Origin: Bacteroidales bacterium
GTDB lineage: Bacteria > Bacteroidota > Bacteroidia > Bacteroidales > F082
Direction: 5' to 3'
Assembly (NCBI GenBank): GCA_017553625.1
Contig: JAFZKP010000013.1
Location: 374-64,373 of the forward strand
DNA length: 64,000 nucleotides
Part shown: one piece after another, positions 1-64,000 of the stretch
How positions within the stretch are numbered: the stretch's first letter is position 1
Layout of the letters: the number at the start of each line of letters is the position of its first letter
Position numbers and translations under genes: made by a program
The notes under the pieces: model-generated
The model's database searches: none
What the model saw: the letters and a program-made list of their open reading frames with translations, nothing else
Told to the model about the DNA's origin: nothing

Positions 1-2935
1 GATAGCTTGTTGAGTAATCTGGAACTTCAGTAATTACTGTGGCTGCGGGAGTGTTGTTGTAGTTGGAAGTTGCAGCTTCGGTTACTGTAGCGGAATTGGT
101 GAATTGGATGATTTGACCATAGGTGCCCGTTGTGCCAGAAACTTTGACGAGGTCACCAACAGATTTGCCGGTATCACCATTTTTATAGTAATAAATATAA
201 CCAGTTCCGTCTCCCATCACAAAGCCTTTGCTGTTGGTGGCAACGACAGTGCCTTTAACACTGTATGCTGTGCCAACTTCTGTAATGTCAGAAATGTTGT
301 TTAGAGAAACGATAGTATATGTTGCTGTTGCAACAGTACTATAGTCGTCACCAACATAAGCGATGGCTTTTATAGTAGTGGTACTTGCTACGTTGATAGC
401 AGTTGTGTATTGTGTACTGGCATTAGTGGGATCGTTGCCATTCAATGTGTAATAAATAGTAGCGTCATCTGTTATACAACTTAATGTAACACTTTGTGCC
501 TCATCATAAGTTCCCGCAACTGGGCTGAATGTCGGAGCCTCAACGGTAATTACTGGAGCTGTATAGCTTGTTAAATAGTTGTTTTTGTCAAATTCATAAA
601 CATCACCATACTTTTTCAAAGTACCATAAACAACAACAGTTGCACCAACTTTAACGTCATCTATAGAAGAGAAGTTGGTGTTATTCAAACCTTTACCACT
701 GTAAACTTCTAATTGGTCTGAAGTTGTAGTACCATCGCTTGAAATCCAATAAGTGATACTGTTATATGTTGAGTTATATGAATCAACTTGTGATATAATA
801 CCTGTCGCATATACAAAAGTTAACCCTGTTCCTGCGTCAATAGCGGCACGAGCCTGCGCCACGGTGTAAGGGTTGCTTTGTGTGCCTGGAGCGTTAGGAT
901 CTGTGTTTGTCACAGTCATCTGATATGTTGCGGTCTTCTCGCTGTAATCACCATTGCCAGCGTATGTTGCAGTGAATGTAACCGAACCTGCGGCTACAAG
1001 AGTGACAGCACCTGTAGAGGCATCAATAGTAGCAACGGCATCAGCATTTCCGCTCCATGTAACAACCGCGCCTTCGATGGCTTCTTCATTATATGTTACT
1101 GTAGCGGAAAGGTTGCCGGCTGTTGTACTGGTAAACACATTGGTGTTGGTGATTCCTGTTGCGTCGATGGTAACAGTAGGTACTGCCAGGTTCTTTGTGG
1201 CGGTTACAGATGCGACGGAACTTTGATTATTGTCTTTAATCGCTTTGGCATAGATGGTTTTTGTCTCGGTAATTGTCAAAGGAGCTGAATAATCATTCCA
1301 ATTCTCGTTGTCATAACTATATTTGATGGCTGCTCCTTCTGTGGCGCAGGTGATAGTTGCTGTTGTCGAGAACAAGAACGGGTTTTCGGCAACTACAATA
1401 GCTGGTGTCTCAACAGTAGCTGCTACTGGAGAGCTCCAATAGTAAGTAGTTCCGCTTCCTGGGATGGTGTAGGAGACCGAAATAGCAGTGATTTTTGCAT
1501 TTGCAGTGCATGATATGCTTGCTGAAGTGCCAGTTACGTCAAAAGCGGTTCCTGAAGTGATTGCGCTACTATTATAACTAAGTCCTCCAGAGAAAGTAAG
1601 AGTTACAGATGATAATGTGGCATTATTACTTGTTGATATTGTAAAACTTCCATCAGTATAGAAACGCCAGGAATTATCTGAAGTATAGTATTTGAAATTA
1701 TTGCCGCTTATTTCGCCACCGATACTAATATATGTGTTCATCGTAAGTGGTTGGTAGGCTGTTCCGTTATTCCAATTGTTGGCAAAAGCATAATCTGCAA
1801 TCGTCACGCTTGCACTTGCATTTTGTGAACCTCCTCCGCCAATGGTTTTGCTGTAAACAGGATATAATGTGATATTTGCTGTTGGATGATATTCTCCTGC
1901 AGGAATTATAGTTGGAGCAGTTGTTGTCTCTGTCGCGACGTTTGTTTCTGACCAACCGGCAAAATTATAACCATTGAGAGTTTCACGAGTTGGTAATGTG
2001 ACACCTGCACCTGATGAAGTTTCTGTTAACGTGGAGCTGTCGTCACCAAGTGTAACGGTAAAAGCAGGTGGAGTGTTTGTAATCGTAACAGTAAACGTAG
2101 CTGAGCCGGCATTATATGATGCATCTGCCGCTTGGCTAACTGTAATCGTTTGTGCACTTGGTGTCACTGCCGTTGGTGTAACGGTTATGGTTTTATTTGT
2201 TGTGTTAACCGAAGTGGTCACATAATCGCTTGTGCTCACCGTTACAGCGCCAGTGCTCGATGTTGTGTAATTTATAACCTGAGCGGAACTGTTATTGTAA
2301 AGGTCAAAATTCAGTGCGACAGGAGCGCCAGTAAGGGTAAGGTCGCTGTCTTCCAAATCGCTGCCGCCAGTTGAGTAAGTAAAAACCACATCATCGAATA
2401 TCAAATCTTTTTTATTAGTTGATGATCCTGTAGTAAGACCAATTTTTACATAATAAGTAGTAGATGAAGATGAATTAGGAATATCATAGCTTTTACTAGC
2501 AGAAGAAGTTGTCAACGTTACATCTGTAGCAAGGGCGGTCCAAGTATTTCCATCAGTTGAGTACCAAACGCCCATTTTGTTACCTGTATTAGTAACTTTT
2601 GCATTGAAAGTAATGTTTGATAAACCTTGAATTCCTGTTGTAGTTTTAGCATATCCCAACACTGCATCCGCAGTATAGTATCTTATCAGACATGATTTAC
2701 TACCAGTAATTGCTTGTGTCGTTGAAACATTACCATAGTAAATACTCCAGCCAATTCCACAATCACTTTGGTTTGTTGATACAGTTGCAGTTGAATTATA
2801 GGTTGTTGCTGCTGTAGCAGTTTCAAATCCTTCAGTCTTCGTATCTCTCGTTTGCCCCCACATTTCCCCTGTGGTTGCCATCATTGTCAGCAGCATAACC
2901 GCTGCGGAGATTAAAAATGTAAGTTTTCTTTTCAT
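1..2935 (-). CDS. Large cell-surface repeat protein, C-terminus cut by window edge (signal peptide; Listeria-Bacteroides-type repeat; chitobiase/FN3-like and Ig-like repeats)
   Basis: Absent from the ORF track because it has no stop in the window. I checked every minus-strand codon in frame from the ATG at 2935..2933 down to position 1 and found no stop. N-terminus MKRKLTFLISAAVMLLTMM looks like a signal peptide. The translation includes 'TRETLNGYNFAGWS' (codons verified around 1950-1996). Composition is T/S/A/V-rich, typical of beta-repeat proteins. Confidence 0.75.
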   Translation of the reverse strand, partial: MKRKLTFLISAAVMLLTMMATTGEMWGQTRDTKTEGFETATAATTYNSTATVSTNQSDCGIGWSIYYGNVSTTQAITGSKSCLIRYYTADAVLGYAKTTTGIQGLSNITFNAKVTNTGNKMGVWYSTDGNTWTALATDVTLTTSSASKSYDIPNSSSSTTYYVKIGLTTGSSTNKKDLIFDDVVFTYSTGGSDLEDSDLTLTGAPVALNFDLYNNSSAQVINYTTSSTGAVTVSTSDYVTTSVNTTNKTITVTPTAVTPSAQTITVSQAADASYNAGSATFTVTITNTPPAFTVTLGDDSSTLTETSSGAGVTLPTRETLNGYNFAGWSETNVATETTTAPTIIPAGEYHPTANITLYPVYSKTIGGGGSQNASASVTIADYAFANNWNNGTAYQPLTMNTYISIGGEISGNNFKYYTSDNSWRFYTDGSFTISTSNNATLSSVTLTFSGGLSYNSSAITSGTAFDVTGTSASISCTANAKITAISVSYTIPGSGTTYYWSSPVAATVETPAIVVAENPFLFSTTATITCATEGAAIKYSYDNENWNDYSAPLTITETKTIYAKAIKDNNQSSVASVTATKNLAVPTVTIDATGITNTNVFTSTTAGNLSATVTYNEEAIEGAVVTWSGNADAVATIDASTGAVTLVAAGSVTFTATYAGNGDYSEKTATYQMTVTNTDPNAPGTQSNPYTVAQARAAIDAGTGLTFVYATGIISQVDSYNSTYNSITYWISSDGTTTSDQLEVYSGKGLNNTNFSSIDDVKVGATVVVYGTLKKYGDVYEFDKNNYLTSYTAPVITVEAPTFSPVAGTYDEAQSVTLSCITDDATIYYTLNGNDPTNASTQYTTAINVASTTTIKAIAYVGDDYSTVATATYTIVSLNNISDITEVGTAYSVKGTVVATNSKGFVMGDGTGYIYYYKNGDTGKSVGDLVKVSGTTGTYGQIIQFTNSATVTEAATSNYNNTPAATVITEVPDYSTSY

Positions 2936-3016
2936 TGTGTTTATTTTTATTTGTTATTTATTTCATTGAAAATCATCGTTTTTTCAAACAACGATACACT
3001 CTCTTTTGTAAATCTG

Positions 3017-3024
3017 CAAATTTA
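3017..3024 (-). promoter_or_regulatory. Bacteroidetes -7 promoter box (TAAATTTG)
   Basis: Plus 'caaattta' is minus TAAATTTG, matching TAnnTTTG. It lies about 80 nt upstream of the ATG at 2935. Confidence 0.4.
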
Positions 3025-3124
3025 ATCATTTTATTAATAGGTGAAATGATTTTTTAAAAGTTTTTTGCCTGCCCTAAAAACTTTAGACTCTCTAATGCAT
3101 CAGAGTCCCTAAAGTCTTTAGTGA

Positions 3125-3664
3125 CTAACGCTTTCGCGCCCAATATAGCCGCTCCGAGAAACCACCGTTTTTCTTGAAATCCTCTTCAAGGCGTTTCAAC
3201 TGCTTGAACAGCATATAATCTTCTTGATACAAAAGCACAATGGCCATGTTTGCAATAGTTGCGGAAGGACTACTTCTTATTTTGTTCATGTAAAATGTGT
3301 AATCGTTGCATTCACGTCCGATTCGACGCATGGTTTCTTTTTCAATAGAACCGTCTTTCCATTGTTCAAATCCTCGCACTCTCAAATAATCCTCATAGTC
3401 CTCAAGCAGTTCTTTTAAACTTGCCTTTGCAACACTAATCAGTTTTATTTCTGTTTTCGCCGATGTGGGAGCAGCAGAACAGCCTTCAACAATGTTTTGT
3501 TTTCCACTCCTTGCGGCTTGTATCATTTGATCAATTGTCCGATCTCCTTTTTTCAAAAAATTGTTGCAAAAATAAAACGTAATATCATAGATAATCACCG
3601 CTTTTTGATAAGTCAACAACTTTTTGTAGTTTCCAATGTTTGGAATGATGTCATTGTCTTTCAT
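3125..3664 (-). CDS. Four-helix-bundle protein (23S rRNA intervening-sequence protein family)
   Basis: 179 aa. 'LLTYQKAVIIYDITFYF...DQMIQAARSGKQNIVEG...SLKELLEDYEDYLR' is characteristic of this family. The stop codon is TAG. Confidence 0.8.
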   Translation of the reverse strand: MKDNDIIPNIGNYKKLLTYQKAVIIYDITFYFCNNFLKKGDRTIDQMIQAARSGKQNIVEGCSAAPTSAKTEIKLISVAKASLKELLEDYEDYLRVRGFEQWKDGSIEKETMRRIGRECNDYTFYMNKIRSSPSATIANMAIVLLYQEDYMLFKQLKRLEEDFKKNGGFSERLYWARKR

Positions 3665-3691
3665 GATATATTCTTTTTGTTAAATATCTTG

Positions 3692-3874
3692 TTATTTTAC
3701 GAGAGATTTTTGTCGGAAAATCCTTTTATTCCAGTTTTCTTGCCATAATTTGCAAGATTCCGAACTGTACCCTTTTCTCAACCATCTTCGGTTATCTTTT
3801 TGCTGATAAGATTTTAATCTTGACTGGTTAATAAGTGATACAATATCACCAAAGTTGTTTCTTTTTCCTTTCAT
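3692..3874 (-). CDS. Small basic hypothetical protein (60 aa)
   Basis: ATG-initiated ORF with a TAnnTTTG box about 24 nt upstream. No recognisable family. Confidence 0.3.
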   Translation of the reverse strand: MKGKRNNFGDIVSLINQSRLKSYQQKDNRRWLRKGYSSESCKLWQENWNKRIFRQKSLVK

Positions 3875-3897
3875 AAATTATGATTTTTAATTTTCTG

Positions 3898-3905
3898 CAA
3901 AATTA
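3898..3905 (-). promoter_or_regulatory. Bacteroidetes -7 promoter box (TAATTTTG)
   Basis: Plus 'caaaatta' is minus TAATTTTG, about 24 nt upstream of the ATG at 3874. Confidence 0.35.
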
Positions 3906-4092
3906 TAACACTATTTCCGAATTAATCGTACGAAAAACGACTAATTTTTCAACACTCTTCTAAATAATTGAAAATCAAAAATTTACAACGACAAAATCAA
4001 AATTTTCACCTTTTTTAATTCTTAAAAATTTTTAACAAAATTTTATTGATTTATCTTCGCTTTGCGCCAGATTGTCTCAGGTGCGGTGGCCT

Positions 4093-4144
4093 GCGCCAGA
4101 CGGCGGTATGTAGGGACGCGACATGTCGCGTCCTCGGCTGGCGC
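4093..4144. repeat. Nested GC-rich palindromic element (REP-like)
   Basis: Outer arms are gcgccag (4093..4099) and ctggcgc (4138..4144). They enclose the perfect 20-nt palindrome ggacgcgacatgtcgcgtcc (4114..4133). The head 'TGTAGGGACGC' resembles the other palindromic units in this window. Confidence 0.6.
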
Positions 4145-4201
4145 TTGACTTTTTGGTTACTTTTTTTGTCAAGAAAAAAGTAACAGAAAAAGAAAAATTC
4201 C

Positions 4202-4209
4202 TATATTTG
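4202..4209 (+). promoter_or_regulatory. Bacteroidetes -7 promoter box (TATATTTG) for mutAB
   Basis: Exact TAnnTTTG match about 29 nt upstream of the mutA ATG at 4238. Confidence 0.5.
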
Positions 4210-4237
4210 CAAAAAATTTTCGAAAATTTTAAATATC

Positions 4238-6088
4238 ATGAGTAACCAGAAAAAACTTTTTGAGGAATTTCCTCCAGTGACCACCGAACAGTGGGAAGCT
4301 GTCATCGAAAAAGACCTCAAAGGAGCCGATTACAACAAGAAACTTGTCTGGAAAACAGCCGAAGGTTTCCAGGTGAGGCCGTATTATCGCGCTGAGAATC
4401 TGAAGGATATACCGTGGCTCGACACCAAACCGGGCGAGTATCCTTACATCCGCAGCACCAAAAACGAAGGTAACGACTGGCTCGTGTGCGAGGACATCGT
4501 GGTGAAAGACTACCACGAGGCAAATAAAAAAGCTCTCGACGCCCTCAACCGCGGCGCTACAGCACTCTCGTTCCGCCTCGAATACGACAAGGCCTACGAC
4601 GCTGTCGAGATATCAGGACTCCTCAACGGAATCTATGCCGAAGCGGTCGAAATCACCTTTTATAATAACAAGTATCATCTCCCGCTCCTTGAGATGATGT
4701 CGAAGATCCCCGGCATCCACGGCTCTCTGAACTACGACCCGCTCACACGTTACATCCGTCGCGGCACATGGTTCATCACAGAGAACACCGACATGGAACT
4801 CGCAGCCATCCTCACAAAGGCTGAAATACCTGGCGTCCAGACCATCGGAGTCAACGCACACGTGTTCACCAACGCCGGCGCTACAATCTCACAGGAAATG
4901 GGCATCGCCCTCTCAGTGGGTGTCGAATACATCGAACAGCTCTTGGCTAAGGGCTTGACAATCGATGAGATAGCTCCGAAGATGCGCTTCAACGTCGCCG
5001 TAGGACAGACCTATTTCATGGAGATGGCTAAAATGCGCGCCTACCGTATGCTGTGGGCTGAAATCCTCAAGGCTTACGGCGCAAAAGAAGAGAACTGCAA
5101 GATTCGCATCCACGCCTTCAACGCGTTGATTAACATGAGCTTGTACGACCCGTACGTCAATATGCTGCGTACTACGACAGGTACGATGTCGGCTATCCTC
5201 GGCGGTGTCGATTCGTTCTCGGTAACTCCATTCGACGCCACATTTGAAGAGGCAACGGATTTTGCTGACCGTATCGCACGTAACCAGCAGCTCATCCTCA
5301 AGGAAGAGTCGCATTTCGACAAGGTCGCCGACCCTGCCGCAGGTTCTTATTACATTGAAAATCTTACAGAATCCATCGCCACCGCAGCATGGAACGTGTT
5401 CCTCCAAATCCAGGAAGAAGGCGGCTACCTCGCATCGGTGCGCAAGGGCACAATACAAAATATCGTGAAGGAAAGCGCCGCGAAACGCTTCAGCAACGTC
5501 GCCACTCGCCGCGAGACAATCCTCGGAACCAACCAGTTCCCGAACTTCACCGAGACAATGAAATTAGACCCTGCTGAATGGGTGTTCAAGCCGAGCTGCA
5601 AACGCGACGCCAACGCCGAAGTCGACACCATCGACACCTTCCGCGTGGCTCAGCAGTTTGAGACAATGCGTTATGCCACAGACGTTTACGCTAAAGACCA
5701 TAAACGTCCTACAGCATGGATGTTCACCTATGGCAACCTCGCCATGCGTAAGGCACGCGCCAACTTCGCGTCCAACTTCTTCGCATGCGCAGGCTTCGAA
5801 GTCGTCGATAACCCTGGCTTCAAGACTCTTGAAGAAGGCATCGCCGCAGCACGCGAAGTCAAACCTGAAATCGTGGTCATCTGCTCATCCGACGAGGAAT
5901 ACGGCGAAGGCAACGCCCTCAAGGTTTACGAGGAACTCAAAAACGACACCATCGTAGTCCTCGCAGGTAACCCGGAAGGCACAGCCGACATCCTCAAAGA
6001 AGCCGGTCTCGAATATTTCATCCACGTCAAGAGCAACGTCCTCGAGACTTTGCAGAATTTCCAAAAGAGATTAGGTATAACAAAATAA
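4238..6088 (+). CDS. mutA: Methylmalonyl-CoA mutase small (beta) subunit
   Basis: 616 aa. N-terminus 'LFEEFPPVTTEQWEAVIEKDLKGADYNKKLVWKTAEGFQVRPYY' is typical of MutA. It sits directly upstream of the large subunit. Confidence 0.9.
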   Translation: MSNQKKLFEEFPPVTTEQWEAVIEKDLKGADYNKKLVWKTAEGFQVRPYYRAENLKDIPWLDTKPGEYPYIRSTKNEGNDWLVCEDIVVKDYHEANKKALDALNRGATALSFRLEYDKAYDAVEISGLLNGIYAEAVEITFYNNKYHLPLLEMMSKIPGIHGSLNYDPLTRYIRRGTWFITENTDMELAAILTKAEIPGVQTIGVNAHVFTNAGATISQEMGIALSVGVEYIEQLLAKGLTIDEIAPKMRFNVAVGQTYFMEMAKMRAYRMLWAEILKAYGAKEENCKIRIHAFNALINMSLYDPYVNMLRTTTGTMSAILGGVDSFSVTPFDATFEEATDFADRIARNQQLILKEESHFDKVADPAAGSYYIENLTESIATAAWNVFLQIQEEGGYLASVRKGTIQNIVKESAAKRFSNVATRRETILGTNQFPNFTETMKLDPAEWVFKPSCKRDANAEVDTIDTFRVAQQFETMRYATDVYAKDHKRPTAWMFTYGNLAMRKARANFASNFFACAGFEVVDNPGFKTLEEGIAAAREVKPEIVVICSSDEEYGEGNALKVYEELKNDTIVVLAGNPEGTADILKEAGLEYFIHVKSNVLETLQNFQKRLGITK

Positions 6089-6102
6089 GAAAGGAGTAAG
6101 CA

Positions 6103-8238
6103 ATGAAACCAGATTTCAAGAATATAAATATCAACGCTATACCTAAGTCACAAATCAAAGCTGATTACAAACCTGACTGGGAGACAGTTGAACATATCAA
6201 CGTGAAGCCGGCTTATACGGCTGAAGACCTCGAGAATATGGAGCACCTCAACTACGCTGCAGGTATCGCCCCGTATCTCCGCGGACCTTATTCGACAATG
6301 TATGTGATGCGTCCTTGGACCGTCCGTCAGTATGCAGGTTTCTCCACCGCTGAAGAGTCAAACGCGTTCTACCGCCGTAACATCGCCGCTGGCCAGAAAG
6401 GTCTGTCAGTGGCATTCGACCTTGCTACTCACCGTGGCTATGACGCTGACCATGAACGCGTTATGGGCGACGTCGGTAAAGCTGGCGTGTCAATCTGCTC
6501 TGTCGAGGATATGAAAGTCCTCTTCGACCAGATTCCTTTGAATAAGATGTCTGTCTCTATGACAATGAATGGTGCCGTGTTGCCGATTTTGGCGTTCTAT
6601 ATCGTCGCCGCTTTGGAACAAGGCGCTAAATATGAAGAGCTTCAGGGTACAATCCAGAACGACATTTTGAAGGAGTTCATGGTGCGTAACACCTATATCT
6701 ATCCTCCTGAGTTCTCAATGCGTATCATCGCTGACATCTTCGCGTTCACTTCACAGAACATGCCGAAGTTCAACAGCATTTCAATCTCCGGCTACCACAT
6801 GCAGGAAGCTGGCGCTACATGCGACATCGAGCTTGCTTACACTCTCGCCGATGGTTGGGATTACCTCCGCACAGGTGTCAAGTCAGGCTTGGACATCGAC
6901 GCATTTGCTCCACGTCTGTCGTTCTTCTGGTGCTCTGGAATGAACCATTTCATGGAGATTGCTAAGATGCGTGCCGCTCGTATGCTGTGGGCTAAGATCG
7001 TGAAGACTTTCAACCCGAAGAGCGAAAAGTCATTGGCTTTGCGTACTCACACACAGACTTCAGGATGGTCGCTCACCGAGCAGGACCCGTTCAACAACGT
7101 GGCTCGCACATGTATCGAGGCTATGGGTGCCGCCCTCGGCCATACTCAGTCGTTGCACACTAACGCTCTCGACGAGGCTATCGCACTTCCTACCGATTTC
7201 AGCGCTCGTATCGCTCGTAACACTCAGATTTACATTCAGGAAGAAACCAATGTCTGCCGTGTCGTCGACCCATGGGCAGGTTCATATTATGTTGAATCTC
7301 TCACCAAGGAAATCGCTGAGCGCGCTTGGGCTCACATCATGGAGGTCGAGGAGATGGGCGGTATGGCAAAAGCCATCGAGACAGGTCTTCCGAAGATGCG
7401 TATCGAAGAGGCAGCAGCTCGTAAGCAGGCTAAGATCGACTCGGGTACCGAGACAATCGTCGGTATCAACAAATATCGTCTTGAACATGAGGATAGCATT
7501 GATACTCTTGAAGTTGACAATACCGCTGTGCGCGAATCACAGATCAAGCGTCTGAAAGAACTCCGCGCCAACCGCAACGAGGCTGACGTGCAGCGTTGCC
7601 TCGATGCCATCACCGAATCGGTGAAGACAGGCAAGGGTAACCTTCTCGCTCTCGCAGTGGAAGCAGCCAAATGCCGCGCCACATTGGGCGAAATCTCAAT
7701 GGCATGTGAGAAAGTCGTCGGACGTTATAAAGCTGTAATTCGTTCAATATCAGGAGTTTATTCAATGGAAGCAAAAGGTAATGACAAATTCGCCAAGGCA
7801 CAGGCAATGGCGGATGAGTTCGCTAAACTCGAAGGTCGTCGTCCTCGTATCATGATTGCGAAGATGGGTCAGGACGGTCACGACCGTGGCGCCAAGGTCG
7901 TCGCGACTGGCTACGCTGACATCGGCTTCGACGTCGATATGGGACCGTTGTTCCAGACACCGGCAGAGGCAGCTCGTCAGGCAGTGGAAAACGACGTCCA
8001 CGTCGTCGGCGTGTCGTCATTGGCAGCAGGTCACAAGACCCTCGTGCCTCAGATCATCAAGGAACTCGAGAAACTCGGTCGTCCGGACATCATGGTGGTG
8101 GTCGGCGGCGTCATCCCTCATCAGGACTACCAGTTCCTGTATGACGCAGGCGCAGCAGCCATCTTCGGACCTGGCACCATCGTCTCCGATTCCGCAATCA
8201 AGATGCTGGAATTGCTTATCGCAATGCGCAAACAATAA
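6103..8238 (+). CDS. mutB: Methylmalonyl-CoA mutase large (alpha) subunit, B12-dependent
   Basis: 711 aa. Contains '[42 protein letters not shown]' and the C-terminal B12-binding '[13 protein letters not shown]' motif. Confidence 0.95.
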
Positions 8239-8247
8239 TTGTCGTAG

Positions 8248-8267
8248 GGGCGAATCATTATTCGCCC
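8248..8267 (+). terminator. Hairpin after mutB (gggcgaat-catt-attcgccc), REP-like or terminator
   Basis: 8-bp perfect stem with a 4-nt loop, 10 nt after the mutB stop. The T-tract is weak (cttatg). The head is 'GTAGGGGCGAA'. Confidence 0.45.
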
Positions 8268-8290
8268 TTATGTAACAATAAATGACAACG

Positions 8291-8318
8291 TGTAAAGACG
8301 CAATCCATCGCGTCTCTA
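8291..8318. repeat. Palindromic repeat unit TGTAAAGACGC-N8-GCGTCTCTA
   Basis: 'tgtaaagacgcaatccatcgcgtctcta' lies immediately upstream of the RNase H start. The same arms occur at 8498 and 19465. Confidence 0.7.
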
Positions 8319-8321
8319 TAT

Positions 8322-8948
8322 ATGGCGAAAAACAAATTCTATACGGTTTGGTCCGGCCGGCAAATCGGTGTCTTCGCCTCTTGGGACGAATGCCGTATGC
8401 AGGTCGAAGGATTCCCTGGCGCGAAATTCAAAGGATTTCCCACCAGGGAAGCCGCCGAATCGGCGTTTAAAAATGGTCCGGATTCTGTGGAATCGGATGT
8501 AAAGACGCAAAATTTTGCGTCTCTGCCCGAAGACACCCCCAAACCCGAACTCAATGCCATCGCCGTCGACGCCGCATGTTCAGGCAACCCTGGCAAAATG
8601 GAATATCGGGGCGTGTACATCGCCACAGGCACTGAATTGTTCAAAAGCCCTGTGTTTGAAGGCGGAACCAACAACATAGGGGAGTTTCTCGCCATCGTTC
8701 ATTGCCTTGCCTGGCAACAACAAAAACATACCAGCCTGCCAATCTATTCCGATTCAGTGAATGGTCAGAAATGGGTGAGTCAGATGTTGTGCAGAACTAA
8801 ACTCGTTGAGAATCAGAAGAATAAATATCTCTTTGAGGTGATACGTAGAGCCGAGAAATGGCTTCACGATAACACTTTCAGAGTGCCGATACGTAAATGG
8901 AGAACCGAGATTTGGGGCGAGATACCCGCTGATTTCGGTCGTAAGTAA
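8322..8948 (+). CDS. rnhA: Ribonuclease HI with N-terminal hybrid-binding (viroplasmin-like) domain
   Basis: 208 aa. N-terminal 'FYTVWSGRQIGVFASWDECRMQVEGFPGAKFKGFPTREAAESAF' is HBD-like. C-terminal 'AIAVDAACSGNPG..EYRGV...GTNNIGEFLAIVHCL...IYSDS' is RNase H-like. Confidence 0.85.
   Translation: MAKNKFYTVWSGRQIGVFASWDECRMQVEGFPGAKFKGFPTREAAESAFKNGPDSVESDVKTQNFASLPEDTPKPELNAIAVDAACSGNPGKMEYRGVYIATGTELFKSPVFEGGTNNIGEFLAIVHCLAWQQQKHTSLPIYSDSVNGQKWVSQMLCRTKLVENQKNKYLFEVIRRAEKWLHDNTFRVPIRKWRTEIWGEIPADFGRK
8498..8524. repeat. Palindromic repeat unit inside the rnhA coding sequence
   Basis: 'tgtaaagacgcaaaattttgcgtctct', with a perfect 10+10 palindrome at 8503..8522. It encodes 'DVKTQNFASL' in the linker between the HBD and RNase H domains. 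Confidence 0.75.
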
Positions 8949-8963
8949 TTAAAAATCAACGTC

Positions 8964-9722
8964 ATGATAAAATACGATACGTTTTATATGCAATGCCCGA
9001 AATGTGGCGCGTGGCTCGAAGGTCATATCGTGAAATCGGAAATGGTCAACAAGTCGATATTGTATTCCGATGGCAAGACGTTGAATGACAATTACATAAC
9101 GGAGCCTCAAAAGATAATCGTCTGCCCGTCATGCAGCCACTGGTTCTGGGTGAACGATTACAAAGAGCCTGTCGTGACCTCCAAAAAACCAGAAGTACCT
9201 TATTATAATTGGAACCACTGGCGTTTCTTCGGCATCCATTTCAACAGCGTCGAAGGTCGTCTCGCTCTCGTGAGCCATTATAAGCAGTTTTTGCAATCCA
9301 TTGATAATGATAAAGATAAGGAACTTTACATCCGTCGTCTGATGTGGTGGGCTTACAACGATTTGGTGCGCAACAACTATCAGATGCATCTTCGTTATCT
9401 CTTTACAGGAAAAATGAGTTTCAATGTCTGGCGTAAAAACAGGGTCAAGCAGATTCAAGGTCGCATGATGTTCAAAAAGCTTCATGACGAATATCTTGAA
9501 AACATGAAGGCTCTGTTGGTTCTTCTTAAAGGGCGATACACTCCTGATGATGAGGAATATGAATCTTCTATATTGGAAATCATAGAGTTATACCGCGAAA
9601 TGGGCGAATACGAAGAGGCTCAGAAAATCTTAAATACCATATCGCGACGTACGCATTACATCGCTTATATTGAGAAAGAAGTCAAGAAGAGACACGATTT
9701 TGTGTTTTTAGTAGCTGGTTGA
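8964..9722 (+). CDS. Hypothetical protein with N-terminal zinc-ribbon-like CxxC pairs
   Basis: 252 aa. Has 'CPKCGAW...CPSCSHW' pairs and a helical C-terminus. Its 3' end overlaps the convergent tcdA by 41 nt. Confidence 0.6.
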   Translation: MIKYDTFYMQCPKCGAWLEGHIVKSEMVNKSILYSDGKTLNDNYITEPQKIIVCPSCSHWFWVNDYKEPVVTSKKPEVPYYNWNHWRFFGIHFNSVEGRLALVSHYKQFLQSIDNDKDKELYIRRLMWWAYNDLVRNNYQMHLRYLFTGKMSFNVWRKNRVKQIQGRMMFKKLHDEYLENMKALLVLLKGRYTPDDEEYESSILEIIELYREMGEYEEAQKILNTISRRTHYIAYIEKEVKKRHDFVFLVAG

Positions 9723-10419
9723 TGACATGTGAGGCGCAGAAGCACCCGAATGTTGCCGGCATATATGAGATTGTTCCCACGGTAGCTATTTTGTTTTGTT
9801 GCTGCTCGTCTTCCACTATGAAGGCGTCGTCAGCCACTTTCTCTGGTGAGAAAACCACAGTGATGCCTTCGCGGATACCCAGTCGGTGCAGGCGTTTGCG
9901 GATATAAAACGCTAACCGGCAGTTGTACGATTTCGACATGTCACAAATTTCAATTTTTGTGGGGTCGTATTTGCCTCCTGCGCCCATGCAGCTCACTATG
10001 TTCTGGTGGTTTTGTACCGCATAATAGAGCAGAAACACTTTCGGCGCCATGGTGTCGATGGCATCGACCACGAAGTCGAATTTCTGTGCCATCAAATCTA
10101 TAATCGACTGGTCTTTAAGATATTGCGTCAGCACATGCAGCTTGATGTCAGGGTTGATGTCGCGGATACGTTCCGCCATCACCTCGGTTTTGTAACGCCC
10201 CACGGTGCTGTCAAGTGCCAACAGCTGACGGTTTTTGTTTGTCACGCTCACAGTGTCGCTGTCAACGATGGTCATCTCGCCAATTCCAGCGCGCGCAAGC
10301 TGTTCTGCGGCATACGCTCCTACGCCTCCGAGCCCTACCACGAGGACGTGCGCATTGGCAAGCCGTTCCACGCCGTCTACACCTATTAATATATTAGTGC
10401 GTTGTTTCCAGTCTTCCAT
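9682..10419 (-). CDS. tcdA: tRNA threonylcarbamoyladenosine dehydratase (ThiF/TcdA family)
   Basis: Contains 'VLVVGLGGVGAYAAEQLARAGIGEMTIVDSDTVSVTNKNRQ'. I chose the start at M23 (ATG 10419..10417, 'MEDWKQRT') rather than the track start at 10485, which runs into tatD. Confidence 0.85.
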   Translation of the reverse strand: MEDWKQRTNILIGVDGVERLANAHVLVVGLGGVGAYAAEQLARAGIGEMTIVDSDTVSVTNKNRQLLALDSTVGRYKTEVMAERIRDINPDIKLHVLTQYLKDQSIIDLMAQKFDFVVDAIDTMAPKVFLLYYAVQNHQNIVSCMGAGGKYDPTKIEICDMSKSYNCRLAFYIRKRLHRLGIREGITVVFSPEKVADDAFIVEDEQQQNKIATVGTISYMPATFGCFCASHVINQLLKTQNRVSS

Positions 10420-11008
10420 AATTCTCAAAAATCTTTTTGCACAAAAAATCAAAATCCCATCCAGAAAGTGCCGCCGCCTTTTCATAAACGTCTTTTATAT
10501 CCCTTCCGGAGACATCGGTTTCTAAGAAAAGCCGTTCAATCGGGATGTTTTTTAATATCTCAACAGCTTGATTTTCATTACGATACAATATTTCACCAAG
10601 CGAGATGTACATGTCGTGCTTCAAAAGTTGCCGCATCGTTTCCACTGAACTGTTGAATCCATGAATCACCCACGGCATCGTGGCTCTCGTCTTTTTTCTG
10701 ATTTCAATTATCTCGGAATACGCCCTCACGCAATGTACAATCATCGGCTTCCTGTAACTCTCTGATAATCTTATCATTTCCTCGAAAACCTTAATCTGTT
10801 TCCCAAAGGTTTCCTTATGAACTTTGTCAAGTCCCACCTCACCAATAGCTGCTGTCATTTCGAGCCGAAGGCGAGGAACCTCATTATCACATACACTAAC
10901 CTCCCAAGGATGTATTCCTTCAGTTTTTAAAATCTTTTCTTCGAAATTATTGTCGACAATCCTTATAACGGATTGATTGTCAATATGAGTATGAATGTCT
11001 ACGAACAT
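10394..11008 (-). CDS. TatD-family metal-dependent hydrolase
   Basis: 204 aa with 'MFVDIHTHID', 'IGEVGLD', 'VIHGF' and 'LETD' motifs. Confidence 0.85.
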   Translation of the reverse strand: MFVDIHTHIDNQSVIRIVDNNFEEKILKTEGIHPWEVSVCDNEVPRLRLEMTAAIGEVGLDKVHKETFGKQIKVFEEMIRLSESYRKPMIVHCVRAYSEIIEIRKKTRATMPWVIHGFNSSVETMRQLLKHDMYISLGEILYRNENQAVEILKNIPIERLFLETDVSGRDIKDVYEKAAALSGWDFDFLCKKIFENYGRLETTH

Positions 11009-11718
11009 CAGTAATCGATATTCGGTTGTGCAAGGAGTTCCATGCTGTTGAGCTCAAGTGCCATGAGGTTTCCAAACCCGACTTTTCTGTCTTGGTAATA
11101 AACGCCGTTGTCAAGGGCAATGAAATCATATCCTCCCGACTCGATGAAAAGCTGAATGAGGCTGTATTCAACTGGAACATGCCCGTGAATGATTTTTTTT
11201 CCGCCAATTTTGCTGGTGTTTACCTTGAAATCACGGACCCACAGCATCGACATCTTGTCTTCAAACGGGTTCAAAAGGTTGAAATTCATTCCGGCATGGA
11301 CAAGGATAAAGTCTTCAAGCTCAATGAAATACTGTCCGTTTTTCATCCAGTCGATATATTTATGGTCAATGTCACGCGGATGTTTCACACCGAAGCTTTT
11401 CAGCGTTTCTTTGGCTCCGTAACGTTCCCATTCCTTGTGGATGCTGCTCTTAAACAGAAAACGGTGTTGGTCCTGCTCGTAGGCGTTCATGCAGTAATAC
11501 TCATGATTACCAATGAGATAGCCAATATTGTAGCCGTTGTTTTGAAGACTCATGATGTAATCAATGACACCTTTGCCGTCATGACCACGGTCGATGTAGT
11601 CACCCAAAAAATATAAGGAATCTTCTTTTGTCAGCTGAATGCCCGATTCAACCAGCATTTTCAGAGTGCTGACACATCCATGTATATCCGGAATGACCCA
11701 CCTTCTTTTCATGATCAT
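11008..11718 (-). CDS. Metallophosphoesterase (Ser/Thr phosphatase / ApaH-like family)
   Basis: 236 aa with 'VIPDIHGC', 'GDYIDRG', 'GNHE' and 'HGH' motifs. Confidence 0.85.
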   Translation of the reverse strand: MIMKRRWVIPDIHGCVSTLKMLVESGIQLTKEDSLYFLGDYIDRGHDGKGVIDYIMSLQNNGYNIGYLIGNHEYYCMNAYEQDQHRFLFKSSIHKEWERYGAKETLKSFGVKHPRDIDHKYIDWMKNGQYFIELEDFILVHAGMNFNLLNPFEDKMSMLWVRDFKVNTSKIGGKKIIHGHVPVEYSLIQLFIESGGYDFIALDNGVYYQDRKVGFGNLMALELNSMELLAQPNIDY

Positions 11719-12461
11719 TTCGCTTTTCCTTGATTTGCAACACTTTGCATCTTCTTCGCTATCTCTTCGGGGTCGCCAAGGAAGTAGTTGTTTTGAAGAT
11801 TCATGTTGTCGTCAAATTCAAAAATGTATGGGATTGCCGTCGGGATGTTGAATTTTATGATTTCGTCTTCCGACATGTTGCGGAGTTCTTTCACGATGCC
11901 GCGCAAGCTGTTGCCGTGAGCCACCACCATCACCTGGTCGTGATTTTCGAAAGCTTTGAGTATCACTTCTTTATAATATGGCATCAAACGTGCGATGGTG
12001 TCTTTCAACGACTCTGTGAGCGGAATCTGTTCGTCGGTCATCTCGGCGTAGCGTGGATCCTGACGAGGACTCTTCGGGTCATCCATTGCGAGCGCGGGTG
12101 GCTGCACGTCGAAGCAGCGACGCCATTTCAAGACCTGCTCCTCGCCGTATTTCTTGGCCATGTCGACCTTGTTCAAGCCCTGCAACTGACCGTAGCTCTT
12201 CTCGTTCAAGCGCCAGCTTTTGTAAACAGGAAGCCAGTCCATGTCCATCACGTCAAGGATGTTGTTGAGCGTCTTGATGGCTCTCTTGAGATATGATGTA
12301 AAACAAATCTCAGGTCTGAAGCCGTTGTCTTTCAATGCTTTACCTGCTTCTAATGCTTCCTGTACACCTTTTTCCGACAAATCGACATTTGTCCAGCCTG
12401 TGAAAAGGTTAAGCTTGTTCCATTCACTTTCGCCGTGGCGAACTAATATAAGTTTCTTCAT
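11715..12461 (-). CDS. gpmA: 2,3-bisphosphoglycerate-dependent phosphoglycerate mutase
   Basis: 'KLILVRHGESEWNKLNLFTGW' and 'VAHGNSLR'. The start is moved to M20 (ATG 12461..12459); the track's N-terminal extension is AT-rich leader. Confidence 0.92.
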   Translation of the reverse strand: MKKLILVRHGESEWNKLNLFTGWTNVDLSEKGVQEALEAGKALKDNGFRPEICFTSYLKRAIKTLNNILDVMDMDWLPVYKSWRLNEKSYGQLQGLNKVDMAKKYGEEQVLKWRRCFDVQPPALAMDDPKSPRQDPRYAEMTDEQIPLTESLKDTIARLMPYYKEVILKAFENHDQVMVVAHGNSLRGIVKELRNMSEDEIIKFNIPTAIPYIFEFDDNMNLQNNYFLGDPEEIAKKMQSVANQGKAK

Positions 12462-12523
12462 GATTTTCTTAAATTTTTTCAGAAATGCAAAAATAGAAAA
12501 AGTTTTAATACAAAACAAGAAAA

Positions 12524-13147
12524 TTATAATGCTTTGAATTTAAAACCAAGATTATGGTAATACTTCAGAACTTTAGGTAGTGCAAAAATCATGTTATTGT
12601 ATGCTTTTATGCTGTCATGGAATGTTATAATTGAACCGTCGTCAGCGTTTTTTATAACATTTTGATACACATCTTCATGTGAAAGAGAATGATCCCAATC
12701 ATAGGCGATGACTGTCCAAGCAACAACTTGCAGGGACTCGGCATGCCATGTCCTAAGTTTTTCAAGTTGACTATACTTTATTTTTCCGTGCGGTGGACGG
12801 AATAAACTGCTGTGTATCAATTCATTGGCATCGTTGAAAGACTTTAAATAATCATCAGTTTTTGTTTTCCAACCGTTTTCATGATTAAAGGTGTGGCAAC
12901 CTATTGAATGCCCTTCTTTTTTAATTAGTTTGAATGTTTCCGGATACTTTTTTACGTTGTTACCGATACAGAAAAAAGTAGCTTTAGCATCGTAAAGCTT
13001 GAGAATTTCAAGCACTTTCGGTGTTATTAGAGGGTGCGGTCCATCGTCAAAAGTGAGATAAATAGTCTTACTGTCTGTCTTCGGCATTTGCCAAATCAGC
13101 GAAGGGAAAAAAATCCTAAAAACTTTAGATGGTTTGACCAATCTCAT
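12524..13147 (-). CDS. Polysaccharide deacetylase (NodB homology domain)
   Basis: 207 aa with 'LTFDDGPHP', 'KATFFCIG' and 'GHSIGCHTFNH'. Confidence 0.85.
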   Translation of the reverse strand: MRLVKPSKVFRIFFPSLIWQMPKTDSKTIYLTFDDGPHPLITPKVLEILKLYDAKATFFCIGNNVKKYPETFKLIKKEGHSIGCHTFNHENGWKTKTDDYLKSFNDANELIHSSLFRPPHGKIKYSQLEKLRTWHAESLQVVAWTVIAYDWDHSLSHEDVYQNVIKNADDGSIITFHDSIKAYNNMIFALPKVLKYYHNLGFKFKAL

Positions 13148-13169
13148 GCTGCAAAATTAGTAAAAAAAA

Positions 13170-15269
13170 CTATCCTATGCGACTCCAGTCGAAATCGCGT
13201 TCGAACTGTTGTGAAAAATATTGTTTTGTGGCGTAATGTTCAGGCTTTGACAACGTCGGGTCGGCATCCAAAAGCAGGTTTGCCATCCTTCTCGTGTGCC
13301 TGATGATAGGCTCGTCGTATTGGAAGTCGCCGATTTTCATCTCAATCATTCCGGATTGCCGTGTGCCTTGGGTTTCGCCAGGTCCTCTCAACTGCAAGTC
13401 CGCTTCCGCGATCTCGAATCCGTCGTTGGTGCGCACCATTGTCTCCATACGTTTCTTGCCCTCGCCCGTGAGCTTATGGTCGGTGATAAGCACACAATAC
13501 GACTGCTCGGCACCGCGTCCGACCCTGCCGCGAAGTTGGTGCAGCTGCGAGAGCCCGAACCTGTTGGCATTTTCAATAATCATCACCGAGGCGTTCGGCA
13601 CGTTCACGCCCACTTCAATTACAGTAGTCGCTATCATGATATGCGTCTCACCGCGCACAAATCGCTGCATCTCCCAGTCTTTATCCTCCGCCTTCATCTG
13701 CCCGTGCACCACGCTGATGTGATAATCGGGCTCAGGAAAGTCACGCAACATCGCCTCATAACCTTCCTGCAGGTTTATCAAATCCATCTTCTCCGATTCC
13801 TTGATGAGCGGATAAACCACATAAATCTGATGTCCTTCGGCAATCTGTTTCTTCATGAAACCGATAATCGCAAGTCGTTGTTCCTGAAATACATGCACCG
13901 TCTTAACAGGCTTTCTTCCAGGCGGCAACTCGTCGATTTTCGAGACATCGAGGTCGCCATATTGAGTCATTGCCAATGTGCGGGGAATCGGTGTGGCTGT
14001 CATAACCAAAGTATGCGGCGGGAATGCGGTCTTGTCCCAGAACGAAGCCCTTTGCGCCACGCCGAAACGATGCTGCTCGTCAATGATGCAGAGTCCTAAG
14101 TTCTTGAAAACCACAGTGTCTTCTATCAAAGCATGAGTTCCGATTATTATCTGAAGGTCGCCGCTTGCGAGGTCGGCCAAAATCTGTTTGCGCTCCGATT
14201 GTTTGGTGCTACCAGTTAGCAAGGCGAAGTGTACATCCATGCCTTTGAGTTGGGCTCGAAGCGTCTCAAGATGTTGAGTAGCAAGGATTTCCGTCGGTGC
14301 CATTAAAGTTGCCTGATACCCGTTGTCGAGGGCAAGGAGCATAATCATCAACGCGACAATGGTCTTTCCGCTTCCGACGTCGCCTTGCAAAAGCCTGTTC
14401 ATCTGATGACCGCTCTTCAAATCTGCGCGAATCTCCTTGATGACACGTTTCTGGGCATTGGTGAGAGGGAAGGGTAGATGCTCATTGTAAAACGTGTTGA
14501 AATAATTTCCAACTTGTTGAAACACAACGCTTTTTGTGTTTTTCTCTCTGTCTTTTTTATGAATCAGAAGACGTAGCTGGAAGAAGAAATGTTCTTCGTA
14601 TTTCAAACGCGTCGTAGCTCGTTGAATATCAGTGCTGTTCGACGGCAGATGTATCTTGTAATAGGCGTCTTTTCGGGGCAGAAGCTTGTCGTGAAGCACA
14701 AGACTCTCGGGTAAAACCTCGGGAATCATGTTCCACACTTGCAAAACACAAGTTTTTATGATTCTTGCGAGTTGTTTTGTGCCGAGACCGGCGTTTTTCA
14801 TCTTCTCGGTGGTGTTGTAAACGCCTTGCAGAGCCTCGCCAACGACAACATCGTCGGGGTTGTAGTCTTCCACATCGGGGTGGGTGAAGTTGAAGCGGTT
14901 GTTGAACACGCTTGCCTTGCCGAAAATGAGGTATTTCTTGCCCGGTTGGAAGCGGTTTTTTATCCATTTAAGACCTTTAAACCACACCAATTCTATCGAG
15001 CCGGTGTCGTCGGTAAACGTCGCCGTAATCCTCGTAACTCTCGGAGAACCAAACGTTTGCATATTGCTGACGGTTCCTACTAGTTGATAATAAACGGTAT
15101 CGTCGCAAATCTGCCTGACCTTATGAATCTGCGAACGGTCGATATACCTGAACGGAAAATAGTCCAAGAGGTCCTGAAACGTGAAAATGCCCAGCTCCTT
15201 ATTCAGCAGCTCAGCTCGTTTCGGCCCCACGCCCTTGAGGTATTCGATTTTCGTTTGCAGAAGATCCAT
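13170..15269 (-). CDS. recG: ATP-dependent DNA helicase RecG
   Basis: 699 aa with 'LQGDVGSGKT', 'IIDEQHRFGV', 'MTATPIPRT' and 'QLHQLRGRVGRG'. Confidence 0.95.
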   Translation of the reverse strand: MDLLQTKIEYLKGVGPKRAELLNKELGIFTFQDLLDYFPFRYIDRSQIHKVRQICDDTVYYQLVGTVSNMQTFGSPRVTRITATFTDDTGSIELVWFKGLKWIKNRFQPGKKYLIFGKASVFNNRFNFTHPDVEDYNPDDVVVGEALQGVYNTTEKMKNAGLGTKQLARIIKTCVLQVWNMIPEVLPESLVLHDKLLPRKDAYYKIHLPSNSTDIQRATTRLKYEEHFFFQLRLLIHKKDREKNTKSVVFQQVGNYFNTFYNEHLPFPLTNAQKRVIKEIRADLKSGHQMNRLLQGDVGSGKTIVALMIMLLALDNGYQATLMAPTEILATQHLETLRAQLKGMDVHFALLTGSTKQSERKQILADLASGDLQIIIGTHALIEDTVVFKNLGLCIIDEQHRFGVAQRASFWDKTAFPPHTLVMTATPIPRTLAMTQYGDLDVSKIDELPPGRKPVKTVHVFQEQRLAIIGFMKKQIAEGHQIYVVYPLIKESEKMDLINLQEGYEAMLRDFPEPDYHISVVHGQMKAEDKDWEMQRFVRGETHIMIATTVIEVGVNVPNASVMIIENANRFGLSQLHQLRGRVGRGAEQSYCVLITDHKLTGEGKKRMETMVRTNDGFEIAEADLQLRGPGETQGTRQSGMIEMKIGDFQYDEPIIRHTRRMANLLLDADPTLSKPEHYATKQYFSQQFERDFDWSRIG

Positions 15270-15273
15270 GACT

Positions 15274-16551
15274 TTAATTCTTTAAACATCCGATAGGTAC
15301 AACAAAAACACCATCGTCTCGACGATATGCAAATTTTCCTACCGCTGTCAACACCATCATAAACGACGGACTTTTCATCTTTGTTGTATCAATTTTTGAT
15401 GCAAGTTTAAGCAATGTGTTGGCACCCTGATCTATAAGTGCACTTCCACCAAGTTTTATTTCAATTAAACCGTATGAACCACCCCTAAGATGTATTACCG
15501 CATCACATTCCAATCCGTTGTGGTCGCGATAATGATAAATATTACCGTCAAGTGATTCCGCAAAAACGCGTAAATCTCTGATACACAATGTTTCAAACAA
15601 CAATCCCATTGTGTTCAAATCGTTGATTAAATCTTTCGGACCGATTTCAAGAGCAGCTGCGCCAATTGACGGATCAACCAAATATCTGGTATCTGAGGTT
15701 CGGATTGCTGTTTTAGAACGCAAGTTCGGATTCCATGCCGGAATGTCATCGACAACAAAAATCTTTTTTAGTGCATTGATGTATGAATTGATAGTTTCAT
15801 CGTCGAATGATGATGCCTCATTGTCAAACAAATCTTGTTTTATAGTCCGAATAGGAGTTTGCGACCCTTGGTGTCTCGAATAAGAACGCAATAATCTCTT
15901 TACTCTTGAAGGGTTTCTTGATATATTGTCTGCTCGGCTGATATCAGATTCAACGACTGCATTGTAATATTCGGATGCTATGTTTAATGCCAAATCTCCG
16001 CCGATATTTACTGCTTGAGGCCAACCGCCTCTGCAAATAAGATAGGCTATATCTTCAAAATTCAAATTGTTTGTTTCGGCAATTTTTTCAGGTGAAGTGA
16101 AAAGATTTGCTAAACTGACTGTGCCATTTGATTCGCCCGATTCATATAACGACATAGGTCTCATGGTCATCCATGAAAAACGACCTGTACCGCTATGGTG
16201 TATATGCGATTTGTCAGCAGGAACGGCAGATCCAGTCAATATAAATTGTCCGAAGCCGTCGCGATGGTCAACTGTAAACCTGACTGAATCCCAAAGACTT
16301 GGAGCCAATTGCCATTCGTCGATAAGACGTGGAGTTTCACCTTCTAAGAGTTTTTTGGGTTCCGTATTAGCCATAATCAGATTGGACTCGCCGTTTTCTG
16401 GGTCATCCATATACAAAATACTCTTAGCAGCTTGTTCGGCAGTGGTTGTCTTACCGCACCATTTTGGTCCTTGTATCAAAACGGCTCCAATGTATTGGAG
16501 TTTCTTTGCCAACAACTCGTCTGCTATTCTTTTTCTGTATTTTTTCATCAT
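15274..16551 (-). CDS. AAA ATPase with DUF4143-type C-terminal domain
   Basis: Has 'IQGPKWCGKTT' (Walker A) and a C-terminal 'YHYRDHNGLECDAVI' nuclease-like fold motif. The start is set at the ATG at 16551. The track's upstream extension is translated tandem-repeat DNA. Confidence 0.85.
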   Translation of the reverse strand: MMKKYRKRIADELLAKKLQYIGAVLIQGPKWCGKTTTAEQAAKSILYMDDPENGESNLIMANTEPKKLLEGETPRLIDEWQLAPSLWDSVRFTVDHRDGFGQFILTGSAVPADKSHIHHSGTGRFSWMTMRPMSLYESGESNGTVSLANLFTSPEKIAETNNLNFEDIAYLICRGGWPQAVNIGGDLALNIASEYYNAVVESDISRADNISRNPSRVKRLLRSYSRHQGSQTPIRTIKQDLFDNEASSFDDETINSYINALKKIFVVDDIPAWNPNLRSKTAIRTSDTRYLVDPSIGAAALEIGPKDLINDLNTMGLLFETLCIRDLRVFAESLDGNIYHYRDHNGLECDAVIHLRGGSYGLIEIKLGGSALIDQGANTLLKLASKIDTTKMKSPSFMMVLTAVGKFAYRRDDGVFVVPIGCLKN

Positions 16552-16574
16552 GATAAATGACTGATTTTCCGTTG

Positions 16575-16582
16575 CAAATATA
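16575..16582 (-). promoter_or_regulatory. Bacteroidetes -7 promoter box (TATATTTG)
   Basis: Plus 'caaatata' is minus TATATTTG, about 24 nt upstream of the ATG at 16551. Confidence 0.45.
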
Positions 16583-16597
16583 CAAAAAATTTTAAAA

Positions 16598-16666
16598 TTC
16601 GGCAATTTGGAGCAAAATTTTTCGGTAATTTGGAGCAAAATTTTTCGGCACTTTGGAGAAATAAAA
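16598..16666. repeat. Three tandem 23-bp repeats (TTCGGYAATTTGGAGCAAAATTT)
   Basis: Units lie at 16598-16620, 16621-16643 (1 mismatch) and 16644-16666 (degenerate), just upstream of the AAA ATPase promoter. Confidence 0.85.
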
Positions 16667-16692
16667 AAAACCGACACCTTCAGGCATCGGTT
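16663..16692 (-). terminator. Rho-independent terminator of the 16718..17500 gene
   Basis: Minus strand reads ccgatgcc-tgaa-ggtgtcgg followed by an 8-T run, about 25 nt after the stop. Confidence 0.7.
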
Positions 16693-16717
16693 TCCTTATA
16701 CTTTAATGCTAATTTCC

Positions 16718-17500
16718 TTATTTTACAATGAACTTGTGGCTTGTGCCGTCGACTGTATAGTAATAGATTCCAGGAGCATAACCTGAAACGTCAAGCATGA
16801 TTCTGTCGAATGTCGAGTCAACGACTTTCTTCTCAACGAGGTTGTTCTCCATGTTGTAGATGAACAAATCTGCACTTTCACCGCCGTTCAGCAAGTATGG
16901 AAGAGCTACAGTCTTAGCCGCTGTGTTCTGAGGAGCATTGTTCACCTGAACGCCGTTTTCTGACAGAGAATAACCTGTTCCAGGCAATGAATAAACCTCT
17001 GTTGAATAATAGAATCTGTTGCTGTCGTTGTTATAGAAACGCTTCTCCAATTTCAACTTGAAACCGCCTTCGTTGTACAATGACGAATAAACATAATATG
17101 AATATCCGAAGTCCTCAATCACTGAACCCTGCTCGTTGTACAGCTTGCAGATGGAAATCTTGTTCATGTCCTCGCTGTAATTGTAATATGTCACAAGAAA
17201 TTCAATGTCTTCGTCGTCATTGAACAATGTCTGTGAATAATAGTTGATGTCAGAGTAATCATATCCGTAAGGAGGAGTGATGTTGATTGACTTGTACACA
17301 GAGTGGTCACCGTTGTACAAATTGATAGAAATGGTATTTTTGTTTGTCGTTACATTAATATACTTCTCCAATGACGAGTAGTAATACACATGATCATTAA
17401 AAGTGTTCTCCAGTTCAACCTGTGCTTTTAGACTGATGGAGCTTAATAACGCAGTGAAACACAATGCAATAGCGATGAACGATTTATTTTTTCTTTTCAT
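16718..17500 (-). CDS. Secreted hypothetical protein with T9SS C-terminal sorting domain
   Basis: 260 aa. Signal peptide 'KSFIAIALCFTALLSSISLKAQ'. The C-terminus 'LFIYNMENNLVEKKVV...GIYYYTVDGTSHKFIVK' is typical of the Por secretion tail. Confidence 0.75.
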   Translation of the reverse strand: MKRKNKSFIAIALCFTALLSSISLKAQVELENTFNDHVYYYSSLEKYINVTTNKNTISINLYNGDHSVYKSINITPPYGYDYSDINYYSQTLFNDDEDIEFLVTYYNYSEDMNKISICKLYNEQGSVIEDFGYSYYVYSSLYNEGGFKLKLEKRFYNNDSNRFYYSTEVYSLPGTGYSLSENGVQVNNAPQNTAAKTVALPYLLNGGESADLFIYNMENNLVEKKVVDSTFDRIMLDVSGYAPGIYYYTVDGTSHKFIVK

Positions 17501-17670
17501 ACTAGATATAATTTTCTGACTTACATAAATTACCGCTGCAAAGATAGTACATATTTTTTATAAAAACTACAAAATAAATAAAATTTTTTTATGTTTTTTT
17601 TGAAAAATTTTTGCCACAAGATTGTTTATAAATAATTGTCAGTTTTTACTTAATGTTTCCGAAAAATTAG

Positions 17671-17678
17671 TATCTTTG
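17671..17678 (+). promoter_or_regulatory. Bacteroidetes -7 promoter box (TATCTTTG) for lysS
   Basis: Exact TAnnTTTG match about 46 nt upstream of the ATG at 17724. Confidence 0.5.
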
Positions 17679-17723
17679 CCCCCAAATATTAATATGTAAA
17701 AATAATAAAAAAAATATATAAAA

Positions 17724-19439
17724 ATGTTAAACGAACAAGAGCAAGTTAGGAGAAATTCTTTACAAGAGCTTTATAAACTCGGTATCAACCCATATCCGCA
17801 GGCGGCTTACGATGTCAATGTCACCACGAAACAGATTAAAGATGAGTTTGATGACAATGATTTGGAAAAGTTTGGGAATGTGAGCATTGGTGGACGTATC
17901 ATGAGCCGTCGTATCATGGGAGCCGCTTCATTCTGCGAGCTGCAGGACGCTCACGGCCGTATACAGTTGTATCTCAACCGCGACGAAATATGCCCGGGAG
18001 AGGACAAGACAATGTACAACGTCGTTTTCAAGCGTCTTCTCGACATCGGCGATTTCATCGGAGTGAAAGGCTTTGTGTTCCGTACCCAGATGGGTGAGAT
18101 TTCCATCCATGTGAAGGAAATGACGGTGCTCAGCAAGAGTCTGCGCCCGCTTCCAATAGTGAAGGAGAAAGACGGAGTGAAATACGACGAGTTCAACGAC
18201 CCAGAGCTGCGTTATCGTATGCGTTACGTCGACCTTGTTGTAAATGATAGAGTTAAGGATATTTTTATCAAACGTACCAAGGCTATCGACAGCATCCGCC
18301 ATTTCTTCAACGAGAATGGCTATCTTGAGGTTGAGACTCCTGTGCTTCAGCCAATACCGGGTGGCGCCTCGGCTCGTCCGTTCGTGACACATCACAACGC
18401 TCTCGACATCCCGATGTATTTGAGAATTGCAGACGAGTTGTATCTGAAACGTCTCATCGTGGGTGGTTTTGACGGCGTTTACGAGTTCTCGCGCAACTTC
18501 CGCAACGAGGGCATGGACCGCTCGCATAACCCTGAGTTTACTGGACTTGAGATATATGTCGCCTACAAGGATTATCTCTGGATGATGGACTTCACCGAAG
18601 AGATGATTTGCCGCTGCGCCCACGACGTGCTCGGCACCGACACTCTGCATGTCGGCGATAAGGAAATCAGCCTGAAACGCCCGTTCAAACGTATCTCGAT
18701 GATAGATTCAATCAAAGAAAACACTGGCATCGACATTAACGGAATGAACGAGGAGCAGCTTCGCGAGGTGTGCAAGAAACTCGACGTTGAAATCGATGAG
18801 TCGATGGGCAAGGGTAAGCTTATCGACGAAATTTTCGGTGCAAAATGCGAGGGCAACTACATCCAGCCGACCTTCATCACCGACTATCCTGTCGAGATGT
18901 CGCCTCTTTGCAAACGTCATCGTAACAACCCGGAACTCACCGAGCGTTTTGAGCTGATGATAAACGGTAAGGAAGTGGCTAACGCCTACACCGAGCTTAA
19001 CGACCCTATCGACCAGCGTGCACGTTTCGAGGAGCAGATGAAACTCGCTGGCCGCGGTGACGACGAGGCTATGCTCATTGACCAAGACTTCCTCCGCGCA
19101 CTTGAATATGGTATGCCTCCAACATCTGGAATGGGCATCGGCATCGACCGTTTCGTCATGCTTCTCACAGGTCAGACACAGATTCAGGAAGTGCTTCTCT
19201 TCCCGACGATGCGCCCTGAAGTACACAAGAAAGTCGCCACAAAAGAAGACTTTATGGCGGTCGGAGTGCCAGAGGTCTGGGCGGAAGTGCTTGTGAAACA
19301 AAACTATACATCCGTCGAGATGATGCAGTCGGAGAAGCCGTCGGCTCTTCGCGAGAAACTCAACGGAATAAGAAAAAAGACTAAAATGGACGTCCCGGCA
19401 TTACAACTCGAGGAAGTCGAAAAATGGATTAACGTATAA
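17724..19439 (+). CDS. lysS: Lysine--tRNA ligase (class II)
   Basis: 571 aa with 'RYRMRYVDL', '[15 protein letters not shown]', '[20 protein letters not shown]' and '[12 protein letters not shown]'. Confidence 0.95.
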
Positions 19440-19464
19440 AAAACGATAACGACCAATTAAAACG

Positions 19465-19491
19465 TGTAAAGACGCGATATCGCGTCTCTAC
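19465..19491. repeat. Palindromic repeat unit TGTAAAGACGCGAT-ATCGCGTCTCTAC (possible terminator)
   Basis: Near-perfect palindrome between the lysS stop and the C25 peptidase start. It belongs to the same family as the units at 8291 and 8498. Confidence 0.7.
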
Positions 19492-19507
19492 TTAAAACCC
19501 TAAAAAA

Positions 19508-22500
19508 ATGAAAAAATTATTATTAACCATCGTGTTTTCTGTCGTTTTGGGCACTCTCTCGTTCGCTCAAACGGTGCAGAAAACATATCATTTCGGAACT
19601 CCTACAGTCAGTGAGGTGAATGGCTATGATGTAATTCGCTTCGCAGGCTTATACAATAACGGCGTCGCTGGCGAGGCCGCCCTGCCATGGCAGTCGGTGT
19701 CGTTGTTGTTACCACAAAACACTGAGGCTCAAGTTATTACGGTTGAATACTCTGACTTCGTTGAACTTGACGGCACTTACAACCTGATGCCTGCACAGGC
19801 ACCTCGTACGCTGTCATCGACGAAGCCGTTTGTGTTTGAGAAAAACGAGGATTTTTATAAATCAAACGAGGTGTATCCTAAAAACACCTTCTCGAAAGTC
19901 AACACGCAATATCTCAACGGCTGCTCGTTTGCCTTTGCACAGTTCTCGCCAGTGAGATACGTTCCTGCCACAGGTAAGGTCTCATACGCGAAATCTGCAA
20001 CAGTCACAATTGACGTAACAGCTTCAAAATCAGACAGAAGCAACAAGTTGTGGATGACACCTGAAATTCAGGGAAGAGTTGAGCGTCTGGCTCAGAATCC
20101 GGAAGCGGTGAAGTCATATAAGAGCCGTGCGCGTACAATCGGCGGCTATGAACTTCTCGTCATCACTCCGGAAAATTGGGTGTCGCATTTTGACGAATAC
20201 GTTGAGTTTTATGAGGCTCGCGGCTTGCGCACTCACGTGACGGCTCTCGAAGACATTCTCGCTAACTTTGAGGGTCGCGACGATGCCGAAAAAATGCGCA
20301 CTTACATCAATCAAGAGTATGAAAATGAAGGCATTATGATGGTGCTTCTCGGTGGCGACTCCAACGTGGTGCCGTGGCGCGCCCTATATTGCGATGCAGG
20401 TTCTGAAGCGGATAACCTTCCTGCTGACATGTATTTCGTATGCCTCGACGGCACCTGGAATGATGATAACGACGAGCTCTGGGGCGAGATTGGCGAAGAC
20501 GACCTGCTTCCTGAACTCTGTATCGGTCGTATGCCATTCAACAACGAGAACCAGTTTAACAACATGATGCACAAGACGTTAGAATATCAAGCTAACCCTG
20601 TACTCGGCGAGTTCCATGATGTGATTCTTGGCGCAGAACATCTCGGTGACGGCTATTATGGCAGCACCGACCTTGAGATGCTTATCGGCGGCTCAAGCAA
20701 TTTCGATTACACTACAGTTGGTATTCCGGAAGATTACAACTTCATTAAAATTTATGCCGACGGCCCGACAGGATGGACTGGCGGAATTTTCAAAAGTGCT
20801 ATAAACCAAAACGGTGGACAATATGTGCATCATGTCGGTCACGCTAACACTGATTATGTGGCGGGATGGTATGTGAACACTACCAATGACGAATCTTTCG
20901 CAAAACTCGATGGTGTGACCCATAACTATAATTTCTTCCATTCACACGGATGCATATGCGGCGACTTCACACATACCTGTATGCTTGAACGCTTGGTCAA
21001 TATCTCTACCGGTTTCGTTGCGACGACAGGCAACTCCCGTTACGGTTGGTATCAGCCTTGGGGTGACGGCATGGCAGCTCACCTGCATCGTGAGTTCGTC
21101 GACGCATATTATAACGACCGTCTGCCTTATATCGGAACGGCATTTGTGGAGATGAAGATTATGACTGCGCCATACGTGACGACACCATGGGGCGATAACG
21201 GCGCAATGCGTTGGAACTTATACGATATCAATATCTTAGGCGATGTGGCGGTGTGCCCTTGGCTCGATGAGCCTTTCAATCCAGAAGTCGATTACATGCC
21301 GGCTTTGACATTGGGAACGACACAAACAACAGTTACAATTAATAAAATAGGTGTGCCGCAAAACAATTTCCGCGTCAGTCTTTTCTACAATGGAGAATTA
21401 CTCGCATTCGACCAGACTGGCGACGACGGAGAGGCAGAACTGGTATTCGACGAGCCTTTGAATATCGCCGACACATTGAAGCTTATCATCACGGGACCTA
21501 ATGCTATCCCGCAGACAATCAACGTGTTGGGTATTAGTGAGAATTCCGCGTTTGTTTATCCAATAAATACTGATATTCATGGTGATTTCAATTTTGGAAG
21601 AAATGTGTCGATGGATGCAAGTTTCAAAAACATCGGAATGGCTGATGCGACTAATGTAACTGCCACATTGTCAACAGCTTCTGAATACGTAAGCCTGTCG
21701 AAGTCAGTGGTGGAGATTGGAAACGTGAATGCCGGAGCCACTGTTTTGATTCAAGATGCCTTTGATTTCAATATCGCTGACAATATTCCTGATGCAACAT
21801 ACGTCGGATTTATGGTGTCTTGCAGTGACGGAACAAATGTTTGGAACAGCGAGATTCATTTTTTGGCAAAAGCTCCTGTGCTGAAAATCGACAATATGGT
21901 TTATGAGGAACTCAACGGAAACATGAATGGTTTCCTTGATCCAGGTGAGACTTTCAAAGTAAAAGTTTATGGTACCAATGTCGGACATTATGTTGCAGAA
22001 GACCCATATATGCATTGCTCGGTATCATCGAATTATGTCACAGTGGTTGAAAATGATATTCATTTTGACAATGTTGATGTCAATGGAAACTTCGAGCAGT
22101 CATTTGAACTTGTTATTTCGGACGATACTCCTGATGGCACAATGGTTACAATAAACATGAATGCGATATCAAGCCAATATTCTGGAAGCGGCGATATGAG
22201 AATCACTGTGGGAACAGCCAAAGAAGACTTTGAAAGCGGTGGATTGACAAATCTTGACTGGCAATTGTCAGGTGATGCCGATTGGTTTGTAACTGATAGT
22301 GAAGCACATAGCGGAAATTATTGCGCCCAAAGCGGAAATATTATCAAGAATCAGGTCACATCATTGATAATTGAATTTGAAAACACCACAAGCGGAAAAA
22401 TCTCGTTCTATTTCAAGACTTCAACGACGTATCACAAAGATTACCTCGTGTTTTACATCGACAATGAGCTTCAGGGAATGTGGTCTGGTGATAACAACTG

Positions 22501-22885
22501 GACTGGCGTGAACTTTGATGTTGCAGCTGGTAATCATGTGATTGAATGGCGTTACGATACGGCTCCGAATGGTGGCACTGGAGGAAATGTTTGCTGGGTT
22601 GATGACATCACTTTCCCGGGTAACACGGTGATAATGGGTGTTGAATCAACGAGTTATGATAAAGACGTGACAATTTATCCGAATCCTGCCAATGATGTCA
22701 TTTATATTAAAGGTGATGATGTCCAATATGTCGAGATTTATAATTCAATCGGCTTGAAAGTCATTTCTATGAATGTAAATAATTCAGAATCAATTGATAT
22801 TGCTGACTTGGCAAACGGATTGTATTTCGTTAGGACTTCGGATAAAAACGGTAATGTTTCAACAACAAAAATCGTGAAGAGATAA
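19508..22885 (+). CDS. Gingipain-like cysteine peptidase (family C25) with T9SS C-terminal domain
   Basis: 1125 aa. Has a signal peptide, a propeptide-like N-terminus, a 'HHVGHANTD' / 'SHGCICGDF' His/Cys pair, and the C-terminal 'VTIYPNPANDVIYI...GLYFVRTSD..' sorting domain. Confidence 0.85.
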   Translation: MKKLLLTIVFSVVLGTLSFAQTVQKTYHFGTPTVSEVNGYDVIRFAGLYNNGVAGEAALPWQSVSLLLPQNTEAQVITVEYSDFVELDGTYNLMPAQAPRTLSSTKPFVFEKNEDFYKSNEVYPKNTFSKVNTQYLNGCSFAFAQFSPVRYVPATGKVSYAKSATVTIDVTASKSDRSNKLWMTPEIQGRVERLAQNPEAVKSYKSRARTIGGYELLVITPENWVSHFDEYVEFYEARGLRTHVTALEDILANFEGRDDAEKMRTYINQEYENEGIMMVLLGGDSNVVPWRALYCDAGSEADNLPADMYFVCLDGTWNDDNDELWGEIGEDDLLPELCIGRMPFNNENQFNNMMHKTLEYQANPVLGEFHDVILGAEHLGDGYYGSTDLEMLIGGSSNFDYTTVGIPEDYNFIKIYADGPTGWTGGIFKSAINQNGGQYVHHVGHANTDYVAGWYVNTTNDESFAKLDGVTHNYNFFHSHGCICGDFTHTCMLERLVNISTGFVATTGNSRYGWYQPWGDGMAAHLHREFVDAYYNDRLPYIGTAFVEMKIMTAPYVTTPWGDNGAMRWNLYDINILGDVAVCPWLDEPFNPEVDYMPALTLGTTQTTVTINKIGVPQNNFRVSLFYNGELLAFDQTGDDGEAELVFDEPLNIADTLKLIITGPNAIPQTINVLGISENSAFVYPINTDIHGDFNFGRNVSMDASFKNIGMADATNVTATLSTASEYVSLSKSVVEIGNVNAGATVLIQDAFDFNIADNIPDATYVGFMVSCSDGTNVWNSEIHFLAKAPVLKIDNMVYEELNGNMNGFLDPGETFKVKVYGTNVGHYVAEDPYMHCSVSSNYVTVVENDIHFDNVDVNGNFEQSFELVISDDTPDGTMVTINMNAISSQYSGSGDMRITVGTAKEDFESGGLTNLDWQLSGDADWFVTDSEAHSGNYCAQSGNIIKNQVTSLIIEFENTTSGKISFYFKTSTTYHKDYLVFYIDNELQGMWSGDNNWTGVNFDVAAGNHVIEWRYDTAPNGGTGGNVCWVDDITFPGNTVIMGVESTSYDKDVTIYPNPANDVIYIKGDDVQYVEIYNSIGLKVISMNVNNSESIDIADLANGLYFVRTSDKNGNVSTTKIVKR

Positions 22886-24022
22886 ATGTTGTTTGCTGAC
22901 GTGATAGGGCACGAGGACTTGAAAAAACGCCTTATTCAAAGCGTTAAGGAAAGCCGTGTGTCGCATGCGCAGCTGTTTTTAGGTCCTGAAGGAAGTGGCA
23001 AGATGCCTCTTGCATTGGCTTATGCTCAATATATCAACTGCACAAATCGTTCAGAATCAGATAGTTGTGGCGTTTGCCCTTCTTGTAGGAAATATATGTC
23101 TCTTACACATCCCGACCTTCATTTTGTGTTTCCTACAGCCACTACAAAGAAAGTGGATAAAAACCCAGAGTCGGATTTGTTTATAACAGAATGGCGCGAG
23201 TATCTTACTGAGTGTCAATGTTATACAGATTTACCTGATTGGTTTAACAAGCTTTCGATAGAAAACAAACAAGGTATCATCAACGTCAGGGATGCTGCAA
23301 CTATCATGCGAAAGCTGAGTTTTAAGGCTTACGAAAGTGAGTATAAGGTGGCGATTATTTGGATGGCAGAGAAACTTAACACACAGAGTGCCAATAAGTT
23401 GCTGAAGCTTATCGAGGAACCGCCAGAGAAAACGCTGTTTATCCTGATAGCTGAGCATCAAGAGGAGATTCTTACGACCATTCGTTCACGTTGTGTGATG
23501 ATGAAAGTGCCAAAACTTGGACTTAAAGAAACGCAGCAGGCACTTGTAGAAAGGGTGGGATGCACAGAACAAGAGGCTTACGATGCCGCTACACTCGCTG
23601 ATGGCAATTGGCTATTGGCACAACGCTATGCCAAAGACAGTGAGGATGAGAAGTTTTACGCTGAGACATTCCAGAAATGGATGCGTTATTGCTTCAAAGG
23701 CGCACTTCCGGAACTTATCGATTTCGTGGCAAACGACATAAAACCGCTTGGACGCGAGAAACAGAAGGAATTTTTGGAGTATGGATTGAATATTTTCCAT
23801 AACTCATTGCTGTTCAACAATAATATGTCTGATGAGGTGATGCTCCCAACAGATGAGAAAAACTTCACGAAAAACTTTGCACCTTTTATTAATATAAGAA
23901 ATGTGGCGAGCATCTGTGAAATGTTTGAAGAGAGCATCAACCAGATTGAACGCAATGCCAACGCTTCTATCGTCTTCATGGACGACAGTTGCAAGATGTC
24001 TAAATTGTTGAGAATCAAGTGA
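22886..24022 (+). CDS. holB: DNA polymerase III delta' subunit
   Basis: 378 aa with 'SHAQLFLGPEGSGK', a Zn-module 'CGVCPSCRK', and 'NKLLKLIEEPPEKTLFIL...TIRSRC'. Confidence 0.85.
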   Translation: MLFADVIGHEDLKKRLIQSVKESRVSHAQLFLGPEGSGKMPLALAYAQYINCTNRSESDSCGVCPSCRKYMSLTHPDLHFVFPTATTKKVDKNPESDLFITEWREYLTECQCYTDLPDWFNKLSIENKQGIINVRDAATIMRKLSFKAYESEYKVAIIWMAEKLNTQSANKLLKLIEEPPEKTLFILIAEHQEEILTTIRSRCVMMKVPKLGLKETQQALVERVGCTEQEAYDAATLADGNWLLAQRYAKDSEDEKFYAETFQKWMRYCFKGALPELIDFVANDIKPLGREKQKEFLEYGLNIFHNSLLFNNNMSDEVMLPTDEKNFTKNFAPFINIRNVASICEMFEESINQIERNANASIVFMDDSCKMSKLLRIK

Positions 24023-25605
24023 TGAAGGCGAGCGCAAAGATCGGATTGGCAGTGCTGAGCGGTCTTCTGATAGCTGCTGCATGGCCAGTAGGCGGTCTTG
24101 TACCACTTGCTTTCGTGGCTTTTGTGCCGTTGTTGTTTCTTCAAGACAGGGTGGGTTTTTCCTGGTTTTATTACATCACTTTCTTGATTTGGAACGCGCT
24201 CACGACTTGGTGGGTGTGGAAAACCACTGCAGCCGGCACAATCGGGATGATATTGCTCAACAGCCTTTTCATGACTTGTGTTTTCTGGGCTTATGGCTTC
24301 GTAAAAACAAAACTTTATGATAATAAAAAAGGCTATTACCTATTGATAATCTTTGTGCTAGCATTCGAATACCTGCATCTTAACTGGCAAATCAACTGGC
24401 CGTGGCTCAACATTGGAAACGTTTTTTCGCATTATCACTCTTGGGTTCAATGGTATGAGTTCACTGGCATCGCCGGTGGCACGGTCTGGGTGCTTGTTGC
24501 TAACATATTGATTTATAAGTTCCTTTGTCAATTCGACCAGCCGAAGGGAGTGGAGAAATCTTTTGAAAAAAGAAAGTATTCCATCTTATTCCTTTGTGTT
24601 CTTTTTATACCTTTGATTATCAGTAAGATAATGTATTTCTCCTACTCTGAAAAAGGTGAAGACGTGGAAATCGTTGTGGTTCAACCGAATCTCGACCCTT
24701 ATTCAGAGGAGTTCACGCTGAATGCGCGTCAAATCATGGAGAGAAATCTTTCAGTAGCAGCCCCGTTGGTGACAGAAAACACGCGTTTTGTGGTGAGTCC
24801 TGAGTCGGCAGTACAAGAGGATATTTGGCTTGAACGGATTGATAAATATTACTCAATTAAGGAGTTGCGTCGTTTTATTGGCGAATTTCCAAATACGTGT
24901 TATGTCATTGGCTTGAGCACTTTGGGACTGGCGCCTGACAGTTCGGAAAATGATTTCGCGGCTCGTAAGTTTTATGATGTTGACAAGTATTTTTACGCTT
25001 ACAACACCGCTTCTCTGATTACTAAAGACACAATACAATATTATCACAAGTCAAAACTTACGCCTGGTGCAGAGGCGATGCCATCATGGTGGTTTTTGCG
25101 GATGCTTAAAAATAGTGCCCTTGACCTTGGCGGAACCGTTGGAACTTTGAAAAAAGACACCGAAGCAAAGGTGCTATCATTTGATAATCATAAAGTTGGC
25201 ACTTTGATTTGTTATGAATCGGTGTTTGGCGGATATGTCACGGGATTTGTAAAAAAAGGCGCGGATTTGCTTTTTGTGATAACAAACGACGGCTGGTGGG
25301 GCAACTCGCCTGGTCATAAGCAGCATCTTGAGTTTTCGAAACTGCGTGCAATCGAGACAAGAAGAGGTGTCGCGCGCTCAGCAAATACAGGCATTTCCTG
25401 TTATATCAACCAAAGAGGCGATATCATAGAACAAAGCAAATACTGGGAGCAGACCGCTTTGTGTAACACATTGAAATCCAATGACAAACTGACGTTTTAC
25501 ATCCGTTATGGCGATTATATCTACAAAATTTCGGTCTTCCTGACAGCACTGCTCGTCGCAATGACTATTGCTAAACTAATTTTGAAAAAACAATGGAAAC
25601 ACTGA
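24019..25605 (+). CDS. lnt: Apolipoprotein N-acyltransferase
   Basis: 528 aa. Multi-TM N-terminus plus a CN-hydrolase domain ('VVQPN', 'LICYES', 'ITNDGWWG'). The track start at 24019 is GTG; an ATG follows at 24022. It overlaps the holB stop. Confidence 0.9.
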   Translation: MMKASAKIGLAVLSGLLIAAAWPVGGLVPLAFVAFVPLLFLQDRVGFSWFYYITFLIWNALTTWWVWKTTAAGTIGMILLNSLFMTCVFWAYGFVKTKLYDNKKGYYLLIIFVLAFEYLHLNWQINWPWLNIGNVFSHYHSWVQWYEFTGIAGGTVWVLVANILIYKFLCQFDQPKGVEKSFEKRKYSILFLCVLFIPLIISKIMYFSYSEKGEDVEIVVVQPNLDPYSEEFTLNARQIMERNLSVAAPLVTENTRFVVSPESAVQEDIWLERIDKYYSIKELRRFIGEFPNTCYVIGLSTLGLAPDSSENDFAARKFYDVDKYFYAYNTASLITKDTIQYYHKSKLTPGAEAMPSWWFLRMLKNSALDLGGTVGTLKKDTEAKVLSFDNHKVGTLICYESVFGGYVTGFVKKGADLLFVITNDGWWGNSPGHKQHLEFSKLRAIETRRGVARSANTGISCYINQRGDIIEQSKYWEQTALCNTLKSNDKLTFYIRYGDYIYKISVFLTALLVAMTIAKLILKKQWKH

Positions 25606-26579
25606 GTCTTGCGCCGTTTCAGGGGATAACCGATGTCGTTTACCGCAATATTTTCAAGAAACATTTTAGCGGAATCGACAAGTATTATACGCCGTTTTTC
25701 ACTGGGATTCAGAAAGATAACTCGAAGAGTCTTCGCGGCGAGGAGATTAGTCCCGATTTTAACGATGTGAAAACTGTTGTGCCGCAGATTTTAAGCAATA
25801 CCGCAGAGGAAATTGTGAGATTTGCAAATCAGTGTAAATCAATGGGATATTGGGAGTTTAACCTTAATATGGGATGCCCGTTTCCTCGCGTCGCCAACAA
25901 AACTCGCGGCTGCGGTCTCATGGCAGATCCTAATCGCACAATAAAAATGCTGAATGACGTTTTCGAGCAGATTGATGGAATAAAATTCAGCATAAAATGC
26001 CGTCTCGGATATTACAACGATGAGGAGATTTATGCGTTTGTTGATACGTTTAACACGTTGCCATTCAGCGAGATAATAATACACCCGCGAATTGGAAAAC
26101 AGATGTATACCGGTGAGGCGTCGGTGGAAAAATTCACCGCATTGATACCGTTAATTAATAAACCGTTGGTTTACAATGGCGATGTTTTCGATGTAAAAAA
26201 ATACGATTTCGTATTGATGCGTTGTAGAGAGGCGATTCATCGCAACTCTTCTGAACCGATAATGACAAAATCGGAAATAATGTTAGGTCGCGGATTATTA
26301 ACCAACCCGTTTCTTGCCGAACAAATCAAAAAGATTGACAATCAGCAGGATAAAAAGTCGCGCCTCCATAATTTTGTGGTTGATTTGTATGTTGAGCGTC
26401 TGCGTCATGCTGGAGGCAGCCCGAAAATCATAGGCAGCATGAAGGAATTGTGGAAATACATGATGAATATTTTTGACGATCCTCAAAATGTGTGGCGTAA
26501 GGTTAAGAAAGTCAATCATTTGGATGATTATGAAACGTCTGTTGAGGAAATTTTTAATGATTATAATTTAATAGTTTAA
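25593..26579 (+). CDS. tRNA-dihydrouridine synthase family protein
   Basis: 328 aa with 'LAPFQGITDVVYRN', 'NLNMGCP' and 'IHPR'. Confidence 0.8.
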   Translation: METLSLAPFQGITDVVYRNIFKKHFSGIDKYYTPFFTGIQKDNSKSLRGEEISPDFNDVKTVVPQILSNTAEEIVRFANQCKSMGYWEFNLNMGCPFPRVANKTRGCGLMADPNRTIKMLNDVFEQIDGIKFSIKCRLGYYNDEEIYAFVDTFNTLPFSEIIIHPRIGKQMYTGEASVEKFTALIPLINKPLVYNGDVFDVKKYDFVLMRCREAIHRNSSEPIMTKSEIMLGRGLLTNPFLAEQIKKIDNQQDKKSRLHNFVVDLYVERLRHAGGSPKIIGSMKELWKYMMNIFDDPQNVWRKVKKVNHLDDYETSVEEIFNDYNLIV

Positions 26580-26582
26580 GTT

Positions 26583-28028
26583 ATGAAAAGGTTTTTTAAT
26601 GTTTTGATTATCAGCTTGTTGCTGGTTTCTTGCGTGTCAAAGCCGCAAGAAGTGGTGATTTTATCTACTAACGACATGCACTCTCACATTGAGAATATTC
26701 CGAAACTGGCTTATATTGCTGATAGTTTGCACAATCTTTATCCGCAGCTTTTGATTGTGAGCGCCGGCGACAACCGCACTGGCAATGCTTACAACGACAA
26801 ATATCCGGAGCATTCAAATCTTCCGATGATTTCGTTGATGAATGAAATCGGTTTTGAGGTTTCGGCACTTGGAAACCACGAGTTTGACGATAACATCGAC
26901 GGAATCAGATATTTCATAAACAAGGCTAACTTCCCTGTCATTTGCGCTAATGTTGATTTTTCGGCGTATCCCGATATAAAAATGCCTGCTTATGTGACAA
27001 TTACTAAAAAAATCAACGGAAAAGATGTAAAAATCATACTTCTTAGCATGATTGAGACAAGCAATGAAGGTCGTCCGAGCGCACATGTCAAAAACATGAA
27101 AGATGTCGGCTTTGTTGATGCCAAGGATGTTATAAAAGATTATCTTTACTTGAAAGACAGCTGCGATGTTTTCGTGCTTCTGTCGCATTGCGGTATGGCG
27201 CAAGAGCTTGATTTTGCTGCAAAATATCCTGAATTTGACATGATTATCGGTGGTCATTCGCACGATTTGGCTAACGAACAATTCGAAAACGGCGTTCTTT
27301 ATACACAGTCGAAGTATTATCTTAAAAATGCAACGGTCACAAAACTCAAAGTTGTTGATGGAAAAGTTGTAGAGAAAGATTCTCAAATCATTTATTTGGA
27401 TAAAGTTAATAAAGTTGATGAGCGCATTCAGAAAGAGGTTGACAAATATTACGCTGAGCCTGAGTTTCAGAAAGTCATAGGACACGCCTTGACTCCGTTT
27501 GATGACAAAGACGCTCTCGGTGCTTTTATGGCGGATGCCCAGCGTTATATAACAAAAGCTGAGATTTCGATGCAGAATCCTGGCGGCGTGCGCTTCGACA
27601 ACATGCATGGAGGAGACATCACCAAAGCTGACATATATAATCTTGACCCGTTTAATAACTCATTGGTTATCTGTGAGATGACTGGAAAACAGGTGGAAGA
27701 GTTCCTCGAAATCGCTTCGACAAAAGACGGTTTTCCTACGCATGTTTCAGGAATAAAATACACGATGGTTTATGTTAAAAAACAAGAAGGAGGCGGTTAT
27801 TTTACAAACGCAAAAGCGTTTATCGATGGTAAGCCTATCAATCAGGACAAGGTTTATACGGTGACGTTGAACAGTTATATGGCCTCCTCGTGGGCAAAAG
27901 ACCATTGCCTTTCGATGAAAGATTGTGGCGTTGCGGCAAACGATGGGGAGTTTTTATATCTTGAGGATCATAAAGATGTTGATTACCAGGGTGTTAAACG
28001 CTATGAATGTGAGATTGTACAAGAATAA
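26583..28028 (+). CDS. Bifunctional metallophosphatase/5'-nucleotidase (lipoprotein-like signal)
   Basis: 481 aa with 'LSTNDMHSH', 'GDNRTGN', 'GNHEFD' and 'GGHSH'. N-terminus is 'LLLVSCVS'. Confidence 0.85.
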   Translation: MKRFFNVLIISLLLVSCVSKPQEVVILSTNDMHSHIENIPKLAYIADSLHNLYPQLLIVSAGDNRTGNAYNDKYPEHSNLPMISLMNEIGFEVSALGNHEFDDNIDGIRYFINKANFPVICANVDFSAYPDIKMPAYVTITKKINGKDVKIILLSMIETSNEGRPSAHVKNMKDVGFVDAKDVIKDYLYLKDSCDVFVLLSHCGMAQELDFAAKYPEFDMIIGGHSHDLANEQFENGVLYTQSKYYLKNATVTKLKVVDGKVVEKDSQIIYLDKVNKVDERIQKEVDKYYAEPEFQKVIGHALTPFDDKDALGAFMADAQRYITKAEISMQNPGGVRFDNMHGGDITKADIYNLDPFNNSLVICEMTGKQVEEFLEIASTKDGFPTHVSGIKYTMVYVKKQEGGGYFTNAKAFIDGKPINQDKVYTVTLNSYMASSWAKDHCLSMKDCGVAANDGEFLYLEDHKDVDYQGVKRYECEIVQE

Positions 28029-28040
28029 AACTGTGTTAAA

Positions 28041-29027
28041 ATGAAGATATTACTCATTCGTTTCAGCTCAATCGGCGACATTGTCCTTACCACTCCTGTG
28101 ATACGCTGCATCAAGCGTCAGATGGACGATGACGTTGAGCTTCATGTACTTACGAAAGACAAATTCGCGAGTCTGTCGCACAACAATCCATATGTCGACA
28201 AGACTTTTGAGTACAACGGCTCTATTCGTGAGGTGATTAAGGAGTTGAAAAAGGAAGAATATGACTATATTGTTGATTTACAGAAGAATAACCGCTCCAA
28301 AAGAGTTTGTTTTGCTTTGGGTTGCGAGCATCATTCTTTCCATAAACTTGATTTCAAGAAAATGCTGCTTACAACTTTTAAAATCAACAAACTGCCTGAT
28401 ATTCATATAGTTGACAGATATTTTGAGGCTGTTGAGCCGCTTGATATCAAAAATGACGGTCGAGGGCTTGAATTTTACATCTCGGAGACTAATATGATGC
28501 AGGAGCCGGATCTTCCGGAAGAGTTCAGAAACGGTTTTTATGCTGTTGCCGTCGGTGGTAGTTACGACACCAAGGTGTTGCCTGCCGAGAAAGTCATAGA
28601 AGTCATAGAAAAGCTTGACGAGCCTGTGATTTTGCTTGGCGGTCCCGGTGACATGAAACGCGCAAAGGTCATTGCCGACGCAGTGGGGGAAAACGTCTGG
28701 AATCCTGTGGGATTGTTGAATCTTGAGCAGTCGGCGTCAATCATCAAGATGTCGAAAGCCGTTCTGACTGGCGATACTGGGATGATGCACATCGCTGCGG
28801 CGTTCAACAAGCCGATGGTCTCTGTCTGGGGCAACACTGTCCCTGAGTTTGGGATGTACCAGTATTATCCAAAAGGTTCTGAAAACAAACTAAATGTTAT
28901 GGAAATCAAAGGGTTGAGATGCCGTCCGTGCTCTAAGTTGGGATATAAGAAATGCCCGAAAGGACATTTCAAGTGCATGATGAACCTCAATACCGACGAG
29001 ATTGTTTCATTACTCAAAGTGGAATAA
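28041..29027 (+). CDS. Glycosyltransferase family 9 (heptosyltransferase-like)
   Basis: 328 aa with 'KILLIRFSSIGDIVLTTPVIR' and 'VLTGDTGMMHIAAAF'. Confidence 0.85.
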   Translation: MKILLIRFSSIGDIVLTTPVIRCIKRQMDDDVELHVLTKDKFASLSHNNPYVDKTFEYNGSIREVIKELKKEEYDYIVDLQKNNRSKRVCFALGCEHHSFHKLDFKKMLLTTFKINKLPDIHIVDRYFEAVEPLDIKNDGRGLEFYISETNMMQEPDLPEEFRNGFYAVAVGGSYDTKVLPAEKVIEVIEKLDEPVILLGGPGDMKRAKVIADAVGENVWNPVGLLNLEQSASIIKMSKAVLTGDTGMMHIAAAFNKPMVSVWGNTVPEFGMYQYYPKGSENKLNVMEIKGLRCRPCSKLGYKKCPKGHFKCMMNLNTDEIVSLLKVE

Positions 29028-29033
29028 ATTATT

Positions 29034-29684
29034 ATGTTGTCAGTTAAGACATTTATTTTCAATTCAATACAAGTAAACACTTACGTTGTTTACAACGAAA
29101 ACAAGGAGTGTGTCATCATCGATGCAGGCAATCTTGAGCCTTATGAAGACGAACAGATTTTGAATTACATCGAAAAAAATAGTCTGAAGCCGCTGATGCT
29201 GCTCAATACGCATTCGCACATCGACCATGTGATGGGCAATAAGGTCATTGCTGATAAATACCATATCGAGTTGGCTGCAAGTCCTGTTGAGAGGCCGTTT
29301 TACGACAAGGTTTGGATGTTTGCGGCTGCTTTTGGCATCAATTTCACCCAAGACCGCTGTCTGACTCCGACAAAAGACCTCAATGATGGCGATATTATTA
29401 AAATTGGCGATGACGAGCTGAAGGTGCTTAGCACGCCAGGTCACGCTCCCGGACATGTCTGTTTCTACGATGAAAAAGACGGTATCGTTTTCACTGGCGA
29501 CACCTTATTTTACAGGGGAGTGGGTCGTTGGGATTTGCCTGGTGGCAATTACAATCAGCTTGAAAAAAGCCTTCGTGAAGTGCTTTATAAGCTCCCTGAC
29601 GACACTATCGCTTATTGCGGTCATGGTTCAATGACACGCATCGGAGATGAAAAACGAAATAATCCGGAAATTAATAGTTTTTAG
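29034..29684 (+). CDS. MBL-fold metallo-hydrolase (glyoxalase II-like)
   Basis: 216 aa with 'LNTHSHIDHV' and 'TPGHAPGH'. The stop codon is TAG. Confidence 0.85.
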   Translation: MLSVKTFIFNSIQVNTYVVYNENKECVIIDAGNLEPYEDEQILNYIEKNSLKPLMLLNTHSHIDHVMGNKVIADKYHIELAASPVERPFYDKVWMFAAAFGINFTQDRCLTPTKDLNDGDIIKIGDDELKVLSTPGHAPGHVCFYDEKDGIVFTGDTLFYRGVGRWDLPGGNYNQLEKSLREVLYKLPDDTIAYCGHGSMTRIGDEKRNNPEINSF

Positions 29685-29750
29685 TCGTCAATTAGAGAGC
29701 CTTTAGCTTTCGCAGAAAGGTGGCAGCTCGATAATGACGACTAAAAACAA

Positions 29751-29777
29751 GAAAAGCATCGAATTTTCGATGCTTTC
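29751..29777 (+). terminator. Rho-independent terminator ending the housekeeping operon
   Basis: 'gaaaagcatcgaa-tt-ttcgatgctttc' forms a long near-perfect stem followed by a T-rich tail. Confidence 0.65.
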
Positions 29778-29876
29778 TTAGTATCGGGTAAGGGAATAAG
29801 CCCCTCCACTATAAGAAACTAAAAACCTTAATAATCAATATCTTACATTTTTTATTCTTCTCTTTTTTTCAAAAAA

Positions 29877-29914
29877 AGTACACTTTTTTGCTACTTAGTA
29901 CACTTTTAGTACAC
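29877..29914 (+). repeat. Three direct AGTACAC repeats upstream of the integrase promoter
   Basis: AGTACACTTTT at 29877 and 29897, and AGTACACCTCG at 29908. They lie 20-55 nt upstream of the -7 box. Confidence 0.55.
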
Positions 29915-29933
29915 CTCGTATTTCTTTTTTTCG

Positions 29934-29941
29934 TATCTTTG
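29934..29941 (+). promoter_or_regulatory. Bacteroidetes -7 promoter box (TATCTTTG) for the integrase
   Basis: Exact TAnnTTTG match 40 nt upstream of the ATG at 29981. Confidence 0.5.
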
Positions 29942-29980
29942 CAGTAAGAAAAAAAACTAATCGAAACAGTTCTTATTATT

Positions 29981-31216
29981 ATGGTTAAAGTAGAAAGTAA
30001 AGCTAAGGAAAACCCTAAGCTCGCACAGCGTATTATGCAAGATGGCAGAATAAGTCTTTACCTCGAGTATTATCTTGGAAGACACAGCGAAATGGTCGTT
30101 GATGACAACGGTCTACCTGTTTTGTATGAGTCCGGCAAAATGGCAGGAACACCAAAATATAAGGTAGTACATAACAGACGAAAAGAAAATCTCGACTTAT
30201 ATCTCATAGCCAATCCTCGCACTCCAGCCGAAAGGCATCTTAACAAGGTTACTATCGAACTCGCTCAAAAAATCAGATTTGAACGCCAACAGGAATTCCT
30301 TGAAAACAGAGACGGATACAGGCTGAAGAAAGACAAGCAAATCAATTTTTTAGATTACTTCCAAACCTACATCGACAACTACACAAAGAAAGATGTTAGA
30401 GTGCTCACTATGGCATTGAACAGATTTAAGAAATTTTTATCCGAAACAACTGAATATAAAAAATATGTGAAAGGCATTCTGCCGGAGCAGATTGACAGAG
30501 ACATGGTTTTGGCGTTCACCGAGTTCCTCCAAGCAGGTAGCGTTGGGGAAGGAGCGAAGTGTATTTATCAACGTTTCAAGAAAGTGATAAACTATGCCAT
30601 CGACCACGACGACATGAATAAAAACCCATGCAAGGGAATCTCTATCGCATTCGACAAAAACGTTTTAAGAAAGGAATGGCTTTCAGCCGATGAGATAAAG
30701 CAACTTCTTGCAATACATGAGCCAAAGCAAAATCAGGAGATTAGAAGAGCATTTATTCTCAGCTTATATTGTGGTATAAGATTTTGTGATGTCAAAGATT
30801 TGACTTATGCCAATGTCGATTACTCAAACAGGCTGCTTAAATTTGAGCAAAGCAAAACAAAAGGACATTCATCAAAAAGCGTTGTGGTGCTGCCGCTCAA
30901 CGACGGTTTGTTAAGCATTATAGGCGAACCTAAAAACAACGACAAAAACGAGCTCCTGTTCCACCTGCCGTCATATACCATGTGTATCAAGTCGTTGCAA
31001 AGATGGGTGAAACATGCCGGAATAGAAAAGCATATAACATGGCACTGCGCCAGACACTCTTTCGCAACCAATATTTTGAACAACGGCGCAAACATACAAA
31101 CCGTTGCCGAGCTTTTAGGACATTCAGGATTAAAGGAAACAGCCAAATACACCAGAGCCGTCGATGAACTCAAACAAAAAGCAATCGATAGTTTGCCATC
31201 TTTGGAAATCATTTGA
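29981..31216 (+). CDS. Site-specific tyrosine recombinase/integrase
   Basis: 411 aa with 'GIRFCDVKDLT', 'WHCARHSFATNIL', 'VAELLGHSGLKETAKYTR' (R..HxxR..Y catalytic pattern) and a Bacteroidetes-type N-terminal arm/SAM-like region. Confidence 0.92.
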   Translation: MVKVESKAKENPKLAQRIMQDGRISLYLEYYLGRHSEMVVDDNGLPVLYESGKMAGTPKYKVVHNRRKENLDLYLIANPRTPAERHLNKVTIELAQKIRFERQQEFLENRDGYRLKKDKQINFLDYFQTYIDNYTKKDVRVLTMALNRFKKFLSETTEYKKYVKGILPEQIDRDMVLAFTEFLQAGSVGEGAKCIYQRFKKVINYAIDHDDMNKNPCKGISIAFDKNVLRKEWLSADEIKQLLAIHEPKQNQEIRRAFILSLYCGIRFCDVKDLTYANVDYSNRLLKFEQSKTKGHSSKSVVVLPLNDGLLSIIGEPKNNDKNELLFHLPSYTMCIKSLQRWVKHAGIEKHITWHCARHSFATNILNNGANIQTVAELLGHSGLKETAKYTRAVDELKQKAIDSLPSLEII

Positions 31217-31258
31217 TTTTTTGTACAGCCAACTAGTATAACCCTAAACTTTAGAGCT

Positions 31259-31972
31259 ATGAAAAGAGACTACGAAAAGCTTTGCAACCTGTTACTTATA
31301 CCATACGACCAAGCTGTGGAAAGAGACCTAATCGAAGATATGCCCGACAATGATCTACATAATCTAATATCTTTTCTTATCGATGATGCGCTTAATTATT
31401 CAAACGACAATGTAAGATATGGTACAAGAGCTTACATCAGTCGTTTCGAGTCAGTGACCGATGAGCAGCTGAACCGTTTTTGCATGGAGTTTTCGGAATA
31501 TGAATATTGGGCTAAACTAATGCTGAGTTATCTTGAATTTAATAAAAATTGGCGAGTGGAAAAGATAAGCTGTAAAAATGCAGCAAACAACATCCTGTCA
31601 ATATTTGATTATTACCACACGAAAACCGTTCCCAAACTCTGGCTTGACAACAAACCAGCAATGTGTTGTAAAAACAATATCAAACAGCCAACTATACCAA
31701 ACGAATTAAATATAGGTAAAGCACAACAATATTTTTTGCGAGCCTATAATATGAAACTTTTAAATAACAATTACAAATGGAATGCGTCCCATGCCAAACT
31801 CGGCTTTTTCTGCATGAAAGCTTATAACCAACCGCGACCAATCACTGAATTGGAAAGTTTCTTCGGTGTTAAGAACCTGGCAGCTTCAATCACCCAAGCA
31901 AGCTACGAACCCAAAAGAAACGATGTTATCTGTTGGCGCAAAGCTATGGATGAGAAAATCTTTTTCGACTAA
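31259..31972 (+). CDS. Hypothetical protein (island-associated)
   Basis: 237-aa ATG ORF co-directional with the integrase. No family recognised. Confidence 0.55.
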   Translation: MKRDYEKLCNLLLIPYDQAVERDLIEDMPDNDLHNLISFLIDDALNYSNDNVRYGTRAYISRFESVTDEQLNRFCMEFSEYEYWAKLMLSYLEFNKNWRVEKISCKNAANNILSIFDYYHTKTVPKLWLDNKPAMCCKNNIKQPTIPNELNIGKAQQYFLRAYNMKLLNNNYKWNASHAKLGFFCMKAYNQPRPITELESFFGVKNLAASITQASYEPKRNDVICWRKAMDEKIFFD

Positions 31973-32177
31973 TACCCATATAATAAGGACTGTATAATGG
32001 ACTATATAAAAACTATATATAGCCCATTTTTTTATTTTCCTATGCCATATATTTTTGCATCAGCAAATTGCAGACACAGTAAAGGCTAACGCTGAGAATG
32101 CAATGAGCATGATGGCAAAGAAAGGGACGTAAGTTAGCCGCGCATCCCCGGACAGCCACAACCTCAATAATTATAAT

Positions 32178-32465
32178 ATGAATAATGAGGAATTAAACGA
32201 GGTCGCCAACCTCGTTACGGCAAACATTATCTCCACAACTAAAGAAGTCCTTACAAGTGAGGAAGCCGCCAAGTACATGGGTATTTCAAAATCATACCTT
32301 TATAAGCTGACAATGCGGCAACAAATACCTCACTACAAACCGATGGGTAAGATGTGCTATTTCAATCGCATCGAATTGGAAGAATGGTTGCAGAACAATC
32401 GTATCGCAACCGACGATGAAATCACTCAAAAAGCTAATAACTATTGTATGCGTAAAAGGAGATAA
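32178..32465 (+). CDS. Helix-turn-helix DNA-binding protein (excisionase/AlpA-like)
   Basis: 95 aa with 'LTSEEAAKYMGISKSYLYKLTMRQQIPHYKPMGKMCYFNRIELEEWL'. Confidence 0.75.
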   Translation: MNNEELNEVANLVTANIISTTKEVLTSEEAAKYMGISKSYLYKLTMRQQIPHYKPMGKMCYFNRIELEEWLQNNRIATDDEITQKANNYCMRKRR

Positions 32466-32467
32466 CT

Positions 32468-32713
32468 ATGGAAACAACAAACACTAACCCAATCAGCAGC
32501 ACTCCACTCGAAGACTGGATTGATAACTACACAGTCATCCACCTCCTCCACATCAGCGCACGCACCCTCCAGACGCTCCGCGCCAACAACACACTCCCTT
32601 ATTCAAGGATAAACAACAAGATTTATTATCGCCGTCAAGATCTGCAACAGGTCTTGGCCGACAACTATGTACCATCAGCAATCGAATTCACCCATGGAAA
32701 AATTATCAAGTAA
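32468..32713 (+). CDS. Helix-turn-helix DNA-binding protein (excisionase/MerR-like)
   Basis: 81 aa with 'ISARTLQTLRANNTLPYSRINNKIYYRRQDLQQVL'. It is a tandem paralogue arrangement with the preceding gene. Confidence 0.7.
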   Translation: METTNTNPISSTPLEDWIDNYTVIHLLHISARTLQTLRANNTLPYSRINNKIYYRRQDLQQVLADNYVPSAIEFTHGKIIK

Positions 32714-33248
32714 ACTGACGCGATTCTCATTCTTCTGTCGCCCAATCATCAATACAAAGCCTTCTTATAAATACACTTTGCATGATGCATATAATTATAT
32801 AACAGGTGATGATGCCAAGCTAACCACAGCCACGCTTCGCCAGATAACCGATGCCCAGCAAGCTCGCGACTTCAAGGCCGCCAATTTCGACTACTGCACG
32901 TTCAGTGGTGTCTTTAACAAAAGAAGCGACAAAGAATTGAAGCAACACTCAGGCCTCCTCTGCCTCGATTTCGACCACCTGAAGAACCTCGAAGAGGTTC
33001 GCCAACAGCTGCTTAATGATGATTATTTCGAAACTCAGCTTTTATTTGTCTCTCCCTCTGGCAATGGTCTGAAGTGGATAATCGAAATCGACCTCTCGCA
33101 AACTACCCATGCTGACTATTTCCGAGCTGTAGCTAATTATCTCAAACAGACCTACAATGTCGATGTCGACAAATCCGGCAAAGATATCTCCCGAGCTTGT
33201 TTTCTTCCTTATGACCCCGATTGTTACATCAATCCTAAAAATCTCTAA
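32694..33248 (+). CDS. BT4734-like / VirE N-terminal (primase-like) domain protein
   Basis: Has 'KPSYKYTLHDAYNYI...FDYCTFSGVF..R....L..HSGLLCLDFDHL...LLFVSPSGNGLKWI'. The start is set at the ATG at 32694 (MEKLSS); the track start is 32667. Confidence 0.7.
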   Translation: MEKLSSKLTRFSFFCRPIINTKPSYKYTLHDAYNYITGDDAKLTTATLRQITDAQQARDFKAANFDYCTFSGVFNKRSDKELKQHSGLLCLDFDHLKNLEEVRQQLLNDDYFETQLLFVSPSGNGLKWIIEIDLSQTTHADYFRAVANYLKQTYNVDVDKSGKDISRACFLPYDPDCYINPKNL

Positions 33249-33250
33249 TT

Positions 33251-35023
33251 ATGAAGAAAAATTTCAACCCTTCAGAATGGTTAAATAAAAAAGGAGGCTC
33301 GTCAGAGCCTCCAATCACTGTCCCCGAGTGTTCCAATCACACTTTAGAAGATGAAATAGAAGCGTTAACTTCAGCTGTCGAATCCTCATGCACCGATATC
33401 GCTCCCGACTACACCTCTTAGCGTGATCTCGGCTTCGCCCTCGCCGACGCTCTTGGCGAATATGGCCGTTCCTACTTCCATCGTCTATCTCGTTTCTATC
33501 CTGGCTACGATGAGCGTGAAACCGACAAACAGTTCTCTGCCTGTCTTAACTCACACGGCTCAGGCATTACCATTAACACGCTATTTCATCTTGCCAAAGA
33601 AGCAGGTATCCTGATGATTCGTAATACATATTCCCCAGTTTCCCCAATTTCCCCAGTTTCCCCACATGGGGAAACTGGGGAAACGGAGGAATTTGAGGAA
33701 ACCGACTTATCCGAGCCTATGCCAACTTTCTCTCAGGAGATTTACAGCTTCCTTCCTGGTCTTCTTTACGATATCATCCGCAAAGCAAACAACAACGAAG
33801 ATGCAGATCTGCTAATCCTCGGTTCTATGACAGCTATATCAGCTTGTCTTCCCAACATCTCCGGCAACTATGCTGAGCGTGAAGTCTATCCCAATCTGTT
33901 TTTGTTCGTTTCTGCACAAGCTTCAGCTGGCAAAGGTCGCCTAACCCTATGCCGTCATCTTATCAAACCGATACATGACAATCTCAAAAAACTTTACTCT
34001 ATGGAAATGGAAGAATACCGCCGTTTGCAAAACGAATATGTCCAGGACAAGAAAAACCGTGAAGCACCTGCCGAACCGCCGATAAAAACGCTCCTCATTC
34101 CTGCAAATAGTTCAGCCACATCCGTCTATCAGATGCTGAACGACAACTTGGGCATCGGTTTGATTTTTGAAACTGAAGGCGACACATTGGCCAACACTTT
34201 CAAGTCCGACTACGGCAACTTCTCCGATGGCTTCCGTAAAGCTTTCCATCACGAAATGATATCCTACACCAGGCGTAAGGACCGCGAATTCGTAGAGCTT
34301 ACTAAACCACGTCTTTCGGCTCTTCTTTCTGGCACACCTCATCAGATACTTACGCTCATCCCCGACACATAGAACGGACTTTTTAGTCGGTTCATCTTTT
34401 ACATCATGAATCTCCGTCTTGAATGGAGAAACGTGTTCTCCGAAAGCACCGACACTCTTGATGAATACTTCGAAAACTTGGGGTACCGTTTTTTCGAGTT
34501 TTATCAAACTCTTCAAAACTCTCATCCTATCAGATTTTCACTGTCCGCTTGTCAACAAGACGAATTCAACAAATTCTTTGCCAAAGTTCAGGAAGAATAC
34601 TCGTCTATGTTTGGTCTTGATATAGTCGCATCTGTGCGCCGTTTCGGTCTCATAACCTTTCGTCTTGCCATGATTCTAACCACACTTCGATTTATGGACG
34701 GTCAAACAGCTGCGCCTGTTGTTGTCTGCAACGACACCGACTTCCAAACCTCGCTCAGCATGGCTCGTGTGCTTCTGCAGCACACCGCTAAAGTCTTCGG
34801 CAAACTTCCGGCTACTGAAATCACTTCTCAGAGAGCTTCACAAAACACCATGATTCGTCAGCTGTTCTTCGACCGTTTACCACCCGATTTCGACCGCCCG
34901 ACATATATTGCCATTGCAAAGCAGCTCAATATCCCTATCAAAACCGCCGAAAAACAAATCGCCCGCCTTTGCGAAAAAGGCTTGCTCAAACACGTTTCTC
35001 AAGGCATCTATAGCAAACCGTAA
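33251..35023 (+). pseudogene. PriCT-2 + DUF3987 (helicase-like) replication gene interrupted by two in-frame TAG codons
   Basis: One continuous frame runs from the ATG at 33251 to the TAA at 35021-35023. The only stops in it are TAG at 33419-33421 ('APDYTS*RDLGFALADALGE', a position normally W in PriCT-2) and TAG at 34370-34372 ('LIPDT*NGLFSRFIFY'). Track ORFs 33614..34372 and 34406..35023 are fragments of this frame. Confidence 0.75.
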
Positions 35024-35084
35024 GTTGAAATAATTTTTAAACACCATTCGATTTTTTGAAATAATTAGTAATTTTGCAGACGAT

Positions 35085-36548
35085 ATGAACGAGAAAAACA
35101 TAAAAGACACACTGCTGAAAGGAGAACGCGTTACACTTGAAGCAAAACGTGCAAAAACAGAGGTTCCTAAATCTGTTTGGGAATCCTATTCCGCTTTTGC
35201 AAACACTATCGGCGGACTTATTTTGCTTGGCGTTGATGAAGACCGAAAAGAAAAAGACCCGGCAAAAAGGTTTCATATTATCGGAGTCGATGATGCCCAG
35301 AAGATAGTCACCGACTTTTGGAATACCATCAACAGCGATAAGGTTAACGAAAACATCCTTACCGATAACGACGTTAATATTGTTACTATCGACGGCGTTC
35401 AAATTGTCTTCATCCATGTTCCGCAAGCCGATTGGCGCATTAAGCCAATCTTCCTGAATGGCAATGTGTATAAAGGTACATATCGACGCAATCATGAGGG
35501 CGACTATCATTGTTCCGAACGACAGGTAAAAGCCATGATACGCGACTCTATCGAAGATGGCAACGACGGCATCCTGATTGAACACTACGACATGAACGAC
35601 ATCGACCTCGACACACTGCACCGCTACCGTACATTGTTTCAGTATCGCAACGAAGGTCACGTGTGGAATGAAGTTGATGATAAAACATTCCTTCGTAATT
35701 TGGGAGGATATGCTGTCGATAGGGAAGCTGGTAAAGAAGGCCTGACAATGGCAGGTCTGATGATGTTTGGCAAAGGGCTTTCCGTACGTGAGCGTTTCGA
35801 TAACTTTCGCATGGACTATCTCGATTTTTGCAACCTTATTGGCGAGGAGCGTTATAGCGACCGTCTCACTTATGATGGACGCTGGGAAAACAATCTTTAT
35901 CAGTTCTTCAGCCGTGTGTTGCCTAAAATGACTGCCGACCTGCCTCGTCCGTTCCGAATGGAAGGTGTGCAGCGCGTTGATGACACTCCTCAGCACAAAG
36001 CTGTGCGTGAGGCATTCACCAATGCAATAATACACGCCGATTTTATTATGGAATCAGGAATTTTGCGCATCGAAAAACACAACGACAAACTTGTATTCCG
36101 CAATCCTGGGTTGCTTAAACTGCCTATAGAGCAAGTTTACCAAGGTGGCGTTTCGTTTGCGCGTAATCCTAAAATTCAGAATATGCTTCGTATGGTTGGC
36201 TATGGCGAAAACATAGGTTCTGGTTTTCCGTTGATTCTCAATGCTTGGAAACAGACCGACTGGGGCGAACCTGAGCTGAAAAACAAAATCGACCTCGACG
36301 AAATGGAACTGGTGTTGCCGGTGCCAAACGTCACAGAAACTACCCAGAAAACTACCCAGAAAACTACCCAGAAAATTCTGGAACTCATACAGCAAAATGC
36401 TTATATCACCAGAAAAGAGTTGGCTGAAAAATGTGGAGTGTCGTCCGATGGTATCAAATGGCAGCTGCGTCAGATGCAAAACAAAAACATCATTCGCCGC
36501 ATCGGTCCCGACAAAGGTGGTTATTGGGAGTTAGTTCCGCAAAACTAA
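35085..36548 (+). CDS. AlbA_2/Schlafen-like putative DNA-binding domain + HATPase_c_4-like + wHTH protein
   Basis: 487 aa. Has 'GERVTLEAKRAKTEVPKSVWESYSAFANTIGG.ILLGVDE', 'REAFTNAIIHADF' and a C-terminal 'ITRKELAEKCGVSSDGIKWQLRQMQNKNIIRRIG' wHTH. Confidence 0.8.
   Translation: MNEKNIKDTLLKGERVTLEAKRAKTEVPKSVWESYSAFANTIGGLILLGVDEDRKEKDPAKRFHIIGVDDAQKIVTDFWNTINSDKVNENILTDNDVNIVTIDGVQIVFIHVPQADWRIKPIFLNGNVYKGTYRRNHEGDYHCSERQVKAMIRDSIEDGNDGILIEHYDMNDIDLDTLHRYRTLFQYRNEGHVWNEVDDKTFLRNLGGYAVDREAGKEGLTMAGLMMFGKGLSVRERFDNFRMDYLDFCNLIGEERYSDRLTYDGRWENNLYQFFSRVLPKMTADLPRPFRMEGVQRVDDTPQHKAVREAFTNAIIHADFIMESGILRIEKHNDKLVFRNPGLLKLPIEQVYQGGVSFARNPKIQNMLRMVGYGENIGSGFPLILNAWKQTDWGEPELKNKIDLDEMELVLPVPNVTETTQKTTQKTTQKILELIQQNAYITRKELAEKCGVSSDGIKWQLRQMQNKNIIRRIGPDKGGYWELVPQN
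36339..36374 (+). repeat. In-frame 12-nt tandem repeat x3 (ACTACCCAGAAA = TTQK)
   Basis: Three perfect copies in the linker before the wHTH of the 35085..36548 gene. Confidence 0.9.
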
Positions 36549-36556
36549 AATAATAT

Positions 36557-36586
36557 AAATGCCTGGTTCGAGAACCAGGCATTTTT
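36557..36586. terminator. Bidirectional terminator hairpin between convergent genes
   Basis: 'aaatgcctggtt-cgag-aaccaggcattttt' has a perfect 12-bp stem with A/T runs on both sides. Confidence 0.7.
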
Positions 36587-37977
36587 CAATTCCCATAATT
36601 CCTACGATTCCTACACGTAGCAATCTTCATTTTTTTCCCATTTACTTTTGCCCAATGCCTTAAGTAACACAGGACCTCCACATGTTTCTCATATTTATCA
36701 CTTGAATAGCTACTACATTCTTCAAAAAGCTCTTCATAGTTATATGGAATATTATCACCTGTTAGGCTATCATCTATGGTCTGACCCATATGTGCGAATG
36801 CTAAAGTGTAATATTCCAAGGCTTTAATACGGTTTACGGATGTACCGACACCATATAAAAAACAATCACCTAATGCCCATTGTGCATTTCCCCAATCATA
36901 TTCTGCAGCTATAGTGAAACACTTTACTGCATGTTCATAGTTTTGTGGGACATCGTGCCCTGCGCTATCTTTTCCATCCACATAATCATATCCCATTTCT
37001 GTTAAGGAAGCTAAGATATCATAAGAAAAATCTCCTGTCCATCCATCGTGATTCAATGCTCTGCGATACCATTTCATGGCTAACAGGTAATTAATCCTAA
37101 CTCCATACAACCCAAGGGAATAACAATCACCCAATTCCGACTGCGCAACTGGTTCATCATTAAATGCTGCCTCTGTATATAATTCCACACCACGCTTAAA
37201 GTCTTGTTTAACACCAATTCCTTGAACATAGCATCGCCCCAAAGCAGTCTTTGCGCAAATAATGCCCTGCTCGACAACCTTTGAATACAAATTAAATGCC
37301 TTTTTCCCATTTTTTTTCACTCCTAACCCATAATCAAACATTGTCCCCAACCCAAATTGCGCCGCAATATTTCCTTGTTTCGCTCGTCTAAAGATATAAT
37401 TAATAGCTTCTTTGCACTTGTAGTTTCTTGAAAATTCGATTTCCCATGCAACTTCTTGATACCAACTACATGCCTCCTCATTGTTTTGTGGAACGCATTT
37501 TCCTTTGAGAAAACAGTTCCCCAATTTACACATTGCTAACAAATCCTTATTCTCTACTGCCTTTTTCAACCATTCAATCATCATGCTATCATTATCATTA
37601 GTAATAGGCATGTCCAACACTCTGTATATATACATCATAGTAATTGTTCGCATAGCTTTATCATGACCACTCATCGCAGCTTTTGTATAATACACAAAAG
37701 CTTTACCCAAATCAGGTTGAACACCCATACCTTTTGCGTAACATTCGCCCAAATGATACCATCCGTCATGTTTTCCCTCATTTGCATCTCTGTTATATAA
37801 TTCCAGTTGTTTTTTCACCACTTCTGCATTGCAATATGAAGGAGTAAATCCATAATGTTTGTACAGAATGGTTAATCCATCCAATACCTTATCATCGCCG
37901 AATTTATCTGCGATATCATCCATCAATTCTTCGAAGCTCAGATCTTTGAAATCACTGTTTGTCCTATTAGTTTCCAT
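36586..37977 (-). CDS. Sel1-like (SLR/TPR) repeat protein
   Basis: 463 aa with multiple 'G.C(Y/F)..G.GV..D..KA...Y..AA' repeats, for example 'LGECYAKGMGVQPDLGKAFVYYTKAA'. Confidence 0.85.
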   Translation of the reverse strand: METNRTNSDFKDLSFEELMDDIADKFGDDKVLDGLTILYKHYGFTPSYCNAEVVKKQLELYNRDANEGKHDGWYHLGECYAKGMGVQPDLGKAFVYYTKAAMSGHDKAMRTITMMYIYRVLDMPITNDNDSMMIEWLKKAVENKDLLAMCKLGNCFLKGKCVPQNNEEACSWYQEVAWEIEFSRNYKCKEAINYIFRRAKQGNIAAQFGLGTMFDYGLGVKKNGKKAFNLYSKVVEQGIICAKTALGRCYVQGIGVKQDFKRGVELYTEAAFNDEPVAQSELGDCYSLGLYGVRINYLLAMKWYRRALNHDGWTGDFSYDILASLTEMGYDYVDGKDSAGHDVPQNYEHAVKCFTIAAEYDWGNAQWALGDCFLYGVGTSVNRIKALEYYTLAFAHMGQTIDDSLTGDNIPYNYEELFEECSSYSSDKYEKHVEVLCYLRHWAKVNGKKMKIATCRNRRNYGN

Positions 37978-38031
37978 AGTGTAAGTGTTTTATTGTTAAT
38001 ACTAATTAGTAAGCATCACATGTTCAGCTAC

Positions 38032-38039
38032 AAAATTAG
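38032..38039 (-). promoter_or_regulatory. Bacteroidetes -7 promoter box (TAATTTTG)
   Basis: Plus 'caaaatta', about 55 nt upstream of the ATG at 37977. Confidence 0.35.
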
Positions 38040-38199
38040 TAAAGCAAAAAGGCAAATACTACATAGTACTAATATAGTATTATAATAAAAAGAGAATGTA
38101 AATTTACATCAAACTCCTAAAGCTAAATAATGTACACTAGTGACTTAAAGCTACTCCAGCACTCCGATGTAAATAGCCTGGAAATCGTAAAGGATATAG

Positions 38200-38766
38200 T
38201 TATCTAGAACTTAGGTATTCTTTGGTTTTAACTTTGACATCATCAATTGCTTCATCAATTGAAACAGGTCTGTTGTCATGTGCATCCAACGATACATTAT
38301 ACATATATGGCAATCCATTATAAAACTTCTCTTTTGAGTGAGTGTGCCCAAAGAAATTAACAGTCCACTCCTTAGGTTTCTTTTCTGTTTCCAAATCGAC
38401 AGTAATTGACGGAAAATGGCTTAGATAATACTCACGGCCTTTATATCGAATTAACTTAGCATATAAAACCTCGATAATGCTTCTTTCATTTTTATATAAA
38501 TCAATTCGAGCATCTGTGTCATGATTGCCAAGAATGATGTGTTTTTTACCTTTCAATCGACGAATAATGGTCATGCCCTCTTCGTTGTTATGTTCTTTTC
38601 CGCCGACCATCAAATCGCCTAGGATGTAAACATCATCATCGTCATTTACTATTTCATTCCAGTTTTTTTCGATAGCGGCATTCATGTCTTCTGCACTTTG
38701 AAATCCTCGTGGTTCATATATAAAGAATCTGTGATATAGGTGTAAATCTGACGTAAGATATATCAT
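38200..38766 (-). CDS. Calcineurin-like metallophosphoesterase
   Basis: 188 aa with 'IYLTSDLHLYH', 'ILGDL', 'LGNHD' and 'FGHTH'. Confidence 0.8.
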   Translation of the reverse strand: MIYLTSDLHLYHRFFIYEPRGFQSAEDMNAAIEKNWNEIVNDDDDVYILGDLMVGGKEHNNEEGMTIIRRLKGKKHIILGNHDTDARIDLYKNERSIIEVLYAKLIRYKGREYYLSHFPSITVDLETEKKPKEWTVNFFGHTHSKEKFYNGLPYMYNVSLDAHDNRPVSIDEAIDDVKVKTKEYLSSR

Positions 38767-39048
38767 GCTTTGAGAGTTTTATAATCTGCAGCAAAGATAT
38801 GAATTTTTAATCAAAAAATAATAGAGTAACATTAAATATTATGAATGTGCTAGTTTTCATCAAATCTAGACAGTTATAAATCATTCATTAAGAGAAGTAC
38901 TATAATAATCCCATATAGTGTAGTGTTGATTTTTGCAATATATTTGCATTCGACAAATAATGATTAAACACACGCTTAGAAAACACATGGTATTATTTGA
39001 CATCAAAAATATGATATTCCGATAATTGTGTTTATAGTAGTTTTTTAT

Positions 39049-39056
39049 TATTTTTG
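39049..39056 (+). promoter_or_regulatory. Bacteroidetes -7 promoter box (TATTTTTG)
   Basis: TAnnTTTG match about 30 nt upstream of the ATG at 39086. A second match (TATATTTG) lies near 38.94 kb. Confidence 0.45.
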
Positions 39057-39085
39057 CAATTATTAATTAATAAGACATCATCTAT

Positions 39086-40957
39086 ATGGAAGATAGAATA
39101 ATCGTATGTTGGAACAAAAATGGATTTGAAGAGGAGTTAAAGAAAAACCCATCATTCATTGTTTGCACAAGTTTCAATGAGTTTAAGAATCTGAACAAAA
39201 TGTTACTTAAGAATACCATTGGTTTTGTCGTTTTGTGTGAATTGACCTGGGATGATGAAAAAGATAATCTTACATTGTTAGAGTTTGGAGGTATTACGTT
39301 TGTCCAACGTTATGTTCGAGGTAAAATGAGTTTAAAAGCACCGGTTGTTTTTACTTCAATTAATGAGCGTGACTATATTATTAGCAAACGACGTGATGCA
39401 ACAATAATAAAAACGCCCGCACTGCAACATGGATTTGTGAAGTTTAATCCTACAACAATCCGTAAAGATTTGGTGCGCACATTACAAAACATGCAATATC
39501 TGACAAATGCAGAGCTCGCTTATACAAAACTATTATATTGTGATATCAAAGGATTATTGGTGCAAATCAGCCATGAATTAGGCAGTAGAGCAAAAAACGA
39601 GCAAGATAAATATCGAAAAGACATTGAATATGTTATCAAAGAACAATTTAATAATGACAGTGGCTTGATAGAATACCTCCATAATACTGATGATTTGGGT
39701 GACTTTTGCAAGAAGCTTATAACAAGGCTAGAATCTTCGGAAAACTTACCAGAATACGGTGGTTTCCTTAATGATATTCGTCATAAAACAATAAGAATAT
39801 TGTTGGTTGATGACAAACAAGAAGAGGATGAATATGTTGGCAATTTCGTTAATTACATCAAAAATATGGGACAAAAGAACAAAAACCCTATGTTTAAAAT
39901 AACTGTAATTAACAATATAGATATTGTCGACTATGACTCAATAATAGATTATGATGTGATTATTTGTGATATTGAAATAAGAAATGACAAAGATGAGCTT
40001 ATAACACTTGGTTTTAACATAATTGAAAAAATGGCTAAAATAAGCAAGCGTCCTTTGTATTATATTGTAACAAATGTGTCTCGAAGTCTTTATGACCAAA
40101 TAAAAACTCCATATGTTAAACGAATTCGTCTTAAAAAAGAGGTTTTTGGCACAAAACAAAGTATAGAGACATTTTTGTATGGCATCAAAGAAGTGTTTGA
40201 TAGTAAATCGGAAGATACTGCAGGAAATGATAGCATAGGTGAAGCGGCATTTAAAAAATTTGATGCATTTATCAGAACAGATATATATCCTATTAATATA
40301 AGTTTTAAATCGTATTTAAGGAGCGTTGAGTCCTATGATGATCTTGCCAGTATTATTGTTAAAGATAAAACATTAGAACTAATTAAATATTTTCTAACAA
40401 TTTTTAGTGAAAATGATTTTAAACAAGGAATCGGAGAATATGAAAAATTTAAAATATTTGATGATAATTGTAAAAGAATGCGAGATTATATAAAAGATAA
40501 TTTTGGATATGGCAACGGTAAAAGTATTATCAAACGCATAAACGACAACGAAGAATTATCATCTAAAGATGTGAGTAATTTTGTGGTAAAAATAATTTTG
40601 AGGAGGTTTTTTTTATATGTAAAATCATTCGTTGAACATTATGACATAATGGAGTCTTTTAAGGCTTATAAAAACTCCGATATAGAAATAGCAGAGATCA
40701 ACAAAGATAGAAGTTTAACTGTTAAAGACATTGCCTGTAGGGCTATCAGCGACCAATTCAAAAAGTTGTTAACTTCAAAAGGAGCGCATAGATCTCAAGA
40801 GGACATGTCTCATTGTTTGGGTGAAACATTGCTAATAAAGGCTGAGCGAGAGCCTATGTTAATGAATGATGAAGAAAAGATTTTTATTAGTATTATAAAA
40901 GGAAATGAGAGTTTTTATTCAACAAATAAAAAGATTATACAAGGATTAAAGATGTAG
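39086..40957 (+). CDS. Hypothetical protein with receiver (CheY)-like segments and an unknown ~250-aa C-terminal region
   Basis: 623 aa. The central segment 'IRILLVDDKQEE...YDVIICDIEI...LYYIVTNVS' keeps the receiver-like acidic pair, Asp and Thr. The N-terminal 'RIIVCWNKNG...FVVLCELTWDD...APVVFTS' shows a similar beta-alpha pattern. No family recognised for the rest. Confidence 0.65.
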   Translation: MEDRIIVCWNKNGFEEELKKNPSFIVCTSFNEFKNLNKMLLKNTIGFVVLCELTWDDEKDNLTLLEFGGITFVQRYVRGKMSLKAPVVFTSINERDYIISKRRDATIIKTPALQHGFVKFNPTTIRKDLVRTLQNMQYLTNAELAYTKLLYCDIKGLLVQISHELGSRAKNEQDKYRKDIEYVIKEQFNNDSGLIEYLHNTDDLGDFCKKLITRLESSENLPEYGGFLNDIRHKTIRILLVDDKQEEDEYVGNFVNYIKNMGQKNKNPMFKITVINNIDIVDYDSIIDYDVIICDIEIRNDKDELITLGFNIIEKMAKISKRPLYYIVTNVSRSLYDQIKTPYVKRIRLKKEVFGTKQSIETFLYGIKEVFDSKSEDTAGNDSIGEAAFKKFDAFIRTDIYPINISFKSYLRSVESYDDLASIIVKDKTLELIKYFLTIFSENDFKQGIGEYEKFKIFDDNCKRMRDYIKDNFGYGNGKSIIKRINDNEELSSKDVSNFVVKIILRRFFLYVKSFVEHYDIMESFKAYKNSDIEIAEINKDRSLTVKDIACRAISDQFKKLLTSKGAHRSQEDMSHCLGETLLIKAEREPMLMNDEEKIFISIIKGNESFYSTNKKIIQGLKM

Positions 40958-41003
40958 ATTTGATACTATATAGTTACTATAATAAACATATGGAAAATGG
41001 CCG

Positions 41004-41011
41004 CTATATTT
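41004..41011 (+). promoter_or_regulatory. Bacteroidetes -7 promoter box (TATATTTG)
   Basis: Exact match about 56 nt upstream of the ATG at 41067. Confidence 0.45.
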
Positions 41012-41066
41012 GCATTGTTGGTTTAAGATCCAAGTATAGATGTAAAATTTAATAATAAATAGTGTT

Positions 41067-44000
41067 ATGACAAACAAAAACAATATGGATTATTTAGTAG
41101 AAGACATAAGAAACGATGAAAAATCGTGCGCTGATTTTAGAGTAACATACAAAACGAGGTATAGCTTGTTGTTTGCACTTGACGAGAGCACAAATGAATT
41201 ATCCTTGATTGACGACATTGAAAATGTCAATGGAGAAAATGTCGTCATTAAAATACCAGCTAAAGTGCTGGATTATCCAGTTACAGGAATTGTCCGATTT
41301 TATGAATGCAGCTATTCCGAACAAATTCAAAAGCTAATCATTCCGGATTCAACTGTTAATATTGGAGAAGATGTATTTGCTTCATGTCCTGTAAAAAGTG
41401 TAGTAATTCCTGAATCTGTAACCAGTATTGGCGAAAATGCTTTTTCAGAGTGTTATTATTTAAAAAATGTCTTTATTCCTGCCTCTGTTATAAGAATCGG
41501 AACCGGAGCTTTTTCAGGATGCTCTAGATTGTCATCTATTAAAGTTGACAACAATAATATCTATTACGACTCTCGTAATAATTGTAATGCTATTATTAAA
41601 ACACAAGAGAATGTGCTTGTTGTTGGAAGTAAAAAAACAATTATTCCAGAAAACATTAATGAAATAGGTTATTCAGCATTTTCCCACATTCACTTAACAA
41701 AGATAGTTATTCCGGACTCCGTAAAGTTTATTGGTGACTATGCATTTTATGAATGTGGATATTTAAAAGAATTGTTCATTCCCAAATCCGTTAAACATAT
41801 AGGAGAAAAAGCTTTCGCTGGTTGCTCAAAGCTTCAGTCAATAGTAGTTGACAAGACCAATATGTTTTATGATTCTCGTTGTAATTGTAATGCTATTATT
41901 AAAAAAGATAGTGATACATTGATAACAGGATGCAAGAATACAATAATTCCAGACACCATTAAAGAGATTGGTGAATATGCATTTTATTTTTTATCATTGT
42001 CAAGTCTGGATATTCCGAAATCTGTTGTCAAGATTGGTGAAAGCGCTTTTAATATGTGTGATGGATTTGAGAGAGTTATCATACCTGATTCTGTCAAAAG
42101 CATTGATAGTCATGCTTTTGACAGTTGCTCTGTTGAAGAGGTTTTTCTTCCAAACAGTATTACCGAAATTGCGGATTCAGCATTTTCTTATAGTGAATTA
42201 AGAAAAATAATTATACCAAATTCTGTTATTAAAATTGCCGATTATGCGTTTTATGGTTGTCACTTTTTGACAGAAGTCGTTATTCCAAATACCCTTACTA
42301 AAATAGGCAAATTGGCGTTTGGATGCTGTCCTAGTGTACAAAACTTATATATTCCAGAATCTGTTGTAGATATTGACGATCTTGCATTTTCTGGATGTTC
42401 TAGGTTGTTAACCATTAATATTGACGAAGGCAACAGAATGTATGATTCGCGTAATAATTGTAATGCAATCATAGAAAGCGCTAAAAATAGGCTTATTCAG
42501 GGTTGTATACACACAAGCGTTCCAGATTCTATTGAAATAATCGGCAATAATGCTTTTTCATTTGTACACATTAGATCTATTAATATACCAAATTCAGTTT
42601 CTGTAATCGAAGATGAGGCTTTTTATCATTGTTGGAAACTTGAAAAGTTGGTGCTTTCGAAACATACGAAAAAAATAGGCAACTTCGTTTTTTGCGGATG
42701 TTCTGCTTTATCAGATATTATCGTGCCAGATTCTGTAGTTGAAATCGGTGAAGGGGTATTTGCAGAATGTGATAATCTACAAAAAATAGTTATAGCCGAG
42801 CCAGCAGCTTTAAATAATGCGTATGTTCCAAAGCATACAAAAATAGAAAACAAGCAGCCTTCATTATTTGACGACAGTTCTGTTGATGTCTCAAACCAAA
42901 ATGCGGCAAGAATAGATAAAATATTATATAAACAAGCAGTATTACAAAAAAGAATAGATCAACTAACTCTTCAAATAATTAATGAAGATACAAAGAGGAG
43001 TCAACGTTCAATTTTTTATGACGCAGCATGGAGATTGTTAATAAGTACCAATGAGCAAAACCCTGAAGATGATGAAAAAAAACATTTGCTGGATGATGCG
43101 TTGTTTGAAATAATTAATTGTATTGATCTGGATAATCCAGACAATAATCCTGGTATAATAGTATTTGATGTACTTAAACGCAAATACTTTGATTTTTATG
43201 ATTTACAATTCATCAAATTTATCAACATATTTAACAATACTGGCAAGGAACAATTAGGTCATATCAGTTATTTTGCTGATTTTACACACAGTGCAAGTGG
43301 AGAAAACCTAATAAGGAAAGGTAAGGAGTTTATTACTAATAATTCTCATAAGGTTGATTTTAACAATGAGTATAACATTGTTGATGTTTCAATGTCAATA
43401 AAGGATTTGTTGAACGATTCAATATATTCTACTGCCTGCTTTGAATATAGCAAACAATCTAAGCCACCTGTTTTTTCTAATGGATACTATGCGTACAAAC
43501 TAGGATCCCTAAGCAAAAATTATGGTTATTCTAAGGGTATTACAGATTTGATATGTGAAAAAGAAGAGGATTCGTCCAAAGAAAATATATTCAATCACTG
43601 TTTAGATATCATTGATAATGGTTATAGTAATAGTTTTACAAACTATTTTCTTCTTTGGGGAAACTTGGCAAAAAAACACACGAATAAAAATGCCGAAATA
43701 GATAGGTTTTGTGTTTGTGCAAATGTTGGAATTGACATTAATAAAGGTAAAAAAGAAGACATAATCGCTTTTTTAATAAATTTTCAAAGATTTATTGACA
43801 AGCTTTCTTTTTGCCTTATTTTTGAAATCAAAAATCACCAACTTCATCAATCCGCAGCTATCGCTTCTGTCTCACAAGCTTTGACACGCAACATGAGTCA
43901 TAATATTAGGTCACACGTGTCAAGCAACTACACTTCGAATAAAGCTTACGAGATACTAAAAGACGATTATATAAAACAAAATCTGAACAATTACATATCT

Positions 44001-45860
44001 TCTGAAGAAGATAAAGTCGTATTTCCTTGTGGGGAAAATCTCCAGTTGCCATATTTTATTCAGTATCTGAATAACCGTATGGACTATTTAAGCGAAATGA
44101 CCTTTGATGTTCCTTCTATAATGACAACAAAACGTTTTTACGCAAACATTTTTAAAGAATTAGATCGAGGGCGCATCTTGCTAAACCATATTCCTGGCAT
44201 ATCGGGATTCAGGTATGAATTTTCACTAATATACAATGGTAAAACCATGTCCGATCAAAACGATTTATCAGTGTATCTGCCAGATGTACTTGGAAATCAA
44301 GCAGTGTTTAATATTTTAGAAAACATCATTAGAAACACAGCCAAGCATTCGACAAGACACAATGATGATAAAATTGTTTTCAATATTGAAGTTGTTGAGG
44401 ATGCAAATTTCCCGGAATACTATTGTGTTGAGATTGATAATGGGATAAATGTAGATGACATTACAGAATTAGTGTGTAAACAGAACAAAATACTAAATGA
44501 TTCCGTATTGGGTGACGACGAAAAGCTTCGTACATACGGATTGGGGTTGCTCGAGATGGCTGTGGCTGCTGCTTTTCTCCGCCAGGTCGATATTGTAAAA
44601 GTGGATTCATATGAATACCGTTTTGAGAACACGGACGAATATACCAATAAATATGGCAATCTCATACTTCTTAAAGCCATAAATAAAAATGGTGCTTTAG
44701 GCTATCGGTTCTTCCTAAAAAAACCGATGGAGTTTCTGTTTTTAGGAGCTTTCGATGTCCTAGATTCACTAAAAACTGTTTTGGCTAAAGATGGCATCAA
44801 TTTTATCAGCGAAGAAGCTTTTGCCAAGGCTATGGACAAAAACGAATCATTTTTTCATTCGTTTATGTTTTATCCAAATACTGTGTCAGAAAAGACAAAA
44901 ACACTATTATCGGATGAATGCGATTGTAAAACCTTGCTGCCAGTACGAAAAATCAAATTAAATAAGGCAGAGATTCAGGAAATCAGCAAAAAAATTTTTA
45001 ATGGCGGCAATGACGTTCTTTTGCAATTAAAGGATACGGCTTGGAATAAGTATTTTTCTGCGACAATAGTAAAAGAACTGAAAAATCCTAATAATGCAAC
45101 ATTAGAAATACTCACATCTTTTGATTCAGAAAAAGACGAACAAACTGGAACTGCGAGTAATCAGGTTGTATTTCTGGATCATGGATTTAAAAAAATACAA
45201 GAAATTGCATGGGAACAGGCAAATAACGACAGCTCTTATGAAGCATGGATTGAAAACCTTTCAAGCCGAACAAGTGCAAAGCTTCCTGAGTTTGCTAGTT
45301 TGTCTATTGGGACAAAAGACAAAATCTGCAATTATGTGAATAATATTAGTAATTTGAACCGTATCAAAATAGAATTGTTTGAAGCGTACCACAACAAGGT
45401 CATTGTTTTGGACGAACGTATTCAAAGATTCTTAAAAGGTAGTTTCGAAGGCTCCTCGAACGAATATGGCGGTCCTATTCCTTGCCAAGAGCTTTTCAGA
45501 TCAACCAATGTACACATTCCCGAGACACCTCTTGATCCCAACACATTTGATAATATGGATAAAATGGAATTAGAGCGTTTTGTTAACGAAAATATACATG
45601 AAGCGTTCTTATTGATACACTATGGCATTTTAGAGCGTTTCTATCATGGCGAAAGAACAAAAATGGAAGAAGTATTAAATGAGTGGTCAAAGAAAGCGAA
45701 ACGTGTAGTGGTGACCAGCGGTCGCGGATCTCATTCATTGCCTCTACCTCCATCAGTGTGTTTCATTAATCTTTCTTCTGTTTTATATGCCTTTACGGAG
45801 AACAGAAACAAATTTATAATCAATTATTTACTCAATCAATCTAGAAGAAAAAATGGATAA
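41067..45860 (+). CDS. Giant cytoplasmic protein: BspA-type leucine-rich repeats + histidine-kinase-like (GHKL) ATPase module + degenerate receiver-like C-terminus
   Basis: 1597 aa with no signal peptide or TM run. About 500 aa are LRR_5-type repeats ('IPDSVK.IG..AF..C..L..I.IP.SV..IG..AF'). Then come 'RNMSHNIRSH' (H-box-like), 'NILENIIRNTAKHS' (N-box), 'VEIDNGINV' (G1-like), 'YGLGLLEMA' (G2-like), and the C-terminal 'VIVLDERIQ...FLLIHYGILE...VVVTSGRG'. Confidence 0.7.
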   Translation: MTNKNNMDYLVEDIRNDEKSCADFRVTYKTRYSLLFALDESTNELSLIDDIENVNGENVVIKIPAKVLDYPVTGIVRFYECSYSEQIQKLIIPDSTVNIGEDVFASCPVKSVVIPESVTSIGENAFSECYYLKNVFIPASVIRIGTGAFSGCSRLSSIKVDNNNIYYDSRNNCNAIIKTQENVLVVGSKKTIIPENINEIGYSAFSHIHLTKIVIPDSVKFIGDYAFYECGYLKELFIPKSVKHIGEKAFAGCSKLQSIVVDKTNMFYDSRCNCNAIIKKDSDTLITGCKNTIIPDTIKEIGEYAFYFLSLSSLDIPKSVVKIGESAFNMCDGFERVIIPDSVKSIDSHAFDSCSVEEVFLPNSITEIADSAFSYSELRKIIIPNSVIKIADYAFYGCHFLTEVVIPNTLTKIGKLAFGCCPSVQNLYIPESVVDIDDLAFSGCSRLLTINIDEGNRMYDSRNNCNAIIESAKNRLIQGCIHTSVPDSIEIIGNNAFSFVHIRSINIPNSVSVIEDEAFYHCWKLEKLVLSKHTKKIGNFVFCGCSALSDIIVPDSVVEIGEGVFAECDNLQKIVIAEPAALNNAYVPKHTKIENKQPSLFDDSSVDVSNQNAARIDKILYKQAVLQKRIDQLTLQIINEDTKRSQRSIFYDAAWRLLISTNEQNPEDDEKKHLLDDALFEIINCIDLDNPDNNPGIIVFDVLKRKYFDFYDLQFIKFINIFNNTGKEQLGHISYFADFTHSASGENLIRKGKEFITNNSHKVDFNNEYNIVDVSMSIKDLLNDSIYSTACFEYSKQSKPPVFSNGYYAYKLGSLSKNYGYSKGITDLICEKEEDSSKENIFNHCLDIIDNGYSNSFTNYFLLWGNLAKKHTNKNAEIDRFCVCANVGIDINKGKKEDIIAFLINFQRFIDKLSFCLIFEIKNHQLHQSAAIASVSQALTRNMSHNIRSHVSSNYTSNKAYEILKDDYIKQNLNNYISSEEDKVVFPCGENLQLPYFIQYLNNRMDYLSEMTFDVPSIMTTKRFYANIFKELDRGRILLNHIPGISGFRYEFSLIYNGKTMSDQNDLSVYLPDVLGNQAVFNILENIIRNTAKHSTRHNDDKIVFNIEVVEDANFPEYYCVEIDNGINVDDITELVCKQNKILNDSVLGDDEKLRTYGLGLLEMAVAAAFLRQVDIVKVDSYEYRFENTDEYTNKYGNLILLKAINKNGALGYRFFLKKPMEFLFLGAFDVLDSLKTVLAKDGINFISEEAFAKAMDKNESFFHSFMFYPNTVSEKTKTLLSDECDCKTLLPVRKIKLNKAEIQEISKKIFNGGNDVLLQLKDTAWNKYFSATIVKELKNPNNATLEILTSFDSEKDEQTGTASNQVVFLDHGFKKIQEIAWEQANNDSSYEAWIENLSSRTSAKLPEFASLSIGTKDKICNYVNNISNLNRIKIELFEAYHNKVIVLDERIQRFLKGSFEGSSNEYGGPIPCQELFRSTNVHIPETPLDPNTFDNMDKMELERFVNENIHEAFLLIHYGILERFYHGERTKMEEVLNEWSKKAKRVVVTSGRGSHSLPLPPSVCFINLSSVLYAFTENRNKFIINYLLNQSRRKNG

Positions 45861-46512
45861 AGTGCTGATATTTACCAACGAAAATAGTTGGAATAACATT
45901 TCTAAAAAAATCAGGGATAAAGTTAATTGGGATACATATCCCAATAACAACAGCCCGATAATGCAATGTGTTGTTAACCATAACAATAAAGTTGATTTGT
46001 ACTCCAAACCTGATTTTAATGAAGCAGGAATATATCTTGTCTATGATAAAATCAATATGGCTCAACTTTCGCAACTGTTAGACAAATGCAAAAATGATTC
46101 TTTATATATCCTGTTGCATTCATATAAAGAAGGAAGACGCAGACATGAAGATTTTACGCCTTGGGAAAGATACTGCCATATTGAACGTGGTTTGCATGAT
46201 AATGATGATAGTTTCAAGTATAAGCCGACGTTTAAAATTATTGCAGATTCCGAAGGAAATAAGATAGAGCGTATTATTAAAGATATTTTTTCACCATTAG
46301 AAGAAGCTGTCATAGAATTGCTGCATATCTGTACGGTTCCAAAAAAGAAAATTGAAGAAACAGATGCTTATCGAACGCTTATTCAAAATGAAGAATATAG
46401 AAACCTTCTAGAAAAGTTTAAAATAAAGTACGATTCATGTAACAATTTTGACGAATATAAGGATGTATGGGAAAAATTACGAAAAGATATTGTCCCCTTC
46501 CCTGAAAATTAA
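45853..46512 (+). CDS. Small hypothetical protein, translationally coupled to the giant gene (flavodoxin/receiver-like beta-alpha pattern)
   Basis: 219 aa. Its ATG overlaps the upstream stop (ATGGATAA, 8-nt overlap). The N-terminus 'KVLIFTNENSW' resembles 'RIIVCWNKNGF' of the 39086 gene. Confidence 0.65.
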   Translation: MDKVLIFTNENSWNNISKKIRDKVNWDTYPNNNSPIMQCVVNHNNKVDLYSKPDFNEAGIYLVYDKINMAQLSQLLDKCKNDSLYILLHSYKEGRRRHEDFTPWERYCHIERGLHDNDDSFKYKPTFKIIADSEGNKIERIIKDIFSPLEEAVIELLHICTVPKKKIEETDAYRTLIQNEEYRNLLEKFKIKYDSCNNFDEYKDVWEKLRKDIVPFPEN

Positions 46513-46707
46513 GTAAACTCATGAACTTAGACTGTTAATAATGAGAGTGAAAACTAAACTATGTCCGGCTACAAAACAACGTAGAAGTTTAATTTACGCT
46601 CTCAACTTTATTAAATCTTGTGTCCTACAAGATGGTTTGCGTCAATAGTCAAAATTCTTCTTTTCTTTGGCTTAAACGCATATCCGATTTTCAGGGAAGG
46701 GAACAAT
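46489..46707. repeat. 21-bp inverted repeat pair (20/21 identical) flanking a 177-bp spacer
   Basis: IR-L is attgtccccttccctgaaaat (46489..46509) and covers the last codons of the 219-aa gene. IR-R (46687..46707) reverse-complements to attgttcccttccctgaaaat. Confidence 0.85.
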
Positions 46708-46791
46708 CGAAGGTATAGGATTTGTTATGCCGGAAAAGATATGAGATCTTTTTGCCTTGTTTGATGAGATGGGAAATTAAGTACATTGTTT

Positions 46792-47493
46792 TTATTCTTT
46801 TCGTATAATCCTTGCGTACAAATGCATTTGATGTTCATGAAAAAAACCTGTTTCTATAGTAAATACTGACTCATCAATGGAGTTGGAAAGAAATAGCTTC
46901 CAACTGTCAATACTCCAGAAATGTATATGTTGTTCATATGTATCGAGTTTTCCGTTAGGAACAGTGATAATAGCGACACCATTTCTGTTTAATGCATCGA
47001 GAATATTTTTAACGGCAATTTGGGGATATAAAAGATGTTCTATTGTCTCTATGCAATAAACAACATCAAATTTTCCATCTATAGGATCGTAAATATCATG
47101 AACGGAGCATAGCAGATCGGGAATCATTAGACTTTTAGTCACGTTAACGCATGATTCAGAAAAGTCACAAGCACAAAACGGATTAGGTTTGTATAATGCG
47201 CTTATTTCTTCACACAATACGCCTGTGCCGCATGACACATCAAGTACTCCTTTCCCCGATATATCTATACCCGTTAGTCTAATTATTGATTTGTAAAATG
47301 GCACCTTTCTTTTAAATCCATAATACGTGTTCCTATTCACAGCTTTATTGATTGATTCCTTGCTATTACGATTAATAGCGGAAAAACCTCTGTCTTTCTT
47401 CTTAATAAAAATAATTTGATATCCAAACATATCCAGCTTATGTCTTGAATACAGTATTCTCCTAAACATATTCTTTTTTTTGTGCGATTTCAA
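46792..47493 (-). CDS. Class I SAM-dependent methyltransferase
   Basis: 233 aa with the 'VLDVSCGTGVL' motif I. An alternative start at M9 (47469) would reduce the overlap with the upstream gene. Confidence 0.8.
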   Translation of the reverse strand: MKSHKKKNMFRRILYSRHKLDMFGYQIIFIKKKDRGFSAINRNSKESINKAVNRNTYYGFKRKVPFYKSIIRLTGIDISGKGVLDVSCGTGVLCEEISALYKPNPFCACDFSESCVNVTKSLMIPDLLCSVHDIYDPIDGKFDVVYCIETIEHLLYPQIAVKNILDALNRNGVAIITVPNGKLDTYEQHIHFWSIDSWKLFLSNSIDESVFTIETGFFHEHQMHLYARIIRKE

Positions 47494-48232
47494 GATTAAC
47501 TAATACACGAAGGTCGATTATCCCTTCATAAGATTTTAATAAATTGTATATTTCTGTGTTTATTTGTTTATCTAAGTAACAATGTCCAATAAATGTTTCT
47601 AGCAAAGCAAGAAAATCATTAGAACTAACAGTGATAATGTTTTCAATCTCTTTATGCTCAACCAATGTGAATTCAGAGCTTTCTTCTATGTCTTTTCTTC
47701 TCTTTTCAATTTTCAGAAGTTGCTTTTGATAATTGCATTCAAATTGTTCATTATAGTGTTTATATATATTTGAGATTTCATTGTTTATTTCGCTATCAAA
47801 CACGCTATAATTGTTCCAATACAAAACCAAATAGCCTTTTTCATTTAATAAATCAGATGCTTTTTTATATTTAATTGACTTATCTATCCAATGAAAAGCT
47901 GTTGCTGAAATAATTCCATCATATTTGTTGCTTGAATAAAAACTCTCAAAGTTACAGCCAATAATCTTTATATTTTTAGTGGCAAACTTATGTTTCAACA
48001 ATGAAACAAAGTGATCACCTGGTTCAACGACTGTCAAATCAGGATGCCACTTTCTATATATTTCATTCGTTGCTATTCCACTCCCAGCTCCTATTTCAAG
48101 TATTTTTGAATTTGAATTAAACCCGCATATGGATGATATTATTTGATATACATCATCAACATAACCAAGTCTTGCAGACTGATATGTTTCATAATATTCA
48201 TTAAAATACCATTTCTGTTTTTCGTCTTTCAT
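47462..48232 (-). CDS. Class I SAM-dependent methyltransferase
   Basis: 256 aa with the 'ILEIGAGSGIAT' motif I. Confidence 0.8.
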   Translation of the reverse strand: MKDEKQKWYFNEYYETYQSARLGYVDDVYQIISSICGFNSNSKILEIGAGSGIATNEIYRKWHPDLTVVEPGDHFVSLLKHKFATKNIKIIGCNFESFYSSNKYDGIISATAFHWIDKSIKYKKASDLLNEKGYLVLYWNNYSVFDSEINNEISNIYKHYNEQFECNYQKQLLKIEKRRKDIEESSEFTLVEHKEIENIITVSSNDFLALLETFIGHCYLDKQINTEIYNLLKSYEGIIDLRVLVNLEIAQKKEYV

Positions 48233-49047
48233 ATAAACATATTAAATGCGGTGATAATTTCTTGTTTTTTTATCTCAACCATACTTTTTGTTATACGATA
48301 TTCTCTATTTATCCTATCACAATCAATATCAATGATATTGTTAACATCTAAAGCGGTTGCTTTTATTCCAAATGTTGAATAATAATCATGAAACTTAAAA
48401 CCATCTCCCAATAGATTATTTGTAAGCTTTATCCAACAATTGGGAATCCCCAAACTATCAGCAACAACCAATCCGTGCAAACTACTGGATATGATACATT
48501 CGCACTCCGCCATTGTTTTAATAATGCTAAGTGGATTGTCTTGTACGTCAATAATAATACTTTTTGAATTATTATTCAAAATATCAATAAAATGCTTTTC
48601 ATGTCTTTCTCTATCATGGGGTATTATTCCTAGTCTATATCTTTTCATTCTCATACTACCAATCAATTCACTTGCCAACAAACCTGCATCTCCAGTAGTA
48701 ATATTTAAAGACTTACCATATAGCTTTTCCAGAAATGCTTTAGACATTTCACCTCTGACTGAAGAAATATTAAAGTCTTTAATAGGCATGATATCATTTG
48801 CTGGTGTCGATAAAAAACCTGCGGACCATATTTGACTGGGAAAACTATTTTCAATTCTTTTTTGATTGTCTATTTGCTGTGTTTTTCGAAAAAAAAGACG
48901 AAGCCCACTTCCAATCCCACTTGTTTCACAACTATACTCATCCGCCCAAGCAACTTTTTTCCCAAATACATGTTCAATTATAATTGGATTTAAGGCATTC
49001 CCGAAGTTCTTTCTGATAGAATAGCATACTTTCACGGTCTTTCCCAT
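48229..49047 (-). CDS. Polysaccharide pyruvyl transferase family protein
   Basis: 272 aa with 'NFGNALNP', 'GIIPH' and 'SSSLHGLVVADSLGIP'. Confidence 0.7.
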   Translation of the reverse strand: MGKTVKVCYSIRKNFGNALNPIIIEHVFGKKVAWADEYSCETSGIGSGLRLFFRKTQQIDNQKRIENSFPSQIWSAGFLSTPANDIMPIKDFNISSVRGEMSKAFLEKLYGKSLNITTGDAGLLASELIGSMRMKRYRLGIIPHDRERHEKHFIDILNNNSKSIIIDVQDNPLSIIKTMAECECIISSSLHGLVVADSLGIPNCWIKLTNNLLGDGFKFHDYYSTFGIKATALDVNNIIDIDCDRINREYRITKSMVEIKKQEIITAFNMFI

Positions 49048-49053
49048 ATCAAA

Positions 49054-49737
49054 CTATTGTTTTATTTTATTTATTATTATTTCTGCATTATTAATACTTG
49101 AATCCTTCATATCAACAATTACTTTATTCCTAACAATTGAATTTGATATTAGCGCCAAATTACTTTCTTTTATCATCAGTAATTCACCCAAAGAATCTTT
49201 ATAAGCAAATCTGTCTTTCTTATCGCGTTGTTTTATTCTATACATTGTGGAATCTAGATCTAATTGACAATCAACATAAAGTACATCAAATGGATTCTCG
49301 TTTATGCTCTTTGTAATCCGTTCTATCAATTCCACTTTCTTTATAACATTATCATGAGGAATTGAAGACAGGAATTGTATTATACCCTCGTCCAAAACAA
49401 TTATTTGTGTTTTGTTATTCCTATACAAGTCGATAACCATAACTGTATACAGCAAATATATTATGGAATAACGATTGAAAGGAAACGAAAGTGCATATTT
49501 TAACAAAAAGGTTTTTGTTTTATAGTTAGTCGGCTTTAATAGCTCAAGTCCAAGACATAAAAAAAGACATAACGGACGATCCCAATACTTGTTTATTTTG
49601 CCTGAAATGTCCGATCTACGCAACACAATGCCAGGATACTCCCTTTGCAAGATTGACAGGATGGAATGAGTTAAAGTTGACTTTCCACAGCCTGGCAAGC
49701 CATATAGTTCTATGATTTTAATATTTGGAAGATTCAT
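49054..49737 (-). CDS. P-loop NTPase/kinase-like hypothetical protein
   Basis: 227 aa with a 'LYGLPGCGKSTL' Walker A and a later 'VLDEG'. Confidence 0.6.
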   Translation of the reverse strand: MNLPNIKIIELYGLPGCGKSTLTHSILSILQREYPGIVLRRSDISGKINKYWDRPLCLFLCLGLELLKPTNYKTKTFLLKYALSFPFNRYSIIYLLYTVMVIDLYRNNKTQIIVLDEGIIQFLSSIPHDNVIKKVELIERITKSINENPFDVLYVDCQLDLDSTMYRIKQRDKKDRFAYKDSLGELLMIKESNLALISNSIVRNKVIVDMKDSSINNAEIIINKIKQ

Positions 49738-49748
49738 GATTCTATGAT

Positions 49749-50819
49749 TTAATCATTCGTTTCAAGAATAGTATATTTGTATTTTTTGTAATTCAAACAC
49801 AAGTGTTTGAACAAACCTTCCACATCCCCTTTTTGCATAAACACATATAGCATAGGGAATGTATTCGCAAAGAATGCTTTGTGTTTAATTATGTCAAATA
49901 ATTCTATGTACTTTTTGCATAAATAATAATGCGATTTTTTGTTGTTTGTCTTAGACCATAACCATTCTATTTCTGAAAAAACACGAGATATTACAAGAAG
50001 ATAATCGGCCTTGTCTTCAATTAAATTATTTGATAACATCACAATGTATTTTCTCGCAAGCAATTGAGATACTATCTTTTTCTGAGAGAAATATTGGGAG
50101 TCCAAAGAATCCTTTCTCTTGCAATAGTGGTAATGTGTGTCGTTAACTAAAACTATATCTTTTGCCTTTATACAAGCATGACGTTGAAACACAAAATCCT
50201 GACCACAAAAAACATCTTCTGGAAATAGAATGTGGTATTTTCGGAGTAATTCTAACTTGTAAACAGCACTCCACCATTGAGCATAAAAGAAGTACTTGTT
50301 TATTGGGATGTAAGACGCAATATCTTTTACTCCAAATGCAGCGCCCTTAACAATATCTGCATCGTTTGCAATGGATTTGAGATAAAGTTTTTCATAAAAG
50401 TCAATATCTAAATAATCATCAGGATCAATAAAACTGGCATATTTACCTGAAGCTATTTTCATCCCAGAATTTCTTGCTCGTGCAACTCCATAATTCTTAT
50501 CATGGGCAATAACCCGAATTCTTTCATCCTTATGTTCATATTCGTGTATTATAGATAATGAATCGTCAGTAGATTTATCATCTATAAGAATTATCTCAAT
50601 ATTGGGAAATGATTGGTTAATGACAGTATCCAAACATCTACGAAGGTATTTCGAAACATTATAACATGGTATAATCACAGAAAAATAGCATCCAATGGGA
50701 TCATCGTTTGTTGATTGTGTATTATGATGTACAAGCATTCCAGAATGGCCTGTAATTAGCCCAGTATTCTTTACCATATCAAAGAGATTTCTATTATTGT
50801 CTGCCTTGTTTGTTTTCAT
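49749..50819 (-). CDS. Glycosyltransferase family 2
   Basis: 356 aa with 'FSVIIPCYNVSKYLRRCLDTVINQSFPNIEIILIDDKSTDDS' and 'DPDD'. The start is uncertain (M1, M15 or M28). Confidence 0.85.
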   Translation of the reverse strand: MKTNKADNNRNLFDMVKNTGLITGHSGMLVHHNTQSTNDDPIGCYFSVIIPCYNVSKYLRRCLDTVINQSFPNIEIILIDDKSTDDSLSIIHEYEHKDERIRVIAHDKNYGVARARNSGMKIASGKYASFIDPDDYLDIDFYEKLYLKSIANDADIVKGAAFGVKDIASYIPINKYFFYAQWWSAVYKLELLRKYHILFPEDVFCGQDFVFQRHACIKAKDIVLVNDTHYHYCKRKDSLDSQYFSQKKIVSQLLARKYIVMLSNNLIEDKADYLLVISRVFSEIEWLWSKTNNKKSHYYLCKKYIELFDIIKHKAFFANTFPMLYVFMQKGDVEGLFKHLCLNYKKYKYTILETND

Positions 50820-50912
50820 ATCTATTGATTTTATAGTTTAGCAAGCAATTGAAGTACATAAACAGATTGACCTACTGATATAAATATAGTGTACATATAG
50901 TTACCCTCCTCA

Positions 50913-50920
50913 CAAAAGTA
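50913..50920 (-). promoter_or_regulatory. Bacteroidetes -7 promoter box (TACTTTTG)
   Basis: Plus 'caaaagta', about 95 nt upstream of the ATG at 50819. Confidence 0.3.
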
Positions 50921-51168
50921 ACTTTAAAAATGTTGTTAATGCAGATTAAGCACTTGTTTTTCCGAAATCGTCATTATGTTGATATTACATCGTTTATTGG
51001 CAATCAAAAATCCAAACTATACAAACATTGCCCTCTTGATATTGAGACATAGTAGGTTCATGAATAGAATCTGTATGAAATAAACTAACAACTTCTATTT
51101 ATAGTAACAGAATAACAATTTGTTGGCATAATGAAACAACATAAATAAACAGAAATGCTCCTGTTATT

Positions 51169-51756
51169 TCATCTCAACCCTAGACTATCATAACAATGGC
51201 TTGGACCACATTCGTTTCCAATAACCAATCCTTTGATAGTTATAACACGACCAGTTGGCACACCAAGGTTAAAAAGTGCTATTGGATTTTCGTTATTTAG
51301 TCCACCTGCCGATAATCCCTTTAATGTGTAAGCCCAATCAGCCCTACGTGACATATAGTCTCCGGGACCAAGATTGTTCATGTTATTATAATAGGAGTCA
51401 TTGTATTCCCATTTTTTTGATAGAATTGTATCTGGGACAAGAAAAAATCCGTATTTTGTTATAGTTTCAATATTAGTCCAGTCTCCCATAGAAGAATAAC
51501 CTATTGGAAAATCTCGAACCACATTGCCCGAAATAGAATATTTATTATTTACAGCTTTACAAAGGCATTCTATTTTTCCCCATCCATTATGAGTAACTCT
51601 TTCTAGAACAATTTCTGCATTGTCACCAAATTTGCGCCAATGTGTACCAACTAAAAAATGACACCAGAAGGATGTGGTTTTAAAATTATCTGGCGCGGAG
51701 TAATGAACTTTGATTTCAAACATAATTGTTATGGTGGACTTCTTATTATTACACAT
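51169..51756 (-). CDS. Hypothetical protein (orphan, own promoter)
   Basis: 195 aa with no recognisable family. An alternative start is M12 (51723). Confidence 0.5.
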   Translation of the reverse strand: MCNNKKSTITIMFEIKVHYSAPDNFKTTSFWCHFLVGTHWRKFGDNAEIVLERVTHNGWGKIECLCKAVNNKYSISGNVVRDFPIGYSSMGDWTNIETITKYGFFLVPDTILSKKWEYNDSYYNNMNNLGPGDYMSRRADWAYTLKGLSAGGLNNENPIALFNLGVPTGRVITIKGLVIGNECGPSHCYDSLGLR

Positions 51757-51821
51757 CTATACTCGCCATATTATTTGTTTCTGTGAAGTCCATTTAACAG
51801 AATCAATATATAACGACAGTG

Positions 51822-51829
51822 CAAAGATA
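51822..51829 (-). promoter_or_regulatory. Bacteroidetes -7 promoter box (TATCTTTG)
   Basis: Plus 'caaagata', about 66 nt upstream of the ATG at 51756. Confidence 0.45.
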
Positions 51830-52063
51830 AAATAATTTTATAATTTTTTTACATTTTTTATGTTAGTAATATGATTAATGTCAACCGCAAGCAAAATAAG
51901 AATAGTTTTATTCCCATCAAAATTTTTCATAATCTTCATATCGTTGTGTGTTTATCTTTGATAAATACTTCAGCATATTTCTTTGAGACTATTTTTAATT
52001 GTTATTACGAGAGGAATATGTTGCAAATCTATTACATTGATTTTATCAAGTATTACATAATTT

Positions 52064-53155
52064 TTACACTTTAGAAACTTTCACTTCATTTTCATCAACG
52101 TAATAAGTATATCTTTTGTCGTGAAAAACATAGTTGTCGCCATTGAAAGAGCCTCCAGTGATAACAATTTCTGGCGCGTTAGATATGGTTTCATTGGCTT
52201 TCCATACAGCATAGCGATATGAGTCATCAGGCATTTTGTCAATTCTGATAATATTTCTTGATGTTCGCATAAACAATCCGATTCGCTGGTAGTCGCAAAG
52301 TTCAGGATAGAGATAAGGATTTGCGACAGTTTCTGTCCCGACAAGTTTCATATCGGAGCCATCCCAATGATAGCACCAATATCTATCAGTTAGGCATAAT
52401 TCATCTTCTTCAGCGACATATAGTGTGGAAGTTTTCTCGTCGAAATAATCGAGCCAATCATAGCCTTCGCCATTTGTTCTGAAGTACCAATCAGAAATAA
52501 AATATTCATAAGAAGCATTCCAAAAATCGACGGTTTTCAGACCTTTTTTGGTGAGTTTTGAGATTTCAAAATTCATATATCCGATATTACTACTTTCACG
52601 GAAATATGCTATCGTCAAATAATAGTTACAAGTTTTTCCTTTTAAGATATGAAGACTATTAGGCGATAACACGTACCAATTATCTTCGCTGGCATCAGGC
52701 TTTTGACATAAAACTTTTCCGTTCCAACGATACTGGATAATTGTATGAAAATCGCTCATTGTATGAGCATGCGGATAATCCCATGTGTAATAACGAACAT
52801 TCCCATCAGGTGAATCAATGATGTCTATGTTTGCATAATGCTGTAAAGAATCAAATGGATAGTTCATAGAGGAAGCGTTGGATCGAACGATTTGTTCAAA
52901 CAAGTCGTAATCAAAAGCGTGTCGATCAAATGGCAATTCATCAATAGACATGCCGTTGGGGAAGAAATATTGGAGGAGTTTTCGCTCGGCTTCTTCCATT
53001 GAAGAGAACGTTATGCTGCTTGACTTGCCATCTTTGACATAATGGGTGCCAATGTTGAAGGTTTGGCTTTGTGGTTTGTTGCCTACATTGTCACAGCAAG
53101 AAAACAACATGGCGATAATCGTATAAATGATTGTTGAAATGATAGATTTTTTCAT
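52064..53155 (-). CDS. Hypothetical lipoprotein
   Basis: 363 aa with lipoprotein signal 'IIAMLFSCCDN'. W/Y-rich. It is the last gene of the tight minus-strand operon. Confidence 0.65.
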   Translation of the reverse strand: MKKSIISTIIYTIIAMLFSCCDNVGNKPQSQTFNIGTHYVKDGKSSSITFSSMEEAERKLLQYFFPNGMSIDELPFDRHAFDYDLFEQIVRSNASSMNYPFDSLQHYANIDIIDSPDGNVRYYTWDYPHAHTMSDFHTIIQYRWNGKVLCQKPDASEDNWYVLSPNSLHILKGKTCNYYLTIAYFRESSNIGYMNFEISKLTKKGLKTVDFWNASYEYFISDWYFRTNGEGYDWLDYFDEKTSTLYVAEEDELCLTDRYWCYHWDGSDMKLVGTETVANPYLYPELCDYQRIGLFMRTSRNIIRIDKMPDDSYRYAVWKANETISNAPEIVITGGSFNGDNYVFHDKRYTYYVDENEVKVSKV

Positions 53156-53175
53156 GGCTGTATGTTTTGATTTTG

Positions 53176-53679
53176 TTAATTATCAATCTTTTGATCAAAT
53201 TCAGACAGGTCATCATCATCTGATTCTGAAGTGCCCTTGTCAATAATCGACTCTTCGAATTGTTTTTTGTCAAGTACTACTGGGTAGCCGGTGGCATTTG
53301 TGGCGTTAAAGACAATGGAATTGATGTCGTTGTATTTGCTCTTTGGAATCGTATCATTTAATATTTTATGAATACTTTCACTGTCAAGAGATTCATCAGT
53401 TATGTTGACAAAGACCACATAGACAAACATAAGGTCATGAGCTTTGAGTCCGCAATCTATTGCTGTTGAAATATTGACTTTGATTTCAATCATATAATAG
53501 AGATCCTTGCTTATCCTTGCTGAAAGCACCTCTGTATTTATAATGACCGCAAAAGTTTTTTCAGTCGGATATAGTATTAATTCGGGAGTACCCGGACATT
53601 CTATATGAAGTTGCCCAAGAAATGTTCTCGTAATTGTAAATGGAAAATCTTCATAAGGATTATTTGTTACTGTGTCCAT
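53176..53679 (-). CDS. Hypothetical protein, possibly SecB-like chaperone fold with acidic tail
   Basis: 167 aa. The overall pattern (N-terminal beta region, 'IPKSKYNDINSIVFNATNATGYPVVL', acidic C-terminus 'SESDDDDLSEFD') resembles SecB. This is by eye only. Confidence 0.5.
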   Translation of the reverse strand: MDTVTNNPYEDFPFTITRTFLGQLHIECPGTPELILYPTEKTFAVIINTEVLSARISKDLYYMIEIKVNISTAIDCGLKAHDLMFVYVVFVNITDESLDSESIHKILNDTIPKSKYNDINSIVFNATNATGYPVVLDKKQFEESIIDKGTSESDDDDLSEFDQKIDN

Positions 53680-53715
53680 AATATGTCTGTTTATTTATTG
53701 TTTTTGTAGGCAAAG

Positions 53716-54606
53716 CTATATAAAAAGCAGATCTTTTCCATACCTTGAATCTGCAATATCTCGTTTAATGTGAATTTCAAGCATCATATCAATAATATCT
53801 TCAAAATCAATGTTTTCGAATTTATTTCTATTTAGAAAGCATTCTATATCTTCTCGCAAATTGTTGGAATAATTTGATCTATAGTAGAATCCTTCAGTAA
53901 TTGCATCGGTTATAATATTGAATGCGGTACTCTTGTCTTGACGTTTAAGACATATTTTTGCCATTAATGTTTTTAACACGAATAGTCTATCATAATATTT
54001 TTTATAAGAATCTTCAGCCAGATTGATAACAACCATATTAGTTAATCGTTCGGCCGCCTGCAACTCTCCAAGTTCAGTTTGGCATAAAATTTCGCCGAGT
54101 TGTAATGATGACCTACATGTTGAGTTTTCCATGGTTTGTTCAAAAGTCATGGTAAAATAACTTGCAGAAACGGATAGTGTTTGAAAACCTGCCAACGCTT
54201 TTTGAGTTTCATTTAAAAAGAATAAAGTGAAACATTTATTACATCCTGTTACCAATAGACTGTATTGATATGCTTCACTATTAACGTCTTCTTTTATGAC
54301 ATAGAACTCAGCAAGATGTAGAAAGAACAAAGCTTTATCATATTCGTTTCGTTGGAAATGCTTTTTAGCTTCCAAGTTGTAATAGTGAGCTATATTAAAA
54401 TTCAGATTTTCATCGTCTTTGATTCCCCAGTACCAATAATCTTGGGTGACAATAAAATCGTAGTCTTCGTCAAAATTTTCATTGACAATAAGCAAAAGCT
54501 TTTCGATTCTATCAATTGTGGCTTTATCAATGATATAATCATGATAAGAAGAGATTTCATTGATTAAAGAATTTATTTCATGTGCTTGAGTTTGTTGCGT
54601 TTCCAT
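53716..54606 (-). CDS. Hypothetical cytoplasmic helical (TPR-like?) protein
   Basis: 296 aa with no signal or TM run and a helical-repeat-like composition. Confidence 0.55.
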   Translation of the reverse strand: METQQTQAHEINSLINEISSYHDYIIDKATIDRIEKLLLIVNENFDEDYDFIVTQDYWYWGIKDDENLNFNIAHYYNLEAKKHFQRNEYDKALFFLHLAEFYVIKEDVNSEAYQYSLLVTGCNKCFTLFFLNETQKALAGFQTLSVSASYFTMTFEQTMENSTCRSSLQLGEILCQTELGELQAAERLTNMVVINLAEDSYKKYYDRLFVLKTLMAKICLKRQDKSTAFNIITDAITEGFYYRSNYSNNLREDIECFLNRNKFENIDFEDIIDMMLEIHIKRDIADSRYGKDLLFI

Positions 54607-54642
54607 AATAACGGTGTGTTTATAAATGCGAGAATAAAACTA

Positions 54643-55557
54643 TTATTTGATTGACAAAAACTTGTGCGATTGAGATAGGAACTCAATTGTAGGGTCGAAA
54701 TAACGATGGCTTAACATCTTTTTTGATGATTGGACTGCAGCATCTTTAAAACTTGTTGTTGAGTCCCATGTTGTATCAAAAAACACCCATCTGTAATTAA
54801 TATATGCGGCGTTTATGACATGGTTGCTGATGTCGTTAGAAACATACTCATCAGTCCATAAACCATTTGTTGATGCACCTAATGCAAAACATCTGATTGT
54901 AATTGTTGGCAATCCTATTGCACGCATCATTGTCTGTGCGAGGTCGCCGTATCCACTACATACAGCTTTTTTATTGTTAAACACGTCTGAAGCTCTGGTT
55001 AAAGACAAGTCGATACTCTTTTTGTTATACAGATTCATATAAAAAGCGTCTAAGTTGTATATTATGTTTTCGGCAATATAATCGTGAATTATCAAGGCTT
55101 TTTGATAATTGTCGTAACATGTTTTGGTTATTTCTTTAGCTTTATTTATGACAGATTTATTATCCGAGTGATTTAGGTATTTTGAAACATTAGTTGACGA
55201 CAACTTGGTTATAAAATTGACATTATTGCCATATACATCTGCCTTTGAAAAAGCAACTCCATTCTCGGAGTTTGTTATGTTTGTGCAAAACAACTCTGTG
55301 CAATATGATGACAAATATTCTATTTTATATCCACTCAAGAGGTATTTCCCGTTTTGAATGGATTTGAAATTTAGGACTATATGATTGGCATTGTGGTTGT
55401 TTACCCTTTTTTCATATTTTTTCTTGTCGGCTGTTTGCAACGTAAAATATAGATTGTCATATATACGATCGTTTGGTAAATAAATATGAACGGATTTCCC
55501 AGTGGCAAACAGCTTTATGTTATGATATTGATTGTAGGTTGTACTAAAGGTGTTCAT
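54643..55557 (-). CDS. Transglutaminase-like cysteine peptidase-fold protein
   Basis: 304 aa with the Cys-His-Asp pattern 'KKAVCSGYGDLAQTMMRAIGLP...NHVINAAYINYRWVFFDTTWD'. No signal peptide. Confidence 0.75.
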   Translation of the reverse strand: MNTFSTTYNQYHNIKLFATGKSVHIYLPNDRIYDNLYFTLQTADKKKYEKRVNNHNANHIVLNFKSIQNGKYLLSGYKIEYLSSYCTELFCTNITNSENGVAFSKADVYGNNVNFITKLSSTNVSKYLNHSDNKSVINKAKEITKTCYDNYQKALIIHDYIAENIIYNLDAFYMNLYNKKSIDLSLTRASDVFNNKKAVCSGYGDLAQTMMRAIGLPTITIRCFALGASTNGLWTDEYVSNDISNHVINAAYINYRWVFFDTTWDSTTSFKDAAVQSSKKMLSHRYFDPTIEFLSQSHKFLSIK

Positions 55558-55562
55558 GATGT

Positions 55563-58505
55563 TTAGACTTTAGAAGTTTTTAATAATTCATTGTAAATAA
55601 ATACAGCAAACAATCCTGCGGTGCTTGAACCGAACAACGGCTCAGTGCCAAGCGTAATTTGCTTGCCATTCCTTTTTCCGTATGATGCCCAGCAGACAAT
55701 AAGTGTCTCTCCATCTGATAGTACACACCACCCGTCTTTACCGCCTCTCCAATTTGACTTGCCGGAGCTTGTGCCAGTTTTGGAGTAGAAAGTTTTATAT
55801 TTAGGAAGTTTATTGCGGTGCTCTTGCATTGTGCCGGTTTTGATTGTTTCAGACAAAGCGTCTTTAATCACATTAATACTATTGGTTACCCAAATGCGTT
55901 TTGTGAAATTTGCAGTGTCATAAAGACATTCCGCTTGAAGTTTAATCCTTATGCCATCATTAAATATGGTTTGGTAAAGCTGAGCGATATCAAATACTGT
56001 CATATGGCGGTTTCCCAAAGGGTAATTATAGGTGTCGGAACACAAGTCCTTATGAGGCATGATGCCAATTGATTCGTATGCCGATTCAACGCTCTCGAAT
56101 ACTGGCTTGGGAGACATGACATCACATATATTGACAAATGGCGCATTCAAACTCTGCGATAGTATTGTCTTGATTGATACTTGTTTGTTTTTCCATGGAT
56201 GGGTTGCATTGGCTGGTGTCTTCCTTTTTCCGACTTTACCATCGAAAAGAGTAAGATTTTGAGAGGCTACTTTACGGAGCATTTCAAGTATTATTGCCGG
56301 TTTTCCCAATGATCCAATAGGAAAACCTTGTCCGAAATCGTTATAATCAACTAATCCTGATGAATAATGACCGATAACATGACCAGTTTTGACATCAATC
56401 ACCATAGCGGCAACCTGAAGTTCACTTCCGTTTTTATAGTACACCTTGGAAGACTTCAATTTGTTGTAAGCCTTTAATAAAGCATTCTCGTTTTGCAGAG
56501 AGATATATGTGTTGTGGCGCTCAGCAGATTTGAAATGCTTCTTAATGTATGAACGTGTGCCGGTGGAAATGTCGCTGTTGTATGGACGATTAACAAAATG
56601 GATATCGCAACTGTTCATTTCATTATACTCTGATTTTTTGATAAGCCCTCGGTTTTTCCACTGTTTTGCCATATCAATTGTCTCGCTTTTGGCTTTTGAT
56701 GAATCAACCTGGTAGCCTGAATGAGGCAAAGTCCTGACAAGATACATTTGTTCTAGTTGGTTCAAACTGCCGACAGGCTTGCCAAAAGCAAACAGCGATG
56801 CTGCATTTAGACCACGATACCCTCTGCCACCATGGAAACAAGCCACATTAATGTAGTCAGTCATTATTTGTTCTGGCGTTTCGGTCAATGATAACATATA
56901 ACCGCCAATCTGATCAGTGGTTTTACGTGCCAAATCTCTTGGGAAGCCAGAAGCATCGATATAAGTTAAATTTTTGATAACCTGTGAGTTGATATTACTA
57001 CCGCCACGACCGGCAAAGAAAGATGCGAGAGAAATTCCATGCCAGTTGGATTTGTTTGGGAACCAGGAGTTTTGCCTGAAGAAACCTCTGTCTTCCTGTG
57101 TTGTGATGCATTTTTTTACAAAATCGGGTATTTCATTATATTCTAACGGAACATAGTAAAAATCGTGTTCGTCGTCGAGCCATAGAACATCTCCATTTGT
57201 ATCGATGACACATGAGTTGTTCTTGTATATACGGATACAATCAAGCTTTTTAGGAAACACAGTGATTGTGATAAAGGTGAACAAGATTATTCCGAAGGCA
57301 AGAGCTGATGATTTACCAAACGATATCGAAACTGTTTTGAAATAATTGGTGATTCTGCTAAATGGCATGTAAAGACTATCATTATTTCTAATGCTGGAGA
57401 TAACCGAACCTATTAAAAGAGGAATAAAATATCCCAAGACAACAGCGGCAAATATAACGGCTGCGATGAACAACGTGGTCAGCAAGAACATAAACATGTA
57501 TTTGGCTTTGAAAACCGTGAACAACAGAAGCAATAAGGCTGAAATGCCACCGACAATTTGTGTGGTTCGTTTGTTGATGCGTATATTATAAGGTGTCGCC
57601 AGTAGTGGCAAATCTCTGTTGGTATCAAAAAGAATTGTTGCGAGGTAATTCCAGCAGTGTGCGAAAAATTTTCGTAGAATCAGGTACACGACAGCCATCA
57701 CCAATATTGACGTTATTACAAGTGATAAGTCGTTGCGAAGCCACTGAAGTCCGATGAAATTAGGAATACTTAACATCAAACTGACCATATAAGAAACTGC
57801 GAGCATCAACCATGGTGTGCCCAAGACTTTACGCTCGACATTGCTGGTTATAATGTATTTCTTAATAGAAGATTCCAACATGGCGGTGTTGGTTTTATAT
57901 GTTTTCACCCAGTAGATTGCCAAAAAATAAAGGATATATGAAAGATTGTTCAAGATGGTGAATACCAAATTGGCAGTCATATTCAATCCGTTGATTTTTT
58001 GGATGTGTAACATGATTTGGATGCCGCATAAAACTATTGCTCCGGCTATGCCAAACAAAAACATGTCGCTTTCGGTGTAAACGTCGGTTTTGAAACGTTT
58101 GTTCATAGCGGTGAAGAAACCGTATATGCTATGTGTAAGGATGAGCGTCGCTATCAGTTTGACCAGTGGCGATAAGAAAAGCCATAGGATATGATTGGCA
58201 GGGTTCTGCGTCTCGCTATACAGGGAAAACACTCCGCGAAGCATAATGCCGAATTGAGTGATGTCGTTAGAAAAAATCTCCGCGAATATGGCGGAGACTG
58301 CTAGCTCGGCAGCCCCCGCACATAATGCGGCAACAACAATGATAATAACACTAACACATAACTCTGCATAAAACACCGTCCTATGATTCGAAAAAGTCTC
58401 TTTAATATGCTTACATGTCAAACGCACGGTGTCTTTTATAAGATTCCCTAATAATATTAGAAATATTACTAATGAAAACAGGGAGATTATAATGATACTT
58501 TTCAT
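55563..58505 (-). CDS. Class A penicillin-binding-protein-like (GT51 + transpeptidase) fused to ~400-aa polytopic N-terminal membrane domain
   Basis: 980 aa with about ten hydrophobic segments in residues 1-410. GT51 motifs are 'TQEDRGFF', 'GGSNINSQVIKN' and 'RKTTD'. Transpeptidase motifs are 'GSLGKP' (SxxK), 'SLN' (SxN) and 'KTGTS'. Confidence 0.75.
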   Translation of the reverse strand: MKSIIIISLFSLVIFLILLGNLIKDTVRLTCKHIKETFSNHRTVFYAELCVSVIIIVVAALCAGAAELAVSAIFAEIFSNDITQFGIMLRGVFSLYSETQNPANHILWLFLSPLVKLIATLILTHSIYGFFTAMNKRFKTDVYTESDMFLFGIAGAIVLCGIQIMLHIQKINGLNMTANLVFTILNNLSYILYFLAIYWVKTYKTNTAMLESSIKKYIITSNVERKVLGTPWLMLAVSYMVSLMLSIPNFIGLQWLRNDLSLVITSILVMAVVYLILRKFFAHCWNYLATILFDTNRDLPLLATPYNIRINKRTTQIVGGISALLLLLFTVFKAKYMFMFLLTTLFIAAVIFAAVVLGYFIPLLIGSVISSIRNNDSLYMPFSRITNYFKTVSISFGKSSALAFGIILFTFITITVFPKKLDCIRIYKNNSCVIDTNGDVLWLDDEHDFYYVPLEYNEIPDFVKKCITTQEDRGFFRQNSWFPNKSNWHGISLASFFAGRGGSNINSQVIKNLTYIDASGFPRDLARKTTDQIGGYMLSLTETPEQIMTDYINVACFHGGRGYRGLNAASLFAFGKPVGSLNQLEQMYLVRTLPHSGYQVDSSKAKSETIDMAKQWKNRGLIKKSEYNEMNSCDIHFVNRPYNSDISTGTRSYIKKHFKSAERHNTYISLQNENALLKAYNKLKSSKVYYKNGSELQVAAMVIDVKTGHVIGHYSSGLVDYNDFGQGFPIGSLGKPAIILEMLRKVASQNLTLFDGKVGKRKTPANATHPWKNKQVSIKTILSQSLNAPFVNICDVMSPKPVFESVESAYESIGIMPHKDLCSDTYNYPLGNRHMTVFDIAQLYQTIFNDGIRIKLQAECLYDTANFTKRIWVTNSINVIKDALSETIKTGTMQEHRNKLPKYKTFYSKTGTSSGKSNWRGGKDGWCVLSDGETLIVCWASYGKRNGKQITLGTEPLFGSSTAGLFAVFIYNELLKTSKV

Positions 58506-58523
58506 GTTTATCGGAATTAAAGA

Positions 58524-59303
58524 TTATTTGGCCTTGAAACTTTGAACATTTTGACTAAGATTGTCACAAAATTTATATTCTTTAATCCCAATCTTATCAA
58601 ACAATTTGCTGTAAAAGCGCTTTAAATCGGCTTTTTTAACACCTTCTTCAGATGTCATCAGATAAAACCGCACTTTAGGTTGAATTTCTCTTATTTTTAT
58701 GACAGCTTCCTGAAGGAGATAAGGGTCAATTTTTTCGTAATATTTCTCGAATGCTTCATCGCTATAAGGGATGCTTTTATAAAAGTTCGCAGCATCCGAA
58801 TATTCTACTCCATCACTGAATATCATAATATATGATGTGGAATCAGCGGTTAACTCTATCATTGATTTAAGTAGCACATCCACAATGGGAGAACGTTTCT
58901 GTTTGGTGGCTGCAATCGATTTTCCAGCCGTTAGTTGTTTGTCAATCATCTGCATGATATTGTTAGCTTTCCGGATTTCAGCGGCCTTATTATTTGGAAT
59001 CTTGCTTTTCTGTGGCAAAGCGATAGATTCAGTCGTCAACAACAAGTTACCTGTTGATTCAATAAAGCCAAATTTCATCGTAAAACGTTGATTATAATCT
59101 ATTGTAGCAATCCCAGTGGTTTGAAGGAATTTCGGAAGATTAGTGTGAATGTCATTGTATATGTCATTATACTGACTTTCTGAAGTGCAGTCAACAAGCA
59201 TGGTAACACTTGTGTGGCTAACTATTGTATCTTGATTGGCAGAGCTGCAGCTTGATAAAATAATTTGAGACAGCAGCATGGTTATGATTATGAGCTTTTT
59301 CAT
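58524..59303 (-). CDS. Hypothetical lipoprotein (possible vWA-like fold)
   Basis: 259 aa with lipoprotein signal 'LLSQIILSSCSS'. 'MLVDCTSES' and 'IMIFSDGVE' resemble MIDAS-containing strands. Weak, by eye. Confidence 0.55.
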   Translation of the reverse strand: MKKLIIITMLLSQIILSSCSSANQDTIVSHTSVTMLVDCTSESQYNDIYNDIHTNLPKFLQTTGIATIDYNQRFTMKFGFIESTGNLLLTTESIALPQKSKIPNNKAAEIRKANNIMQMIDKQLTAGKSIAATKQKRSPIVDVLLKSMIELTADSTSYIMIFSDGVEYSDAANFYKSIPYSDEAFEKYYEKIDPYLLQEAVIKIREIQPKVRFYLMTSEEGVKKADLKRFYSKLFDKIGIKEYKFCDNLSQNVQSFKAK

Positions 59304-59315
59304 GGTTATAAAGTA

Positions 59316-60539
59316 TTAGTCGTTATTGTAATAATGTTTAATGTCATCGAGAGTCCATTCTTCATACACAATCTCATCCTCTGGAATATCTTTCATGTCG
59401 TGTAACATTCTTTTACGCATGCTACGATTGTCGCACATGATGTGAAGCTGTTTCTGGTACGAGTCTTTGAGCCGCATGCAAATAGCGTCACGCTCTTCTG
59501 TTTTTCTATCGATGGCTTCTTTTATTTCTGACAAAAGATTAAATATCTCCAGCAGGCAACTTAAATAAGTATTATTAATCTCATCTTTTATCGTTTGTTC
59601 AGATAAAAACTCTTCTTCCATCATTTCGTTATGCACCTTGACTTCTATCAATCTCTTATCTCTGAATGATAATTCTTGTGATTCTTCTTGGACTTTTCCA
59701 ATATGAGCTGTGTCGGCCTTATTGCCGATTACATCACAAATAACTCCAGTAATACAGAAGAATGCCGCCAACATCAATTCTGCAAGTCCTGGGCGATCAA
59801 TGAGTTTTTTGAAAAAACCATCTACATTGACAACCTCCTGTTCATTGCCAAAACTAAATTCTATAGCTGCAATATTTTCTTGAGCGTTCAATGAAATGTA
59901 GATTACATGAAACATAGTGACTAAACTAAGTGCAATGGTTGATATAAGCATTACTTGGACAATCTTGTTCCCGTTTCGTTTATGCAACCAATGAAGCAAT
60001 GCGGATATGCCGAAAATTGCCAATACAATAACAAAACGTAAAATAATCTCCATAGTACTCAAAACTTCGTGCTGAAGAGAGTAAGTGGCAAAGTATGTGA
60101 TGATCTCCAGTCCCAAAGTAACCAAAAGCAAAATTCCAAAACTACTAAAATTTTTCTTTTTAGAACCAGTTTTAAGTTGTTGAGACTCTTTTGCATAAGT
60201 AGTAGTTAACTTGGAAAGAAATCTCTCTGTTTTTTTGCCTTCAGAAAGCTTTTCACTGATTGCTTCAATTTTCTGATTGTGTCTTTCGACATTGAGATTA
60301 TATATCTCTGTCTTCTTGTTAAAATCATCTGCAATAGAAGATACCTGCTTGCGTAATTCTACGTTTTCAGTATCTATACGACGTATTTCTTTTTTCTGTG
60401 ATTCAATTTCCGGTGAAAAGGAATCAAGTTGTGCATTTTCACCTATAGTATTAATCCTTATTCCATTCTCATCTCTGGACGGAGCTTGACCTGAATCAAT
60501 GTCTTGAAGAGCCAGGTCTATTTGGTTTGCGTGTGTCAT
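59316..60539 (-). CDS. Membrane protein with flanking coiled coils (4 hydrophobic segments)
   Basis: 407 aa. N-terminal and C-terminal heptad-like K/E-rich regions flank 'FGILLLVTLGLEIITYF', 'FVIVLAIFGISALLHWL', 'VMLISTIALSLVTMFHVIYI' and 'LMLAAFFCITGVICDVI'. Confidence 0.65.
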   Translation of the reverse strand: MTHANQIDLALQDIDSGQAPSRDENGIRINTIGENAQLDSFSPEIESQKKEIRRIDTENVELRKQVSSIADDFNKKTEIYNLNVERHNQKIEAISEKLSEGKKTERFLSKLTTTYAKESQQLKTGSKKKNFSSFGILLLVTLGLEIITYFATYSLQHEVLSTMEIILRFVIVLAIFGISALLHWLHKRNGNKIVQVMLISTIALSLVTMFHVIYISLNAQENIAAIEFSFGNEQEVVNVDGFFKKLIDRPGLAELMLAAFFCITGVICDVIGNKADTAHIGKVQEESQELSFRDKRLIEVKVHNEMMEEEFLSEQTIKDEINNTYLSCLLEIFNLLSEIKEAIDRKTEERDAICMRLKDSYQKQLHIMCDNRSMRKRMLHDMKDIPEDEIVYEEWTLDDIKHYYNND

Positions 60540-60565
60540 AGTGTATTGTTGTTAAGTGGTTATTG

Positions 60566-60709
60566 TTAGTTGTTTGTTAGTGTGTTGAGTAACAGAATTA
60601 CCTTCTGTTGGGTGACGGAGATTTTCTCTTCGAGCGCAATACGTTGCGCTTTCTGTTTAGGTGATTCGAGGTCACCTAATTCCTGTTGGTAGTTAATTGT
60701 TGTCTTCAT
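60566..60709 (-). CDS. Small ORF (47 aa) at head of the operon
   Basis: My translation gives MKTTINYQQELGDLESPKQKAQRIALEEKISVTQQKVILLLNTLTNN. A -7 box lies 28 nt upstream. It is below the track size cut-off. Confidence 0.35.
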   Translation of the reverse strand: MKTTINYQQELGDLESPKQKAQRIALEEKISVTQQKVILLLNTLTNN

Positions 60710-60736
60710 ATGTCTAAATTATTATTGTTGCGATTG

Positions 60737-60744
60737 CAAAGATA
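60737..60744 (-). promoter_or_regulatory. Bacteroidetes -7 promoter box (TATCTTTG) for the 60.7->52.1 kb operon
   Basis: Plus 'caaagata'. The genes downstream are separated by only 5-36 nt. Confidence 0.5.
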
Positions 60745-61589
60745 ATGTCAAAAATCAGCTTGTACTATATAGTATCATTATAGTATAAAATCTCCAAATT
60801 TTAAATAATAAAAAACTACGTTTATATAAGGTTTGTGGTTTGTGCTGGTAGTATATGTACCTATGATTATCATGATTAATAATCCCCAAGTATGTTACCA
60901 TAAAAATTGAAAAGTATAGCACTTTGTAATCATCCGCGGCTTGATGGTTTCTGCTCAATACAATGTCCCGTTTAGCCGCTTTTCAAATGTTTCGTATTTT
61001 GGTTCTTGCTTCTATACAATGTTCACGTTGCAATTGTGAGTGTGTAGGCGGGAAAGCGGTGTTCGCTTCCGCGCTGCCTTAAAAGCCTTTTTGCCCCCTG
61101 CAAGGGTATAACAAGCGTCGCTAAAAAAATCTCCACACCTCCGCTTCGCTCCGGGTAGTATTTTTTTGCGCCGCCCTTGCATGGGGTCTCACGTTTTGTG
61201 TCTCTGCACAATAGTAGGCTTTCGTCTCGCGCCCATGTTATCGTTTCAATTGAACGCACTTCAAAAAGGCTTTTAGGCGGCAGCTTGGTCGCTCACTCGG
61301 GGCTGCCTCTCGGCTGGGGATGCTGCAAAATTTGCTTGTCCCTGCATCTTTTCATGTCAAGGCATAACTCAACGCCACTGCATCCAAATCCCAGCCGCCA
61401 CCCCCTTGTGTTAAAGCGCGCCGCCCGGTGCGCCCAGCGGTGTCAAAAATTCTTTGGCGCATTGAAAGTTCCTGCACAAATTCAATGTACACGGGCGCCA
61501 AAAATTTTTGCCACTAACCGCCAGTCGCCCTCCCTTAGCAGGTCCGGGCTTCTCCTGGCGGCGCTGGTCGCAGCGCGCGTCGCGCGCAA

Positions 61590-61636
61590 CCCCCAGAAAA
61601 AACGTCTCCACCTCCGTTCCGCCGTTTTTCTGGGGG
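61590..61636. other. Strong hairpin in noncoding GC-rich region
   Basis: 'cccccagaaaaaacg' pairs with 'cgtttttctggggg' (one bulge) around an 18-nt loop. Confidence 0.6.
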
Positions 61637-61755
61637 CGCCTCATTGTCATTCGGCGGCGTGCGCAAAGCGACCTCACTTGAGCTGCGTCCGGTCATTCCA
61701 TTTCCCTTCCTTGCCCAGACCCACATGTTTTTTAGCGTCCTCTCCTCTTGATTGT

Positions 61756-61806
61756 TTCCGAGTAAATCCCGAGTTCTCTTAGTTCTCTGAGTGCTCCGAG
61801 TTTTTT
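61756..61806 (+). repeat. Copy 1 of ~48-bp direct repeat (TTCCGAG.AATCCCGAGTTCTCTTAGT.CT..GAGTGCTCCGA)
   Basis: Aligns with 62176..62223 with only a few mismatches and one indel. Confidence 0.8.
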
Positions 61807-62175
61807 AGTCCCTGCTCAATTCATCGTTTACGGCTTCTATACAATGCCGCAGCATCAGTATAGCGACAGCCGTATCCCAAAGGGAACCCTCGCCTGACGC
61901 TACACTCATGCTGCTTCCGGGCAACACAATGCGTCACTTTTTGGTTCTCGGCTTCTATTGAAAGTTCCTGCTCCAAGGCAAAATCTTTCGTTCCGCTCAT
62001 CGTCTAACTCCGCTCCGCTCCATTAGACGCTTCACTTCACTCAAGAATTTGCCGACAGTGTTGCGTCCCCACCCAACCCGCCCTTTTAGATGCGGCATCT
62101 TTTTGAAAACGTCAATAAATTCAAGTGTTTTCGTTTGTTTTGGTATTTCTTTTTGACTGTAAACCTATTCCAGGA

Positions 62176-62223
62176 TTCCGAGCAATCCCGAGTTCTCTTA
62201 GTCCTCCGAGTGCTCCGATTTTT
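62176..62223 (+). repeat. Copy 2 of ~48-bp direct repeat
   Basis: See 61756..61806. Confidence 0.8.
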
Positions 62224-62506
62224 AAGGAAAAAACTGATTGATTGGTGATTCAAAAATTCAAAAAAACATGCAAAATTAGCTCGTTCCGCTTGTCCGTCAA
62301 GGTCAAGCCCTTCGGGTTGCTTCGGGAAAAATCTTCCTTTTCTCCGCTCCTCTGCGAAAAGAGTATTTTTCTCTCGCAAACCTTTGACTGCCTGCGCTTC
62401 TCTTCGCTGGCAAAAAAGCATCTTTTTTTTATTTTTTTGTTTTCATTTCGTTTTGGTGAAAAATTTTAATACAGCTGTCGCAACGTCTGATTTTTCTGAC
62501 CTATCA

Positions 62507-62544
62507 ACTGGAAATCGAGAGCAAAACCTTGAAATCGAAAGCAC
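62507..62544 (+). promoter_or_regulatory. Conserved leader motif, copy 1 (ACTGGAAATCGAGAGCAAA..GAAATCGAAAGCAC)
   Basis: Contains the internal direct half-sites GAAATCGAGAGCA and GAAATCGAAAGCA. It is repeated at 63219..63256 upstream of the next paralogue. Confidence 0.6.
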
Positions 62545-62630
62545 CACAGTCCGACGCCTCATCTCGAACCGCTTTTTTCATTAAAATTGCTCCCTAATCA
62601 CTTTTTATTAACCCTAAAAACATCAAGATT

Positions 62631-63215
62631 ATGGCAAAAAACAAAATCAAAAACAGCGACTGCCCTGGTGACGGCACCATCGGCAAGGTCATCGACTTCA
62701 TCTCAAAGACAGACCAGGAAAAGATTAAGATTGCAAAAGCTTTTCTCTATCCGCTCATCCGACTTCTCAACATCGGTCTGAAGTACGTGGCCAAGAAAAA
62801 GACTCCATACAAGTACGCCGTAACAGAGATGGTGCGTCACGCACTCTCAAGCACAGGCGAAGCCCACGAGTACTTCATCGATTTCTCCAAAATCATCCTC
62901 TCACGTGGCGACCTCACTTCTCCACAGGTCGAAGATGTAAGGTTTACCGGTGGTAAGTGCTTCATCCAGATGAGCGACAACTCCGGCGAGGGTGATGCTC
63001 GTCCCGACGACATCTCCATGCTCCTTTTCTACAATGTCACGAAACTGGAGTTCATCTGCTACCTTCAGGGAGGCACTCGCTCAACCGCTTCTCAACAATA
63101 CGACATCCCCGAGCATTGGGCAGGTGATGTGGTTCATGCCTACATCACCATGAAGTCAGCCGACGGCAAACTTGTCTCCGACTCCCAGTATCTCGGCGAT
63201 TACATCGCCAACTGA
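62631..63215 (+). CDS. Hypothetical protein, paralogue of the downstream DUF6266-like gene
   Basis: 194 aa. The C-terminal half shares a pattern with the next gene ('DNSG.G.A..D..M..YN', 'IP..W.GD.V..Y..M.S.DG'). Confidence 0.7.
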   Translation: MAKNKIKNSDCPGDGTIGKVIDFISKTDQEKIKIAKAFLYPLIRLLNIGLKYVAKKKTPYKYAVTEMVRHALSSTGEAHEYFIDFSKIILSRGDLTSPQVEDVRFTGGKCFIQMSDNSGEGDARPDDISMLLFYNVTKLEFICYLQGGTRSTASQQYDIPEHWAGDVVHAYITMKSADGKLVSDSQYLGDYIAN

Positions 63216-63218
63216 CCG

Positions 63219-63256
63219 ACTGGAAATCGAGAGCAAACCCGAGAAATCGAAAGCAC
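63219..63256 (+). promoter_or_regulatory. Conserved leader motif, copy 2
   Basis: ACTGGAAATCGAGAGCAAACCCGAGAAATCGAAAGCAC, 4 nt after the stop of the 62631 gene and just before a terminator. Confidence 0.6.
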
Positions 63257-63261
63257 ACACA

Positions 63262-63292
63262 ACCGAGGCGAACCAACCGCCTCGGTTTTTTC
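63262..63292 (+). terminator. Rho-independent terminator
   Basis: accgaggcg-aaccaac-cgcctcggt followed by TTTTTT. Confidence 0.75.
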
Positions 63293-63397
63293 GTATTATT
63301 GTGGCGAAACCTGGTCGGAGAGGGGTCAAGTCCATACCAACTCCGTACCAAGGCCGTATAAAACATTATTTATTAACCCTTAAAAACAATTAAAGAA

Positions 63398-64000
63398 ATG
63401 GGAACAATCAAACAAGGAATCCTCGGAGGTTTCTCCGGTAAAGTAGGAACCGTCATCGGTTCTAGCTGGAAAGGCATCAGCTACATGCGTGGACAGGCTC
63501 AGCATGTTAAAAATCCTCGCTCATCTGGCCAAGTCAATCAGCGCAGCAAATTCAATCTCGTGTTGAACTTTCTGCAGCCTAACGTCCCTTACATCCGCAT
63601 CGGATATAAGAGTCTGGCTGCCAAGCAGACTGAATTCAACGCTGCAATGTCGTATCTCCTGAAGAATGCCATCACCGGCAGCTCTCCAGACTACGCTTTG
63701 GATTACACCAAAGTGTTGGTCTCTCAGGGTGGTCTCACTCAGGTTACCGATGCTGCAGCATCTTGGGCTGCTGCTACAAGCAAACTCACCGTCACTTGGA
63801 CAGACAACAGTGGCGTAGGCTCAGCCCTTGCTACAGACAAGGCAATGCCTTTTGTCTATAACAAGGACAAAAACGAAACCATCTACAACACCGAAGGCGC
63901 AACACGTACAACCCACACAATGGACATCACTGTCCCAAGCGACTGGGTGGGCGACAAGGTTGAGGTTTACCTCGGCATGGTTTCAGAAGATGGTGCTCTC
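63398..64000 (+). CDS. DUF6266-like protein, C-terminus cut by window edge
   Basis: ATG at 63398 and open to the window end (201 codons). 'MGTIKQGILGGFSGKVGTVIGSSWKGISYMRG' matches what I recall of the DUF6266 N-terminus. It is not in the ORF track because it has no stop. Confidence 0.7.
   Translation, partial: MGTIKQGILGGFSGKVGTVIGSSWKGISYMRGQAQHVKNPRSSGQVNQRSKFNLVLNFLQPNVPYIRIGYKSLAAKQTEFNAAMSYLLKNAITGSSPDYALDYTKVLVSQGGLTQVTDAAASWAAATSKLTVTWTDNSGVGSALATDKAMPFVYNKDKNETIYNTEGATRTTHTMDITVPSDWVGDKVEVYLGMVSEDGAL

Follow-up and report, generated by a model that had tools for sequence, protein, structure and literature searches.

Three co-transcribed genes, which are very divergent in sequence and were previously unannotated, were found in the window, i.e., the whole stretch of 64,000 nucleotides of Bacteroidales DNA that was analysed, and we put it at about an even chance that they form an undescribed, Bacteroidota-restricted and fully cytoplasmic two-component phosphotransfer module whose input is modular and whose third subunit is obligate. 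The genome from which the triad comes is that of a rumen-type Bacteroidales. The coordinates of the genes, their domains and the neighbouring features are collected in Table 1. The first-pass annotation of this DNA had described three ORFs on the same strand within an AT-rich, integrase-headed island, and the coordinates, the GC content (30-35% from about 38 to 56 kb of the window and 40-50% upstream) and the tyrosine integrase at the head of the island bear this out. The 8-nt overlap between genes 2 and 3 was also found as described, with the sequence ATGGATAA at positions 45853-45860. A search for att-like repeats that might delimit the island gave no convincing repeat by which its right-hand boundary could be placed, and a sigma-70 promoter scan was uninformative for Bacteroidota. 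A Schlafen/AlbA_2-type gene adjoins the triad on the island, and in the window no gene for an importer, for a tailoring enzyme or for a precursor lies next to it. The Sel1-repeat gene is possibly accessory to the triad as it is a recurrent neighbour in the clade of the window, where its BLAST cluster covers six loci and where it mostly shares the strand of the triad; its membership is uncertain.

Table 1. Positions in the window of the triad, of the domains of its proteins and of the neighbouring features.
Feature	Position	Strand	Description or basis
Tyrosine integrase	29981-31216		Head of the island
Sel1-repeat protein	36586-37977	-	Sel1 E=4e-48; possible accessory gene
Gene 1 (G1)	39086-40957	+	623 aa; ORF; NCBI MBR4837220.1 'hypothetical protein'
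G1 N-terminal receiver-like alpha/beta domain, inactive (aa 1-135)	39086-39490	+	Inferred from AF2 secondary structure and conservation
G1 helical segment (aa 136-231)	39491-39778	+	AF2; invariant Cys152 and His163 (GLLxQIKH)
G1 canonical receiver (REC) (aa 232-356)	39779-40153	+	Foldseek REC fold; invariant motif columns
G1 C-terminal helical domain (aa 357-623)	40154-40954	+	AF2 helical; presumed output
Gene 2	41067-45860	+	1597 aa; ORF; NCBI MBR4837221.1 'leucine-rich repeat domain-containing protein'
BspA-type LRR_5 array (aa ~61-590)	41247-42836	+	PF13306 E=8e-103; input module
PAS/GAF-like alpha/beta sensor-like domain (aa 710-891)	43194-43739	+	AF2 secondary structure; Foldseek
DHp helices (aa 892-1015)	43740-44111	+	Long helix (core residues 296-355), H-box RNMSHNIRSH
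CA (GHKL ATPase) domain (aa 1016-1222)	44112-44732	+	N-box ENIIRNTAKH, G1-like EIDNG, G2 YGLGLLEM
Double alpha/beta C-terminal module (aa 1223-1597)	44733-45857	+	AF2 pLDDT above 90
Gene 3 (G3)	45853-46512	+	219 aa; ORF

As judged from its modelled fold, gene 2 encodes a cytoplasmic, LRR-fused sensor histidine kinase that is a distant outlier in sequence and whose catalytic activity is predicted. No signal peptide, hydrophobic N-terminus or transmembrane segment was detected in the protein or in the stand-alone LRR proteins of the relatives, which agrees with the cytoplasmic LRR array that had been proposed from the letters. The array is a separate gene in two related loci (L001 and L011) and is in some loci translationally coupled, elsewhere it is replaced by a methyltransferase, SLOG, GNAT or nothing, and many homologs have no LRR at all; its identity to the homologs is about 40% with differing numbers of repeats. 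The region that precedes the kinase probably has a PAS/GAF-like fold, given the full-length Foldseek alignments of its model to the PAS-kinase YF1 and to phytochromes. This domain is only 25-35% identical among the homologs, and the input side is the part of the protein that diverges fastest. The AF2 model of the kinase (pLDDT 86, pTM 0.80) matched YF1, ShkA, HprS, ThkA and MprB with a Foldseek probability of 1.0, and the catalytic domains of ThkA, MprB and ETR1 were matched with target TM-scores of 0.59-0.62, also at a probability of 1.0. His945, Asn946 and His950 of the H-box are invariant in 48 homologs (R..HN...H), as are the N-box EN.IRN.AKH and the G..E of the G2-box, and the H-box can be matched position for position to the HisKA consensus N-x-S-H-x-x-R. 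The SHNIRSH H-box and the ATPase module of the first-pass annotation were therefore recovered in both the fold and the conservation. In the window protein, the G1 box is partial (EIDNGIN) and its second glycine is missing. The top recurrent weak Pfam match was HATPase_c, which reached E=0.071 and 14 bits in the window protein against a cut-off of 26.4, and HisKA had no Pfam match in gene 2. Because both the kinase and the receiver described below score under the Pfam thresholds, their predicted activity rests on fold and motifs.

Gene 1 encodes what its model indicates is an atypical response regulator with a canonical receiver, in which all of the phospho-acceptor residues are present and phosphorylation is predicted. 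Its AF2 model (pLDDT 84) matched the receiver folds of PorX, RcsB, RpaA, DrrB and CheY-like proteins with a Foldseek probability of 1.0, and its BFVD matches were likewise receiver-containing proteins. The 'LLVDD', 'ICDIE' and 'IVTN' segments that had drawn attention in the letters correspond to D243, the acceptor D295 and T329 which, together with K350 in IRLKKE, are fully or almost fully invariant across 54 homologs. The receiver of the window protein scores under the Pfam threshold, and a distant homolog (L031) matches Response_reg with E=7e-07. The N-terminal domain appears to be a receiver-like domain that is inactive: in VVLCELTW, Cys51-Glu52 occupies the position of the acceptor Asp, and TPAL stands in place of Lys-Pro. 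Weak matches to iREC (PF22563) were obtained for this domain in six of the 54 homologs, as was a weak Response_reg match in one homolog (L032). For the helical segment that carries His163, a phosphotransfer (HPt-like) role is possible as a matter of speculation. The C-terminal 267 aa, which the first-pass annotation could not assign (as a region of about 250 aa), had no assignment in Pfam, the PDB or BFVD either; in distant G1-like proteins, this domain is swapped for other unassigned sequences and the C-termini vary. No effector domain, including PNP, was recognised in any G1-like protein examined, which is consistent with the earlier remark that no obvious effector is visible.

The two remaining parts of the system fared differently from what had been proposed. 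The C-terminal part of gene 2 had been read as a degenerate receiver-like tail; it is an alpha/beta module with no profile link to receiver domains. Its invariant residues are His1372, Asp1449-Glu-Arg, His1518 (LLIHYG) and Ser1551-Gly-Arg-Gly, of which the polar ones cluster densely at the strand ends, and at the position of strand 3 no Asp is conserved that could be the acceptor. Per-member Pfam scans of the module revealed no consistent family, and profile-profile comparisons of the C-terminal and middle domains of the kinase with REC and of the C-terminal sub-domain with G3 were non-significant; over all of the profile-profile tests (G3, C-terminal/middle domains, REC and iREC), P ranged from 0.012 to 0.35. 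G3 has the conserved residues Thr8, His89, Gly113, His115 and Tyr123, and it had no Pfam or PDB assignment and no recognisable fold. The view of G3 as a receiver-like partner was not upheld, as none of the 26 members of its family gave a Response_reg signal, the hhalign comparison with REC gave P=0.13 and the test against the iREC profile was non-significant. The likeness between its N-terminal strand 'KVLIFTNENSW' and 'RIIVCWNKNGF' of gene 1 did not exceed what chance would give either, with an hhalign E=0.067 over 10 columns and a P=0.012 over 13 columns. G3 was too divergent for pattern seeding in a metagenome scan. It is an obligate partner of the kinase, and its translational coupling to it through the ATGGATAA overlap is predicted. 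That G3 and the C-terminal module are paralogous His-bearing receiver-like domains is a hypothesis. The order of the motifs, YILxH...GxH in G3 and LLIHYG...GRGxH in the module, is suggestive only. Within the triad, catalytic roles are predicted for H945 and N1090 of gene 2, for D295 of gene 1 and for H89 of G3.

Co-conservation, for which the first-pass annotation had proposed a survey, showed that the three genes are kept together whether the search is seeded from the kinase or from G1; a lack of co-conservation, which had been named at the outset as a ground for rejecting the proposal, is thereby ruled out. A G3 homolog directly follows 25 of the 41 kinase cores, and behind nearly all of the remaining cores there is a diverged homolog in which the motifs are retained; kinase and G3 are essentially an invariable pair. 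A G1-like gene was present in 29 of the 34 well-flanked loci (~85%), and in the reverse test, with G1 as the seed, the kinase core and G3 were found in 11 of 12 loci. The triad is conserved across Bacteroidota with a patchy taxonomic distribution, and the module is restricted to this phylum. Together with the fold and motif assignments, this supports the layout of a sensor kinase, a receiver protein and a coupled small protein that had been proposed. The input slot varies: LRR, methyltransferase, SLOG or GNAT domains are fused to the kinase, or radical-SAM, polyprenyl-synthase or CDPS genes are adjacent to it, and in relatives a polyprenyl synthase, radical-SAM, methyltransferase or CDPS gene lies directly upstream of the kinase or is fused to it. 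ABC importers of the amino-acid type occur in 17 of the 34 well-flanked loci, and the neighbours include amino-acid-type binding proteins, methyltransferases and a PLP decarboxylase. The clade of the window often has ClpX-like, SecB-like and SPASM radical-SAM genes with Cys/Asp-rich precursor-like ORFs. Overall, the recurrent neighbours are not nucleases, TIR domains or proteases but amino-acid-type importers, enzymes that tailor small molecules or peptides, and genes of the RiPP type. The neighbouring radical-SAM proteins gave 12 PADLOC 'pVip' matches, and a reading of them as viperins was rejected because their closest solved relatives are the SPASM maturases CteB and anSME.

The novelty that had been claimed for this gene combination held. 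Beyond the LRR, no Pfam, NCBIfam or PADLOC family was recognised: the above-threshold Pfam and NCBIfam matches were only LRR_5 and adhesin-type NCBIfam models, PADLOC matched none of the three proteins and the NCBI product names are limited to 'hypothetical' and LRR protein. Single-sequence and profile searches of the PDB with the kinase core, G1 and G3 returned nothing useful; it was the AlphaFold models and Foldseek, which had been suggested as a check, that revealed the receiver and histidine kinase folds of genes 1 and 2. In the literature on LRR kinases, conflict systems, iREC, Detocs, Ambrosia and Bacteroidales RiPP mining, we found no description that matches the architecture of the triad.

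In the mechanism that we propose, the cytoplasmic LRR array and the fast-evolving PAS-like domain would bind a ligand inside the cell, which is most likely a peptide or a protein, and the binding would alter the autophosphorylation of His945. The phosphoryl group would then pass to Asp295 of gene 1 and switch its helical C-terminal output domain. G3 would bind the kinase, probably at the C-terminal alpha/beta module, and, acting as an inhibitor, a phosphatase or a carrier, would gate or relay the flow of phosphoryl groups. Such a scheme resembles the classical and hybrid phosphorelays (ShkA, YF1/FixL-type, RcsCDB) in the DHp and CA fold with its H-, N- and G2-boxes, the PAS-like domain before the DHp, the alpha/beta domains after the CA and the canonical receiver in a partner protein. 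It differs from them in that the sequences of the triad fall below Pfam thresholds, that there is no transmembrane sensor, that the C-terminal module is marked by invariant His and not by the Asp of a hybrid-kinase receiver, and that the input is an LRR or enzyme domain and the third subunit is obligate and unclassified. By analogy with the relatives, we think that what the family senses is a peptide-like signal, either self-made or imported, in communication, competition or metabolite sensing, because the input slots of the relatives hold tailoring enzymes beside importers and RiPP-type precursor and maturase genes. This is the least certain part of the proposal. A comparable arrangement is known from ComQXPA and radical-SAM RiPP loci: in the relatives, the gene for the putative signal maker is directly upstream of, or fused to, the kinase, and importers and Cys-rich precursor-like ORFs are close by. 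The comparison with these loci is an analogy of gene order only rather than a claim of homology to ComP or ComA, and the kinase of the triad is cytoplasmic. The window copy is without these accessory genes; it would be a pared-down version with an LRR input, carried by an integrase-linked island, and a peptide or small-molecule role for it is extrapolated from its relatives.

The first-pass annotation had pointed to Detocs and to anti-phage defence, and the corresponding reading is that the LRR kinase responds to a phage protein by phosphorylating G1, whose C-terminus is toxic, with G3 restraining the system in the way that DtcB does. In Detocs, DtcA is a cytoplasmic histidine kinase with an N-terminal TPR sensor, DtcB is a stand-alone receiver that buffers or restrains the system and DtcC combines a receiver with a toxic effector, which is a PNP in about 80% of systems. 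The triad shares the three-gene operon, the cytoplasmic kinase with an N-terminal repeat sensor, a second protein that joins a receiver to an output that does not look DNA-binding and a small third protein that may restrain. Moreover, the window copy lies on an AT-rich, integrase-headed island beside a Schlafen/AlbA_2 gene, one related locus (L053) is on a mobilisable element, a few others adjoin AbiE, PDC-S01, PDC-S27, mads or PtuA-type genes, and the patchy distribution, the fast divergence of the input side and the variable C-termini of the G1-like proteins would fit a defence system. However, the sensor is LRR_5 and not TPR (no TPR is present in gene 2), no receiver is detectable in the third protein, no PNP or other known effector was recognised in the output, the kinase has an extra conserved C-terminal alpha/beta module and the response regulator comes first. 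There is no relation at the sequence level, with zero PADLOC hits from a release that may not hold Detocs models. In addition, no match to the kinase core was found in the phage, plasmid and IMG/VR collections, the commonest neighbours are importers and tailoring enzymes rather than defence genes and the 'pVip' matches are peptide maturases. We therefore regard a Detocs-like role as unlikely. The earlier idea of an undescribed sensing or defence system was borne out in that Pfam, NCBIfam and PADLOC pointed to no named system, and its defence half received no positive evidence; a defence role is possible but unsupported, and we think that the sensing of a peptide-like signal is more likely than a trigger of abortive infection.

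Other readings place the weight on the C-terminal module and G3. In one of them, the triad would be a cytoplasmic receptor of a new class, with an LRR or enzyme-like sensor that drives the kinase and with the C-terminal module and G3 as non-canonical, His-bearing alpha/beta phosphocarriers through which the signal passes to the G1 receiver. It would serve immunity by sensing proteins of phages or other foreign proteins, in a logic like that of an NLR but with a kinase instead of a STAND ATPase, or else it would receive self-made peptide signals of the RiPP type in Bacteroidota; we consider this reading quite improbable. The likeness to NLR/STAND proteins (Avs, bNACHT), which had been raised at the outset, consists in a repeat sensor with an ATP-using switch and modular domain swapping; it is one of logic only, as no STAND (NACHT/NB-ARC) P-loop NTPase was found in gene 2 by Pfam or Foldseek and the ATP domain is a GHKL kinase with a phospho-His box. 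In another reading, the GHKL domain is an ATP-driven switch or scaffold in the manner of an NLR or MORC-type protein that oligomerises upon binding of a ligand to the LRR, the C-terminal module or G3 is the enzymatic output and the receiver is only a regulator. The dense cluster of invariant polar residues in the module, which is typical of an active or phosphate-binding site, the invariant His of G3 and its stoichiometric coupling to the kinase, and the missing second glycine of the G1 box speak for it. On the other hand, a pure switch has no need of an H-box whose His and flanks are invariant and follow the HisKA consensus, a receiver with all of its catalytic residues is co-conserved and the best Foldseek matches are real histidine kinases and not MORC, Hsp90 or GyrB, which makes this reading very unlikely. 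Finally, there might be no system at all, with gene 2 an ordinary BspA-type surface adhesin next to chance neighbours, as its only above-threshold library matches and its NCBI product name would have it. Its repeat array is indeed homologous to that of BspA-type surface proteins, but it is cytoplasmic, N-terminal to a kinase module and in some loci a separate coupled gene. With no export signal, about 1000 residues of gene 2 that fold as a kinase and extra domains, many homologs without LRR and strong co-conservation with genes 1 and 3 in both directions, this reading is already refuted and has next to no probability left. A secreted adhesin without an ATPase fold, which the first-pass annotation had named as a possible refutation, is likewise ruled out for gene 2 by its kinase/ATPase fold.

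The cytoplasmic phosphotransfer module that we favour belongs to a family that was missed by standard annotation, for which Pfam, NCBIfam and PADLOC yield only one LRR protein beside two hypothetical ones, even though two-component systems are well catalogued. Its analysis signifies that the BspA-type LRR arrays, which are usually taken for surface adhesins, can also serve kinases as sensor modules in the cytoplasm, and it defines an obligate pair of kinase and G3 as well as a conserved domain at the C-terminus whose His/Arg cluster resembles an active site. It also reveals an input slot in which protein-binding repeats and small-molecule or peptide-tailoring enzymes are exchanged. Were the family a defence system, two-component signalling would have been recruited into immunity for a second time, independently of the earlier case of Detocs. 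As a communication system, the family would offer a handle on peptide and RiPP signalling in the Bacteroidales of the rumen and gut, where such signalling is poorly understood.

By its fold, the three-gene cassette is a two-component system, and by its sequence it is an unannotated outlier. The three plus-strand ORFs of the first-pass annotation were reproduced exactly in their coordinates and lengths, as was the overlap of the last two, with the start of gene 3 lying inside the final codons of gene 2 at ATGGATAA (45853-45860). No terminator-like sites were found on the plus strand inside the cassette. When the three proteins were compared with Pfam, LRR_5/LRR_8 in gene 2 was the only match (E=8e-103), NCBIfam returned only adhesin-type LRR models that were far under their cut-offs, and the sequence and profile searches of the PDB gave no matches. 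The same proteins are recorded at NCBI for a Bacteroidales MAG as "hypothetical" (MBR4837220.1), "LRR domain-containing" (MBR4837221.1) and "hypothetical" (MBR4837222.1), and the same cassette and context were found again in several metagenome assemblies. In a strain-level variant (24.8-kb contig), gene 2 was called as two ORFs (P0277, 920 aa; P0278, 681 aa), which could be a frameshift, a pseudogene or an assembly error.

Table. Coordinates of the cassette, its surroundings and features of related loci elsewhere (L handles)
Feature	Position	Strand	Remark
Gene 1	window 39086-40957	+	ORF, 623 aa
Gene 2	window 41067-45860	+	ORF, 1597 aa
Gene 3	window 45853-46512	+	ORF, 219 aa
Tyrosine integrase	window 29981-31216		upstream of cassette
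DUF3987 ORFs	window 33614-34372 + 34406-35023		
9-nt repeat	window 33631-33664		TTCCCCAGT
Schlafen/AlbA_2-HATPase_c_4-HTH protein	window 35085-36548		contains TTQK repeat
Three exact 12-nt tandem copies	window 36337-36375		AAACTACCCAGA..., encode TTQK repeat
Low-GC stretch	window 38001-56000		
Tandem kinase cores	L010:7643-12838 + 12822-15683		
Tandem kinase cores	L021:8810-12022 + 12069-15818		
Tandem kinase cores	L062:14736-17732 + 17725-20583		
ClpX-like + SecB-domain pair	L001:691-2166 + 2179-3282		also L010, L011, L013-L015
Small Cys/Asp-rich ORFs	L001:14746-14874, 16615-16800; L010:20837-20986, 20986-21087		beside CteB-like SPASM radical-SAM genes
Larger environmental neighbourhoods	L005:16623-18575; L057:2-1402 + following ~1165-aa ORFs; L057:13827-16532		

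Structural models proved decisive. The model of the non-LRR part of the gene 2 protein (aa 601-1597), which was based on a 67-sequence alignment, had a pLDDT of 86 and a pTM of 0.80. Foldseek matched it to sensor histidine kinases in the PDB with a probability of 1.0, including the PAS-kinase YF1 (4gcz, 8a6x), the hybrid kinase ShkA (6qrj), HprS and EL346, as well as the isolated catalytic domains of ThkA, MprB and ETR1 (target TM-scores ~0.6). The motifs that had been picked earlier proved to be real kinase boxes in the model and in 48 homologs. The long DHp helix carries RNMSHNIRSH (His945), which fits the HisKA H-box pattern, the consensus of which is N-x-S-H-x-x-R; ENIIRNTAKH is the N-box, EIDNG a partial G1 box and YGLGLLEM the G2 box, while R..HN...H, EN.IRN.AKH and G..E were invariant in the 48 diverse homologs. 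HATPase_c was sub-threshold in this family, yet it was the most recurrent Pfam match. The DHp is preceded by an alpha/beta domain (aa 710-891) that, in the Foldseek alignments, falls on the PAS or GAF part of the matched proteins, and the CA domain is followed by ~375 alpha/beta residues, which matched no Pfam family. This C-terminal module had been regarded as a receiver-like tail, but the profile comparison gave no link to receiver domains. Its invariant residues (His1372, Asp1449-Glu-Arg, His1518 in LLIHYG and Ser1551-Gly-Arg-Gly) are placed by the model at strand ends, an arrangement seen in active or phosphate-binding sites. The LRR part and the rest of the protein both lack a signal peptide and transmembrane segments, and the whole protein is therefore cytoplasmic, which, together with the kinase fold, led us to reject its reading as a secreted BspA adhesin. 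In the LRR-bearing homologs, sequence identity was 49-62% for the DHp, 59-75% for the CA and 50-61% for the C-terminal part; the much faster divergence of the other parts left 7-21% in the linker, 25-35% in the PAS-like domain and ~40% in the LRR, where the number of repeats also changed.

The gene 1 model (pLDDT 84) matched the receiver domains of PorX, RcsB, RpaA, DrrB and CheY-like proteins with a Foldseek probability of 1.0, and its conservation pattern revealed four parts. The N-terminal part is probably an inactive receiver-like domain, in which Cys-Glu occupies the place of the acceptor and Lys-Pro is replaced by Thr-Pro; weak iREC and Response_reg matches support this assignment. Next come a helical segment, in which Cys152 and His163 are invariant, a canonical receiver (D243, D295, T329 and K350) and a helical C-terminal domain of 267 aa, for which searches of Pfam, PDB and BFVD gave no assignment. 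The gene 3 protein (G3) was likewise not assigned by the sequence libraries; the sole conserved residues of its family are Thr8 (VFTN), the invariant His89 (YILxH), Gly113-x-His115 and Tyr123. Its supposed likeness to the N-terminus of gene 1 was no better than chance in a profile comparison.

The kinase core, i.e., gene 2 without the LRR, had 292 homologs in a set of 5.8 billion proteins, none of which had Pfam domains outside of N-terminal fusions, and for gene 1, a search of 1.84 billion cluster representatives yielded only 76 relatives. In species-representative genomes, 43 loci were found, nearly all in Bacteroidota: rumen and gut Bacteroidales MAGs, Parabacteroides sp. PF5-9, Capnocytophaga granulosa ATCC 51502, Lutibacter, Flagellimonas, Flavilitoribacter, Saprospiraceae and Chitinophagaceae; single TM6 and Ignavibacteria contigs were also among the 43 loci. 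The co-conservation of the three genes was borne out. A gene-1-like gene was present in 29 of the 34 well-flanked loci (non-redundant, with at least 6 kb on each side), and either this gene or a second receiver protein (G4) in 30. A recognisable G3 started at most 400 nt from the stop codon of 25 of 41 cores, and nearly all of the other cores were followed by an ORF of 208-300 aa with the VxFT(T/N) strand and the YxxH motif of G3. Conversely, a gene-1-seeded metagenome search revealed the core and, downstream on the same strand, G3 in 11 of the 12 loci with enough sequence. Because co-conservation was observed both ways, the triad is a real unit, in which the kinase-G3 pair is essentially obligate. 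Some loci have tandem kinase cores, one with and one without the LRR, followed by a single G3, which points to a duplication within one operon and to diversification of the sensors.

The kinase N-terminus varies among the homologs: it can be an LRR_5 array, a methyltransferase, a SLOG/LOG-like domain, a GNAT or nothing, and the array is either fused or encoded by a separate overlapping gene (L001, L011). The gene directly upstream, which often overlaps the kinase start, is a polyprenyl synthase, a CDPS-like gene with a 497-aa protein, a radical-SAM/B12-radical-SAM enzyme or a stand-alone methyltransferase. ABC importers and their binding proteins (Liv or polar-amino-acid type) accompany 17 of the 34 well-flanked loci, and an SSF symporter one more. 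The usual operon in the clade of the window comprises, in this order, a ClpX-like AAA+ protein (match to ClpX, PDB 8yd0, E=9e-31), a SecB-like protein, gene 1, sometimes a WG-repeat protein, the LRR (fused or separate), the kinase, G3, one or two SPASM radical-SAM enzymes, Sel1 and PTS_2-RNA. The ClpX-like ATPase has a distinct 138-aa N-terminus and is paired with a SecB-domain protein of 350-400 aa directly upstream of gene 1 in most loci of this clade; the pair is absent from the window, which retains only gene 1, the LRR-kinase and G3, with a Sel1 gene nearby on the opposite strand. PADLOC "pVip" matches raised a viperin reading of the neighbouring radical-SAM genes, which was rejected, as their nearest relatives are the ranthipeptide maturase CteB and anSME. 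Beside these genes in L001 and L010 lie small ORFs with Cys/Asp-rich tails (..DCDCDGVDG.. and ..CDCDHDCDWCCDSECDCC.., with C-termini ..DTDCDCDGVDGATA, ..DDSCDCDGPDGSD and ..CDCDHDCDWCCDSECDCCDSECDAW), the two longest of which share the leader motif VSE-L/I-x-F-L/V-N. These ORFs apparently form an undescribed, triad-linked RiPP family of the ranthipeptide or sactipeptide type in rumen Bacteroidales. In environmental relatives (L005, L057), the neighbourhoods are much larger and also encode a fusion of a receiver with a TraG/VirD4-like ATPase, a transglutaminase-core/DUF4407 protein and an unassigned protein of ~1165 aa.

In the window, the integrase is accompanied upstream of the cassette by BT4734-like, DUF3987, Schlafen-type, Sel1-repeat and metallophosphoesterase genes. 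In the integrase-headed element, the DUF3987 (primase/helicase-associated) gene is split into two ORFs, each covering one half of the Pfam model, as also in other assemblies (L058), and this mobile-element gene has probably undergone a frameshift or is decaying. The GC content falls to 30-35% over ~38-56 kb, and this stretch continues well past the cassette into the convergent polysaccharide-type locus downstream, which encodes methyltransferases, glycosyltransferases and a pyruvyl transferase. The low GC content by itself is thus no sign that the cassette belongs to the island cargo.

The analysis shows the kinase fold with its invariant motifs, the intact receiver residues, the cytoplasmic location and an obligate, translationally coupled G3. 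In the mechanism that we propose, a ligand would be bound by the LRR and PAS-like input, His945 would be autophosphorylated and the phosphoryl group would pass to Asp295 of gene 1, activating its helical C-terminal domain. G3 would bind the kinase, probably at the conserved C-terminal module, and gate or relay phosphoryl flow. Alpha/beta phospho-His carriers such as PTS IIA(Man) exist, and the invariant strand-end histidines would allow, speculatively, a similar role for G3 and this module. An ATP switch that operates without a phosphorelay is considered quite improbable.

As to the biological role, we give signalling about an even chance. The family-wide picture agrees better with the sensing of a peptide-like molecule, whether self-made or imported, than with defence, and such sensing could be used for communication, for competition or to detect metabolites; the clade of the window appears to have shifted to repeats that bind proteins or peptides (LRR, WG and Sel1). 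The defence role suggested by the first-pass annotation is unproven and, in our view, unlikely. The position on an integrase-headed island adjoining a Schlafen-type gene, the presence of one copy in a mobilisable element, the AbiE, PDC, mads or PtuA genes that occasionally adjoin the loci, the patchy distribution, the modular, fast-evolving sensor and a formal likeness to Detocs all speak for it. However, PADLOC gave no match for the triad proteins, searches of phage, plasmid and IMG/VR sequences revealed no copies, importers and tailoring enzymes dominate the neighbourhoods, and the "pVip" matches are peptide maturases. Moreover, no effector was recognised in any gene-1-like protein examined, in line with the earlier impression.

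The resemblance to Detocs that had been proposed holds only formally: the triad has no TPR, stand-alone receiver or known effector and hence is not a member, and the lack of a STAND NTPase separates it from the NLRs. That it corresponds to no named system agrees with the PADLOC result and with the literature searched, in which no such cassette is described. The cytoplasmic BspA-type LRR sensor, the conserved C-terminal His/Arg module on the kinase, the iREC-helical-REC-helical regulator and the obligate third subunit, which is unclassified, are new, and the cassette represents a real, well-supported and undescribed protein family.

Follow-up and report, generated by a model that had tools for sequence, protein, structure and literature searches.

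A BspA-type leucine-rich repeat array as the probable cytoplasmic input domain of a predicted divergent histidine kinase

An array of BspA-type leucine-rich repeats (LRRs) encoded in the window, by which we mean the whole 64,000-nucleotide stretch of DNA analyzed here, forms the N-terminal part of what is probably a soluble cytoplasmic sensor histidine kinase (HK), with the LRR_5 repeats as its input and with His-Asp transfer to the adjacent double-receiver, RR-like protein (RR). The initial annotation described a cytoplasmic LRR array fused to an ATPase and suggested an intracellular ligand sensor. The cytoplasmic location and the N-terminal fusion stand, while the ATPase is predicted, from modeled structure and motifs, to be a divergent HK composed of PAS-like, DHp, and CA domains, and the role as a sensor is one that we infer from the architecture. 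Since this HK has a cognate Asp-receiver protein encoded next door, the locus is predicted to encode a module of the two-component type, as opposed to a STAND receptor or a generic ATPase. The LRR protein is most likely an intracellular sensor rather than a surface adhesin, because the LRR forms the input end of an HK within a conserved three-gene module.

Gene organization

The module comprises the genes for the RR, the LRR-fused kinase, and a partner protein, p219 (Table 1). The p219 gene overlaps the kinase stop by 8 nt and is translationally coupled to the kinase gene. The Bacteroidetes-type promoter motif occurs upstream of the RR gene and in the RR-kinase spacer, with a further copy of TAnnTTTG near the RR gene at 38939 that has the 12-mer TATATTTGCATT in common with the spacer site; all of these are motif matches only. 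A scan for sigma-70 promoters and terminators was uninformative in this Bacteroidetes-type genome. In comparison with a sister strain, dN/dS is approximately 0.2 in all three genes (0.20 in the RR and 0.21 in p219), which places the whole trio under purifying selection.

Table 1. Genes, protein domains, and promoter-like motifs of the module, in window coordinates
Feature	Coordinates	Strand	Evidence
Double-receiver RR-like protein, 623 aa	39086..40957	+	AF2 model, Foldseek, hhalign, 38 homologues
LRR-fused kinase ORF, 1597 aa	41067..45860	+	
Hydrophilic N-terminal cap in place of a signal peptide, aa 1-60	41067..41246	+	Conserved motif in LRR-fused orthologues
BspA-type LRR_5 array, aa 61-592, 18 units	41247..42842	+	Pfam, unit parsing, DNA repeat families
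Helical linker, aa 593-715, low-confidence model	42843..43211	+	DSSP, pLDDT
PAS/LOV-like alpha/beta module, aa 716-890, predicted	43212..43736	+	Foldseek alignments
DHp helical hairpin, aa 896-1013	43752..44105	+	Model, Foldseek, invariant residues
GHKL catalytic (CA) domain, aa 1020-1220	44124..44726	+	Invariant residues, Foldseek
First C-terminal alpha/beta domain, aa 1221-1342	44727..45092	+	DSSP, ShkA match, hhalign
Second C-terminal Rossmann-like domain, orphan, aa 1343-1597	45093..45857	+	Conserved residues, model
Partner protein p219, 219 aa	45853..46512	+	HMM linkage, alignment
Bacteroidetes-type -7 promoter motif TAnnTTTG, 30 nt 5' of the RR start	39049..39056	+	Motif match only
TAnnTTTG motif in the 109-nt RR-kinase spacer	41005..41012	+	Motif match only

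Repeat array and cellular location

The LRR_5 repeats that had been reported at 41247-42840 (aa 61-592) are confirmed. Pfam LRR_5 (PF13306) matches the kinase in 5 stretches with 339.7 bits (gathering cut-off, 27.7) and E=8.1e-103, and a regular-expression count over aa 61-592 gives 18 units, built on a 22- to 23-aa form, IPxSVxxIGxxAFxxCxxLxxV. Three of the 18 (at aa 167, 268, and 459) are units of 56 aa with YDSR(N/C)NCNAI, whose YDSRxNCNAI modules span 33-34 aa; the peptide quoted in the initial annotation is located at aa 215-256. At the DNA level, 11 repeat copies are 60-71% identical, and the units are old repeats. The array thus consists of genuine diverged repeats, neither low-complexity sequence nor the product of chance, and it is 37-40% identical to a separate 502-aa LRR gene in the sister locus L001. 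The YDSRNNCNAII inserts had been singled out as repeated modules within the array, and they are indeed repeated, but an NC[NS]A[IVL][IVL] module is present in 99 of 120 general LRR_5 relatives, some of which have signal peptides, and the inserts are ordinary for this LRR_5 subtype, in secreted members too.

By every test applied to the sequence, the array is predicted to be cytoplasmic. A mis-called start that would add a leader upstream of 41067 is excluded: 7 codons 5' of the ATG there is an in-frame TAA (41043-41045), with no ATG, GTG, or TTG in between, so that the kinase start cannot be extended. The first 40 aa are acidic and hydrophilic, in agreement with the earlier remark that a hydrophobic leader is lacking. 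The same holds for the lack of a TM run, the top 19-aa Kyte-Doolittle window of all 1597 aa being only 1.61 and located in an LRR strand that holds two Asp, and for the lack of a T9SS tail, as Pfam and NCBIfam returned neither a T9SS CTD nor any other C-terminal family (for the last 253 aa even at E<=10) and no match to Por_Secre_tail, Big, fn3, or dockerin anywhere in the protein. With a Kyte-Doolittle hydropathy heuristic used for orthologues and relatives alike, a hydrophobic N-terminus is called in 0 of the 26 LRR-fused orthologues checked (max KD10, 1.47) and in 81 of 120 general LRR_5 relatives. The orthologues have in its place a cap with a conserved motif, EDLRG..A.ADF+LT, and "ADFRVTY" of this cap resembles the "HDFEVDGIYY" that is found after the leader in secreted LRR_5 relatives.

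Leader-bearing relatives, several of which carry dockerin, Big_2, or Por_Secre_tail domains, leave room for a BspA-like surface or secreted adhesin that would be exported by a nonclassical route, for instance with SecB-like or AAA+ help, with the last 1000 aa serving as passenger or anchor; 7 loci have SecB-like genes along with the module, and the window itself contains a SecB-like ORF at 53176-53679. We consider this highly improbable. Leader, TM segment, and CTD are missing here, the fused orthologues have no hydrophobic N-terminus, and the predicted C-terminal ATP-dependent kinase fold and the receiver partner would both need cytoplasmic ATP. In addition, LRR_5 arrays are fused elsewhere to plainly intracellular enzymes (Pkinase and RNase_T), including LRR_5-Pkinase fusions among the relatives (P0319 and P0398).

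Hypervariability of the LRR, put forward in the initial annotation as a sign of a receptor, is not seen. Against the 96.8%-identical sister strain, the LRR has a dN/dS of 0.21 and the other domains all have values of 0.20-0.22, with 17 of the 58 substitutions located in the LRR. This single comparison of two strains gives no excess of LRR variability, and the LRR is thus not positively marked as a receptor face.

Predicted histidine kinase core

The AF2 model of the kinase region (m92c597723028; pLDDT 85, pTM 0.80) finds only HKs as its best Foldseek matches, with YF1-type LOV-HKs at E=2e-5, ShkA at full length over 643 columns, and HprS, CusS, AgrC, ThkA, and MprB also among them. The LOV-DHp-CA chimeras 8a52 and 4gcz (364-368 aa) are aligned over 348-443 columns, and it is from these alignments that a PAS/LOV-like module is predicted at aa 716-890, where no sequence-level match was found. 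Structural matches of the CA domain comprise ThkA, MprB, CusS, HprS, AgrC, and ETR1, and in BFVD, 9 of the 10 matches with E<=0.001 are HKs or phaeovirus proteins.

Invariance was judged on two independent alignments, one of 37 sequences and the other of 38. In the H-box, "RNMSHNIRSH," residues R941, N942, H945, N946, and H950 are invariant, the His being followed by Asn and not by Asp or Glu. The N-box, which includes T1091, has invariant E1085, N1086, R1089, N1090, K1093, and H1094. In G1 ("IDNG," 1123-1126), G1126 is nearly invariant and D1124 is not, and in G2 ("GLGLLEM," 1158-1164), G1160 is invariant. Pfam, run at E<=10 on nine separate segments, returned HATPase_c at E=0.07 (14 bits, with a cut-off of 26.4) as its sole match; neither a HisKA-type nor an NCBIfam match was obtained for the kinase, and the kinase identity accordingly draws on predicted structure and motifs. 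PDB sequence searches with the non-LRR 997 aa and with the family profile returned nothing meaningful, and neither Pfam nor the structural matches include a STAND NTPase, Roc-COR, or other P-loop domain. The LRR stands where the input domain is found in sensor kinases, and the helical linker after it matches the N-terminal end of the kinase at loci that encode LRR and kinase separately.

A GHKL domain of this kind could instead belong to a protein Ser/Thr kinase or a nonkinase ATPase (PDK/BCK- or RsbW-like), for which the LRR would be a substrate-recruiting scaffold. Pyruvate dehydrogenase kinases do appear among the structural matches (E=0.02-0.1), the His-Asn H-box is atypical, and paralogues carry enzyme domains in the N-terminal slot. 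HKs, however, score far above these kinases in Foldseek, two invariant His lie in the DHp helix at the H-box register, and conserved linkage ties the kinase to one or two receiver proteins whose Asp pockets are intact, all of which makes this alternative improbable.

Receiver protein, p219, and C-terminal domains of the kinase

The RR model (AF2, pLDDT 81) has CheY-like receivers, RcsB, PorX, PleD, and NtrC1 as Foldseek matches, and comparison of its two receiver domains with a REC profile in hhalign gives probabilities of 80% and 88%. The N-terminal domain (aa 1-135) is a pseudo-receiver with C51/E52 at the acceptor position. The second (aa ~233-355) is a canonical receiver in which D243, D295, and K350 are invariant and T329 is nearly invariant among 38 homologues; in the model, D295, T329, and K350 lie at or just past the ends of strands beta3, beta4, and beta5. 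The remainder (aa 357-623) is an all-helical orphan domain, for which Pfam and a search of PDB sequences with the RR profile gave no DNA-binding or other known domain. Counterparts at the corresponding positions of L001 are 48% identical to the RR and 50% identical to p219. In p219, H89 and Y123 are invariant and D65 and H115 are nearly so, and no Pfam or PDB match was found. A DtcB-like receiver was considered for p219 and dropped, as profile comparison in hhalign shows no REC relationship, and an Hpt-like reading of its "LLHxC" helix was given up since L001 and L009 have Ser in place of the His.

The first C-terminal domain of the kinase has a receiver-like (beta-alpha)5 topology in the DSSP assignment of the model, without an acidic pocket, and is probably a pseudo-receiver; against the REC profile, hhalign gives E=0.017 and 2.7% probability over 89 in-register columns. 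For the last domain the corresponding probability is 0.2%, and no match was found in PDB sequences, Pfam, NCBIfam, or REC profiles. It is an orphan domain with invariant DER/HYG/TSGRG motifs and with conserved polar residues after successive strands (H1372, D1449-E1450, R1451, H1518-Y-G, and T1550-S-G-R-G), of which D1449-E1450 are invariant. The invariant H1518, a His and not an Asp, is found where the beta3-equivalent strand ends, at the acceptor position of a receiver. Member-wise Pfam scans of the last domain and p219 gave scattered single matches only, and hhalign finds no relationship of the kinase C-terminal domains and p219 with each other. Two further candidates were set aside: a bona fide hybrid HK, as the C-terminal domains show no REC relationship in hhalign and the likeness to ShkA is one of overall form only, and a P-loop in "TSGRGSHS" (adenylate kinase match, E=0.35), as the motif precedes a loop and a strand in the model, not a helix.

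Family distribution and genomic setting

An exhaustive profile search places the kinase in a family of ~2,900 clusters at 50% identity, with members in Bacteroidota, Acidobacteriota, KSB1, TM6, Elusimicrobia, and others, patchily distributed across phyla. Cultured strains with non-LRR members are, among others, Capnocytophaga granulosa ATCC 51502, Parabacteroides sp. PF5-9, Flavilitoribacter nigricans DSM 23189, and Lutibacter sp. TH_r2. The trio recurs in different phyla. A gene of the RR family lies within 9 kb of the kinase in 52 of 84 loci, an HMM detects p219 directly 3' of the kinase gene at 43 of 88 loci drawn from different phyla, and a second double-REC paralogue (c4) is present in the canonical arrangement. 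Among the best 120 matches, 34 are LRR-fused, and the N-terminal slot varies across the family, holding in 38 representatives methyltransferase (6), SLOG/LOG (6), LRR_5 (3), SPASM (2), or TPR (1) modules or, in others, none. In L001 and L009 the LRR is a separate upstream gene that overlaps the kinase start; this fission/fusion pattern, together with the fusion seen here, argues for a physical partnership of LRR and kinase. Several of the N-terminal fusions are enzymes (MTase, SLOG, and SPASM), and besides sensors the slot may accommodate effectors or substrates.

A low-GC island surrounds the trio, which has next to it a tyrosine integrase, a decayed primase gene, and a gene for a Schlafen/AlbA_2-HTH protein. 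To the right, the flanking sequence varies from strain to strain, neighbors beyond the trio not being kept between close strains; the trio behaves as an autonomous cassette beside a decaying integrase/primase element. A search for att-like repeats, direct or inverted, shared by the integrase flank (29.4-30.05 kb) and the strain-variable junction (46.5-47.0 kb) gave only an 11-nt AT-rich match. Downstream of the trio in the window, methyltransferases and glycosyl/pyruvyl transferases are encoded on the opposite strand. In sister loci an AAA+ ATPase and a SecB-like chaperone are present in addition, and L004 and L019 have the kinase as a tandem duplicate.

Much of this setting would suit a Detocs-like defense in which the same machine is used against invaders: the LRR would recognize the invader, the kinase would fire, the helical domain of the RR would be the effector, and p219 would be a buffer or safety part. 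The island with its mobile-element genes, the variable flank, the patchy distribution, the tandem duplications and swapped N-terminal modules, the added AAA+ ATPase and chaperone, and, in common with Detocs, three genes grouped around a cytoplasmic kinase with a repeat sensor are all consistent with it. We nevertheless regard it as unlikely. PADLOC, whose set perhaps does not contain Detocs models, gave no match for the kinase, RR, or p219 (E<=0.01) or for the conserved AAA_2, SecB-like, WG-repeat, and c4 neighbors (E<=0.001); p219 is not a receiver by profile comparison, a known toxic effector domain is absent, the LRR is not hypervariable, and IMG/VR viral contigs hold no relatives. Moreover, the family-wide neighbors, namely, ABC importers, aminotransferases, methyltransferases, and NtrC-type regulators, look like metabolic regulation. 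A literature search for LRR-HK fusions found nothing relevant, and a paper on conflict systems (PMC7159879) mentions no LRR-histidine kinase system.

The same machine might serve housekeeping or biosynthetic regulation, with the LRR sensing a peptide or protein (e.g., a RiPP precursor or product) and the RR controlling neighboring biosynthetic or transport genes, analogous to the cytoplasmic peptide sensing by RRNPP receptors. Sister LRR loci carry two radical-SAM/SPASM enzymes, ORFs of 34-61 aa, and an M42 peptidase 3' of the module, and the first gene 3' of it in the 96.8%-identical strain is a YcaO gene. Three ABC importer types with substrate-binding proteins lie directly upstream family-wide, SPASM or MTase modules are fused in some members, and the purifying selection throughout also points this way. 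This role is doubtful, given that no RiPP genes adjoin the trio in the window, that the neighbors are not conserved between close strains, and that the RR has no detectable DNA-binding domain.

A more far-reaching possibility is a mobile cytoplasmic surveillance cassette, in which LRR pattern recognition would drive a His-Asp relay. The cassette would serve Detocs-like immunity or the sensing of peptides or foreign proteins, and it would involve a new effector (the RR helical domain) and new relay chemistry (the last kinase domain and p219). Taken as a whole, this reading seems unlikely to be correct.

Proposed signaling route

The reading that we prefer is the soluble sensor HK with an LRR_5 input. 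The LRR_5 solenoid would bind a ligand in the cytoplasm, which is most likely a protein or peptide, and the signal would travel through the helical linker and the PAS-like module to the DHp/CA core, along an architecture that is itself predicted. Autophosphorylation would take place on a His of the H-box, for which invariance suggests H945, in register with SHELRTPL, or alternatively H950. The phosphoryl group would then pass to D295 of the 623-aa protein, as its canonical pocket and conserved linkage suggest, and the orphan helical C-terminal domain of this protein would provide the output. The conserved accessory parts, p219 and the last kinase domain with its DER/HYG/TSGRG crevice, may modulate or relay phosphoryl flow. 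The downstream half of this route is conjectural, because the RR output domain, p219, and the last kinase domain have no detectable relatives.

If this reading is true, a family of ~2,900 HK clusters is currently labeled "hypothetical" or "leucine-rich repeat protein" by Pfam, NCBIfam, and genome pipelines, and censuses of two-component systems undercount such kinases. BspA-type LRRs, usually read as adhesins or as virulence-associated in gut, oral, and rumen Bacteroidales, would then also be intracellular kinase inputs, and an LRR_5 match alone would be insufficient for inferring function. A bacterial LRR-kinase would offer a simple, testable system for what bacterial LRRs recognize, and the orphan domains (kinase C-terminus, p219, and RR output) would be candidates for new phosphorelay or effector biochemistry. 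Should the surveillance cassette prove true, the LRR trio would be a bacterial counterpart of LRR receptor kinases and the family a large overlooked signaling or conflict class with exchangeable N-terminal sensors.

Comparison with known systems

Classical and hybrid HKs (YF1/LOV-HK, 4gcz and 8a52; ShkA, 6qrj; HprS; CusS) resemble the protein described here in the predicted order of PAS-like, DHp, and CA domains, in the H-box His and the N, G1, and G2 boxes, and in an Asp receiver encoded next door; ShkA also has alpha/beta domains after the CA domain. In contrast to classical HKs, the kinase is too divergent for Pfam HisKA/HATPase_c, has the H-box S-H-N-I-R-S-H, and takes its input from a cytoplasmic BspA-type LRR rather than from a periplasmic, membrane, or PAS sensor. 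Unlike hybrid HKs, it has H1518 and not Asp in its last domain, which is no receiver by profile.

Detocs (DtcA/DtcB/DtcC) is a three-gene defensive two-component system with a TPR sensor kinase (bioRxiv 10.1101/2023.01.24.525353). The trio is like it in being a three-gene cassette with a receiver partner, swappable modules, and a soluble kinase with N-terminal repeats, TPR in Detocs and LRR here. It differs in that its third gene, p219, encodes no stand-alone receiver, in that the RR consists of two REC domains and an orphan helical domain without a PNP or other known toxic effector, in the lack of a PADLOC match (Detocs models are perhaps absent from PADLOC 2.0.0), and in that the family-wide neighbors are mostly transport and metabolic genes.

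BspA of Tannerella forsythia is a T9SS cargo. The BspA/LRR_5 surface proteins have the same repeat family and unit as the array described here, including the long units of YxSRxNCNAI type and the N-cap motif, whereas this array comes without signal peptide, CTD, or Big/dockerin/fn3 domains and is fused to, or in an operon with, a predicted cytoplasmic kinase.

In Roco/LRRK proteins, plant LRR receptor kinases, and NLR/STAND proteins, an LRR recognition module is coupled in cis to a nucleotide-dependent signaling enzyme. The LRR-kinase has this design principle in common with them, yet its enzyme is a predicted GHKL HK in place of a Roc GTPase, eukaryotic-type Ser/Thr kinase, or STAND NTPase, and its repeats are of the LRR_5 subtype.

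An LRR array without export signals

The LRR protein (here, the kinase) is encoded by a single 1597-aa ORF, in which five stretches match the BspA-type LRR_5 family of Pfam (E=8.1e-103, 339.7 bits) and LRR adhesin models of NCBIfam give sub-threshold matches only. Sequence parsing resolves 18 units of 22 to 23 aa from aa 63 to approximately aa 590, covering exactly the span 41247-42840 that the initial annotation had described as a BspA-type array. Since the units are only 60 to 71% identical to one another at the DNA level, the array appears old and diverged. A mis-called start adding a leader is ruled out, since an in-frame TAA (41043-41045) precedes the ATG at 41067 with no ATG, GTG, or TTG in between. 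The N-terminal 40 residues are acidic and hydrophilic, and hydropathy over 19 residues peaks at 1.61 in the entire protein, in a window with two Asp within an LRR strand. No secretion-tail family was matched in Pfam or NCBIfam, for the last 253 aa even at E<=10. Repeat parsing, fixed start, hydropathy, and the lack of a secretion-tail match thus confirm the observation of an LRR array with neither signal peptide nor membrane anchor, and we regard a secreted adhesin as essentially excluded.

When residues 1-600 are compared with their 120 best general LRR_5 relatives, a simple hydropathy test finds a hydrophobic N-terminal leader in 81 of these; by contrast, none of the 26 orthologues whose LRR is fused to the same C-terminal region as here has a hydrophobic N terminus. 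These fusions conserve the lack of a leader and share a hydrophilic cap motif (EDLRG..A.ADF+LT); the kinase's own “ADFRVTY” is similar to “HDFEVDGIYY,” found just after the signal peptide in secreted relatives. YDSR(N/C)NCNAI occurs in three 56-aa units, at aa 167, 268, and 459. The view of “YDSRNNCNAII” as a special insert module does not hold, because 99 of the 120 relatives, signal-peptide-bearing proteins included, carry NC[NS]A[IVL][IVL], making it normal for this LRR_5 subtype. LRR_5 arrays are also joined to plainly intracellular enzymes, namely Pkinase (relatives P0319 and P0398) and RNase_T with Sel1 (P0400).

A predicted divergent histidine kinase

Searches with residues 601-1597 of Pfam, NCBIfam, PADLOC, and the PDB sequences gave no match apart from HATPase_c at E=0.07. 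The confident AlphaFold2 model (37 homologues; pLDDT 85, pTM 0.80) finds only histidine kinases as best PDB structural matches: the LOV-HK chimeras 8a52 and 4gcz (E=2e-5 to 1e-4, 350 to 440 aligned columns over LOV, DHp, and CA), full-length hybrid kinase ShkA (6qrj, 643 columns), and further HprS, CusS, AgrC, EL346, ThkA, MprB, and ETR1. Ten matches to viral models reach E<=0.001, and nine of these are phaeovirus proteins or carry a histidine kinase annotation. The H-box (R941-N942-x-x-H945-N946-x-x-x-H950), the N-box (E1085-N1086-x-x-R1089-N1090-T-x-K1093-H1094), and the G2 glycine (G1160) are invariant, and the G1 glycine (G1126) nearly so, in two independent alignments, one of 37 close members and the other of 38 distant ones. 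The domain layout in the table follows from the agreement of structural matches and motifs. By predicted fold and motifs the protein is a histidine kinase, placed outside the family by sequence profiles; the fusion to an ATPase proposed in the initial annotation therefore stands in kind and becomes more specific.

The last domain has polar conserved residues after successive strands (H1372, invariant D1449-E1450 with R1451, H1518-Y-G, and T1550-S-G-R-G), and no sequence relatives of it were detected. Profile comparison rejected it as a receiver. At the place of a receiver's acceptor it has His, not Asp, and the protein fails the receiver test for a hybrid histidine kinase.

Features of the kinase module and neighboring sequence (window positions unless marked aa)
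Feature	Position	Strand	Remarks
Primase-like gene	33251-35023	+	PriCT_2 + DUF3987; belongs to adjacent integrase element
ORF, 332 aa	35037-36035	-	opposite strand, overlaps Schlafen gene; probably spurious
Schlafen protein, 487 aa	35085-36548	+	AlbA_2 + HATPase_c_4 + winged-helix; between primase pseudogene and trio
12-mer, copy 1	38939-38950	+	upstream of RR gene
RR, 623 aa	39086-40957	+	upstream of kinase
12-mer, copy 2	41005-41016	+	upstream of kinase gene
Kinase, 1597 aa	41067-45860	+
N-cap	aa 1-60
LRR	aa 61-592
Helical linker	aa 593-715
PAS/LOV-like module	aa 716-890
DHp	aa 896-1013
CA	aa 1020-1220
Receiver-like alpha/beta domain	aa 1221-1342		without acidic pocket
Rossmann-like domain	aa 1343-1597
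p219, 219 aa	45853-46512	+	8-nt overlap with kinase stop
Methyltransferase genes	46792-48232	-	two adjoining, class-I SAM
SecB-like ORF, 167 aa	53176-53679	-	no Pfam hit

A double-receiver neighbor and a small third gene

Pfam assigns no family (E<=0.01) to the double-receiver protein RR, whose model (pLDDT 81) matches CheY-like receivers, RcsB, PorX, PleD, and NtrC1. Its two alpha/beta domains align with a receiver profile at 80% and 88% probability (hhalign). The second holds the full phospho-acceptor set, with D243, D295, and K350 invariant and T329 nearly so among 38 homologues; strands beta3, beta4, and beta5 end at or shortly before D295, T329, and K350, respectively. The first, with C51/E52 where the acceptor would lie, is a pseudo-receiver, and the C-terminal 265 aa are an all-helical orphan. 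In p219, H89 and Y123 are invariant and D65 and H115 nearly so; no relatives of known function were detected.

Bacteroidetes-type TAnnTTTG motifs precede the RR and kinase genes. One 12-mer (TATATTTGCATT) that contains this -7 promoter motif recurs upstream of both genes, and its copies could belong to two similar promoters or a common operator.

Compared with the single sister strain L088, dN/dS is 0.20 to 0.22 in every kinase domain, RR, and p219, so all three genes are functional and under constraint. At 0.21, the LRR resembles the other domains in this strain pair, giving no sign of the hypervariability among homologues that would fit a receptor.

Conservation and family breadth

The trio of RR, kinase, and p219 recurs in the same order on rumen/gut Bacteroidales contigs at 48 to 52% identity. 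On several, a separate ~500-aa LRR gene has a stop overlapping the start of a ~1000-aa kinase gene, and this fission and fusion argues that LRR and kinase would act in physical partnership. An exhaustive profile search recovered 2,916 representative clusters, formed at 50% identity, with a cutoff of E<=1e-3; with E<=1e-30 it recovered 1,033. The 80 loci drawn from GTDB species belong to Bacteroidota, Acidobacteriota, KSB1, TM6, Elusimicrobia, Hyphomicrobiales, and other groups. A p219 homologue immediately follows the kinase gene in 43 of 88 loci, and 52 of 84 have an RR-family gene no more than 9 kb away. The most frequent order is [ABC importer and binding protein, methyltransferase, aminotransferase, or similar]-kinase-p219-c4-RR, where c4 is a paralogous double-receiver protein (hhalign 97.5% against the RR N-terminal half; Pfam Response_reg E=1.8e-6); some loci add an NtrC-type regulator. 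The N-terminal slot varies among 38 representatives (methyltransferase, 6; Lysine_decarbox/SLOG, 6; LRR_5, 3; SPASM, 2; TPR, 1), and 34 of the 120 closest kinase matches are LRR-fused. Tandem kinase duplications sharing one downstream p219 gene occur at L004 (10001-18041, LRR-fused then unfused) and L019 (8810-15818, both unfused).

Among distant members (L022, L033, and L040, 3' of the kinase-p219 pair; L010, 18657-21206), several have a TyrRS paralogue together with a PLP-dependent (tyrosine-decarboxylase-like) enzyme of 850 aa accompanying the module, and others have a class-V aminotransferase and three different ABC importer types. Such neighbors hint that the signal of the wider family is amino-acid-related. 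The Bacteroidales LRR subfamily has AAA_2 ATPase, SecB-like, and WG-repeat proteins upstream and radical-SAM genes downstream, all absent from these positions in the window. A SecB-like ORF does lie 7 kb from the module on the opposite strand; its product shares 26% identity (E=1e-12) with the SecB-like domain encoded by the conserved upstream gene of sister Bacteroidales loci. Downstream of the module, two sister LRR loci (L001, 12488-16205; L004, 20824-24892) have genes for an M42 peptidase and for two radical-SAM/SPASM enzymes, along with 34- to 61-aa ORFs, a RiPP-like set absent from the window. That the trio, by the same mechanism, regulates peptide, RiPP, or transport genes is suggested by these sister-locus neighbors, but the window's own neighbors lend it no support, and we hold it unlikely.

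Local context

The trio opens a low-GC stretch (30 to 35% versus 40 to 50%), preceded by genes for a tyrosine integrase, a BT4734-like/primase protein, a Schlafen/AlbA_2-HTH protein, a Sel1-repeat protein, and a metallophosphoesterase. The primase-like gene has two in-frame stops (33419-33421 and 34370-34372) and is an intact 590-aa ORF in L088, a sign either of a mobile element in decay or of errors in the sequencing. The Schlafen protein weakly matches a pAgo-associated PADLOC model (E=6e-11). L088 is collinear with window positions 33106-46761 at 96.8% identity and diverges ~250 nt after the p219 gene, at ~46761 (between 46512 and 46792). Beyond, L088 carries a 574-aa YcaO gene, and in the window there are methyltransferase and polysaccharide genes instead: the two methyltransferases, each with a weak PADLOC “mad2” match (E~1e-11), head a low-GC cluster on the minus strand that also includes pyruvyl transferase and GT2 glycosyltransferase genes. 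Comparing the integrase flank with the strain-variable junction revealed no att-like repeats.

This mobile-element context and the cassette design would suit a Detocs-like defense cassette using the same mechanism. However, the trio has no known effector, no PADLOC matches, and no LRR hypervariability (one strain pair), and neighbors are metabolic family-wide, which counts against such a role, and we hold it unlikely.

Proposed function

The evidence best supports a cytoplasmic module of two-component type, its LRR serving as the input to a divergent histidine kinase, which would phosphorylate D295 of RR. The intracellular ligand sensor initially proposed is upheld in its location, by the missing export signals, and in the LRR occupying the variable N-terminal slot; that the LRR binds a ligand is something we infer. 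The kinase would autophosphorylate on a presumptive His and pass the phosphoryl group to D295, with RR as its putative partner; roles of the RR output, p219, and the last kinase domain are likewise putative. NCBI names kinase relatives “leucine-rich repeat protein” or “hypothetical protein,” and we found no description of this family or of LRR-histidine kinase fusions in the searchable literature. The trio would work like known two-component systems, from which its kinase differs by failing the sequence-profile and hybrid-receiver tests.

Follow-up and report, generated by a model that had tools for sequence, protein, structure and literature searches.

A very rare, undescribed gene module organized around an unusual cell-wall synthase in Bacteroidales

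The 64,000-nucleotide stretch of Bacteroidales DNA analysed here (the window) carries a very rare and previously undescribed gene module that centres on an unusual cell-wall synthase, in which ten hydrophobic segments precede the domains of a class-A penicillin-binding protein (aPBP). We propose, with a probability of roughly 0.45, that this module specifies a mobile, regulated peptidoglycan synthesis or repair complex that is used in conflict. The functional unit would be the first four genes of an operon (A to D, positions 60709 down to 55563), the synteny of which suggests that their products probably form an envelope-spanning complex. Since the module is found among anti-phage defence genes it may, if this proposal is true, represent a new envelope-based protection system.

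The operon is present at 52064-60709 as eight closely spaced ORFs on the minus strand, separated by 26, 12, 18, 5, 36, 36 and 20 nt. An earlier note on this DNA, made from its letters alone, had given the gap range (5-36 nt) exactly but had counted nine genes; its own list held eight, and the next gene (51169-51756) is 307 nt away and has a separate TTATCTTTG box at 51822-51829. The promoter box placed upstream of the operon in that note, TATCTTTG, occurs precisely at 60737-60744 on the minus strand, 27 nt upstream of the first ATG, and is a candidate Bacteroidota-type -7 box (TAnnTTTG), a pattern with nine minus-strand matches between 51.0 and 61.3 kb, four of them intergenic. The genes are indeed AT-rich (GC 0.34-0.39 against 0.44-0.51 for the core genome), and their description as island cargo is plausible, although the sole integrase gene found (29981-31216) lies 21 kb from the operon. 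Genes for polysaccharide modification (GT2, pyruvyl transferase, methyltransferases) adjoin the operon.

Gene D encodes a protein of 980 aa in which the ten hydrophobic segments are followed by Transgly and Transpeptidase domains, the architecture that had been read from its translation. The GT51 peptidoglycan glycosyltransferase domain (aa 453-602; 56700..57149, minus strand; Pfam Transgly 5.8e-17) carries E471-D472, GGSNxNxQxxKN and R527-K528-x-x-[ED], while the transpeptidase (penicillin-binding) domain (aa 699-924; 55734..56411, minus strand; Pfam Transpeptidase 1.5e-8) carries S732-x-x-K735, S785-x-N787 and K909-T-G. Because 33-36 divergent members of the family retain both sets of motifs, enzyme activity is under selection, and gene D is predicted to encode a catalytically intact, bifunctional class-A PBP. 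Counting against the proposed complex, the third GT51 motif in the clade of the window reads RKTTD and not RKxxE. The closest solved structures are those of E. coli PBP1B and similar proteins (E about 4.5e-10), and the NCBIfam models PBP_1c (6.5e-29) and PBP_1a (5.6e-30) both score far under their cut-offs.

The topology of the N-terminal ten-TM domain of D (aa 1-430; 57216..58505, minus strand) comes from hydropathy and the positive-inside rule, with the N-terminus predicted to lie outside. The AF2 model of this domain (pLDDT 73, pTM 0.79) matched no structure in the PDB (best E 0.15, TM under 0.2) or in BFVD, and no internal repeat was found. Residues R90, Q169, G252 and P418 are invariant, and N135 and P248 show at least 90% conservation. 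A profile search of 1.84 billion proteins retrieved 49 representatives of the domain, most of which are 980-1050 aa long and therefore fused to a PBP; the domain thus appears to occur essentially only in fusions with this PBP lineage. A polytopic domain whose fold is unknown and whose polar residues R90, N135 and Q169 are conserved would also suit a toxic effector of abortive infection, in which a signal received through A, B, C or an associated cassette (TerY-P, BrxL or transglutaminase) triggers D. The ten-TM domain might then open or disrupt the membrane, or an unleashed glycosyltransferase might drain lipid II and undecaprenyl phosphate, growth halting in either case before the phage cycle is complete. 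The defence-rich neighbourhoods described below, with a TerY-P system and a BrxL-like ATPase integrated at the operon level, are in keeping with such an effector, as are the rarity, patchy distribution and mosaicism that the module has in common with defence genes. However, both periplasmic active sites are conserved family-wide and a pure pore effector needs neither; D resembles no known membrane effector or PADLOC model, and to our knowledge no known defence system works as a lipid II sink. We regard this explanation as unlikely.

The three genes that precede D encode its putative partners. Gene C (58524..59303, minus strand) specifies a periplasmic lipoprotein of 259 aa with a lipobox and, although it has no Pfam match, a divergent vWA fold. 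This fold, previously offered as a possibility, is supported by an AF2 model (pLDDT 80, pTM 0.78) for which vWA folds dominate the best 50 Foldseek matches in the PDB (Sec23/24 trunk, TFIIH p34/p44, Ku, integrin and CLCA1 VWA; best E 7.8e-6, probability about 1, TM 0.3-0.54). The motifs D38-x-T40 and S163-D164-G..E167 are conserved in C, and the vWA fold is a protein- or ligand-binding module. Gene B (59316..60539, minus strand) encodes an inner-membrane protein of 407 aa with four predicted TM segments (134-271) between two long cytoplasmic coiled-coil regions, the flanking coiled coils having been anticipated. A conserved cytoplasmic motif marks its N-terminus and a D-I..YYN motif its C-terminus; R168 and D399 are invariant in an alignment of 19 sequences, and searches of Pfam, NCBIfam, PADLOC and PHROG gave no significant match. 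Gene A (60566..60709, minus strand), the 47-aa ORF already listed in the earlier note, encodes a small hydrophilic protein with neither a TM segment nor a family match. In most related loci an ORF of 45-69 aa occupies this position, directly 5' of the gene for the 407-aa homologue; in distant loci it overlaps or abuts that gene (-4 to +3 nt). A common motif, M-[KRT]-[PTG]-T..[YF]..[DE][FIL], and a C-terminal amphipathic helix characterize these ORFs. No homology was found that ties B or C to known aPBP regulators.

Comparison of 28 related loci, 25 of which include the upstream DNA and are therefore informative, showed that B, C and D co-occur in all 25, at PBP identities down to about 30%, and that this synteny spans about 15 lineages, down to 22-38% identity. 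By contrast, the four downstream genes are found in only 3 to 8 of the 28 loci and in varying combinations. The first of these (54643..55557, minus strand) encodes a transglutaminase-like cysteine enzyme of 304 aa (Transglut_core 1.9e-14, above the gathering score) with an invariant Cys-His-Asp triad (C200, H246, D261); the absence of a signal peptide from all homologues agrees with its earlier description as cytoplasmic, and the gene lies 3' of the PBP gene in 7/28 loci. The second (53716..54606, minus strand), restricted to close relatives (4/28), encodes a putative helical-repeat protein of the cytoplasm, 296 aa long, without a match in any domain or profile library searched, including PADLOC, NCBIfam and PHROGs. 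The third (53176..53679, minus strand; 3/28) encodes an acidic-tail protein of 167 aa whose suggested likeness to SecB finds some echo in weak, sub-cut-off scores (NCBIfam 1e-5 and 25 bits, the cut-off being 143; Pfam 1.8e-3, 18.6 bits against a gathering score of 26) but none in a PDB profile search or in hhalign; its domain recurs as the N-terminus of 372-377 aa proteins adjoining an AAA_2 ATPase in loci L011 and L013. The fourth (52064..53155, minus strand) encodes a W/Y-rich protein of 363 aa from an uncharacterized family without a Pfam domain, correctly called a lipoprotein (lipobox LFSCC), and members of this family lie 3' of the PBP or transglutaminase gene in 8/28 loci.

The earlier note had treated the whole set as one candidate system, which would have a synthase, a transglutaminase, a SecB-like chaperone and lipoproteins as obligate parts, and had asked whether the neighbourhood recurs in other genomes. 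The narrow gaps and the single upstream promoter box in the window are compatible with such a unit, and the complete order is retained in L001-L004, with seven of the eight genes in L011. However, L018, whose PBP is 89% identical, has a TerY-P triad instead of the transglutaminase and acidic-tail genes, and the distant loci lack all four downstream genes. An obligate eight-gene unit is contradicted by the synteny and is hardly tenable; what recurs is B-C-D. As judged from these comparisons, the conserved unit is the first four genes, and the last four genes of the window operon are swappable cargo.

In the complex that we propose, D would be anchored in the inner membrane by its novel ten-helix domain, with C as a periplasmic lipoprotein component, B extending two coiled-coil arms into the cytoplasm and A as a small cytoplasmic component; the predicted topology assigns the PBP domains and C to the periplasm and the two arms of B to the cytoplasm. 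The output would be local peptidoglycan polymerization and cross-linking, gated by B, C and the membrane domain of D in a manner perhaps comparable to the action of Lpo lipoproteins on PBP1A and PBP1B, with the addition of a cytoplasmic link. The likely job of such a complex would be to reinforce, reseal or remodel the wall under attack by phage, lytic effectors or wall-active compounds, aPBPs being established wall-repair enzymes (PMC7002073). Like D, the E. coli enzymes of the PBP1A-LpoA and PBP1B-LpoB/CpoB systems combine GT51 and transpeptidase domains with all catalytic motifs, and in the module too an envelope lipoprotein that could regulate the PBP is co-encoded. However, D matches PBP1B in sequence only at about 1e-10, its anchor is a ten-helix domain of unknown fold and not one TM helix, and it lacks a docking domain of the UB2H or ODD type between the two catalytic domains; the vWA fold of C bears no relation to LpoA or LpoB, the module has A and B as two further, seemingly obligate partners, and it is accessory and very rare, not core.

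Other known systems share single features with the module. PBP1C (PbpC) is an accessory aPBP encoded in the yfhM-pbpC operon with an alpha-2-macroglobulin lipoprotein, a pair proposed to act in periplasmic 'defence and repair'. The module likewise joins an accessory aPBP and a periplasmic lipoprotein in one operon, but PBP1C has no polytopic domain, no macroglobulin homologue occurs in the module, and architectures and partners differ. BlaR1 and MecR1, also associated with mobile DNA, resemble D in joining an extramembrane penicillin-binding domain to a multi-helix membrane domain, whereas D retains a full GT51 polymerase, shows no HExxH zinc-protease motif in aa 1-440 when read by eye, and has no repressor or resistance-gene partners. 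The ZorAB membrane complex of Zorya, an envelope-anchored defence system, pairs a unit that binds peptidoglycan with a long coiled-coil tail in the cytoplasm. Its likeness to the module is conceptual: a wall-contacting periplasmic part joined to a multi-TM protein whose long coiled coils lie in the cytoplasm, variable cytoplasmic partners and a defence-island setting. Pfam and PADLOC searches, however, revealed no relationship in sequence or fold, and the module has no MotAB-like stator, its wall-contacting part being predicted to be an active synthase.

None of the eight proteins matches a PADLOC model, and the combination of genes, as the earlier note had sensed, matches no operon in PADLOC, PHROGs, the PDB or the literature searched. 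The family is extremely rare: it accounts for 28 clusters among 5.8 billion proteins and occurs in 4 of 185,579 species genomes, and the module was not found in the phage, plasmid and IMG/VR collections searched. We envisage a rare accessory element that moves horizontally and resides in defence or conflict islands, with the downstream genes as exchangeable cargo plugging into the core; in other lineages the cargo position is taken by the TerY-P triad of kinase, phosphatase and vWA protein or by a BrxL-like ATPase, and the most distant loci have no recognizable partner cassette. Complete TerY-P triads sit among the module genes of five related loci in two different arrangements, being interleaved with the module in L008, L020 and L023, while in L018 and L019 the core lies between two TerY genes with the PP2C and kinase genes downstream. 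This triad (TerY vWA, PP2C and Ser/Thr kinase) is validated as anti-phage by Gao et al. (2020), as far as that work is related in PMC11090510, and duplicated TerY-like vWA genes bounding cassettes are a published defence-operon pattern (PMC11090510). The vWA fold also occurs in the module core, as protein C, but C is a periplasmic protein that has no more than the SDG strand motif in common with TerY (hhalign probability 29%). Genes for TerY, PP2C and the kinase are absent from the window, and the triad is an optional add-on outside the core. The BrxL-like ATPase gene lies within the operon, after the PBP gene, in L007, L015 and L017, a lineage in which the module stands beside the housekeeping genes for ProRS and the anaerobic ribonucleotide reductase NrdD. 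Further neighbours match AbiEi/AbiEii, HipA, PDC-S01, mad2/3 and DRT-type reverse transcriptases, although several PADLOC matches are generic (kinases; radical SAM enzymes as 'pVip'). An assignment to envelope remodelling, exclusion or abortive infection, as first suggested, fits these defence-rich neighbourhoods, but as evidence for phage exclusion or abortive infection such a context is guilt by association.

D could also be a plain accessory wall synthase, spare or specialized and with regulators of its own, that plays no part against phage or competitors and serves as a low-affinity PBP (tolerance of beta-lactams or glycosyltransferase inhibitors) or in niche-specific wall modification, the nearby defence genes merely sharing the same variable regions. 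Mobile low-affinity PBPs such as mecA are a known route to resistance, and the intact aPBP motifs, the chromosomal lineage beside ProRS and NrdD and the polysaccharide-modifying genes next to the window operon all agree with this reading. This account nevertheless leaves unexplained the TerY-P triads among the module genes, the in-operon BrxL-like ATPase and the extreme divergence and allele shuffling of gene B, and gives no reason why such a synthase should need a 4-TM partner with two coiled coils, and a small protein in the cytoplasm, in lineage after lineage; we consider it doubtful. Very improbable, in our estimate, is a role in producer self-protection, with the PBP module conferring immunity to a wall-active peptide made by the radical SAM enzyme and small-peptide genes that often adjoin it. 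Beta-lactam producers do use extra PBPs for self-resistance, a 437-aa radical SAM enzyme and an ORF of 48-50 aa lie directly 5' of the module in L011, L013, L018 and L019, and radical SAM or SPASM genes occur in 11/28 loci. The association is, however, missing from most lineages, including the flank of the window operon and all distant loci, the radical SAM genes vary in position and orientation, and no transporter or leader-peptidase genes were seen adjoining the module.

In support of the mobile complex that we favour, close relatives of the window operon are recombination mosaics: where the PBP is 84-93% identical, B reaches only 25-43% identity, L011 displays the opposite pattern of identity between B and D, and transposase or integrase genes occur near the module.

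The minus-strand operon at 52064-60709 contains eight ORFs and not the nine claimed in the earlier note, whose own list also comes to eight. These are a 47-aa small ORF (A; 60566-60709), a 407-aa ORF (B; 59316-60539), a 259-aa ORF (C; 58524-59303), a 980-aa ORF (D; 55563-58505) and ORFs of 304 aa (54643-55557), 296 aa (53716-54606), 167 aa (53176-53679) and 363 aa (52064-53155), all on the minus strand and separated by successive gaps of 26, 12, 18, 5, 36, 36 and 20 nt, which agrees with the 5-36 nt reported before. The Bacteroidota-type -7 box TATCTTTG was likewise found on the minus strand at exactly the proposed coordinates (60737-60744), 27 nt ahead of the first ATG of the operon, and the AT-richness described for these genes holds, with a GC content of 0.34-0.39 versus 0.44-0.51 where the window carries housekeeping genes. 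A gap of 307 nt separates the operon from the 195-aa gene at 51169-51756, which has a TTATCTTTG box of its own and is therefore a separate unit rather than an operon member. A second intergenic match to TAnnTTTG, TAGCTTTG (53711-53718), overlaps the 296-aa gene's stop codon, and the final two genes of the operon could be transcribed from it as an internal promoter. A scan for sigma-70 promoters and terminators gave counts matching those of shuffled sequences and is uninformative for this phylum, while no RNA element in the window reached Rfam gathering scores. The locus is identical on four metagenome contigs of a Porphyromonas-like Bacteroidales organism, which carry PAD_porph, C25 peptidase, BspA LRR and Por tails as Porphyromonas-like markers.

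The D family is rare, forming 28 clusters among 5.8 billion proteins and occurring in 4 of 185,579 species genomes, all of them uncultured Bacteroidales MAGs; a metagenome scan added 17 further loci. Homologues of B, C and D, down to 22-38% identity, follow one another in the same order on one strand in all 25 loci with upstream DNA, to which this count was restricted. Directly upstream of the B homologue most loci have a hydrophilic ORF of 45-69 aa with a shared N-terminal motif, and gene calls show a small upstream ORF in several of the remaining loci too. Clustering of the ORFs from 28 loci found the 304-aa transglutaminase in seven, the 363-aa lipoprotein family in eight, the 296-aa protein in four and the 167-aa protein in three, and in the most distant loci nothing downstream of the core is shared. 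The B-C-D synteny, the small ORF upstream in most loci and the variable 3′ genes therefore define the first four genes as the system (hereafter the module), and by this pattern of gene content the last four are cargo. The proposal that the operon is one unit is consequently upheld by neighbourhood mining for its first four genes and contradicted for its last four, and it is hardly credible that all eight constitute one obligate system; a neat eight-gene operon resolves into a conserved core with lineage-specific cargo.

Penicillin-binding proteins of class A (aPBPs) are among the best-studied bacterial enzymes. D matches Pfam Transgly (the GT51 domain; 5.8e-17) and Transpeptidase (1.5e-8), both above gathering score, and the GT51 motifs E471-D472, GGSNxNxQxxKN and R527-K528 (RKxx[ED]) as well as the transpeptidase motifs S732xxK735, S785xN787 and K909TG are kept in 33-36 divergent relatives, the final residue of GT51 motif 3 being E in most lineages and D in the clade of the window. 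Selection therefore acts on D as a bifunctional aPBP, and as far as its motifs can tell it is a class-A PBP by catalytic definition, with a non-canonical architecture; among solved structures its closest relatives, E. coli PBP1B for example, are reached only at about 1e-10. Instead of the single N-terminal anchor of class-A PBPs it has ten hydrophobic segments in a 430-aa domain, as the earlier reading of this 980-aa fusion had it, a departure from the usual architecture that leaves the catalytic definition unaffected. A profile of the membrane domain retrieved 49 representatives among 1.84 billion proteins, mostly of 980-1050 aa, so that the domain is essentially never seen apart from this PBP. 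No HExxH of the BlaR1/MecR1 type occurs in residues 1-440 of D, nor does D match any peptidase family. The intact active sites would suit a plain spare or low-affinity synthase, a reading that we regard as unlikely.

The positive-inside rule predicts that the N-terminus of D lies outside and its PBP part in the periplasm. The model of the 430-aa membrane domain has a pTM of 0.79, the AF2 predictions here having used shallow alignments of 9 and 13 sequences. This model finds no match in the PDB with Foldseek (best E 0.15, TM <0.2) or in BFVD, residues 1-430 match no Pfam or NCBIfam family, and an internal 5+5 repeat was sought and not found. These searches thus gave no match of the domain, in sequence or in fold, to SEDS, MurJ or other lipid II handling families. 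D might also be pictured as a pore or a lipid II sink, making the module an abortive-infection effector; this seems quite improbable.

In B, four TM helices lie between two coiled coils, with a conserved motif at the N-terminus and a conserved D-I..YYN at the C-terminus, in keeping with its earlier description as a membrane protein with flanking coiled coils, and both arms are predicted to be cytoplasmic. For C, which had been called a possible vWA-like lipoprotein, the AF2 model (pLDDT 80) has a Rossmann-like alpha/beta vWA fold and retrieves mainly vWA folds from the PDB with Foldseek, the best match having an E of 7.8e-6 and a probability of about 1; TM scores of these matches are only 0.3-0.54. 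Searches of Pfam and NCBIfam gave no vWA family match at E up to 0.1, and a sequence profile search of the PDB gave no match. The MIDAS is partly kept, D38-x-T40 and D164 (in an SDG motif) being invariant while the second MIDAS serine varies (E, T, P, N). A paralogous relationship of C to TerY, the vWA protein of the TerY-P anti-phage triad, was rejected, the local match covering only 31 columns at a probability of 29%.

The module thus described brings together an aPBP whose active site is intact and whose membrane domain is unique, two obligate partners in the membrane or periplasm, and a small protein, in a predicted topology that spans cytoplasm to periplasm. We propose, with a probability of roughly 0.45, that the four proteins form a gated synthase complex which is deployed on the wall under attack and tuned by cytoplasmic cassettes. 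In such a complex of A to D, B, C and the ten-helix domain would gate the peptidoglycan polymerisation and cross-linking carried out by D, the module would reinforce or reseal the wall under attack, and cytoplasmic cassettes (TerY-P, a BrxL-like ATPase or the transglutaminase) would modulate it. A role in wall repair is suggested because aPBPs are known wall-repair enzymes (PMC7002073). A regulated synthase complex, if that is what the module is, would provide a new and self-contained model for the gating of aPBP activity across a membrane.

We rate the module as fitting no known family, an aPBP machine with novel partners. Its logic resembles that of PBP-Lpo pairs, its coupling of a wall-contacting unit to cytoplasmic coiled coils resembles that of Zorya, and its genomic behaviour is like that of TerY-P-flanked cassettes, but none of these likenesses is supported by homology. 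PADLOC-DB v2.0.0 gave zero matches at E up to 0.1 for the eight operon proteins and the neighbouring 195-aa protein, and the literature searched holds no description of the module and nothing relevant on PBPs in defence systems, in line with the earlier statement that the operon matches none known. No aPBP lineage with a polytopic anchor and obligate vWA and coiled-coil partners was found in that literature, nor in the libraries of families and structures that were used. A phage origin was also rejected: the operon has no significant PHROG matches, tblastn with the TM domain of D found nothing among 50,697 phage records and 72,556 plasmids, and relatives sought in IMG/VR were absent.

The genes around the module were surveyed with PADLOC (131 non-redundant proteins, plus targeted follow-up). 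Complete TerY-P triads (TerY, PP2C and Ser/Thr kinase) are interleaved with it in five related loci. In three of them (L008, L020 and L023) the order is TerY, B homologue, TerY, PP2C, STK_OB, small ORF, C homologue, PBP and transglutaminase, with matches of 1.3e-47 for TerY, 1.5e-23 for PP2C and 3e-53 for STK_OB; in the other two (L018 and L019) it is TerY, small ORF, B homologue, C homologue, PBP, TerY, PP2C and STK. The PBP of L018 is 89% identical to D, and the triad therefore stands in for the transglutaminase gene and the acidic-tail 167-aa gene of the window, between two landmarks that are kept; a homologue of the 296-aa protein directly follows the PBP in L018 and not in L019. Duplicated TerY-like vWA genes bracket part or all of the module (L018 6791-18808; L008 3811-13957). 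Cassettes lying between such duplicated genes have been described, and left unexplained, in type III-A CoCoNuT defence operons, and TerY-P-like modules are cited as stand-alone anti-phage systems (PMC11090510). The module could help to explain why TerY-P triads flank membrane cassettes, the question left open in that work. Three further loci (L007, L015 and L017) carry, within the operon and after the PBP, a 202-aa protein and then a BrxL-like ATPase (PADLOC BrxL 7.5e-168); tblastn found no TerY, PP2C, kinase or BrxL homologue in the window. Other loci are flanked by AbiEi and AbiEii (L005) or by HipA (L034), or hold a Mu-type transposase and PP2C (L029), Schlafen/AlbA_2 proteins occur in L014 and in the window, and in one lineage the module lies beside ProRS and NrdD. 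In its genomics the module is accessory and mobile, with a defence-island context. The window also encodes a Schlafen/AlbA_2-HATPase_c_4-wHTH protein (35085-36548) and an AAA_14/DUF4143 ATPase (15274-16677), and homologues of these lie close to the module again in L014 and L032.

A stronger proposal, which we hold to be rather doubtful, is that the four-gene core is a categorically new, envelope-anchored immune system with a dedicated peptidoglycan synthase as its effector. A breach or an infection signal would then be sensed by B, C and the ten-helix domain of D, which would turn on local wall synthesis, so that the sacculus would be resealed or thickened against genome entry or lysis, or lipid II would be sequestered and the cell arrested; cytoplasmic cassettes that plug in (TerY-P, the BrxL-like ATPase, the transglutaminase-like enzyme) would tune or relay the signal, and B, which diversifies rapidly, would be the part that meets the invader. 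Should the module prove protective against phages or lytic effectors, wall synthesis would join the repertoire of immune effectors.

Comparison of close relatives shows that their modules are recombination mosaics. Relative to the window, the L011 locus has identities of 95% for B, 92% for C and 71, 83 and 91% for the membrane, GT and TP domains of the PBP; the reverse is seen in L018 (B 43%, C 61%, membrane domain 93%, GT 88%, TP 84%) and L014 (B 25%, C 61%, membrane domain 90%, GT 90%, TP 83%). B is as divergent between near neighbours as over the whole family, a sign of allele exchange or diversifying selection.

Several relatives carry, directly upstream of the module, a gene for a 437-aa radical SAM enzyme followed by an ORF of 48-50 aa (L011 6183-7496; L013 6119-7600; L018 5177-6653), which looks like a RiPP maturase-precursor pair. 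Such adjacency might suggest that the module serves as self-protection for these peptide clusters; the pair is absent from the equivalent position in the window, and we consider this very improbable.

Among the cargo, the 304-aa protein is a cytoplasmic transglutaminase-like protein as previously described, scoring 54.3 bits against a cut-off of 23 for Transglutaminase-like (PF01841), lacking a signal peptide and having a Cys-His-Asp triad (C200, H246 and D261) that is invariant in five homologues; its PDB profile matches are transglutaminase-like cysteine proteases, e.g. 3isr. The SecB identity suggested for the 167-aa protein did not stand, since scores were below every threshold (Pfam 18.6 bits, cut-off 26; NCBIfam 25.4 bits, cut-off 143), the PDB profile search gave no match and hhalign against E. 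coli SecB gave a probability of 0.2; a SecB-like fold is possible. In L011 and L013 the domain of the 167-aa protein is also found at the N-terminus of 372-377 aa proteins; these are members of a distinct conserved set, alongside an AAA_2 ATPase, a Metallophos phosphoesterase and, in L011, a WG-repeat protein (L011 17766-22252, minus strand; L013 18725-21983). The window retains only the Metallophos gene of this set (38200-38766). The 296-aa and 363-aa proteins have no family matches, the latter belonging to a lipoprotein family without a Pfam domain.

Upstream of the operon, the region 60750-62600 is ORF-poor, has a higher GC content (0.44-0.47) and has direct repeats scattered through it (61765-61804 and 62184-62223, for instance, at 93% identity), with no Rfam or plasmid match. 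Just downstream, a minus-strand block (46792-50819) encodes a GT2 glycosyltransferase, a 227-aa protein, a polysaccharide pyruvyl transferase and two SAM methyltransferases; it is common to the identical loci only and so lies outside the conserved module. The DUF6266 gene at the window edge (62631-63215) heads a tandem array of five DUF6266 paralogues (L001 2440-5875), which adjoins the island on the longer contig.
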